64,000 nucleotides of DNA from Macrostomum lignano (taxonomy: Eukaryota). Positions 1-64,000 of the stretch are shown one piece after another. The translations under genes and the position numbers were made by a program. The notes beneath the pieces are model-generated. The model searched no databases. It was not told the DNA's origin and saw nothing but the letters and a program-made list of their open reading frames with translations. The stretch is from contig NIVC01000930.1 of NCBI GenBank assembly GCA_002269645.1, forward strand, positions 248,001-312,000, in the 5' to 3' direction. Position 1 is the stretch's first letter, and every line of letters starts with the position of its first letter.

Positions 1-3000
1 GTTGAACCGCCTGTCACTGTCCGAACGACCTCCACCGGCGAGGTCGAAGCGGCCTTGACCTGCCAGTTCGCTGCCGGAGTCGGTCGGCAGAGCCGGCAGC
101 TGCCGTACGGCCACAGTGAGAACGGCGGCCGACCTCAGCTGAGGCGAGCCGTGATCGGCAGCCTCGATGATCAGCGGGTAGCGGCCGCAGTTGGCTATGC
201 TCAACTGCCTGGCCAGGGTGAGCTGTCCCGTGTCCGGGTGCAGGCTGAACAGACCGGCACTGTTGCCGCCCAGAAGGCGGAACTGGACCCTTGAATTGGA
301 CGTCTCCTCGTCTGCGTCCTTAGCCTGAAGGTCGGCCACTGGCGCCCCGGCAGCGTTGAAACAGGAGGTGTCCACGATGGTGGTGTTGTCGGAATTTGGG
401 TAGATGAATCTTGGCGGATTGTCGTTCAGGTCAGTCACCTGCGGTTGTTGTTGCAAGTGTCCTCGATTAGTGATTGAATCTCTTAGAAAGCATCGGCACT
501 CTCAGAATTCAAAGTGCGGTTGCTAAGGGTTCTAAAAATGGTGCGTAAGACGCAGAGGCATCCTAGGATACAAAATGGCATCGGATGTTTCAAAATGGCA
601 CACTACGATTCAAAATGGCGTTCCATGATTCAAAATGACACTCAGTGGTTCGAAATGGCATTCCATGATTCAAAATGGCACCTGATGATTCAAAATGGCA
701 CCCAGTGATTCAAAATGACACCCAGTGATTCAAAATGACACCCAGTGATTCAAAATGGCATTTCATGATTCAAAACGACACTCAGTGGTTCAAAATGACA
801 CCCAGTGATTCAAAATGGCACCCAGTGATTCAAAATGGCACCTAGTGATTCAAAATGACACCCAGTGATTCAAAATGGTACTCCATGATTCAAAATGGCA
901 TTCCATGATTCAAAACGACACTCAGTGGTTCAAAATGACACCCAGTGATTCAAAATGGCACCCAGTGATTCAAAATGGCACCCAGTGATTCATAATGACA
1001 CCCAGTGATTCAAAATGGTACTCCATGATTCAAAATGGCATTCCATGATTCAAAACGACACTCAGTGGTTCAAAATGACACCCAGTGATTCAAAATGGCA
1101 CCCAGTGATTCAAAATGGCACCCAGTGATTCAAAATGACACCCAGTGATTCAAAATGGCATGTCATGATATTCAAAATGACACTCCAAGATACAAATTCG
1201 CATCCATGGGATAACAAAGTGGCACCACCTGAATATTTAGTAACAACTCTGAATAAAATCTTTCTTTCAGAAACTCTTAAAAGTTCAAACATCCACTATG
1301 GCCACAGCCGCTACCCTACACCAGCTCTCGAATATTGGCTGGGTGTCCACTTGCATGCACCGAGCACACGCACAAAAAAAGTTTTCATTCCCTCATCGTC
1401 CACCCAGACTCCCTCCGTCTCCCCGGCATCACTCGTATTAACTCTGGAGATACCGCAGACTCAGAACGGCTTGCTGCGCTCTCGCAGAAATTTTATCAAT
1501 TTTGCCAAGGCGTCTGCCTTCAGACTTGCTGTGAGAATCCTCACTTGCAGAGAGAACATATGAAGGCATGAATTAAGTGGCAACCGCACATGCTTGGAAT
1601 AGATTAACTGTCCCCGGGCTGACAGCTTTTTGCTTCTTCTAGGAGAGACAGGATTCGGCGGAAAAATTACAATTTTGCCGCCTCTCTGAGCCGGTTAACT
1701 CCGGGGTCAAGAGCGACAGTTGAGGACAGCTCGGTTATCTGCTTGGTGACACAAATTGACAGAAATTATCGACTGAGCTTTCCTGGGCCGGAGTATTTTT
1801 TGGAATTGTTGGTTTAAGAGTGAGGCGAGTTTGGTGAAGCACCTTCGAGGAAGCTGAAGGATTTGAAGAGTGATAATCAGTGAGACTGAAGAGTCTGAAG
1901 GATCAGGGAGATGGTAACTAAGCCTGAAGGATCAGAAGGATCAGGGAGGGGATGGCAACTAAGCCTGAAGGATCAGGGAGGGGTTGGCAACTAAGCCTGA
2001 AGGATCAGGGAGGGGTTGGCAACTAAGCCTGAAGGATCAGGGAGGGGATGGTAACTAAGCCTGAAGGATCAGAAGGATCAGGGAGGGGATGGTAACTAAG
2101 CCTGAAGGATCAGAAGGATCAGGGAGGGGATGGTAACTAAGCCTGAAGGATCAGAAGGATCAGGGAGGGGATGGTAACTAAGCCTGAAGGATCAGAAGGA
2201 TCAGGGAGGGGATGGCAACTAAGCCTGAAGGATCAGAAGGATCAGGGAGGGAATGGCAACTAAGCCTGAAGGATCTGAAGGATCAGGGAGGGAATGGCAA
2301 CTAAGCCTGAAGGATCAGAAGGATCAGGGAGGGAATGGCAACTAAGCCTGAAGGGTCTGAAGGATCTGCGAGGGGATATGGTAACTAAGCCTGAAGGATC
2401 AGGGAGGGAATGGTAGCTAAGCCTGAAAGATCTCACTAAAGAACCCAACCATAGCATGTATCACCTTTTAGATAATTATCGGGATAATTTGCCGCTAAGC
2501 ATGAGTCGATGGGAGAGTGTGAGAAATCTGACAGACTGCCTCTCCTAAAAGCAATAATCTGGTAGATCGTGACAAGTGGCAGATAACAGACGGACAAATT
2601 TGCAATCATAATCTCAGGTGCTGGATGAGAGACGACCCGCTAGGAAGAGCCATAGGGGTCAGCTGCCACGTGGGGCGTGACTATCCAAATGAATTGGAGG
2701 GCTGCTGGGTGTGCTTCTCAATGCGCCCAGATGCAAAAAGCCAGCAGAATCCCAATCTTCATCACCTTCTCTCCGCCTCTCTCTCTCTCTCCCCTCTTTT
2801 CTTCCTTCCAAGTCCTCAGAAAAAGTATTTGTGATTTACTGTGGCAGGATGCGGGGAGTTGCACAGGAGCTTCCTACTGAGCAGTCTAAAGAATCTGAAT
2901 TGAATTGGGGGCAAGGCCTCAGTTGGGGGGTACTGAAAAATCCTATCACGAAGAGTTAGCTATGGGATTTAATAACAGCGTACAATTATTGCAAACTGTT

Positions 3001-4741
3001 TTGTGTGCCAAGTTGTACACTTGTACACCATCCCGTATACAAAATTGCAACTCAAAATTTAACAATCAGATTGAAGCCAGACTTTGTTATAATGGCCAGC
3101 TGAAAAGTTCTCTAATTTAAAATTGTCACCTCATTGATTTTTTATACACTTTTTATAAAGTTCATTCTGATATTTCAAAGTGCTAAAGATTTACGACGAC
3201 ACAGACGACGCTACAGAGTCACTCATTTGGCGCCACAGAGTCACTCATTTGGCGCCACAGAGTCTCTCATTTGGCGCCACAGAGTCACTCATTTGGCGCC
3301 ACAGAGTCACTTATTTGCACACAAAAATTCGTAAATTTTCTTATCACAGGCTCAGCTCCCTTCTTTCTCCCTTCTTGACAGCCAGCAGCCGCCCGTGATG
3401 AAACTGTCAAACTTTGCTAGCATAAAATTTTCTTAGAAAACCAGCGACTGAATCGAAAATGAGGGAAGGCTGCGTGAACTTCCGGTTCACCTTAACGCCA
3501 GGTTGCTCAAAAAACCCGTTACAAGATTACTATGATCTCTATAAAAGCAATTTTTTGGAGCCGTTGTCTGCCTGCTTGACAATGGTGCAGCCCTGTGCTA
3601 CTTCAATTTCTAACTGCTCAACGAAATGATTAATTGGGTGCAAATGAATAAAGTCTGGTTTGTGCCCCGTCTGTCTGTCTGGTTCAAGTCGCTAAATCTA
3701 TTGTAATATTGAATCTAACCCGTTTATTAGCCCTTTCAGTTGACTTTCTGGTTAGCAAGAGGCTGTAAATCAGTTCATGAGATCATAGGTGAGTTCATGA
3801 GATCATGAGTGAGTTCATGAGATCCTGAGTGAGTTCATGAGATTATGCGTGAGTTCATGAGATTATGCGTGAGTTCATGAGATCATAATGAGTGATTTCA
3901 TGAGATCATAGGTGTAGTTCATGAGATCATAGGTGAGTTCATAAGATTATCATGAGTGAGTTCATGAAATCATGCGTGAGTTCATGAAATCATGAGTGAG
4001 TTCATGAGATCATGAGTGAGTTCATGAGATCATAGGTGAGTTCATTAGATCATAATTAGTGAGTTCATGAGATTATGCGTGAGTTCATGAGATCATGAGT
4101 GAGTTCTTGAGATTATGCGTGTGCTCATGAGAACATAGGTGAGTTCATGAGATCATAGGTCAGTTCATGAGATCATAGGTGGGTTCATGAGATCATAGGT
4201 GGGTTCATGAGATCATAGGTGAGTTCATGAGATCATAGGTGAGTTCATTAGATCATCATTAGTGAGTTCATGAGATTATGCGTGAGTTCATGAGATCATG
4301 AGTGAGTTCTTGAGATTATGCGTGAGTTCATGATATTATGCGTGAGTTCATTAGATCATCATTAGTGAGTTCATGAGATTATGCGTAAGTTCATGAGATC
4401 ATGAGTGAGTGAACAATGAGCCGGTTCTCACCTTGACAACAACAGACGCGCTGCCCGACCTCCTTGGGTTGCCTCCGTCGAACGCCATCACTGTGAAGCT
4501 GTACGTCGATCTCTCCTCCCTGTCCAGCAACCGCAACGTTTTAATTTGGCCGTCGTGCCGACCGACGCTGAACACGGAGCGCAGGCTGATCTCCGCCAGG
4601 CTGTAGGTCACGTGACCGTTCGGACCTTCGTCTGGGTCGTGCGCCGTCAAGACACCCACCAGTTCGCCCGGTCGCTGCTGTTCAGCGATGCGGAACTCCA
4701 GGGGCATGTTTCTGAAGTTAGTTATTCAGTTAGTTAGTTAA

Positions 4742-4778
<37 letters not shown>

Positions 4779-4791
4779 CAGTCAGTCAGTC

Positions 4792-4858
<67 letters not shown>

Positions 4859-4889
4859 GTTAGTTAGTTAGTTAGTTAGTTAGTTAGTC

Positions 4890-4920
<31 letters not shown>

Positions 4921-4921
4921 C

Positions 4922-4970
<49 letters not shown>

Positions 4971-7367
4971 ATTAGTCAGTTAGTCAGTTAGTCAGTTAGT
5001 TAGTTAGTCAGTTAGTTAGTCAGTTAGTCAGTCAGTTAGTCAGTTAGTCAGTTAGTCAGTTAGTTACGCACCCGCAGGGAGCGGCAGCCTCAGGGCAGAA
5101 GCTCGGCGCATTGTCATTCTCGTCCAGAACTTGGACCACGATGTCCAGCGGTCGCGAAGTCTTGGCCGGTTCTCCGCTGTCCTTGGCCGACACTCGCAGC
5201 TGGTAGCTGGCCTCCTGCTCCCTGTCCAGGGTTTCCTTTGTCAGCAGCAGTCCGTTGCGCTCCCCCAGGCTGAACAATCGGCTGTGCGGTGTGTCCTCGA
5301 GAACGTACGTCACCCCGTCTCCGTCAGCGTCCGTAGCGTTGAACTGGTGCACCGGAGCGCCTGGCGGCCGGTTCTCCACCACCCGCAGCGTCAGAATCGG
5401 CGTCGTCATTGTCGAACTCAAGCTGGTCGCCTCGGCGAACTCCGGCCGATTGTCATTGACGTTTCCGACTCGAATGGTCAGGCGGCGTTGAGTGACGAGC
5501 TCGGGCTCGCCGCCGTCTGAGCAATTCAGCAGCAGCTCGTGCTGCTTAGCGGCCTCTCTGTCTAACGGCTTGGCGGTTCGGAGCTCGAACTCGCGCTGCT
5601 GGCCGCGGCTGAGTCCGCCGCCGCCCGTTCGCGAGACCAACTGGAAGGATCGAAGAGACTCGGCGCCGCCCAACAGGCTGCAGTCTAGTCGGCTGGGGCC
5701 ACCGTCCGCGTCAGTCGCCGTTATCCAAGCCACCAGCTCGGCACCAGCTCCGTTTTCCATCACCTCAAGGTTGCCGGCTCCAACGCCTTCGGTTGCTGGC
5801 GTGACATCGATGACTGGCTGCTCGTCGTTCCGATCCAGGACGCTGACGGTGACAGTGGCGCTTCCGGTCTGCGGCCCGACTCCGCTGGAGTCCCGCCTGC
5901 CGTCTCTGTCCACGGCCTCGAGGATGATTACGTGCACCGGCTGGTGCTCGTAGTCCAGCCGGCGGCGCAGGAACACGCCACCAGTGGTCGGGTCGACGCT
6001 GAAGAAGCCGCCGACGCCTCCGACGCCACCGGCGACGCTGCTCAACCGGTAGCGAATCTGAGCGTTCAGTCCCTCGTCCGGGTCGGTTGCGTTCATTCTG
6101 ACGAATACGGTGTTCAGCGGAAGGTCTTCCTGCACGTGGACCGTCATCTGTTTAAATGGGTTTTGTTGGTGTTCTTGCGTAACGAAGGAACGGTGTCACC
6201 CCTCTGATTGACCAGTGGGCGACATCCAAGCATTGGGAAAGCTGGGCTGTCCACTCCTCTCCAAGGACTTCTGCCAACTTTTCCGCTACCTAAGGGCTAC
6301 CGGGCGGGTAAAAATTCACCTCCTGGACTCTCTGGAGGGGGACCGCACTGCGGACACCGGAACCACCGGATCTCCCCTGCGCGGCACAACAGCGCACAAT
6401 ATTTAGGCCAACTTGACCGAAGCTACTGAGTGTCTGCGTTAGTTCGTAATTTGAAACAACGGCCCACCTGTTCCTTGGAAAATCGCGGCTTCTCATCGTT
6501 CCGATCGATCAGTCGGACGTCAATCTGCAACCGGCCGACCCGAGGCGGACTGCCGCCGTCCTTGGCCAGCAGTTCGAGCTTATGCCGAGCAACCTGCTCC
6601 CTGTCCAGCGGCCTCACCGCAATCAGCTTCGGCTGCAGTCTGCCGTCGCCCAGGTCGGTTGAGCTGACGCCAAAGTACGGAAGGTCGCCGTCCTGCTCTA
6701 GCGAGTACTTTTGCACATTGAACGGCTCAGCGTCCAAGTCGACAGCCATGGGCAATTTGAACTCTTCGCCATCTTTCGGATGCTCGTCGATGTTTAGAAT
6801 GAACTCCGCCTGGGGAAAGGTTGGCGCGTTGTCGTTCAAGTCGCGCACCCGGACGGCGACCTCCACCATCTGGCTGGCGTCCGGATTCACGGCGTCAATG
6901 ACGCGAACTCGCAATGTCAACTCGCAGGCGTCAGTCGGCGATCGCGAATGCGCCCAGCCGGAGCGTCGGCTCCGTCCTCTTCGGCGTCTCCGTTGGAGTC
7001 GGCTTCTGCGCGGCTGCCGACAGCAGCGCCGCACCAGGGTGCACATCCGGTCCCGGTCGAGGCTCACGTTTGGCGCCGTGCTGACCAGCCCGCTGTCCCC
7101 GTCCACTCTGAAGTACCGCAGGCCCGGCTCGCTGCTCGCCTGGCCCAGGCTGACGAACCGGGCGCCGCCCGGGCCTCCGACGGGAAGCCCCGGCTGGCCG
7201 GACAGCCGGCCGATTTCACGTGGCCGAGCCGGCGGCTGCTCGCCCAAGTCTTCGTCTGTCTCGAAGGTGACTCGGATGGCGCCGCCGCTTGTTGTTGACA
7301 GCCACAGCGTTGACACAAGTAGCAGCGCCGAGCCAGCGATGAAGCTGTTTGAGAGGCTGTAGGTCAT
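1..7367 (-). CDS. Delta-type protocadherin (signal peptide + at least 7 cadherin repeats), 3' end outside window; exons 6468-7367, 5072-6147, 4432-4711, <1-438
   Basis: ATG at 7367 (MTYSLSNSFIAGSALLLVSTLWL, signal-like). Cadherin motifs DRE/LDRE, DxD, and DxNDNxPxF linkers (DLNDNAPTF, DRNDEKPRF, DRNDEQPVI, NVNDNRPEF, DENDNAPSF, DLNDNPPRF). GT-AG junctions keep frame (phases 0, 2, 0): EQ|MTV, PCG|NMP, VVK|VTDLND. Seven ECs with EC7 starting FIYPNSDN fit delta-1 protocadherins. Confidence 0.92.
585..1195 (+). repeat. 20-bp minisatellite (GATTCAAAATGGCACCCAGT)n in protocadherin intron
   Basis: Tandem near-identical 20-mers read directly. Confidence 0.95.
1895..2430 (+). repeat. ~41-bp minisatellite (AACTAAGCCTGAAGGATCAGAAGGATCAGGGAGGGGATGG-like)
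   Basis: Tandem units with internal GAAGGATCA duplication. Confidence 0.9.
3212..3312 (+). repeat. 22-bp minisatellite (CACAGAGTCACTCATTTGGCGC), related to arrays at 45.9 kb and 60.7 kb
   Basis: Shares the ACTCATTT(T/G)GCGCC(A/G)CAG core with the 45935-46445 array. Confidence 0.8.
3772..4410 (+). repeat. 20-bp minisatellite (GAGTTCATGAGATCATAGGT)n
   Basis: Tandem units ending about 20 bp from the splice donor at 4431. Confidence 0.95.
4716..5065 (-). repeat. (TAAC)n microsatellite filling protocadherin intron 4712-5071
   Basis: GTTA/GTCA tetramers between donor GT (5071) and acceptor CAG (4714-4712). Confidence 0.95.
6215..6400 (+). mobile_element. Dispersed repeat fragment, possibly the 3' end of a non-LTR retrotransposon (second copy at ~54755-54826, inverted)
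   Basis: CACCTCCTGGACTCTCTGGAGGGGGACCGCACTGCGGACACC...ACCACCGGATCTCCC matches the reverse complement of 54755-54826. Translation LFRYLRATGR resembles LINE ORF2 C-termini (inference). Confidence 0.45.
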
Positions 7368-8334
7368 TGACTCTGTCGTTGGTAGAAGCACTGTTGGTGC
7401 AATCTGTTGCCAATAGCTAGTCTTATGATTTGATTCGAATTCAGCACGGACTGGGTCTCACTGAGCTCCAACAACTGAACAGATTTATCGGCAATATCAT
7501 TTGCCTCCTGTTGCTCGACAAGCAATCCTTTCTTATAGATCCCTTCTCACCCCCCCCCCCTTGTGCTCACAAACCTTCTCAGCGAGTCTCCGCCAACCGG
7601 AGCAGTCGGGCTGGTTCCATTGGCTCTGGCCGGCACACACCGACACCGGTACACCTGCGCAGGTCACGTCTCAAAGGCATAAATTTCTGTAGCCAATTCG
7701 CGGGCAAGCAGGGCATTTCAAACACTTCCCTGCGTGTAGCAAACTTGCAAGCCCGGTATTCAACTGAGGCCAAATATAGCTTTTTTTTCCATTTCGGTAT
7801 TAATAGCAAAGAAAATTAACTATTCCAAATATAGTAAAACTCTCAGCATTCCTCCTTTTCCCTCCCGCAAATGCTATCCAAACCAAATCGAGAAGCGAAT
7901 TTGCGAAAGTAAAGCTGAGTCACTTGGCCGGAACAGAGTCAATCAAAACCGAGTTTTTATTCGCTAAACTCCAGCTCGGTTTGATCTCAAATCAGGACAG
8001 AGTCGCTTGAGAAATAAAAGAGAATAGTTAGCAGTTTCACCCGGGAAAGAGGCTGGATGGGGAGGCGGGACTGCGGACTCGCTCAGCAGGACTTCCGGCT
8101 GCGATTCGTCCGGCGCGTTGTTTAATTTGAGTTTTCCCGGGACACGAGAGGCAAACTCAAATAAGGGCTGCTCACGCGTGAGGGCTTGAAGACGGCTGGC
8201 TATGGTGTACTGTTTCAGTGCGCGTTTGCGATTTCGCGACTTTGAAGCTTCACCAGTTCATGAGATTTCACAACCTCAAATAATTGATTACACCTGCCCT
8301 AATGAGCAGATGTGCAACCGACAGCTCAGCCGCA

Positions 8335-8448
8335 GCTGCGTACGGCTGTTCAGTCCAAGGACTGGCGGGTCGCCACACACCAGTGGGTCAAGAATCGAAC
8401 CACCGACCTTTCAGTCGTGAGTCTGACGCTCTAACCACTAGGCTACAC
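8335..8448 (-). mobile_element. tRNA-derived SINE, internally deleted copy
   Basis: Minus strand: A-box TAGCCTAGTGGTTAGAGCG, B-box GGTTCGATTC; 3' tail GAACAGCCGTACGCAGC shared with the 29189-29412 copy. Confidence 0.8.
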
Positions 8449-8999
8449 TAGGCCGGTCCAGAGTGGCTGGGTTGCCAACAAAAACAGCAACAACAACCTC
8501 AAAGCTTCACCAACTCATGAGATTTCACGAACTGAAAGCTTCATCACCCTTGACTCTGAAAATTTCTCAGAATAGGAGTATACTGTATAGGTAAGATTTT
8601 GTAAAAATTGTATCTTCCGGATCCATGAAAACAGTAAATAAAAAATTGCTTAGTCCTACTTATGAGTAGTAAACCATGCAAATTAAATATTTCACTCCAA
8701 GATAACCCCAAACCAGTTTTTAAGCATCCAGAAAATCGATACCGGTATATTACTCCATTCTTAATTTAAAACGATCAAATCAGGAATATAAATGACTGCT
8801 AGGGGAAACGCGCAAATTAATATTAGTAGTGTACTGGATATTTTGTATAAAGAAGCACACTGCAGTTTGATATCAAACTTTCTAAAAGTGTAAATTGTAA
8901 AAAATATTGAAGCTAGCTAAATATTTATATCACGTTCAATAACTTATGTTTCAGTACGTTGTTCGATATATAATTGTGGGGGTTGTCGATTGAAAGGTA

Positions 9000-9260
9000 G
9001 AAGATAGAACAGAGCGTATAAGAAAGCAGAAGACAGAAAGCAGGCCAGAAAGCAGAAGACGGAAAAGAAGAAGACAAAAGCAGAAGACACAAAAGGAGAA
9101 GCCAAAAAGCAGGAAAGAAAGCAGATAACAGAAAAGCAGAAGACAAAAAGCAGAAGACAGAAAAGCAGAAGACAGCAGGCCAGAAAGCAGAAGACAGAAA
9201 GAAAAAAGCAGAAGACAGAAGACAGAAAAGCAGAAGATAGAAAGCAGAAGACTCGAGACA
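9000..9260 (+). repeat. Degenerate purine-rich repeat (AGAAGACAGAAAAGC-like)
   Basis: Direct reading. Confidence 0.85.
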
Positions 9261-9338
9261 GAAAAAAATAATTCAACCGTCAGATATCAAATAATTCAAA
9301 CTCAGATCATCAGCAATTTTCCGTGTCTCCTTCCAGCC

Positions 9339-10891
9339 TCAGAAGCCTTCGTAGTTGTTTGTGACGGGAATTCGAGGCAGTCGGCCGCCGCCGCCGACGC
9401 CACCGCCGCCGCTCCAGTTGTTGCCGGCATCGAACCGGGCATCGGGTTGTTCAACCGGGTACCTCTGCATCTGGTAAGCCTGCTCGCCATTGCCAGCTTT
9501 AGCGGCGCTTCCCGTCGGCGTGTAAGGCGATCCGAACTCGTCGAACTTGTCGGATGGCTCGCCTCGCTGCCGCTGCTGCTGTTTGGGCAGCGCCAGACCA
9601 ACCAGGCTGGTTCCGGCTGCGGCCAGACAGGCGCTAAAGGCCGCCAGGGCGATGTAGTAAGACGCTCCAGGTGTCACTTTCGTAGCCAGCTGCAAATTGC
9701 TCGGCAAAGCGTTGTAGATCGACAGGCCGGCCGAAGCTGCAGCCGTCGTGCCTGAGATTGGGGGCAGCAGCTCGCGCATCAGGGTGTTGTTGAAGGCGAT
9801 GTGGGCCCCGAACTGCAGTCCAGCAGCCAGCAGACTCAGACCAGTTGGCGCTACCAGACCGGACATTTCGCTGGTGCTGGCCAGGATGTACAAGCAGACT
9901 AGCAGAGAGACGCAGAGCACAGCTCCGGAGGCCAGGTGCAAACCAATGTGCAGCCTGCGGTTTTTGTTCGGGTAAAGCCAGGGCTTTCTTAGAAAGGTGG
10001 CGATTGAATTTTCGTTTGAATCTAGCTTTTTATTTACCCAACACACCTACAGTTCTTCATCAACACCCAACAAGACCAACAGTAACTGCACAACCCAAGT
10101 TCATCCTCAACGACAGCCAACCTCTCTCCAACGACTGCACAACCCAAGTTCATCCTCAACGACAGCCAACCTCTCTCCAACGACTGCACAACCCAAGTTC
10201 ATCCTCAACGACAGCCAACCTCTCTCCAACGACTGCACAACCCAAGTTCATCCTCAACGACAGCCAACCTCTCTCCAACGACTGCACAACCCAAGTTCAT
10301 CCTCAACGACAGCCAACCTCTCTCCAACAACTGCACAACCCAAGTTCATCCTCAACGACAGCCAACCTCTCTCCAACAACTGCACAACCCAAGTTCATCC
10401 TCAACGACATCCAACCTCTCTCCAACAACTGCACAACCCAAGTTCATCCTCAACGACATCCAACCTCTCTCCAACAACTGCACAACCCAAGTTCATCCTC
10501 AACCACAACCAACCTCTCTAACAACTATAAGAAAAAGGACTCACTTTCTGAGCACCAGAATGGTGTCAGCACCAGTCCCCAGAAAGCTGGCGTCGGTGTT
10601 ATTCAAATTGCCGCCGAGGTCAACGTCGAAGCAGCTGCCGAACTTCACCTGACTCGAGTAGGCGGACGCCGACAGCGGAGGGGCGCTGGTGTTGGACAGG
10701 CAGGTGAGAAAAGCTCCGCGACTGCGGGTGAAATAATCCAAGCCTGTCATATTCGACAAAGTGCTCCGATCAACTTCGAACTGTAGCCAGTTGGGCAGCG
10801 ACAGAGACACCACGTTCAGTGTGATTGCGGCTAGCAAGGTTAAAATGGATAGAAAACCAATAAATCTTCGCTTAACGTTGTCGTCCTGCAT
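9339..10891 (-). CDS. Claudin/PMP22/Clc-like four-TM membrane protein, ~331 aa; exons 10545-10891, 9339-9987
   Basis: ATG 10891. TM1 FIGFLSILTLLAAITLNVVSLSL followed by W...RGAFLTC...C loop (claudin-superfamily W-GLW-C-C-like). Donor AA|GTGAGT at 10544, acceptor CTAAG| at 9988 gives an in-frame join. Three more hydrophobic helices, then a polar tail. Confidence 0.75.
10085..10525 (+). repeat. 49-bp minisatellite filling the claudin-like gene intron
   Basis: CACAACCCAAGTTCATCCTCAACGACAGCCAACCTCTCTCCAACGACTG, about 9 copies. Confidence 0.95.
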
Positions 10892-11511
10892 TCTGGCTAA
10901 GAAGATGAGATAGATAGTAGGGTTCAGGTATACTGTGAATGGGCGTTAGTTAGAATGTCTTCACTTGGGCGTCGGCCCTGTAGGCTCACGCATTTTTATA
11001 GACAGTGCAAGACTTAACCCGCGGTCTCTCATTCTTTGTGCCGCTCTCTCAGCCTCACCCGCCTGCCTTCGCCACTAGGCGGGTCAACAGACCCCCCCGA
11101 CTCCACCAGAGCTTTCTATTGTCTCTTTTTCTAATTAATGGGCGTCTTCGCCAATTCGCTTGGAGAGAAATTGCATTCACTGCGGCTCTGGGTCGGTGCT
11201 GGGACCCTGCCGCCCTGCTGAAATATTCAAACTCTCTACTTGGATTGTCTGTGCGTGATGCATTGTGAACAGCGAAGCGAATGCCTTACCCCTGTCCCAC
11301 CCTCTGTCTCTCTCTTCTTGTCTTTTACTTATCTTGGCTGTCCGAATGCACTCACTCACTGTATCTTCAACTGCGAGGTCAACAAAATAATCTGAATGCC
11401 TCACTACTGCGGAGTGCTGAATGATAGGCGAAACAATTTACGTCGGGCTAACAATTAGCAAGCAGTGCTACTGGAAGTAACCGAATAGAGTGTTGGTAAA
11501 GTTTTTTAAAA

Positions 11512-11715
<204 letters not shown>

Positions 11716-12235
11716 TCTATTCTATCGAGTAAGACCGCATTTTGAGTTCTAAGAAAGAAGGCAGTCTCAGAGAAAGTTTTATCCCATGCAGCAAAGGATA
11801 TCTCTTCCAGATTTTATCTAGCAATATCCCCAAGAAATTCTCCCCCGGTGATTCTGAGCCAAGATTGATAGCCAATGTCCAGTTCTCAGGCCTCATCTGC
11901 ACCAGTTGGGCGTTGGGAACTGCAAAATTGGGAAAATTAGTCAAAATCTTTTCCCAATACTTTCTTCCCATCATACTAGGGATTTAAGCCGGGCTCGCAA
12001 CCTCAAAGCGATGCGAATGTCGGCTTGAACTTCTAAAATCCATGAAAAATTCTGTCTGATGCTGAATGGGATAAAGTGGTATTCGAACGAATCAGTTTTA
12101 TCTTGAGCTTTTTTCTTCAGCCAATGACGCTAAAATAATGATCTTATATTTAAAGGTTGTTAACTGTCATGTTCACTGAATTGCTTGATCAATTTTTCTT
12201 TCAAGTTTTTTAATTCCCCAGCAACCAAGTTTAGC

Positions 12236-12450
12236 TATTAAGGTCACTGAACACGTGACCTCATTAAACTTCAAAGTCGTAAGTTAGCTGCCAAGGCTTC
12301 CTTAATTTTTGTGCTCCAATAAACTTCAAGGTCAGTAGCAGTCAAGGTCACTTGAACGCGTGCCGCAATAAAACTTCAAGGTCAGTAGAAGTCAAGGTCC
12401 TTTGAACGCGTGCCCAAAAAATTTCAAGGTCAGTAGCAATCAAGGTCACT
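12236..12450 (+). repeat. Imperfect ~50-bp repeats rich in TCAAGGTCA
   Basis: TCAAGGTCA at about 12326, 12342, 12376, 12424, 12440 plus variants. Confidence 0.7.
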
Positions 12451-13149
12451 TAAACCACTGAAGCGCGTGACCACTGAATCATAGTGTTATCAGCAGTCAA
12501 TTTCGCTCGCTAGAAAATCAATTAAAAGTGAATTAATGGATCATTGGAATACAGTTTTCTGTTCAATTTCCTCATCTAAATTTTGTTTTAATCGGTTTTG
12601 AGCAAGCTTACATGTACTTTTATCAGTGTCTGCTCATTTCTAGAGACACGCCGAGTTCCATCTGGATGGCTATAGTTATTCCCCAAGCTGAAATTCGTGA
12701 GCTGCAAGCCAGCTCGCGAGTGTAAACAGGAACTTCAGCCAATGTAAGATGCCAATCTCTCTCAGTCTGCGCCGAATCTGCAGCGGTCGAAATTAGGACC
12801 GGGACTGGGGGGGGGGGCTGCTGGGCTGAGGAGTACTTATTCCCACGGGGATCGCCGCTGGGAATTAGTAAAACTGTTGAGGGGCGTGAAGTGCTTGATT
12901 GCATTCTGTTTGCTGGGCTGCTATCAGTTGCAATTGCCATATATGCCGATTGCACCCGCCTCGCGATTGGCCTCAGACTGACGCTTGAGGAGAGAGTCAG
13001 CTCAGCTCTGAGTTCGCGTCAAAGGGGAACAAACTCTCTAGCTTAGGGAATCCAGTGAGTCAGGGGGTGGGACAACACAGATCTTGCTGGCTTCTATAGA
13101 TGCAAAGAGAGATCAGGTAGAGATCAGAGTGAGATTAGAGAAATCAGAG

Positions 13150-13410
13150 AGAGAGAGAGAGAGATCATGCAGAGGTCATACAGAGGTCATACAGAGGTCA
13201 TACAGAGATAACACAGAGGTCATACAGAGGTCATACAGAGATAACACAGAGGTCATACAGAGGTCATGCAGAGGTCATACAGAAATAACACAGAGGTCAT
13301 TCAGAGATAACACAGAGGTCATACAGAGATCATACAGAGATCATACAGATATCATATAGAGGTCATACAGAGATCATACAGAGGTCATAACAGAGACCAT
13401 AAAGAGATTA
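13150..13410 (+). repeat. ~11-bp minisatellite (CAGAGGTCATA)n
   Basis: Direct reading. Confidence 0.9.
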
Positions 13411-13958
13411 TACAGACGTTAGAGAGGAGACAGAGACCATAGTCTCTAGGTTGCTAAATTGCAGTTCCTGACAGGTAAGCAGATAAGCCTCTGCAGCAAG
13501 CGAAGAGTTTCAGTTTTGTTGCAAAGCACAAGAACGCAAGATTGCTTTAGGAGTTTTTGCAAGCATAAAATGTTTTACGACAAAAAATGAATGGCAACTG
13601 AAGATGGGGAACAGAATCAACACAGGCCTGAAAGGATGCAGTCAGGTCGTTGCGAATGAGTAAGCACCTGAGAATTTGAGGTTCTAAAAGAGATAATTGC
13701 AGTGAGGAGGATCCCTAAGCCTCACGAGGTCGTACAACTTTAATCGACAAGAAGGGAAAACTGCAGTCTACATGCGTGCAAGTTTGTTTGCCTTTGGTTA
13801 TGCGAACTCCTCGCGTTGCTTTTTTGAATCTTGAATTTGCCGCTTCGTTTGCAGTCTTTCATTTTAGCTTTTGCTGCTTTGTGTCTCGCATCTGCTGCAG
13901 AGCTCTGCAAAGATTTTTGGTTAAATAACTGACTGTCTGACTGCCTAAATAACTGTTA

Positions 13959-14143
13959 TGTTGTGGTTCTTTCGAGAGTCTTTGCTTCCACAGTTACTTT
14001 TTATTTTTATTTTGGCTTTCTTGCCAGCTTTGCCTCTTTACATATAAATCTTATTTAACGTACAGTGCAGCTCACATTAAGTCATAGACATAGACAAGTC
14101 TGCTGTGGCCGATAAATAAAACTAAATCCACAGCTGCACAGCA
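13959..14143 (-). mobile_element. 3' LTR (~185 bp) of the Gypsy-type remnant
   Basis: Minus strand: polypurine tract AAAAGAAGGGAGG directly followed by TGCTGTG...CACAACA (TG...CA with short inverted ends); AATAAA inside. Confidence 0.7.
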
Positions 14144-14188
14144 CCTCCCTTCTTTTATGAGACAGTCCTCAGAGTCAAACCCGATAGT

Positions 14189-14755
14189 TTACTCGCGGCT
14201 TCTGAGCGAGCCGAGTACTTTGTCGTAGCGGTACAGTTGGCGGCACTGGTGTGGGCTGCTCTTGCATGCTCTGCTCCGTGCCGGGCAACTCGGTCGGGCT
14301 GTCAACAGCTTCAGGAGGTTTTGTACTGCGGCTGATTCCTGCTTAAATTCCGTCTCTTCGACAGCCGCATCTTTCCCCTGGGCCGGGTAGAGTCGCAACT
14401 GATCACGGTGGGCCTTCTTGCACTGTCCATCGGCTAACCTGATTATCGCGGTGTTGCGCTTCCGGTCGGAAAAACAATCTTGACCAGAGCAGCGGTGTTG
14501 CCCGACTTGTACACCAAGTCGTCATCTGAAGACCCACAGGAACTCTGAGTAGAGGTACTCGAATGGTCCTGCCCATCAGCTTCTCTGTCGGCGTGACTCC
14601 ATGCTTTCCACGTGTGGCTCGGTAGAACAGCAGAAACCGATCGAGATTTTTTACTCAGTCCTGTGGCTCGCATCGCCTCCTTCACTGTTCGGACGAACCT
14701 TTCTGCGAGCCCGTTGCTTTGCAGGTGGTATGGTGGGGTTTTTACATGCTGACAA
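14189..14755 (-). pseudogene. Ty3/Gypsy integrase C-terminal fragment, frameshifted and 5'-truncated
   Basis: HVKTPPYHLQSNGLAERFVRTVKEAM (rve motif); after a frameshift at an A-run, LDRFLLFYRAT...TPTEKLMGRTIR. Confidence 0.85.
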
Positions 14756-14771
14756 GCAACACGTACTCTTC

Positions 14772-17122
<2,351 letters not shown>

Positions 17123-17761
17123 GAGACGACGCACGCTTATCTCTCTAGGATACTGCTGTGCAATAGAATCGAAAAAGTTCTCTATTCTATGAAATTCAGC
17201 CCACAGCCATAGGGCCGCTCACTGCTCACCCTAATCCTTGCTAAAGAAAAGCTTTCTCTCTTCATTTGTGCACGCGCAACGCTGCATGCTGCAGCTCAGA
17301 ACAGATTCTGAGTCGAGAGAGGTGCAGTCAGTCAGTGGGATAAATTGGGCAAAATCCCAAGCAGACACTTGGTCAAGAACGGAGCAGAGAGAGAGAGAGA
17401 TAGAGATGGAGGCGGAGACTGCGGCACAGCCTGCAAAATGAGATCAGCCGTCCAGTGCGTTACATTTGGGATAAAGCAGGGACCAAGGAGAAGAGGATTT
17501 TGCCTTCTTCGGCTCTCGACTCGGCCAGGGGACTCGATGGATTGCCGGGGGATCGGCATGATGAGCGAGCACTGCAAATTACATACATGAGGGACGCGCC
17601 GGCACTTCAAAGGGGAGTGGATGGGCCAAGGGGAAGATGAAGCAGTCACAGTGTAGGGGAGCCTTTGCCTGAGAGATTACTAATAACAGGACAATCAAAT
17701 GATAGGCTTTGCCGTGAGGACTGGACGAAGTTCCCAAGGAGGAAGATTAGAGAGATGGGAA

Positions 17762-18670
17762 TACTGGGTTTACCGGGTGCTGGGTTTACCGGTTGCTGGG
17801 TTTACCGGGTACTGCTGGGTTTACCGGTTGCTGCTGGGTTTACCGGGTACTGCTGGGTTTACCGGGTACTGCTGGGTTTACCGAGTGCTGGGTTTACCGG
17901 GTGCTACTGGGTTTACCGGGTACTGCTGGGTTTACCGGGTACTGCTGGGTTTACCGAGTGCTGCTAGGTTTACCGGGTACTGCTGGGTTTACCGAGTGCT
18001 GCTGGGTTTACCGGTTGCTGCTGGGTTTACTGGGTGCTGTTGGGTTTACCAAGTTCTGCTGGGCTTACCGGGTGTTGTTGGGTTTACCGGGTGCTGTGTT
18101 TACCCGATGCTGGGTTTACCGGGTGTTGCTGGGTTTACCGGGTACTGCTGGGTTTACCGGGTACTGCTGGGTTTACCGGGTGTTGCTGGGTTTACCGGGT
18201 GTTGCTGGGTTTACCGGGTGTTGCTGGGTTTACCGGGTGTTGCTGGGTTTACCGGGTGTTGCTGGGTTTACCGGGTGTTGCTGGGTTTACTGGGTGTTGC
18301 TGGGTTTACCGGGTGCTGCTGGGTTTACCGGGTGCTGCTGGGTTTACCGGGTGCTGCTGGGTTTACCGGGTGCTGCTGGGTTTACCGGGTGCTGCTGGGT
18401 TTACCGGGTGCTGCTGGGTTTACCGGGTGCTGCTGGGTTTACCGGGTGCTGCTGGGTTTACCGGGTGCTGCTGGGTTTACCGGGTGCTGCTGGGTTTACC
18501 GGGTGCTGCTGGGTTTACGGGTGCTGCTGGGTTTACCGGGTGCTGCTGGGTTTACCGGGTGCTGCTGGGTTTACCGGGTGCTGCTGGGTTTACCGGGTGC
18601 TGCTGGGTTTACCGGGTGCTGTGTTTACCCGATGCTGGGTTTACCGGGAACAGAGTTTACCCGGTGTTGG
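17762..18670 (+). repeat. 19-bp minisatellite (GGGTTTACCGGGTGCTGCT)n
   Basis: Direct reading; explains the overlapping ORFs in all three frames. Confidence 0.95.
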
Positions 18671-19084
18671 GTTTCGAGCTTACCTGGTCATCAGCTATTC
18701 TACAGTAGTAGAACTACGAGTACAAATCAATATTTTTGAGGAAACTTCAGAGAACTTGATCTGTGAAAGTTCATCGAATACTATGAACTGCTCAGCGAGT
18801 CGAGTGTAGAGTACGTTTGTGCATATCGTGACTTTTTCGGTCACTGCCTAATTTAGATTTTTTCTATTCTAACAGAACTACAGTTCGTGATTACTTGTCT
18901 GAGGTAGCATTGCGCACGCACTCTGAGGGTTTGGGTGGCAATTGGGGAAATGAGATATAAAGACTTATTTTTTTTAAATAATCAATTTCATTGTATGATC
19001 AAGATTATAGAGTGGGTGATACCCCGCAGGGAGAAGTGGAAAGAGAGGTGAGATATAGTGAAATGTGACACAGTAGAGAGTTTA

Positions 19085-19680
19085 TAGGAGATGAGAGGAG
19101 AGGAGAGGAGAGGAGAGGAGAGGAGAGGAGAGGAGAGGAGAGGAAAGGAAAGGAAAGTAGAGGAGAGGATAAGACTTAGAGAGGAGAGGAGAGAAGAGAA
19201 GAGGAGAGGAGATGAGAGGAGAGGAAAGTAGAGGAGAGGATAATACTTAGAGAGGAGAGGAGAGAAGAGGAGAGGAGAGGAGAGGAGAGGAGAGGAGAAG
19301 AGAGGAGGGGAGGAGAGAAGAGGAGAGGAGATGAGAGGAGAGGAGAGGAGAGGAAAGTAGAGGAGAGGATAAGACTTAGAGAGGAGAGGAGAGAAGAGAA
19401 GAGAAGAGGAGAGGAGAGGAGAGGAGAGGAGAGGAGAGGAGAAGAGAAGAGAAGAGGAGATGAGAAGAGAGGAGAAGAGAAGAGGAGATGAGAGGAGAGG
19501 AGAGAAGAGGAGAAGAGAAGAGGAGATGAGAGGAGAGGACAGGAGAGGAGAGAGAGGAGAGAGAGAGGAGAGGAGAGGAGAGGAGAGGAGAGGCGAGGAG
19601 AGGAGAGGAGAGGAGAGGAGAGGAGAGGAGAGGAGAGAGAGGAGAGAGAGGAGATGAGAGGAGAGGAGAGCAAGGGAGCA
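19085..19680 (+). repeat. (GAGAG)n polypurine microsatellite
   Basis: Direct reading. Confidence 0.95.
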
Positions 19681-20304
19681 GAGCAGTAAGGGAGAAGACA
19701 CAGGCAGCAGGGCAAATCAGAGCGAAGCGGGCAGGCCCTACCTATCCTTTCAATCCAACCCCAAGCTTCCAGCCAGCAGCGGTTCAATCGGTCTTCCCCT
19801 CTACCTTGCTGCAATTATTCTAACAAAATATTGCTGGCGGAGCAGAAGCAGCCAGTAGAGTTTAATAAGGAAAAACTTGGGCAGCAATTAATTTTAATGG
19901 CCCAAAGCCAAACCAACCCCCCTCGCTTCGTCTCAGCTGGGCCGCCAATTCCCCACAGTCAACTCAGCCCCCTCAGCCCAGAGCACTGAGCAGTCTTGGC
20001 TTTCTTAGACAACATGCAAATCCTTTTCTCCTTACCCGACGGGCTCAGGGTATCAATTCTGAACTCAGGGTCTTTGAACTGCCTCCCGTGTGACTGCGCA
20101 TACCAATGCTCTCAGCTCTGCCTCCGTTTGATCATAGCTAATGCTTCTTGCTTTGACAAGTTCATTCAGATATTTCATGCTTCAGAAGAACTTGTTTTCG
20201 CCTTGCCATTTGTTGCGAGAAAGTCTTCTGGTGCAGTTCTTTTTAGAGAGGGAAACCGGATAAAGCATGTGTTGGTTGTTTATCCACAAGAGAATTTTTT
20301 ATCT

Positions 20305-21595
20305 GATCTCTCCCCTCCTCTCCCATGTCTCCCCTCCTCTCCCATGTCTCCCTCTCCCATGTCTCCCCTCCTCTCCCATTTCTCCCCTCCCCTCCCATGT
20401 CTCCCCTCCTCTCCCACGTCTCCCCTCCTCTCCCATGTCTCCCCTCCTCTCCCATGTCTCCCCTCCTCTCCCATGTCTCGCCTCCTCTCCCATGTCTCCC
20501 CTGCTCTCCCATGTCTCCCCTGCTCTCCCATGTCTCCCCTGCTCTCCCATGTCTCCCCTGCTCTCCCATGTCTCCCCTCCTCTCCCATGTCTCCCCTCCT
20601 CTCCCACGTCTTCCCTCCTCTCCCACGTCTCCCCTCCTCTCCCACGTCTCCCCTCCTCTCCCATGTCTCCCCTGCTCTCCCATGTCTCCCCTCCTCTCCC
20701 ATGTCTCCCCTGCTCTCCCATGTCTCCCCTCCTCTCCCATGTCTCGCCTCCTCTCCCATGTCTCCCCTGCTCTCCCATGTCTCCCCCCCTCTCCCATGTC
20801 TCCCCTCCTCTCCCATGTCTCCCCTCCTCTCCCATGTCTCCCCTCCTCTCCCATGTCTCCCCTCCTCTCCCATGTCTCCCCTCCTCTCCCATGTCTCCCT
20901 CTCCCATGTCTCCCCTCCTCTCCCATTTCTCCCCTCCCCTCCCATGTCTCCCCTCCTCTCCCACGTCTCCCCTCCTCTCCCATGTCTCCCCTCCTCTCCC
21001 ATGTCTCCCCTCCTCTCCCATGTCTCGCCTCCTCTCCCATGTCTCCCCTGCTCTCCCATGTCTCCCCTGCTCTCCCATGTCTCCCCTGCTCTCCCATGTC
21101 TCCCCTGCTCTCCCATGTCTCCCTCCTCTCCCATGTCTCCCCTCCTCTCCCACGTCTCCCCTCCTCTCCCACGTCTCCCCTCCTCTCCCACGTCTCCCCT
21201 CCTCTCCCATGTCTCCCCTGCTCTCCCATGTCTCCCCTCCTCTCCCATGTCTCCCCTGCTCTCCCATGTCTCCCCTCCTCTCCCATGTCTCGCCTCCTCT
21301 CCCATGTCTCCCCTGCTCTCCCATGTCTCCCCCCCTCTCCCATGTCTCCCCTCCTCTCCCATGTCTCCCCTCCTCTCCCATGTCTCCCCTCCTCTCCCAT
21401 GTCTCCCCTCCTCTCCCATGTCTCCCCTCCTCTCCCATGTCTCCCCTCCTCTCCCATGTCTCCCCTCCTCTCCCATCTCTCCCCTTCTCTCCCATCTCTC
21501 CCCTCCTCTCCCATCTCTCCCCTCCTCTCCCATGTCTCCCCTTCTCTCCCATGTCTCCCTTCCTCTCCCATGTCTCCCTCTCCCATGTCTCTCTT
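20305..21595 (+). repeat. 19-bp polypyrimidine minisatellite (CTCCCATGTCTCCCCTCCT)n
   Basis: Direct reading; stop-free in all six frames, giving artefactual ORFs. Confidence 0.95.
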
Positions 21596-22014
21596 CCTCC
21601 CTATATCTCCTGAATAGAGGAACTGAATTCCCTCCATCTCTACAAAAATTCAAATATCGACTCGTTAACATTGTTGAAGAGACCAATTGGAGCTGAAGAT
21701 TGCTGCTGGTCTCGCAACCAATAACCAGGACCGGAGCAAGGACTGAGTTGCAGACCTATTGACCCAATTTTATCAAGTGGTTAATCTATCAACTAAGTTT
21801 GCTGCAAGGACTACAAGTGCTGCAAGTTGTTAAGTAGTCCTTGGTTTGCTGTTGAAGACGGCACAGAAACGAAGAATTGATCGAATATATCTGTCTTTTT
21901 CACCTGCTGCTGAAGAAAGTCCATGTAAATTTTGCTTTTTTTAAATGTCCTGTTGGGTCACGGGATTTTGAGACGCAAAAAACAGCAAGAAGATAATGTA
22001 GTGTGCAAAAGCTA

Positions 22015-22590
22015 GGGGAGAAGTGGAGAGAGGAAGAGAGAAGTAGAGAGAGAGAGAGACAAGTAGAGAGAGAGAAGTAGAGAGAGGAAGAGATAAGTAG
22101 AGGTCGAGAGAGAAGTAGAGAGAGAAGTAGAGAGAGAGAGAGAGAAGTAGAGAGAGAAGTAGAGAGAGAGAGAAGTAGAGAGAGAAGTAGAGAGAGAGAG
22201 AGAGAAGTAGAGAGAGAAGTAGAGAGAGAGAAGTAGAGAGAGAGAGAAGTAGAGAGAGGGAGAGAGAAGTAGAGGTCGAGAGAGAAGTAGAGAGAGAGAA
22301 GTAGAGAGAGGGAGAGAGAAGTAGAGGTCGAGAGAGAAGTAGAGAGAGAGAAGTAGAGAGAGGGAGAGAGAAGTAGAGGTCGAGAGAGAAGTAGAGAGAG
22401 AGAAGTAGAGAGAGGGAGAGAGAAGTAGAGGTCGAGAGAGAAGTAGAGAGACAGAAGTAGAGAGAGGAAGAGATAAGTAGAGGTCGAGAGAGAAGTAGAG
22501 AGAGAGAAGTAGAGAGAGGGAGAGAGAAGTAGAGGTCGAGAGAGAAGTGGAGAGGGAGAGAGTAGATAGGGGATAGAGAAGCAGAGAAGT
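22015..22590 (+). repeat. (AGAGAGAAGT)-type purine repeat
   Basis: Direct reading. Confidence 0.9.
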
Positions 22591-22998
22591 AGACAGCAAT
22601 CCTGCAGTGCTGGCGAATTTGCAGTCCAAGGCAAATAAGATTACAAAAACTCTTCCAAAGCTTTCAAATATATGCAGCGATCTCGACAAAGGAAATTAGC
22701 GATCGAACAGAAGAACTTTGCTCGATATCAGCTCTAGTATTTATTTTATCACTGGACAACCATTTTTTCAAGTGCGAACAGGTTCGAATATGTCTGCGGC
22801 TACGCAAGGTTAAATGTTTTAGTTAATTCGATAATTTTTACACAGACAACCTTCGAAGTGCTTCGCTTTCAGCTCGCATTGGGCCAAGTAGATAGGACTG
22901 AGATAAAAGTTCGACAGAGGGACAGGCGCACAACCTTGATTCCGCTTCGCGACAACCTATTCATTGAGACAGCGTGTTGGCAGGCAGCTGACTCTGCT

Positions 22999-25900
22999 TT
23001 AGTTTTCATTGACGCTTCGCTTCTTGCGGTAGGAGCTGCGATAGTAGCGGCTGTAGTACTCGCCAAGCAGAGTGCCCAGGTCCTTCTCGTTCATCGAGCA
23101 GTCGGTCTTGCAGGAGCGGATGCTGGACCCGCGGATGCCGAGGGCGGAGCTGACGCAGCACTGGCCTGGCGGGCAATCCGAGTCCACCTGGCAGTCGATG
23201 CGGCGTGGCATGCCGAAGTCGTAGTAGCGCGGCATCTCTCGCTCGCAGACGCCGCCGTATCCTGCGTAGTGTTTGATTGGTTGGTATTTTTAGCACAGGA
23301 GGGTTTTTCAGACGAGTCAGGGGGCAGAGAACGCAGAATGCGTTTGATTGGTTGCTATTTTTAGCACTCCCTCGACAAGTGAAAATCACGGGCTCTTCTA
23401 ATTGGTTGCTATTTTTAGCGGGGCAGGGCTACCCCTGAGCAAGGAAAATCTTTTTTGCTTGTTTCTATTTTTAGCTCAACAGTTTTTCTCCAGAAAGTAA
23501 AGTTTAGCGTTCAGTGTTTCTTTAATTGGTTCGCTAATTTTATGCCCTCGCTAAATTTAGGTTTTAAAAAATGGAAACCCAATGAAAAGGTTCCCGATTA
23601 TTGAATACTCGGAGCATTAAAAGTGCAAACTTACTAAAGATAGTCCATAAATTAAAATGGCCCATTGCAGTTCTCTATGAAAACACAAAACTTTCAGGCA
23701 AAAGTTGTCCCAGCCACTCAACAAACTGCATTTTATCCTTGGGATTCGAAATCCAATTCTGCAACCGGAAAACGGCGCCGCGCCCTTCCCAGTGCCACAA
23801 TTTGATCAGCTTAAGGAGGCTTTAAAATCCCCCCGATGGGACTTCAGAGTGCTGGGAATCGGCGACAGACGAGAAGGGAAGAGCGAGGATGAAGACTGGG
23901 AGACTCCCCGGTCTCATGGCAAACTTGGAATATTCGATAAGGCTGGGGAACAGCCCGCTGGGGATTCTGACTTGGGAAACGATTTCTCCTGCCGCACGGA
24001 ACCTCAGCTTTCAATGCTTCTTTGTTGCCAAGTAGGGCAGAGAATCTTCTTTTCGGGGAACTGCTCAGAATGCTCACAACTCTGCCATGCGCCCCCCGCA
24101 CCCAACGAAATAAAATGCCACTTCTAGCGGTTGCTAACTGAATTCTGGAGAAAGAGAATTTGATTGAGGGGAAAATGGTTGATTTTATGGACCGGGCCGA
24201 GCTGGGCGCCTCATCAATTTTCAGCTCCCCTGCCGCTGCTGCTGGCTTCTTAGCCGCCCAGCAGGAATGCAAAATGAGGAGAGCTGCAGTGGCGGCTCTT
24301 CTCCCCACAGAATAAAAATTGGCCAAGCAAAACAGAGAGAACTGGCCCCTCATTGCGTGGCGCGGAAATGTAAAAAAAGTCAGTGGCACAAGAAATTATG
24401 GCAAGAGATTTCTGGCAGCACTCTGGATGTGGCCGCTGAGCCAGCTGTGCAACATTTATTAACGAAGTTTTAAGTGGCAGCTTTTTTGGACCCAAAACTG
24501 CATGTGGATACTAAAAATAGACTTTATTGTAAATAGACATCCGCGATGGAAGTCTGGGTGGTGCATTGATGGGAACATATTGCAACGGTACTCATGTGGT
24601 TTAAAAATATCCCCAAAAGAAGCGCTCCGTATGGAAAGCTTTTAGAATTGGTATATTTATTTTTGTCTGGGTCCCCGATGTTGGCTAGATTAGCAATCCA
24701 TTCTATTCCTTCATCAGTGATGCTGGCTAGATTAGCAATCCATTCTATTCCTTCATCAGTGAGATGCTGGCTAGATTAGCAATCCATTCTATTCCTTCAT
24801 CAGTGATGCTGGCTAGATTAGCAATCCATTCTATTCCTTCATCAGTGAGATGCTGGCTAGATTAGCAATCCATTCTATTCCTTCATCAGTGAGATGTTGG
24901 CTAGATTAGCAATCCATTCTATTCCTTCATCAGTGAGATGTTGGCTAGATTAGCAAGCCATTCTACTCCTTCATCAGTGTGATGCTGGCTAGATTAGCAA
25001 TCCATTCTATTCCTTCATCAGTGATGCTGGCTAGATTAGCAATCCATTATATTCCTTCATCAGTGATGTTTGCTAGATTAGCAATCCATTATATTCCTTC
25101 ATCAGTGATGCTGGATAGATTAGCAATCCATTCTATTCCTTCATCAGTGATGTTGGCTAGATTAGCAATCCATTCTATTCCTTCATCAGTGATGCTGGCT
25201 AGATTAGCAATCCATTCTATTCCTTCATCAGTGATGCTGGCTAGATTAGCAATCCATTCTATTCCTTCATCAGTGTGATGTTGGCTAGATTAGCAATCCA
25301 TTCTATTCCTTCATCAGTGAGATGTTGGCTAGATTAGCAATCCATTCTATTCCTTCATCAGTGAGATGTTGGCTAGATTAGCAATCCATTCTATTCCTTC
25401 ATCAGTGATGCTGGCTAGATTAGCAATCCAATCTATTCCTTCATCAGTGATGTTGGCTAGATTAGCAATCCATTCTATTCCTCATCAGTGTGACGTTGGC
25501 TAGATTAGCAATCCATTCTATTCCTCATCAGTGTGATTTTGGCTAGATCAGCAATCCATTCTATTCCTTCATCAGTGATGTTGGCTAGATTAGCAATCCA
25601 TTCTATTCCTTCATCAGTGTGATGCTGGCTAGATTAGTAATCCATTCTATTCCTTCATCAGTGAGATGTTGGCTAGATTAGCAATCCATTCTATTCCTTC
25701 ATCAGTGAGATGTTGGCTAGATTAGCAATCCATTCTATTCCTTCATCAGTGTGATGCTGGCTAGATTAGCAATCCATTCTATTCCTTCATCAGTGTCACT
25801 CATCAGGGTCACTCACTCTTATACCCGTATCGGCAGACCAGGCCATCGCAGCACACCGTGTCCGAGTAGCAAAACGAGCCCTCAAAGCCACACTAAAAAG

Positions 25901-26150
25901 GTGCAAAAAGGTGAAAATCGCAAATGACGAATATCGAATATCTTCAGCACACACAGATCTCATCAGCGCAGAAACCGATATCAAATTTCAACGAATAGCT
26001 TATAGTTAGATCGAATATGATGATTCGATTGCAACTCACGTTGCTATCTGAGCCGCCGCCCATGATCCTGATGAAGCCCGCAGCCTCCCTAGGACCCATG
26101 CTGATCGACAGGGCGACAGTCAGAGCAATCAAAATGGTTGCAGCTGTCAT
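22999..26150 (-). CDS. Secreted Cys-rich protein, 149 aa (signal peptide + ICK/knottin-like module + prokineticin/colipase-like module + KKR site); exons 26040-26150, 25817-25892, 22999-23261
   Basis: Donors AAC|GTGAGT and A|GTGAGT, acceptors TTTAG| and CGCAG|; phases 0 and 1 join in frame: MTAATILIALTVALSISMGPREAAG...CGFEGSFCYSDTVCCDGLVCRYGYKRYGGVC...CQVDSDCPPGQCCVSSALGIRGSSIRSCKTDC...RKKRSVNEN. Confidence 0.85.
24685..25795 (+). repeat. 42/44-bp minisatellite in intron 2 of the Cys-rich gene
   Basis: GATGCTGGCTAGATTAGCAATCCATTCTATTCCTTCATCAGT, about 26 copies, ending about 20 bp from the donor. Confidence 0.95.
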
Positions 26151-26347
26151 TTCGCTGCTTTGTTAAAATATGGAATTCAGGGAAAACTTTTCTAAGGTTG
26201 AAAAATAGTTTTCTTAGGATCGACTTGAACAGCTAGCGCGCCCTGGAGATGCCGCCGGGTCCCTGTTTTAGCTGACGAAATTGAAGACTTTTTCAGCCGA
26301 TCGACTAGATAGTGATTCTTTCCAGCGGCAGCCCGAGTGCAGTAGGG

Positions 26348-26353
26348 TTTATA
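26348..26353 (-). promoter_or_regulatory. Candidate TATA box (TATAAA) of the Cys-rich secreted protein gene
   Basis: GGGGTATAAACCC on the minus strand, about 200 bp upstream of the ATG. Confidence 0.4.
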
Positions 26354-26459
26354 CCCCCACCGAGGCTGGGGTTCCTGACCAATGGGGAGAGGCCTCAGAC
26401 TGGCTGGCAGTTTGAGGAGCTAGCTCGATCATTGGCAAATCACATTCTGAGCATGGGTA

Positions 26460-27285
26460 CCATGATACTCTAACATCATGAGACTCATTATCATGAGAGT
26501 TGAGCATCAGGAGACTTCAGTATCATGAGAGTCTAGCATCATGAGAGTCTAGCATCATGAGACTTCAGTATCAAGAGAGTCTAGCATCATGAGAATCAAG
26601 CATCATGAGAGTCTAGCATCATGACAGTCTAGCATCATGAGACTTCAGTATCATGAGAGTCTAGCATCAGGAGACTTCAGTATCATGAGAGTTGAGAATC
26701 AGGAGACTTCAGTATCATGAGAGTTGAGCATCAGGAGACTTCAGTACCATGAGAGTTGAGAATCAGGAGACTTCAGTATCATGAGAGTTGAGAATCAGGA
26801 GACTCCAGTATCTTGAGAGTTGAGCATCAGGAGACTTTAAGAAACGGACACTTCTGTAGCATAAGACTTCAGTAATATACACTTCAGTATCATGAGACTC
26901 CAGTATCTTGAGAGTTGAGCATCAGGAGACTTTAAGAAACGGACACTTCTGTAGCATAAGACTTCAGTAATATACACTTCAGTATCATGAGACTCCAGTA
27001 TCTTGAGAGTTGAGCATCAGGAGACTTTAAGAAACGGACACTTCTGTAGCATAAGACTTCAGTAATATACACTTCAGTATCATGAGACTCCAGTATCTTG
27101 AGAGTTGAGCATCAGGAGACTTTAAGAAACGGACACTTCTGTAGCATAAGACTTCAGTAATATACACTTCAGTATCATGAGACTCCAGTATCTTGAGAGT
27201 TGAGCATCAGGAGACTTTAAGAAACGGACACTTCTGTAGCATAAGACTTCAGTAATATACACTTCAGTATCATGAGACTTCAGTG
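26460..27285 (+). repeat. Compound minisatellite: ~16/25-bp CATCATGAGA units grading into ~5 copies of a 95-bp unit
   Basis: GAGACTTTAAGAAACGGAC recurs at 26831, 26926, 27021 (period 95). Confidence 0.9.
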
Positions 27286-28179
27286 AACAAACACCAGTCA
27301 CTTCAGCAACAGACACTTGAACAGCCAAGCCTTTTTCAACCAAACATGCAAATACCTTTTCCATGGGATGCTAGCTAATGCAGTCTGTGTTGATTAATAA
27401 ATCAGACATATGCAGTTTCATGCACACGGTTCTGTATCCGATCCGCCCCAGCTTCATTCCTTTAGCGCGTAATTACGCACACAGCGAATGCAAAGGGAGA
27501 ACGACGGCCACAAAGGACCAAAAATCGATGACCTGAATCGAAAATTTTTCTCTCTAGAAGTCCTTCTCCAAGCACACCAGGCCAATGCTTGGTCGATGCA
27601 GATACAGCTACACCCGGTCTCTGTGATACATACAGGGCCATATATTATTTTCCCACAGCAAAGCAACAATTAGAGCTAGAATGGTTGACAGGTGAGAATT
27701 CTCTCACAAAGAAAAATTGTGTATCATGAAATATTCATTAACACTAAACACTACACTATTATGATTATTTATTGCATTCTGTTGTAAGGGAAACAAACAG
27801 ACAGCAGTGCTGCATTTGGCAACTAATAATATTTACTCTTTCCATTTCATGCCATCTGCATATTTATTGATTTGTATTATTATTGAACAGTCGGATACAG
27901 TAAAACTCATAAGACAATGGCAGTACAGACCGACCATACAAGACAAACAGCAGGCATTTGGCGTAAAGCAAAACAAGAAAACAAGAGGATTACAAAACAA
28001 GACATATTATAATTGCGACAACAAATTTGAATAGTGTTTAGCTGCATATTTTACCAATAGAACAATATTTATTGTTTATAATTACAGTCAAACATTGGAA
28101 TTTTGTTGATTATTGGACACATTGAGAATCCAAACGCAATGCACATTTTCTATATTTGGAATTTTGCTTATGGGGAGAT

Positions 28180-28560
28180 GAAGGGAGAGACGAAGGGAGA
28201 AAAAAGGAGAGATAAAGGGAGGGATAAAGAGAGAAAGATGAAGGGATGGATGTAGGGAGAGAGGAAGGGAGAGATGAAGTAGATTAAAGGGAGATATGAA
28301 GCGAGAGAAGGGAGATTAAGGGGAGGGATGGAGGGAGGGATGAAGGGAGAGGTGAAAGGAGATTAAAGGAAGATGAAGGGAGATTCAAGGGAGAGATAAA
28401 GGGAGGAATGAAGGGAAGGATGAATAGAGATAAAAGGAGAGATGAAGGAAGAAATGAAGGGAGATTAAAGGCGGAGATTAAGGGAGGGATGAAGGGCGAG
28501 ATAAAGGGGGGATGAAGGGAGATGAAAGGGAGAGGTGTATTTTTAGGAGAGGAGATACAA
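28180..28560 (+). repeat. Degenerate purine-rich repeat (GATGAAGGGAGA-like)
   Basis: Direct reading. Confidence 0.75.
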
Positions 28561-29188
28561 GGAGAGAAGAAAGGGATAAAATGGAGGGATATAAGAGAAG
28601 CATTAGCCAGCAAGAAGAAGTCAAAACGATGGGGCAACAAGAAGCGAAAGCGAGCACAGAGCAGCGGCTCTATGTTTAACACAGTACTGCAAACCCGAGC
28701 AGACACGAGCAAGCACGCGGGAAAAGCCATATACGGAAATGCTAACAATAACCAAAAAAGAACAGAAAAAAAGCATTTTGACGTAAGCGGAATTAACGAG
28801 ATTAGTTTATAGAGATAGGGGAGAGGAGGACACGGGGTCAGGCTGTAACGGTCAGGCCTCTCTGAACTTAATCAATAAAATCAGCACAAAGGAAGAATTA
28901 AGAAAGCGCTCAGATGGCATGCATTGAAATAAAAAGAATGAAACAAAATCCGTTTAATGCTACTGGCACATTTTACTCAGTAGCCAAACGCGAATACAAT
29001 TGTGTATAATTCTCCTCTATCTTTGCACAAGCAAACAAATTTGAGAGATTTAAATAAATTATCATGCAGAATACAAACAATGAATGGATGAATTTACAAG
29101 CGCACACAAAATAAGACTGAATTTTCAAGTTGAAATACCTTGCGACTTTTGATTTTCAACTTCTCTATTTAAATTGAAAGTCTTAAAG

Positions 29189-29412
29189 GCTGCGTACGGC
29201 TGTTCAGTCCAGGGACTGGGGGGTCACCAGGGGTCACCACACACACCCTTAATTACCCCAGCTAATGCTGGCACCCATTTTACAGCTGGGTGAACTGAAG
29301 CAATGCAGAGTTAAGCGTCTTGCTCAAGGACACTAATTGTTCGAGTAGTAGGTGGAGAATCGAACCCCCGACCTTTCAGTCGTGAGCCCAACGCTCTAGC
29401 CACTAGGCTACA
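29189..29412 (-). mobile_element. tRNA-derived CORE-type (MIR-like) SINE
   Basis: Minus strand: A-box TAGCCTAGTGGCTAGAGCG, B-box GGTTCGATTC, then GTGTCCTTGAGCAAGACGCTTAACTCTGCATTGCTTCAGTTCACCCAGCTGTAAAATGGG, resembling the CORE consensus GTGACCTTGGGCAAGTCACTTAACCTCT...CTCAGTTT...CTGTAAAATGGG. Confidence 0.8.
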
Positions 29413-29496
29413 ACCATCCCCCCTAATTGGACAAGAAAGAAGTTGAAAACCAATAATCTCTAGCTACCGATATGTATCGAAAACAGCGTACAATCG

Positions 29497-33384
<3,888 letters not shown>

Positions 33385-33895
33385 CTGCAATTTATTTGCG
33401 TTTAGATCGAGAATTTTTCATTATATATTCTATACTGGCCTACTTATAAACTTACTAAGTAGTGTAAATAGAGTTTTATCTATTATTTAGCTAAATACAG
33501 AAAATCCATAGCTAGGTTAACAGATTCAGCAAAATGTCGGGACCATTTATCGAATTAAAAGCTACTAATTTAATTCAGATAAATAGCAAATTTCAATCCG
33601 CGAATTAGTCCCAGGCAGAACCATATTTTTTATAATCTGGCACGCAATCTACTCCCGAACTTACTCCACAATGCTAACAGGAGTAACGGGTTTTAATTTA
33701 TTTTTGCGTGCATATTCGTGGCTTCAATTCGTTAATATTTTACTTTTTTCTTGGCTTTAGATCTTTACTGACAACAATAACATATTTTTATGTAATCACT
33801 ATTTCATATTGGAAGACAAATTTATTTGAACTCATGGCACGCAGCCACAGCGTGTGTTGCAGCGGTGTGGAATGTTAAAACAAGCGGAAGCTCCC

Positions 33896-33904
33896 CGCCA
33901 TTTT
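33896..33904 (-). promoter_or_regulatory. YY1-like AAAATGGCG motif at the probable PNUTS promoter/5' end
   Basis: Motif in a short GC-rich patch upstream of PNUTS; function inferred. Confidence 0.3.
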
Positions 33905-34461
33905 TGGTAGCGCGCGTTTATTCCTCATAAATCAATAAATATAGATTGATGCAATAATTATTGATAAGAATATATAGTGTCACAGCTAGGTATATAAACT
34001 TTATAGTAGGCACCATTAGAAGTTTTTAAAAAAGTATTAATGAAAATGGAAGGCATCAGGAACTTTGATCCTGTGGTTTTTGCCAAGTTTAAATCGCGGA
34101 TTAAATATGTACAAAGACACTGTACTTACTGATAGGGTTGTAAGTGTAAAACCCATCGTACATTACAAACATTTACCAGTTCAGCATGATAGGAAGCAAC
34201 AAATGTAAACAGTGAGCATGTATTAGGTTGGAATGTGATTATAAAAAAAATATACATTAGAAGCAAGATGCAAACAAACAAACTTAGTTGAACGAAATGA
34301 AACGTGATGTAATTTTGCTTTCAAAATTCCTTTTTTATATCAGATAGAAACGGTTAGGGTCATGAACTACATGCTCAAATGTTGTTGCTGTTGTTTTCAA
34401 ACTGACTTATTCTTTATAGTTCGTTGTAAACAAAACAAACTAGAAAAGTAGTCGCACAGAA

Positions 34462-37400
34462 TCACGACACCAGCTTATCGGTGGTCAGCCAGATTGCAGC
34501 TAAGCCGGATGAAGCAGCGATCAGCAGCCACTTGGACCAGCTGGCAGCACTGAACAGCCCGCTAGCGCCATTACAGCCGTGCTTATTTTTGCAATGACAA
34601 TAGCGCATCTTCACTCGCAGAGTGCCCAGCCGTTCGGTGCACCAGCGGCCCTCCTCTTGGCCAATTTCGCCGTGCACCGCGCAGTCGCGAATGTACCGCC
34701 GATCCCAGGCGCCGTCGAAATAGGCTGGCGAGGGGGGGGGTTGCGGTCGGCGGGGTCACTGATTAATACTAATTTGATTTCTATAAGTATATTGCACAAC
34801 TGATGCTACGCAACTCTTACTTAAAGACGAGTGGCCCCTATAGATATGACATTCAACATTTTCTAGACATGAAATTCCTCAGTTCCAGACACAATCAGAT
34901 CCCCCATTTGTAGACATCATGACATTTCTCATTTCTAGACATCATGACATTATCCATTTCTAGACAAGACATTCCTCATTTCTAGACATCATGACATTAT
35001 CCATTTTTAAACAAGACATTCCTCATTTCTAGACATCATGACATTATCCATTACTAGACAAGACATTCCTCATTTCTAGACATCATAACATTATCCATTT
35101 CTAGACAAGACATTCCTCATTTCTAGACATCATAACATTATCCATTTCTAGACAAGACATTCCTCATTTCTAGACATCATAACATTATCCATTTCTAGAC
35201 AAGACATTCCTCATTTCTAGACATCATGACATTATCCATTTCTAGACAAGACATTCCTCATTTCTAGACATCATAACTGAAGTGACGGTTCGTTGGTTTG
35301 TGAACTGGCTAATTGTGTGGGATTTTTTTGCTTATAAATTTATTCCGTACTCTCTCCACTTATTCAGCCACTGGCATCAGTGAGATTCAATATTAAGAAT
35401 ATTTAAGCTATTGCTCTCATGTAGTGTGGAAAGGCGCTATTAGAGGCTTTGAGCTGGGGGAAAGAGCCGATAAATGAGCATTGGCTTTAAAAATACATTA
35501 AAATGCTTCCGTTTAACTTACTACTGAACTGAAAGTAGCTTGCACGCTAATGTGCTGAGTGGCCCATTTTGTTTTTTTAGTATCTGTGATGTTTCATTAA
35601 GTAACTTTGACTATTCTACAAATATATCGCAGAATTCACACTCGTTATTAAAACACAATCAGTTCCTGACTTTCGAGTCACGTCAATGACATTACCCCAG
35701 TTCTAGACGTCTCATGACATTCCCAATTTATTGATACCATTACATTTCCCAGACATGAAATTTCGCATTTCTAGATAAGACATTGACTATTCTAGACATC
35801 ATGACATTGCCCCTAACTAAGTTGTACAAAGCAGACACTTACTCTCTTGAATAATTTTGCGACACATGGTGTAGTTCTTATCTCCGGGGCACGGCTCAAT
35901 CAGTCTGGTCCGATTGTCAAAGAAGTCGGCACAGCGATGGTCCAGGAATGAGTTGCAGATGTAGCAGTGGAAGACTGTGTTGTTAGTCATGGCTAAATAA
36001 GGATTAAAAGAATTGAATAATTTGTATGACATTGCTGTATTAGTTTAGAATTAGTTATACACAATTTGGCCTACAGTTTATATAATTTATAATCATGAGA
36101 TTAGTTCCATATTTTTGTATATTGCTTCTCTGTAGTCTATAGTCAAAATGGCTTAAAATTAAATATAGTTTGCATTAATAATATAATACAAATAAGCTAC
36201 AAATGTACATAGAGGGCTATGGCCTAAGCTTGAAAAAATTGCACATTCATAAATTTGGGGTTAAATTGGAATCATGGCCTGGGTCTGCTTGTACAACTAA
36301 TTCCTTTGGGAGATAGCTCCCCAAGACACATGACTAATGATAATAAAGTTAAATCCATTATACATGACCATGTGTATACATAAACAATACACATCTATGT
36401 ACTTGCATGTCGATTTAAGGGAGCTGGAAATTTGGACAATGAATGCCTCTTGCCAGTTTGAAAATTGTTGCTTAGAGTTTGCTTAAAGATCACTAGTCTC
36501 AAAAAAACAAAAATTTGTTAAACTCTTTCTTAGAAAAAATAAATTAAATGCCAATAAGCTATACTCTTGATAACATTTAAGTGGAAATGATAAAAATTAA
36601 TACAAAAATATAAATTTAAAAATATGCATATATTTGCTATTATTAAAATTTTACCTTGTTCAAATGTCAAATGTTCCAATTTGGTTTTTTAGCAAAGCAA
36701 ATGATTATATGAAATCTCTGGAATTTAGGACTCAAATTGGTTGGGTGGTAAGGGCTAAAGTTAATATGAATGTTTTCACTTTTAAGGGGAGCTTAATTAG
36801 ATCGCTAGGGTAGGGGACTGAGATGGGATTAGGATATTAGAGATAAAATATATGAGCTAAGATGAATATTTTCATTTTGTGAGAGCCAAAGGGAGCTCTT
36901 AAGTCTCTAGAATTGGGGACTCAAGCAACAAAGACAGAAATTTTTGACACTATATGTTCATTAATCAAGAGGTTCAAGTTAATATATGTTTTCACTTACA
37001 ATACAAAGGGAGCTCTTAAGTCCCCAGGGACAAGGACTCAAACAAAATTTTTGACACCATATGCAAATGATTAGGATGATGAGGGGCTTAAGTTAAGATG
37101 AATGAATCCAATGGAGAAGCCCCCTAGCATCTATCACTATCAAAGAAGGCTAGATTGCAAAGGAAAGAAGGCTTCTTAGAAATCAACTAATGAGTAGGCC
37201 ATTGCCCTTGCAGATCTTGGTAAGAATAAGAGATTTTGTTACTTTGGCTATTTAACAATATGAGAAAAGGAGAAAGGGAGAAAATAGTGAAAAGGGAAAA
37301 AAAGAAAGGAAAAAGGAAAGAAAGAAAGGAAATGGGGTGGAGAAAAGAGGAAAAAGATAAGAGGGGGAAGAAGGGCTAAAAAAGAATATTTGCCCTTGGC

Positions 37401-40400
37401 CTAGCCTATATAGTACCTGCAGCTTGAGCAGTACCTGCAGCTTGAGCAGTACCTGCAGCTTGAGCAGTACTAGCATTTTGTATAGTGGCTCAAAGTGCAT
37501 CCTTGTATAAAATGTGGCATTAATAGAGATCTGACAAAATCTCAATCTCACAATTTGTATTGAAGATTTTTTTCTTTATTGAATCTTGATCAAAGCTCAT
37601 TTTTAAAAAGTGCCAAGAATCTAAGATATAAAATAAAGTAAAATAAAGAGCCCTAGGTTGAATACAAATATTTTGAATACAATATAGATAACCTAGACCA
37701 ATATAAACATATTGAATTTAAAAAAAAATCATATTAGTGCCAAAAAATCAACTTATTTTAGTTTTACCCATACTAAGAGATTTAGCTAAGTGTTTGGAAA
37801 AATGATGCACCCCAAAAGTCTCATGTTTTTATGAATTAAAGATTGTGATTTTTAATAAAAGTGTATAAAGTTTACTTTTGCTTTATGTATATAAAACATT
37901 ATAGAAATGGAATTGGTATTTTAATTTTTAGCTTTGTTTTATTTGAATTAAATATCTTGAAGTCTCAATCAAATCTTGTATCATATCATCAAAGAAGTAT
38001 TAAATCTCAAATCTTAAAAATTCAATATTGTCTAATCTCTAGGCATTAGTCTTCCTGTTTTAGAGTACTGAACACTCCAAACACCATATATAACATGACC
38101 ACATAAATAGCATCCAGCTGCCTCTCTAATGTGTTATACTAAATATAGAAAGTTTATTAGCTATGGCTACAAATATAGATATAGGAAAAATTTGAGTATA
38201 ATTTAATAATGCAAACTTCCTAATGAAAGTGTTCTGTGTCAGCATTTACCATGGCTACTCAAACTTTTCTATTTGTTTTTTCTGTTCTTAGTCATATATT
38301 TGAAGTATATAATAAAACTTTATGCATTATATATTTTTATATTAATTTAAAAACTCAAAACTCTTTTATCACTAAACTAATTTTTATCAATAAGCATTTG
38401 TTTAATGATGACTTATATAGTTAAAATGTGTTATTTTTGGATTACAGTTGTTTTGGTAACAAAACTTTTTGGTGATAGTAATTGTGGTTACAAGCAGAAA
38501 ATTATTTGCTAATCATAATTGATATAAAACCTAAATTTCAGATACTTCTAAAATTGTAAAATATTTTTATTTAATTTTGCTTATTTATTTTTTATAGAGT
38601 TGCAATGTTTCAAATTTGTATTTTTCCAAATCTAAGATATATAGTATATTTCTCTGTCAGTCATGACTTTTGTCTATGTAGACTATGCTTTTTTCAAAGT
38701 TAGCATTTCACAGTGTTCACAATACTCAAAAAAGTATAGGTGAAAACTGATACTCCAATACCCTTTCTGAAAAAAAGTATTGTCAATACCTGAAAGTCTA
38801 ATACCTAAATTTGAGTATTGGTAATACCCTAATTCAGATATCTGGTTTTTGCAAAAAGAATGCTTAATGAACATAGATACATATAATTTAAGCCTTTCAG
38901 ACCTTTTCCTAGATTTTTATGGTGAATAAAGCAAGCTTAGCATTGTTTTAAATCACGAAGCCTTTAGTAAAACAAATAAAATAAAAAGTAACAAATGAAA
39001 ACCAACAGTTGCAATTGCCACTATAGTCAATCATTAACTATTTACTAGCCTCTATAGTCATTTTTCTTTATGCCTATCAGCACTGTCATTGTTTTAGTAT
39101 AGTGCAACAACCTGTCAGTCTGCAATTGGTGCACCTGTAGGCTTAACCTCAGCCTTTTTTTTGGTTTGAGCACACTTACATGTATACCAGACCAAATGCT
39201 TTAAGCTGAGATAGATACTTTAAAGCCTTACCTTAGATTAGGCAACACATCACCCCTCTACTCTTTATACATGTAAACCTAAGTAAATTGCGTTACTTCT
39301 CTTCCCTTTACTCAACTTGGCCTCCCAATATATACTTCCAAAATAGTAGATATATTTATTTATTGCTGTATGCATGTAGACATACACATATGTTTGTATA
39401 TGTACATATCATTTACTAAATTGCTTGTGTTACTAGTGTAACATTAGTGTATTTGCTATTGAAGAAATTGTAGAATCAATTGGCAATCAGTGACTGATAG
39501 TGTTATAGAACTTGCAGTATGATATTTGACTAAATAATATCATTTTAATGATAATTACTAATTATTATAAGCTAATTAATAAAGCATGTATAAGTGCAAG
39601 CTATTTTAAAAAGTTTAAAAAACTTGCTTTAAGATTGGAAATATTAATTATTTTAGCTTTATTGACCTAAAACTGAAGTATTTATCATTATTTTCTATAA
39701 AATTATGCAACTATTTCATTCTTTTTAACAAAATTTTGATTGATTGCATATTCAAAATTTTAAAAGTATTAGACTATTGCATATTGTGAAAAGTTGAAAA
39801 CTGTATTGGAAGTTACCAAAGTCCAATACCATAAAAAGTATTGACTTTCAATACTCTGATACCCAAAAAGTATTGCCAATAGTATTGGAATATTGGAGTA
39901 TTAGAGTATTGGAATATCAGAATTGTGCCCAACACTGGCATTTTATGATGAGGATCCTTGAATATATTTATAGTTGTGTCTAAATATTTTAAGATATTTC
40001 AAAATGATCTATACAAAAAACAATAATCAATATAATTATTTTTTTAAATTTCTTAAATACAATAACCCCCTACAAATATAAGTATTAAAGCTTTTGATGG
40101 ATTTTTAAATATATATTTACAAAATTAATCTTAATGAAACCTACAAACTACTATTTATAATGCTTCCCATCATTAAAATGACTATTATAGACATTGAATC
40201 TTCATTTTTTACAAAAGGTTGTGTGTCTGTCACAAAAGAAACTTATGACCAAAATGACTTGTCACTGAAATGACTGGCACCCATCACTTTTGCATTAAAA
40301 AGGATTACAAAATAATGTTGATCTTGTCATTTATTACTTTATAAGATAGGTCTACAAAGTTTTATAAATTGTATATTACTTGACCAGTTTTCAAAAGGTG

Positions 40401-40884
40401 TCTTTGTACTCATGCAAATGAGATTTATCTAATAAATAAAAAATACTTAAAACTATAAGTAACTTTCAAAATCTATTTGGAGCCCAAGATCTAAGACCAA
40501 ATGAGTATTTATATTATTAGGCTTATTATTAAGTCTAGTAATATGCTCTATGACTACAGGAACTTTTACAACTTTTTAAAGTCCTTAATTTTTTCAACTC
40601 ACTAAAATCGCTAAGTAACATAGAGATTTTGATATATGACAAAATTGCTATTGCTTCTGTACTAGCCTAAAATTTGAATTAAAAAATGCAACTACAAGGC
40701 AACAAATAGTTTGACCTCTTAACTTTTTGATAAAAATATTTCGGTGTCTAGTACCTTGTAAGCAATACTGATTTTTAATAGCTTGGTATGCAGAAAACTT
40801 ACATGGAATTCCCGATCCAATTCTAATTTGTGCTTGTGCAGACGAGGCTGCGAGCATGACTCCTACAAAAACAAGCCAAAACAT
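34462..40884 (-). CDS. Quiver/sleepless-like Ly6/uPAR three-finger GPI-anchored protein, 164 aa; exons 40803-40884, 35843-35992, 34462-34724
   Basis: Signal MFWLVFVGVMLAASSAQA; donors T|GTAAGT and A|GTAAGT, both phase 1; CYICNS...C...C...CRKIIQE...R...C...C...YCHC...CN motif; hydrophobic C-terminal GPI-type tail. Confidence 0.85.
34855..35275 (+). repeat. 47-bp (25+22) minisatellite with TTCTAGACA core; scattered copies to ~35810
   Basis: Direct reading. Confidence 0.9.
38711..39937. mobile_element. Non-autonomous hAT-like DNA element with decayed TIRs
   Basis: Ends CAGTGTT...AACACTG; flanking 8-mers GCATTTCA (38703-38710) and GCATTTTA (39938-39945); subterminal CAATAC/GTATTG repeats at both ends. 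Confidence 0.6.
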
Positions 40885-41699
40885 TCTTTAAGTGGATAAG
40901 TCTAGGCACAGGGCTGTAGAGCTGTAGAGAAAAAAACGTAAATATTAAATGCACACTAATTCTTATGAGCAGTTTTGAGTGATACAGGCGTTAAAGAAGA
41001 AGCTAGCCCTGAACTTTGGTTAGCCGGAACACATTAAACAAGGAAAAGTGTATTTTAATTTTATTCTTAATAAAAGAAATTAATTATTAACTTGCAAAAA
41101 TAGTTAATATAATTAAAAAGCTACAGGCTTCTGTAGAGTTAAAAACATAAAGAAGAGTTTATTTACAGTTTAATAAAAATCATTCGTTTTACCTTTTTGT
41201 CGTCGGAAATAAATGATCCGAATAGATTTTTTCATTGTTTCGTACCTTCAAGCGGGTTAAAAAATGTACAATTGGCGAATAACCTGGCCATGGCGAGCTG
41301 GTTGTTAAAATAAAGTTTTTAGACCTTAATTTACGTTGTCTCTAATAATAAGCTAAGTTTGCTGTTGTTCTTACGGAATTCTAAAGAACATCATATGGAG
41401 ACTTCCATTAATTGGGAAAAGGACTGGATGGCTCTTCCTTGTACCGATCCCAGCTTTTACAAACGTTACAGTAAATAATGATACTTTTGCTATCGTTGAA
41501 GAAGAAATTAAGTAAGTCGATCTATAATTTGAGTTAAAAGAATTCAGTCGATGAATTGAATGGATGCATGCATTCAACTTGAAAGTCCAGCTTTTACTAT
41601 CAATTGAAACGCAGAGAAAAAGTGCCTTGTTCGGTCATATAACCTGCGGTGACTCGTGCATATGGAGATTTATCTGGAACTTGTCGTGCGGGGGTGCGA

Positions 41700-42381
41700 T
41701 TTTCACGAGGGCCCAGTCCACAAGTTCACACCTGATGATGAAATCAAGCACGTCATGCATCGTGTGCGCATCTACCGTGTACTGCCTGAACTGCCTGCAC
41801 TTTTCAGTGGCTGCCGTTCGGCTGTCGTCTCAATTTGCGGCCTGTGAAGTCCAATACAACCGAAATACTAACAAAACAATTAAACTAGTCTACACACATC
41901 AAAATGACGTTTTACATTCAATTTCACCAGGCGATGCAACACTTTTTCGTAACAGCCAATTGTTTCGTAAACGCCAGCCTCAAGTGCGACCGCGAGTGGC
42001 TTTTGAGCTCCCAGCTGCAGTTGGCGACTCCAGCCTACAATAAGTTGATCTGCGCCGACTTCAGGGACTCCTCCGTCGCGGCGCAGCCTGTCGAACGCAG
42101 TACCGACCCTTTCGTGAATCTTGACGCTATGGTCTAGGCGCTGGCCACCGAGGTGACAAATATTGCTGAGAGCCACTCGAATTTTGACTTACAACGAATT
42201 TCACTACATCTGGGGCTCGAGGTGCAACCATCTGACGAGGCATATTGGTTGACGAGACACAGTTTAGCGACCTGCTGAGCAGTTGCTGAGTCGGGTGAAC
42301 AACGGCAGAGAATTTCAACGCGACCGCGACAGAGCTGATGATTGGAGTTGGCAGGAACTTTGTCAGCACCATGATGTACAT
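41700..42381 (-). pseudogene. Decayed coding relic, possibly the C-terminus of a viral-type SF1 helicase
   Basis: KIHERVGTAFD and QLIVGWSRQ resemble helicase motifs V and VI; GC-richer than the left flank; frames broken. Confidence 0.3.
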
Positions 42382-42730
42382 CCCAGTGGTCTAGCGGCGC
42401 TCTGATGTGTCAGCGGCCCAGGCTCGATTCCAAGCTGTGCAGTCAAATTAATTTAATTGTGGGCCAAATTGGAACTTTGGCTTGGCTCTGCTCGTGCAAT
42501 TAACTTCCTTGAGGGCCAACCCCCTAGGTACAGTGAGAAGTGTAAATGCCTAGCGATAAATAAAGTTAGGGCCGCTGTGCACTCCTGTGTGAGTGTGTGC
42601 CTGTGCGTATGACTGCGGAATACTCAGTGGAGTCGGTGGAATGGACAGTAATGCCTCTCGCCGGTTGTGTAACTTAAAGTAAATGGCGACGTCATGGCAC
42701 TATGTTGGCCTCATGATAGAATTGTAAGCC
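42381..42730 (+). mobile_element. tRNA-Glu-like head, probable SINE or tRNA pseudogene (3' boundary uncertain)
   Basis: TCCCAGTGGTCTAG-CGGCGCTCT...GCGGCCCAGGCTCGATTCC aligns by eye to eukaryotic tRNA-Glu(CTC) with a D-arm deletion. Confidence 0.5.
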
Positions 42731-43044
42731 TCATTTCCATCGCCCCTACCCTAAACGCGGACACCATGCAGTGCATCTTCTTGGGTCAAACTCCGTACAA
42801 CAACTCGAAACGGATCGTCTGAACGGCACAATTCCCTACATGCTTTCATTTGCTATGACGATGATTTTGGACGATACAGGTTCTGCAACGATATAGGTCC
42901 CTCACTACAGTTGCAAACTGTCTGGCTCATGAAAAAAGACAGAAAATTAATAATTGGAGAATTGGAAAAACAATTTCGAAAACCAAAGCCTAAATGTTTT
43001 TTGCTTGTTGAGCATAGTTCGATTTTTTAAACAAACGAACTAAC

Positions 43045-43395
43045 CATAATCATAATCATGTAGTCTTATATTCATATTCATATTCATAATCATATAATCA
43101 TAATCATAATCATAATCATAATCATAGTCTTATATTCATAATCATAATCATAATCATAGTCTTATATTCATAATCATAATCATAATCATAGTCTTATATT
43201 CATATTCATAATCATAATCATAATCATAATTATAATCATAATCATAGTTTTATTCATAATCATAATCATAACCATAGTCTTATATTCATATTCATATTCA
43301 TATTCATAATCTTAATCTTAATCAGATAATCACAACCATAATCCCATAATCATATATTTATGCATAATCATAAGCACAATCATAATCATAATTAA
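43045..43395 (+). repeat. (ATAATC)n microsatellite
   Basis: Direct reading. Confidence 0.9.
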
Positions 43396-44169
43396 AGGAT
43401 CGAGGAGCAACGTTTCACGACCAAGCGCTGAGGCAATTCTGTCCATTCCACACTGACTGTACGCGGGCACGCACTCAAACACACGCTCACACAGGGTGTA
43501 CAGCGAATTTGACTTTCGAATTATCAGGCATGTACAATCTCTGTGCCACTACATCTCAGATGGGGGAATCATGGACGGATTTGAACCAGATCAGATCCAT
43601 ATCGCAAGAGTCAGAGAGTCATGAAACGCGAATAAATCCCCCAGATGATAAACCTGCACAGAATTCGCGTGTTTGCAAAAGACAGAGACAATCAAAGCGA
43701 ATTGCAACGTAGGAAAATTTGGAAAAAATCCAGATGTTAACTTGAAAGGCGCACCTTGACCAAACTGGTCTATTTGGGCATTTGAGGATTTTTATTAATC
43801 AAAACCAAGTATAATTCGGCCCTCCCGATTCCGTATGAGAGCAAACATTGATTACCATCTTGTGGCCTCCTGCCCTTAACAGTCGAGTGCCTGCTCAAAG
43901 GGCCTTGGCGTCTCCTGCGCCACGGGCCTGTTTCGATTATAGCAAATCTCTCTGGCTGCAAATAATTTCAGTTATAAATAACATATTGAGTTTTGCGAGT
44001 TGTTGCACTGGTAGTCAGCTTTAAATTGATTTGCTGGGCCTTAATACAAGCACCCGGCATAACCTGACCTTGCGTGAGTTTTGAGCTTCCATTGGGAATG
44101 TGCTAAATCAGGATTTTCGCGAATCGAAAGCAAAAACTCAGGCACCATTCAGGGATCACTCAGAATACT

Positions 44170-45420
44170 CTGGGACCCTTCTACATGCACCAGAACCTTT
44201 CTAGATAGAGCAGAGCCCTTCTAGATACCCCAGGACCCTTCTAGATACACCAGAACCCTTCTAGATACATCAGGACCCTTATGGATACACCAGGACCTTT
44301 CTAAATACACCAGAACCCTTCTAGATACATCAGAATCCTTCTACATACATCAGAGCCCTTCTAGATACACCAGAACCCTTCTAGATACACCAGAACCTTA
44401 TGGATACACCAGAGCCCTTCTACATACATCAGAGCCCTTCTAGATACACCAGAACCCTTCTAGATACACCAGAACCCTTCTAGATACACCAGAACCCTTA
44501 TAGATACACCAGAGCCCTTCTACATACACATGACCCTTCTAGATACACCAGAACCCTTCTAGATACACCAGAACCTTTCTAAATACACCAGAACTCTTCT
44601 AGATACACCAGAACCCTTCTAGATACACCAGAACCCTTCTAGATACACCAGAACCCTTATAGATACACCAGGACCTTTCTAAATACACCAGAACCCTTCT
44701 AGATACACCAGAATCCTTCTACATACACCAGAACCCTTCTAGATACACCAGAACCCCTCTAGATACACCAGGACTCTTATGGATACACCAGAACCCTTCT
44801 ACATACATCAGAGCCCTTCTAGATACACCAGAACCCTTCTAGATACACCAGAACCCTTCTACATACACATGACCCTTCTAGATACACCAGAACCCTTCTA
44901 GATACACCAGAACCTTTCTAAATACACCAGAACTCTTCTAGATACACCAGAGCCCTTCTAGATACACCAGAACCCTTCTAGATACACCAGAACCCTTCTA
45001 GATACACCAGAACCCTTCTACATACACCAGAACCCTTCTACATACACCAGAACCCCTCTAGATACACCAGAACCCTTATAGATACACCAGAACCCTTCTA
45101 GATACACCAGAACCCTTCTAGATACACCAGAACCTTTCTAGAAACACCAGAACCCTTCTACATACACACCAGAACCCTTCTACATACACCAGAACCCTTC
45201 TAGATACATCAAGACCCTTCTACATGTATAATAGATACACCAGAACCTTTCTAGAAACACCAGAACCCTTCTACATACACCAGAACCCTTCTAGATACAT
45301 CAAGACCCTTCTACATGCATAATAGATACACCAGAACCTTTCTAGAAACACCAGAACCCTTCTACATACACCAGAACCCTTCTACATACACCAGGACCCT
45401 TCTAGAATCTTCTAGACACA
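44170..45420 (+). repeat. 20-bp minisatellite (CTAGATACACCAGAACCCTT)n
   Basis: Direct reading, about 60 copies. Confidence 0.95.
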
Positions 45421-45934
45421 CTAGTCCTTGAACTCCATTTATCGCCATTAATTAGATTCATATTCATAATTGATTTTTTAGTTGTGAAATATACAGCTGG
45501 ACTTATTTGACGTTATGTTTGATTCAATTTTAGACGAAACAAGCAATCTAGCAAAGATACCTGTGTGGGCACAGAAGACTCACGACATTCTTACGTCACG
45601 CAATAATTAACAGCGCTGAGAAAGTGTCAGCTAACTGAAGCAGAAGGCCGATGCACGTGAAAATTTAGATTTCTGCTTTTTTAGCACTCAATTTACAATA
45701 TCATATGTGTTCTGTCCGAGGTCCACTCACAAGTCCATCTCGACATTGGCAAAAGGGACTTCAATTTTGGAAAGCTCATTGACAAAAAATTAACCTGCCG
45801 GCAATATGTCTATGGCCTTCACATTGTACATCGAACTGAGTGACTGATCGGTGAGTGCATGGGCACTGGAATTCCGACATCGACCCGCTTCGAGCACAGG
45901 TAAGTGGTTCATCAGCTGCTCCCAACTTTTTAGT

Positions 45935-46558
45935 TTAGTGCACTCATTTTAGCCCAGCAGGTACTCATTTTAGCGCCGCAGACACTCATTTTAGCACCGC
46001 AGGCACTCATTTTAGCGTCGCAGATACTCATTTTAGCGCCGCAGGTACTCATTTTAGCGCCGCAGGCACTCATTTTAGCGCCGCAGGCACTCATTTTAGC
46101 GTCGCAGATACTCATTTTAGCCCCGCAGGTACTCATTTTAGCGCCGCAGATACTCATTTTAGCGCCACAGGCACTCATTTTAGCGCCGCAGACACTCATT
46201 TTAGCGCCGCAGGTACTCATTTTAGCGCCGTAGGCACTCATTTTAGCGTCAGGGGCACTCCTTTTAGCGCCGCAGGTACTCATTTTAGCGCCGCAGGTAC
46301 TCATTTTAGCGCCGCAGACGCTCATTTTAGCGCCATGGGCACTCATTTTAGCGTCAGGGGCACTCCTTTTAGCACCGCAGGCATTCATTTTAGCGCCGCA
46401 GGTACTCATTTTAGCGCCACAGGCACTCATTTTAGCGCCACAGGCACTATATTTTGTCACCCTAAAGCAAAACTATTAATTTTCATAACGGATCACTAGG
46501 TGGATGGGGGGCAAAGCATTGGCATGTCCCCCCGCCCCCCCCGATGGCGACGCCCCTC
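45935..46558 (-). mobile_element. Minisatellite-carrying element (21-bp CTCATTTTAGCGCCGCAGGTA array + conserved flank + GGCGACGCCCC terminus)
   Basis: Array and the ~100-bp flank 46445-46540 match the reverse complement of 60645-60740. Confidence 0.7.
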
Positions 46559-47104
46559 TGTTTAGTTTTTTACATGCCTCTTTATTCAGCTTCCTTGTTG
46601 CCATGCAGCTAAGCCCTTACAGATCTGGCTCATCCCCCTAGAGCTGATCTCATCTGATCACGGGGGGACAGCTACGAGTGAGGCTTACTCAAAATTGTAA
46701 TCATTATTTGTCAAACGAGAAAGTGAATGGAATGAGAACAAAGCAATGCTTGAAAGAAGAATATGATCGGCTTGGCTGAGAAAGATGTAATTAGAGAAGA
46801 AGTCTCCAGTGTTTGCATTACTCAATACGCTTTCACTGTCATGAAACACAGTTGGAAAGGATTAACGTGCAAACGTTATAGGGTAACGAAATGAACGGAA
46901 GGGCAAGTCTTGTGAGCCAACAAAAGCTGACATTTCCGCTATCTGACTTCATTGTTGTTGCACCCACACGGTACAGCGCCTTTATAGACACAGTGCATTG
47001 TTCAAACATTCAATTACCTGAGCGACTCGTCCTGCTGCTTCAATATCACTCTCACGCCAAACAAGACCCTGGGTTCTATTCCGCTAGCGGTCAAGTCAAA
47101 AATT

Positions 47105-47775
47105 CTGAGATGGGTGAGATTCAGGCAAAAGAGAAGGAGATGGGTGAGAGTCACACAGAAGTGAAGATGGAGATGGGTGAGAGTCACATAGGAGTCTATA
47201 GGGAGATGGGTGAGAGTCACACAGAAGTGAAGATGGAGATGGGTGAGAGTCACCCAGGAGTCGAGAAGGAGATGGTTGATAGTCACACAGAAGTGGAGAG
47301 GGAGATGGGTGAGAGTCACACAGAAGTAAAGAGGGAGATAGATGAGAGTCACACAGGAGTCGAGAAAGAGATGGTTGAGAGTCACACAGGAGTGGAGAGG
47401 GAGATGGGTGAGAGTCACACATGAGTCTAGAGGGAGATGGGTGAGAATCACACATGAGTCGAGAAAGAGATGGTTGAGAGTCACACAGGAGTGGAGAGGG
47501 AGATGGGTGAGAGTCACACAGGAGTGGAGAAGGAGATGTGTGAGAGTCACACAGGAGTCGAGAAGGAGATGTGTGAGAGTCACACAGGAGTCGAGAAGGA
47601 GATGGGTGAGAGTCACACAGGAGTGAGAAGGAGATGGGTGAGAGTCACACAGGAGTGGAGAAGGAGATGGGTGAGAGAGTCACACAGGAGTGGAGAAGGA
47701 GATAGGTGAGAGTCACACAGGAGTGGAGAAGGAGATGGGTGAGAGTCACACAGGAGTCGAGAAGGAGATAATTGA
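47105..47775 (+). repeat. 33-bp minisatellite (GAGATGGGTGAGAGTCACACAGGAGTGGAGAAG-like)
   Basis: Direct reading. Confidence 0.9.
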
Positions 47776-48680
47776 GATTCCATGTCAACAACGTTTAAAA
47801 AAGGAAGGTTAAAACAAAGATTCAAGCTGCCCTCATAGTGTTGCTTTCATTTGAAACACTTCATTTTAGCGATTTGTCCCAGCACATTGTCCTTCCAATG
47901 CGCTCAAGCTCCAGTCTATGAGTAGCTCGCATTTCGATATTCTGCTCTGACTAGGCCGCCTAGATTTAACAAGCCTAGATTTAACAAGTGAATACTGAAT
48001 AATGGTGTCTGGTGAACTCTGCCGTGGATGCTTGAGACCAAAAAAATGACAATTAGTCGGGCGCAGTGACATGCATCACTTGAGCGGCAGGGGGGAACGG
48101 GATGGGTTTGACATCTTTTTACTTGAATCTCGGATCTCTCACCTTCAGAGACTTATAGCTGATATGGCAGCCTGGCACGCCTTCTGTGCCTTCTGCAGCT
48201 TCCTTCCTATTAACATGCATTCCGATTAAAGTTCAGCCGACTGCAGTTGTCGATCATATACTCGTATTAACTTGGCTTTACTTTTTTAAAATTTTGACTT
48301 ACACAAATTTTCATTGTCGTTTCCAGTTGGACGATTGTCCATAGTTAAGACGGAGCTCGCCGCCAACACTTTTTATATTGGTAGTTTTATTAATAAGACA
48401 AATTAATAAACAATCAGATGGATGTGCGATTCAAGTTGCCGGTAGTTTAGTGTTGGAATTTGTTTATTTAACTCTGCTTGGTTGTTACAACACCAGCTCA
48501 TTGTCAGCTATTCCAGTGTTCGGCAGTGGAGCTGATGCTCAGGACAACAGATGGAGCTGTGGGAGAGAAGGGATCCATCGCGCACTTTGAGGATTACACT
48601 AAGCACGGGAGTGGAGGCGTCATCCTGGGGTTGCAGTGCCAACAATGGCGCCCGAGTCACATAGCTCAGTCCTGGACACT

Positions 48681-48947
48681 TCATCGCCGACCGAACTCAT
48701 ACCACTTCTTGCTGAGCTGCCGACTGTGACGACCTCCGCCGCGATGATGCTGCCGATGCTGTTTCTGCTGCTCAAAGGCCAGAAATTCGAGGGCGTCCTC
48801 GCCGTATCGTTCGACAAACGCGCGAACAAATGCGACGTCTTCGGCTTGCTCGGCCAAGGTGCCGATCGACCTGGCGTCGGCGTTGAAGTCCGCGACGGAC
48901 AGCATCACGGCGACGGCCAGCAAGACCAGGGCGGACAGGCGCTGCAT
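48681..48947 (-). CDS. Single-exon neuropeptide precursor, 88 aa, predicted amidated peptide WYEF-NH2
   Basis: Signal peptide MQRLSALVLLAVAVMLSVA; ends AAG AAG TGG TAT GAG TTC GGT CGG CGA TGA (KK-WYEF-G-RR-stop); GC-rich codons; TATA-like CATAAATA at 49043-49036. Confidence 0.85.
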   Translation of the reverse strand: MQRLSALVLLAVAVMLSVADFNADARSIGTLAEQAEDVAFVRAFVERYGEDALEFLAFEQQKQHRQHHRGGGRHSRQLSKKWYEFGRR

Positions 48948-50139
48948 GATGGCTTGCTTGGGTAGGATGGAGGCTGCAGAACTCCGCGATGAAGAGAAAC
49001 CCGGGGAAGGGGGGGGGCGGTGACGGTTAGAGGCGTATTTATGAGTGTGCTGACGAGTGTAATTTCAATGCCTATTAATCAAGCAGCCTGATGCACTATT
49101 CCAACCCAATCTGAGCAGTTACTCACCGGTCTAAAGGAGTCAGTGGAATGAGCTGATTCAAGCTTACTTAAAGCCTATTTTTATTTGTTTTACTTGTCTC
49201 GTCTGGACGTTTAAACACTGCCAGAACCAGCACGGGACTGAGGCCTTTTTATATAGCATTCCGCATTGGCTTAAGGGACCTTTCAAACTAACTCCTAATT
49301 TGAACCCCAGGGGGGAGCTCGATAAGCTGTCTTCTTTTTGGGAAAAATTAAAAATCTGCAAAACCTGTCCGGGTCCGAGAAACTGGGACAGTCGGTCAAG
49401 ACAGACGCAGTCAGAATTCAAATGATTACAAATTGTGCCACAAATAATTCTAACATGAAAATTCAATTTAACAACTTGAAACAAGGATTTGTGTTTTTAG
49501 CTGCTGGAAAACCCTCGGGGCCAACCAAAATAAGCAGAAACTGACAAAAAACACATACCTCTGCTTCCAATTAGGACTAAAAGATGTGCAAACAATTCAA
49601 TTCCTGGGCGTTGTTGGCAAAGCAACTGCCGCGCACACCTGGCGTTGGGCGTTGGTTAATATACGACTTCAGGGTAAGGGCGGGGCTACCACGCCATTGG
49701 TGCGAGGGAGACCAATGAGCGGTAAATCGATATGAATCCCGCATCATCTCTGACACCGATTGATGTTTGAGAAGCCGCTGCTAGCTGGGACGGAATCGAT
49801 GTCAGTATTATGGTTTTTACTCTGCGAAACACCAACAACAGGTGTGATCAATATTTATACGATTTTATCTGGTTAAGATGCTGCGTAGAAAGCAGACAAG
49901 CAGGAAAAATATGGTAACAATGCTCTTTGTCGACTTTTTATAGCTATTTCAGCTTGAGCAAATATTGCTGCAAGAGACAAGTGGGCACAGAGGCATCAAA
50001 TTTGGGATAATTTTATAGTATAAAAACCGAGAGTGCAAGTGAATGTACTTTTGGACAGGGAGCTTCGTGAGTAGTAACGTGTAAGTGCAAGGCGGCAGGG
50101 AGGGCAGGACAAGCAGGTGGCCTGAGTGAGACTCAGATG

Positions 50140-50945
50140 GGAGAGGGAGATGGGTGAGATTCAGACAGGAGAAAGAGATGGGTGAGATTCAGACAGGAAA
50201 GGAGATGGGTGAGATTTAGACAGGAGAAGGAGATGGGTGAGATTCAGACAGGAGAAGGAGATGGATGAGATTCAGACAGGAGAAGGAGATGGGTGAGATT
50301 CACACAGGAGAAGGAGATGGGTAAGATTCAGACAGGAGAAAGAGATGGGGTGAGATTCAGACAGGAGAAGGAGATGGGGTGAGATTCAGACAGGAGAAGA
50401 AGATGAGTGAGATTCAGACAGGAGAAGGAGATGGGGTGAGATTCAGACAGGTGAAGGAGATGGGTGAGATTCACACCAGAGAAGGAGATGGGTGAGATTC
50501 AGACAAGAGAAGGAGATGGCTGAGATTCAGACAGGGGAATGAGATGGGTGAGATTCAGACAAGAGAAGGAGATGGGTGAGATTCAGACAAGAGAAGGAGA
50601 TGGGTGAGATTCAGACAAGAGAAGGAGATGGCTGAGATTCAGACAGGGGAATGAGATGGGTGAGATTCAGACAAGAGAAGGAGATGGGTGAGATTCAGAC
50701 AAGAGAAGGAGATGGGTGAGATTCAGACAAGAGAAGGAGATGGGGTGAGATTCAGACAGGAGAAAGAGACGGGTGAGAGTCAGGCAGGAGATGGAGACGG
50801 GAGAGAGTCAGGCAGGAGATGGAGACGGGTGAGAGTCAGGCAGGAGATGGAGACGGGCAAGAGTCAGGCAGGAGATGGAGACGGGCGAGAGTCAGGCAGG
50901 AGATGGAGACGGGTGAGAGTCAGGCAGGAGATGGAGACGGGGCAG
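50140..50945 (+). repeat. 28-bp minisatellite (GAGATGGGTGAGATTCAGACAGGAGAAG)n, related to the 47.1-kb array
   Basis: Shared GAGATGGGTGAGA(G/T)TCA(C/G)ACAGGAG core. Confidence 0.9.
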
Positions 50946-51164
50946 AATCAGAAACCAGTAACAAATTGAATATCTTGACTTAAAACTCTTCACTCGGTGA
51001 GTCAGTTGAAAGTTTTCTTTTTTGGATGCGAAAGAGAAAATATTTTGTATATACTACTGTTCTGTATATACTATCAGATACTAAAGTAGTATCTGATGCT
51101 TGGAAGCTAAACTTCTAAAACGTTAAAAAGTGAAGCCACTACCAATAAATGATGTAGAGTGCCA

Positions 51165-51850
51165 GTAGATGACGGAGAGTGCCAGTAGATGAAAGGGAAT
51201 GTCATTAGAGGACGGAGATTGTCAGTAGATTTCAGCGAGTGCCACTAGATGGCAGCCAGTGCCAGTAGATGACGGAGAGTGCCAGTAGATGGCGGAGAGT
51301 GCCAGTAGATGACAGCGAGTGCCATTAGATGACAGCGAGTACCAGTAGATGACGGAGAGTGCCCAGTAGATGGCGGAGAGTGCCAGTAGATGACAGCGAG
51401 TGCCATTAGATGACAGCGAATACCAGTAGATGGCGCAGAGTGCCAGTAGATGACAGCGAGTGCCATTAGATGACAGCGAGTGCCATTAGATGACAGCGAG
51501 TGGCAGTAGATGGCGGAGAGTACCAGTAGATGACGGAGAGTGCCAGTACAGGAAGGGGAATGTCATTAGATGAAAGGGAATGTCATTAGATGAAAGGGAA
51601 TGTCATTAGATGAAAGGGAATGTCATTAGAATATGGAGATTTTCAGTAAATTTCAGCAAGTGCCAGTAGATGGCGAGTGCCAGTAGATGGTAGCCAGTGC
51701 CAGTAGATGGTAGCCAGTGCCAGTAGATGGTAGCCAGTGCCAGTAGATGGTAGCCAGTGCCAGTAGATGGTAGCCAGTGCCAGTAGATGGTAGCCAGTTC
51801 CAGTAGATGGCAGCGGCTGCCAGTAGATGACAGCGAGTACCAGTAGATGA
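51165..51850 (+). repeat. Compound 19-20-bp minisatellites (GCCAGTAGATG core)
   Basis: Direct reading. Confidence 0.9.
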
Positions 51851-52886
51851 CGGGAGTATAACTGGGTTCTATCAGAGTCCAAGCCAGTTTAACTAAGCCA
51901 CAGGAAGCTGGCAAACCACCCCCTACTTTCCCATTCCATTCTCATCTTGCTTGCAACGATCGGGTCGCATGGCAATAAAACCCGGCCTCAATATGGTGAA
52001 GCCAAGCGTTCCCGATGATGCTTGCTAAACAATAAAATCGCCCCCGGGTCGGGGGCACAATGCTCCGGTTGGCAATGTCTTTATTGCCGCGGCTCTACAA
52101 CCAACAAAAAATATTTCCAACAGCAGTAAACTCAGCCTCTCAAAGCCACAATAGCTTTGGTGAGGGGAGCTGCTCCAGGTTCTGCGCAAAGATTCCTCAA
52201 GAGCCTGGAGTAGCCGGTGAGAGAGGCTGGAAAGCGCAGACTGAAGATGAGGACCGTAAGTCAACCCCCCCAGCCATCCCTTGATGATGATGGGGGCAAA
52301 CCAGCCATACCAGACTCTCCTCTCCATTCTATTTCAGCTGCACTCACTGTCTCAAGCGCGGTCGGTCAGTTCCTCAATAATTGATCCAGTCAGGGATGCG
52401 ACCAGGGATGAGGAGCCGGGGTGACTGACTGCCCCAGCCTTGGCTGGGGAAGTGCTGAATATTCGCGCCAGTGGGAAGTTGAAAAGCTGAAAGAAGTTGA
52501 GAAATTCTCTGAAAGGAAAAACGCTTTTAAAACTACAATTCAGTGCGGCTGGAGTCTGCATGGCAGGCGCTCCCCACAGTCAGTGGCGGGGTTTCATTGT
52601 TGCCGTTTGGTCCATTCCAGTCCCTTCCCCATTTCCTCTAGCGATAGTTTTTTCTCCCTATTTTCCCCCATCGCTAAACCTGGGGGGTTTGACTGATTGG
52701 TTAAAAGGGGAGAGAGGGAGAGAGCCCTGCTGAGGCGGGATTTTCTTCCCAGTTCTCTCTCTCTCTCTCTCACCAAAAACCGACTGCTATCATCGCCTCC
52801 AGTAAAATCGCCAATTTCTCATTTTTCTGGCAACTGAGAGTAGAAATTCTGAGAACAAATCTTTTAAAAGGCATTGAAAAAGAAAC

Positions 52887-64000
<11,114 letters not shown>

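What the first reader, a model, noticed from the sequence alone, without database searches (positions are those of the whole stretch)
22999..26150. Hidden three-exon gene for a secreted knottin + prokineticin-like two-module peptide precursor
The gene is invisible as a single ORF, but its splice sites join cleanly into 149 aa. Seen in sequence: a signal peptide, module 1 C-x6-C-x5-CC-x4-C-x10-C, module 2 C-x5-C-x4-CC-x14-C-x3-C, and a Tyr-rich tail with a KKR dibasic site. Established knowledge: module 1 spacing is the inhibitor-cystine-knot framework of conotoxin VI/VII and spider toxins, and module 2 starts with the spacing of the N-terminal half of prokineticin/AVIT/astakine (colipase fold). 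Inference: a toxin-like, antimicrobial or signalling peptide with an unusual domain fusion.
Basis: partly seen in the sequence, partly recalled or inferred. Interest (0 to 1): 0.75.

Follow-up and report, generated by a model that had tools for sequence, protein, structure and literature searches.

The report
Flatworm secreted two-module cysteine-knot protein gene
The three-exon gene is real and correctly read, but it is already annotated in the flatworm Macrostomum lignano as an uncharacterised protein; it encodes a small secreted protein of one knottin-type module plus a different six-cysteine module, from a family seen so far only in Macrostomum.

Summary
Exons 26150-26040, 25892-25817 and 23261-22999 (minus strand, GT-AG introns) join to 149 codons with the stated cysteine spacings.

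The gene is not hidden. The window is Macrostomum lignano assembly Mlig_3_7, and the protein is 100% identical to GenBank PAA53895/PAA74677/PAA82649 (hypothetical protein Mlig005172). That annotation was derived from RNA-seq. A contiguous 925-nt contig from another sample (59% identity) aligns in blocks that break at the exon borders.

An exhaustive HMMER search of 1.84 billion representatives found only Macrostomum relatives. These are three roughly 30%-identical paralogues, and the one whose locus I fetched has identical intron positions.

- **Module 1:** its profile matches solved inhibitor-cystine-knot toxins (remipede double-knot Xt3a, E=1.3e-5).
- **Module 2:** it shares only the C-x5-C-x4-CC start with prokineticins. 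There is no Pfam Prokineticin hit, six cysteines rather than ten, and no AVIT N-terminus. Its best relative is a tick salivary peptide (2NDI, E=0.006).
- **Relation between modules:** they are unrelated to each other.

The N-terminus and module 1 are strongly constrained (dN/dS 0.13) and the signal peptide is not, which is the reverse of typical venom peptides. I favour an endogenous secreted ligand, but function is untested. Interest is modest.

The parts
26348..26353 (-). TATAAA box, 203 nt upstream of the ATG; putative core promoter
   Evidence: Pattern scan. The promoter role is inferred only.
26076..26150 (-). Exon 1, codons 1-25: signal peptide MTAATILIALTVALSISMGPREAAG. Predicted cleavage is after AAG.
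   Evidence: Translation. The hydrophobic core and small residues at -3/-1 recur in all five family members just before the conserved aromatic residue. The cleavage site is inferred from the (-3,-1) rule. dN/dS is 0.70.
26040..26075 (-). Exon 1, codons 26-37: conserved mature N-terminus FIRIMGG, then GSDSN
   Evidence: GFIRIM is identical in the ortholog P0003 and similar in the paralogues: YLRLMGG, FIGTLGG, FSGIVSGGG.
25893..26039 (-). Intron 1, 147 nt, phase 0, GTGAGT...TTTTAG, immediately before Cys1
   Evidence: The paralogue Mlig031025 has an intron at the same position and in the same phase.
25817..25892 (-). Exon 2: module 1 Cys1-Cys5 (CGFEGSFCYSDTVCCDGLVCRYGYK plus the first base of R63)
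   Evidence: The L001 contig aligns at 25895-25816.
23262..25816 (-). Intron 2, 2555 nt, phase 1 (inside the Arg codon of a KR pair), GTGAGT...ACGCAG
   Evidence: Mlig031025 has the same position and phase.
24677..25795 (.). 44-bp tandem array, about 26 copies, filling the 5' part of intron 2
   Evidence: Tandem Repeats Finder: 94% matches, score 1860. The gene is 3152, 3105 and 2714 nt long in the three genome copies.
23245..23261 (-). Start of exon 3: end of module 1 (R63 completion, then YGGVC68)
   Evidence: The sixth cysteine of module 1 is encoded in exon 3, so exons do not equal modules.
23194..23244 (-). 17-residue linker EREMPRYYDFGMPRRID
   Evidence: It has low AF2 confidence (residues 73-82 have pLDDT below 50), dN/dS 0.72, and variable length among paralogues.
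23098..23193 (-). Module 2: CQVDSDCPPGQCCVSSALGIRGSSIRSCKTDC (C-x5-C-x4-CC-x14-C-x3-C)
   Evidence: AF2 predicts a beta-hairpin with pLDDT 75. The profile matches tick salivary peptide 2NDI at E=0.006. Pfam Dickkopf_N is sub-threshold at E=0.026.
23029..23097 (-). Tyr-rich C-terminal tail SMNEKDLGTLLGEYYSRYYRSSY
   Evidence: LGEYYxRYYRxSYRKKRS is conserved in the ortholog, and a QYY/NYY motif is present in the paralogues. AF2 predicts a helix, at low confidence.
23017..23028 (-). RKKR, a putative proprotein-convertase site
   Evidence: It is identical in the ortholog. Paralogues end in RFGR or RKRFG, which are amidation-type ends. Cleavage itself is inferred.
22999..23016 (-). C-terminal pentapeptide SVNEN plus the TAA stop
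   Evidence: This segment is not conserved in the ortholog.
22839..22854 (-). 3'-UTR 16-mer GAAGGTTGTCTGTGTA, shared with the ortholog contig
   Evidence: Exact shared 16-mer between roughly 300-nt 3' UTRs. Its role is unknown.
22740..22745 (-). AATAAA, 253 nt after the stop; candidate polyadenylation signal
   Evidence: Pattern scan. Inferred only.

Best explanation
**Shown.** This is gene Mlig005172 of the flatworm Macrostomum lignano. It is a transcribed three-exon gene, present in three near-identical genome copies.

**What it encodes.** The product is a 149-aa precursor with these parts:
- a signal peptide;
- a conserved N-terminus (FIRIMGG);
- an inhibitor-cystine-knot-type module;
- a 17-residue flexible linker;
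- a second, unrelated six-cysteine beta-hairpin module of the C-x5-C-x4-CC type, the type seen in tick 'ixodegrin/prokineticin-domain' peptides and Dickkopf N-domains;
- a Tyr-rich tail ending at RKKR.

**Inferred processing.** After signal-peptide removal and convertase/carboxypeptidase trimming at RKKR, the product would be a neutral protein of about 12.9 kDa with six disulfides (F26-Y140), released through the secretory pathway.

**Inferred function, least certain.** It acts outside the cell as a stable protein ligand for a membrane receptor or ion channel. The knottin module and the conserved N-terminus would be the main binding determinants, and module 2 and the tail would add a second contact. 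I think an endogenous signalling role (hormone- or cytokine-like, comparable to non-venom knottin hormones) is more likely than a weapon.
For: **Gene and expression**
- The protein is identical to the GenBank annotation.
- That annotation comes from a genome-guided RNA-seq assembly (PMC5730564).
- An uninterrupted ORF in the ortholog contig aligns in blocks that break at the exon borders.
- The paralogue has the same intron positions and phases.

**Selection**
- The three genome copies differ from one another by 4 synonymous and 0 non-synonymous changes in the CDS, against about 94% identity in introns and flanks.
- Against the ortholog, dN/dS is 0.40 overall, 0.13 for the N-terminus plus module 1, 0.32 for the tail, 0.86 for module 2 and 0.70 for the signal peptide.

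**Fold**
- The module 1 profile matches solved ICKs, with Xt3a at E=1.3e-5.
- AF2 predicts a beta-hairpin in each module at pLDDT 70-78.
- Foldseek's top hits are Magi4, the draxin Cys-rich domain, DkTx and Xt3a, all at E>0.1.

**Processing**
- RKKR is conserved in the ortholog.
- Paralogues end in ...YYPRRFGR and ...MMRKRFG, which are Gly-(Arg) amidation-type ends.

**Endogenous role rather than weapon**
- The mature part is constrained while the signal peptide is not.
- There is one gene per genome copy, and no tandem expansion in the window.
- Net charge is 0 and pI is 6.4.
Against: - No expression site, mature peptide, disulfide map or target is known. Look-ups of the gene ID in the supplements of five M. 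lignano papers found nothing, and some stored files were cut.
- No family member reaches a Pfam gathering score.
- All Foldseek E-values are above 0.1.
- The whole-protein AF2 model has low confidence (pLDDT 59).
- dN/dS comes from a single species pair with dS around 0.7, and module 2 has only about 21 synonymous sites.
- The closest sequence and structure relatives of module 1 are venom toxins and horseshoe-crab antimicrobial tachystatins, which fits a defensive role equally well.
- The family is restricted to Macrostomum in the databases searched. That is more typical of gland secretions than of conserved hormones.
Confidence: 0.4

Rival explanations
1. Offensive or defensive secretion. On this reading the protein is a toxin-like two-module knottin released from epidermal, rhabdite or pharyngeal glands. 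It would act on the ion channels of prey or predators, or bind microbial or chitin surfaces as tachystatins do.
For: - The module 1 profile's best matches are venom ICKs: remipede Xt3a at E=1.3e-5, sea-anemone AMS3, and spider toxins. Horseshoe-crab tachystatins also match.
- Foldseek lists the double-knot toxins DkTx and Xt3a among its top hits.
- Sub-threshold Pfam hits are to Toxin_12 and Conotoxin_I2.
- The inter-cysteine loops of module 2 evolve quickly (dN/dS 0.86).
- The family is lineage-restricted.
- C-terminal amidation signals in the paralogues are also common in venom peptides (established knowledge).
Against: - The constraint pattern is the reverse of typical venom peptides: the signal peptide is variable (0.70) and the N-terminus plus module 1 is strongly conserved (0.13).
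- There is no tandem gene expansion. The window holds one copy, and the three genome copies encode identical proteins.
- The mature protein is neutral, unlike cationic antimicrobial peptides.
- To my knowledge Macrostomum has no described venom apparatus. I did not check this in the literature.
Confidence: 0.27
2. Reproductive or other gland product specific to Macrostomum. Candidates are a seminal-fluid protein from prostate gland cells, or a component of cement, shell or adhesive gland secretion. The Tyr-rich tail could then serve cross-linking or surface binding.
For: - The protein is small, secreted, cysteine-rich and restricted to the genus.
- Reproduction-related genes in Macrostomum are reported to evolve rapidly and often lack homologues (title and abstract of PMC7336406).
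- Tyrosines make up 11 of the 115 mature residues.
- Identity to the ortholog is only 59%.
Against: - Overall dN/dS is 0.40, with a strongly constrained N-terminus and module 1. That is not the signature of a fast-evolving seminal protein.
- Dibasic and amidation-type ends in the family point to convertase/PAM processing rather than a structural matrix protein.
- No positional expression data could be retrieved.
Confidence: 0.18
3. A true member of the prokineticin/AVIT/astakine (colipase-fold) cytokine family fused to a knottin, signalling through a prokineticin-receptor-like GPCR or an astakine-type receptor.
For: - Module 2 begins C-x5-C-x4-CC. Tick prokineticin-domain peptides have the framework C-X5-C-X4-C-C-X(9-13)-C-X9-C, and these are reported as similar to astakine and prokineticin (PMC2410133).
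- UniRef labels the protein 'Ixodegrin protein'.
- There are weak matches to Dickkopf_N (E=0.026), the Dkk1 colipase-fold domain (Foldseek E=1.7) and the draxin Cys-rich domain (probability 0.99 but E=0.19).
Against: - Pfam Prokineticin gives no hit at E<=10 for the whole protein or for module 2 alone.
- No prokineticin, MIT1, Bv8 or colipase chain appears at E<=10 in the PDB profile search or among the Foldseek hits.
- Module 2 has 6 cysteines, not 10.
- The last loop is x3, not x9.
- There is no AVITGA-type N-terminus next to module 2. Module 2 is internal, preceded by module 1 and a linker.
Confidence: 0.03

Closest known systems
Double-knot (tandem ICK) venom toxins: spider DkTx and Hi1a, remipede phi-Xibalbin3-Xt3a
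   Same: - Both are secreted proteins with two six-cysteine modules joined by a short linker.
- The module 1 profile matches both domains of Xt3a (whole-chain E=1.3e-5, each domain about 0.03).
- DkTx and Xt3a are among the Foldseek hits.
- Bivalent binding to one target is the known logic of this architecture (PMC9950431).
   Different: - In those toxins the two modules are homologous repeats. Here they are unrelated (hhalign probability 0.8%).
- Module 2 has a different framework (x14, x3).
- This protein also has a conserved 12-residue N-terminal extension and a 23-residue Tyr-rich tail.
- The source is a flatworm with no known venom gland.
- The constraint pattern is not venom-like.
- The shared architecture may well be convergent.
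Tick salivary 6.4-kDa 'prokineticin-domain' peptides related to Ixodegrin-2A (framework C-X5-C-X4-CC-X(9-13)-C-X9-C), and PDB 2NDI 'putative secreted salivary protein'
   Same: - Module 2 shares the C-x5-C-x4-CC start and the acidic 'DxDC(P/A)xxxCC' context.
- The module 2 profile matches 2NDI at E=0.006 over 35 of 42 profile positions.
- The tick framework is given in PMC2410133.
- This similarity probably explains the UniRef name 'Ixodegrin protein'.
   Different: - Loop 4 is 14 residues rather than 9-13, and the last loop is 3 rather than 9.
- The tick peptides are single-module, whereas here the module is the C-terminal half of a larger protein.
- I could not confirm that 2NDI belongs to that tick family. 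Its aligned sequence gave no Pfam hit.
- There is no RGD/KGD motif here.
Prokineticin / AVIT / astakine (colipase fold, Pfam Prokineticin)
   Same: Only the spacing of the first four cysteines matches (C-x5-C-x4-CC). Both also have a functionally conserved N-terminus directly after the signal peptide, which is an analogy only.
   Different: Module 2 has 6 cysteines, not 10. There is no Pfam or PDB sequence hit, no significant fold match, and no AVITGA. The conserved N-terminus here precedes the knottin module, not module 2.
Secreted cysteine-rich repeat proteins (SCREPs)
   Same: It is secreted and has two disulfide-rich modules in one chain, which is the general architecture class reviewed in PMC6262176.
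   Different: SCREPs are defined by repeats of the same domain. This protein is heterotypic.
Horseshoe-crab tachystatins (chitin-binding antimicrobial ICK peptides)
   Same: The module 1 profile aligns end to end with tachystatin B1/B2 and A (E=0.14-0.66), including the aromatic-rich hairpin before the last cysteine.
   Different: The E-values are weak. Tachystatins are single-module. The flatworm protein is neutral.

Membership tests
Inhibitor cystine knot (knottin), module 1 | Six cysteines in the order C-C-CC-C-C, with loop lengths in the ICK range | tested here: met
   The spacing is C-x6-C-x5-CC-x4-C-x10-C. The six cysteines are invariant in all five family members.
Inhibitor cystine knot (knottin), module 1 | Sequence similarity to proteins with a solved ICK fold | tested here: met
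   The PDB profile search gives Xt3a (7RZ3) at E=1.3e-5, AMS3 at 0.012, and then tachystatins and spider toxins.
Inhibitor cystine knot (knottin), module 1 | A curated Pfam toxin/knottin model reaching its gathering score | tested here: not met
   The best scores are Toxin_12 at 16.8 bits (cut-off 21) in the ortholog, and Conotoxin_I2 at 10.5-15.6 bits (cut-off 27).
Inhibitor cystine knot (knottin), module 1 | Disulfide connectivity I-IV, II-V, III-VI, with the third bond threading the ring | not testable with these tools
This needs NMR or mass-spectrometric disulfide mapping.
Inhibitor cystine knot (knottin), module 1 | C-terminal beta-hairpin carrying Cys V and Cys VI | tested here: met
   AF2 predicts strands 55-59 and 66-70 at pLDDT 71-78. 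This is a prediction, not a structure.
Prokineticin / AVIT / astakine (colipase fold), module 2 | Match to the Pfam Prokineticin model or to solved family members | tested here: not met
   No hit at E<=10 in Pfam or in the PDB profile search.
Prokineticin / AVIT / astakine (colipase fold), module 2 | Ten cysteines forming five disulfides | tested here: not met
   Module 2 has six cysteines in every family member.
Prokineticin / AVIT / astakine (colipase fold), module 2 | AVITGA-type N-terminus directly before the first cysteine (vertebrate prokineticins) | tested here: not met
   Module 2 is internal. The mature N-terminus is FIRIMGG, 12 residues before module 1.
Prokineticin / AVIT / astakine (colipase fold), module 2 | Colipase-type fold | tested here: inconclusive
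   Foldseek on module 2 gives Dkk1 CRD2 at E=1.7, Dkk4-N at E=3.6 and U21-hexatoxin at E=1.5, none significant. The draxin Cys-rich domain has probability 0.99 but E=0.19 with the whole model.
Tick ixodegrin-2A-like 6-Cys peptides | Framework C-X5-C-X4-CC-X(9-13)-C-X9-C (PMC2410133) | tested here: not met
   The first three spacings match. Loops 4 and 5 are 14 and 3 residues.
Tick ixodegrin-2A-like 6-Cys peptides | Sequence similarity to a family member | tested here: inconclusive
   2NDI, a tick 'putative secreted salivary protein', matches at E=0.006. I did not verify that it belongs to this family.
Double-ICK toxins / SCREPs | Two or more homologous repeats of one cysteine-rich domain | tested here: not met
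   Profile-profile comparison of module 1 against module 2 gives probability 0.8% over 12 columns.
Dickkopf N-terminal domain | Pfam Dickkopf_N reaching its gathering score | tested here: not met
   The score is 15.3 bits against a cut-off of 25, covering only residues 82-100.
Peptide-hormone / neuropeptide precursor (general class) | Signal peptide plus conserved basic cleavage sites and amidation signals | tested here: inconclusive
   RKKR is conserved in the ortholog, and paralogues end in RFGR or RFG. This gene has no Gly before RKKR, and no peptidomic data exist.

The most novel reading that the evidence does not exclude
Mlig005172 and its paralogues could be an endogenous flatworm hormone or cytokine family built as a heterotypic 'double knot': an ICK module plus a Dkk-N/ixodegrin-like module. 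Its receptor-activating N-terminus would be conserved, and in the paralogues the C-termini would be RFamide-type. That would make it a spiralian case of knottins used for internal signalling, with a two-module architecture reported so far only from arthropod venoms (PMC9950431).
Probability: 0.2. Interest if true: 0.55.

Novelty: new variant of a known kind. Interest (0 to 1): 0.3.

Why it matters
Tandem-knottin proteins are prized as bivalent ion-channel ligands. According to PMC9950431 they were known only from spider venoms before the remipede example.

This flatworm protein joins a knottin to a different cysteine module, and its constraint pattern looks like that of an endogenous ligand. 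That would widen the range of knottin architectures and the taxa that have them. It would also offer a tractable case for asking what such proteins do outside venoms, because M. lignano has transgenesis and RNAi.

The practical value is limited. The sequence is already public, the family is confined to one genus in the databases searched, and nothing yet ties it to a phenotype.

Tried and rejected
**Searches that found nothing useful**
- Pfam scans of the whole protein, of each module alone, and of four relatives. Nothing reached a gathering score and there was no Prokineticin hit.
- Single-sequence PDB search. It returned only GsMTx2 at E=0.66 and a Dumpy module at E=1.2.
- Exhaustive HMMER search of 1.84 billion representatives. 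It found only Macrostomum proteins plus one bacterial 3142-aa repeat protein (P0006). I regard that hit as spurious, because it matches the signal-peptide/N-terminal profile positions 16-58 repeatedly in a repeat array.
- Literature searches for 'Mlig005172', for Macrostomum with ixodegrin, for Macrostomum with 'inhibitor cystine knot', and for 2NDI with tick. All returned zero papers.
- Supplement look-ups of the gene IDs in five M. lignano papers, with no occurrences. A sixth paper held no supplementary files as text. At least one stored file was cut, so this says nothing about expression.
- A search for extra family copies in the window. There are none.

**Structure predictions of limited use**
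- The whole-protein AF2 model has overall pLDDT 59. Only the two modules are usable.
- Foldseek with module 2 alone gave its top hits to a bacterial phospholipase D fragment, which I rejected as meaningless.

**Readings rejected**
- ORFs inside intron 2 (23705-24127 on the plus strand and 23844-24389 on the minus strand) have no Pfam hit and are not treated as genes.
- The idea that the two modules arose by internal duplication.
- The older UniProt models P0002 (193 aa) and P0004 (380 aa, fused to the upstream gene). They look like mis-spliced or frameshifted versions of the same gene.


Full report
**1. The observation**

Read on the minus strand, the three stretches 26150-26040, 25892-25817 and 23261-22999 are 111, 76 and 263 nt long. 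They join to a 450-nt reading frame of 149 codons plus TAA. Both introns have strong GT-AG borders: GTGAGT...TTTTAG (147 nt) and GTGAGT...ACGCAG (2555 nt).

The twelve cysteines lie at 38/45/51/52/57/68 and 86/92/97/98/113/117. The hydrophobic N-terminus, the tail GEYYSRYYRSSY and the RKKR site are all there.

**2. Source and status of the gene**

- The protein is 100% identical over its full length to NCBI PAA53895.1, PAA74677.1 and PAA82649.1, 'hypothetical protein BOX15_Mlig005172g1/g2' of Macrostomum lignano. UniRef calls it 'Ixodegrin protein'.
- One of the three encoding loci, NIVC01000930.1 of assembly GCA_002269645.1, is base-for-base the window. Its annotated gene range is 3152 nt, identical to the finding's coordinates.
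- The GenBank annotation of that assembly was produced from a genome-guided RNA-seq transcriptome (StringTie/TACO with experimental boundary data; PMC5730564). The junctions therefore already rest on transcript evidence.
- There is independent support from a 925-nt contig of sequencing run SRR28338164. It carries an uninterrupted 154-codon ORF for a 59%-identical protein, P0003.
- Its nucleotide alignment to the window falls into three blocks. The two intron-flanking blocks end within 3 nt of the claimed exon borders: 23261 for exon 3, and 25895-25816 for exon 2.
- I did not establish that the run is RNA-seq, nor which species it comes from. An intron-free ORF with UTR-like flanks fits a transcript of a related Macrostomum-like species.

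The gene is real and the model is right, but it is not hidden.

**3. Family and distribution**

- A profile of the protein and its ortholog was scored against 1.84 billion cluster representatives, with no word index. Only five proteins reached E<=0.001: the query, three M. lignano paralogues (P0005/Mlig031025 at E=1e-12, P0007 at 4.5e-7, P0008 at 3.8e-6), and one bacterial giant repeat protein that I regard as spurious.
- A word-indexed search with the five-sequence alignment added only broken M. lignano models.
- All members share one layout: signal peptide; an aromatic-aliphatic N-terminal motif followed by GG; module 1; a variable linker; module 2; and a tail with a (Q/E/N)YY motif.
- All twelve cysteines are invariant within the module-by-module alignments.
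- The paralogue Mlig031025 has the same three exons. Intron 1 is in phase 0 immediately before Cys1. Intron 2 is in phase 1 inside the Arg codon of a KR pair, between Cys5 and Cys6 of module 1. The exons therefore do not correspond to the modules.
- No other family member lies in the window.

**4. What the modules are**

*Module 1.*
- A five-sequence profile matches solved inhibitor-cystine-knot peptides: the remipede double-knot toxin Xt3a (7RZ3, E=1.3e-5, both of its domains), sea-anemone AMS3 (0.012), horseshoe-crab tachystatins and many spider toxins.
- Pfam gives only sub-threshold Toxin_12 and Conotoxin_I2 hits.

*Module 2.*
- Its profile matches a 46-residue tick 'putative secreted salivary protein' (2NDI, E=0.006) and little else.
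- Pfam gives sub-threshold Dickkopf_N (E=0.026) and WAP hits. There is no Prokineticin hit even at E<=10.

*Structure prediction.*
- AlphaFold2 on the shallow five-sequence alignment gives a poor overall model (pLDDT 59). It does predict a beta-hairpin in each module at pLDDT 70-78, plus a low-confidence C-terminal helix.
- Module 2 alone reaches pLDDT 75.
- Foldseek against the PDB returns spider ICK toxins, the draxin cysteine-rich domain, DkTx and Xt3a for the whole model, all at E>0.1.
- For module 2 alone nothing is significant: U21-hexatoxin at E=1.5, Dkk1 at 1.7, Dkk4-N at 3.6.

*Relation between the modules.*
- A profile-profile comparison of the two modules finds no relationship (probability 0.8%). 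This is a heterotypic fusion, not a tandem repeat.

*The prokineticin claim.*
- The C-x5-C-x4-CC start is indeed the one reported for tick 'prokineticin-domain' peptides related to Ixodegrin-2A, and these are reported as similar to astakine and prokineticin (PMC2410133).
- That is the only feature of the prokineticin family met here. Cysteine number, N-terminus, Pfam model and fold match were all tested and not met, or were inconclusive.

**5. Selection and processing**

- The three genome copies differ from one another by four synonymous and no non-synonymous changes in the CDS. Introns and flanks are about 94% identical.
- Nei-Gojobori estimates against the ortholog are below. They come from one species pair and short segments, so they are indicative only.

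| Region | dN/dS |
|---|---|
| Whole CDS | 0.40 |
| N-terminal motif plus module 1 | 0.13 |
| Tail | 0.32 |
| Signal peptide | 0.70 |
| Linker | 0.72 |
| Module 2 | 0.86 |

- Small residues at -3 and -1 precede the conserved aromatic residue in all members. From the (-3,-1) rule I infer signal cleavage after Gly25, giving a mature N-terminus FIRIMGG.
- RKKR is identical in the ortholog. Two paralogues end in ...YYPRRFGR and ...MMRKRFG, which are classical amidation-type ends.
- The inferred mature product, F26-Y140, is 115 residues and 12.9 kDa, with pI 6.4, net charge zero, 11 tyrosines and 12 cysteines.

**6. Most likely function**

*Shown:* a transcribed gene for a secreted, disulfide-rich, two-module protein under purifying selection.

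*Inferred:* it is processed by signal peptidase and a proprotein convertase, and it acts extracellularly as a stable ligand.

I favour an endogenous signalling role (about 0.4) for four reasons:
- The mature N-terminus and the knottin module are the most constrained parts while the signal peptide drifts. This is the opposite of the conotoxin-type pattern (established knowledge).
- There is one gene per genome copy, with no tandem expansion.
- The protein is neutral.
- The family carries convertase and amidation signals.

Rival readings:
- **A defensive or toxin-like secretion (about 0.27).** This fits the identity of the nearest relatives and the fast loops of module 2.
- **A Macrostomum-specific reproductive or gland product (about 0.18).** This fits the narrow taxonomic range.
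- **True membership of the prokineticin family (about 0.03).** This is essentially excluded.

I found no expression data for this gene. Literature and supplement look-ups were empty, and some stored files were truncated.

**7. Comparison with what is known, and novelty**

- In architecture the protein is closest to the double-knot toxins (DkTx, Hi1a, Xt3a). PMC9950431 describes that arrangement as previously known only from spider venoms. It also falls near the broader class of secreted cysteine-rich repeat proteins (PMC6262176).
- It fails the defining feature of both, homologous repeats. It also adds conserved terminal extensions.
- The sequence itself is already public as a hypothetical protein. 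I therefore rate it a new variant of a known kind, with modest interest (0.3).

**8. Surroundings**

- Intron 2 is half filled by a 44-bp tandem array of about 26 copies. Gene length differs between the genome copies.
- A further 16/32/95-bp array lies at 26461-27289, just upstream of the TATA box.
- The next gene upstream on the same strand, at about 29.5-33.4 kb, has a TFIIS-type helical bundle and a C-terminal CCCH zinc finger. An older UniProt model wrongly fuses its end to this gene.

Noticed in passing
window 24677-25795: A 44-bp tandem array of about 26 copies (94% matches) fills the 5' half of intron 2. It starts 21 nt after the donor site. Gene length differs among the three genome copies (3152, 3105 and 2714 nt), and array copy number probably accounts for much of that.
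   Followed up: partly
window 26461-27289: A compound tandem array with periods of 16, 32 and 95 bp lies about 100 nt upstream of the gene's TATA-like box. The upstream flanks of L003 and L004 align with L002 at only 75-89% here, in many shifted registers.
   Followed up: no
window 22839-22854 (minus strand); L001 759-774: An exact 16-mer, GAAGGTTGTCTGTGTA, is shared by the 3' UTRs of this gene and of its 59%-identical ortholog. It lies about 145 and 177 nt after the respective stop codons. A chance match is very unlikely (roughly 2e-5 by my estimate). It may be a regulatory or 3'-end element.
   Followed up: partly
window 29497-33390 (minus strand): The neighbouring gene upstream on the same strand has a TFIIS/Med26 helical-bundle domain (above the Pfam cut-off), a long low-complexity middle and a weak C-terminal CCCH zinc-finger match, resembling PNUTS/PPP1R10. 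The UniProt model A0A1I8FAU1 (P0004, 380 aa) fuses its C-terminus to the knottin gene, which is evidently a mis-annotation from an older assembly.
   Followed up: partly
window 17700-22690: About 5 kb of long imperfect tandem repeats shows extreme strand asymmetry (GC skew +0.43, then -0.59). All six frames give 200-560-aa 'ORFs' of low-complexity sequence such as PLLSS, GETWERRGDMGE and CWVYRVLLGLPG. These are repeat artefacts, not genes.
   Followed up: no
window 30000-30680: A long (GTCT/CTGT)n-type microsatellite reads as endless 'SVCL' ORFs. It lies inside or next to the neighbouring gene.
   Followed up: no
window 25818-25820 / 23261 (codons K62-R63); L005: A Lys-Arg pair sits inside module 1 between Cys5 and Cys6, exactly at the phase-1 intron. 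It is conserved in the ortholog and in paralogue Mlig031025 but absent from the other two paralogues. If a convertase cut there, the product would be a two-chain, disulfide-linked knottin.
   Followed up: no
P0005, P0007 (M. lignano paralogues, not in the window): Two paralogues end in ...NYYPRRFGR and ...MMRKRFG, so they would carry C-terminal RF-amide after processing. That recalls flatworm FMRFamide-like and NPF peptide ends, on a 12-cysteine protein.
   Followed up: partly
window 36000-42000: GC content drops to 0.28-0.33 over about 6 kb, against 0.42-0.57 elsewhere in the window. I did not examine it.
   Followed up: no
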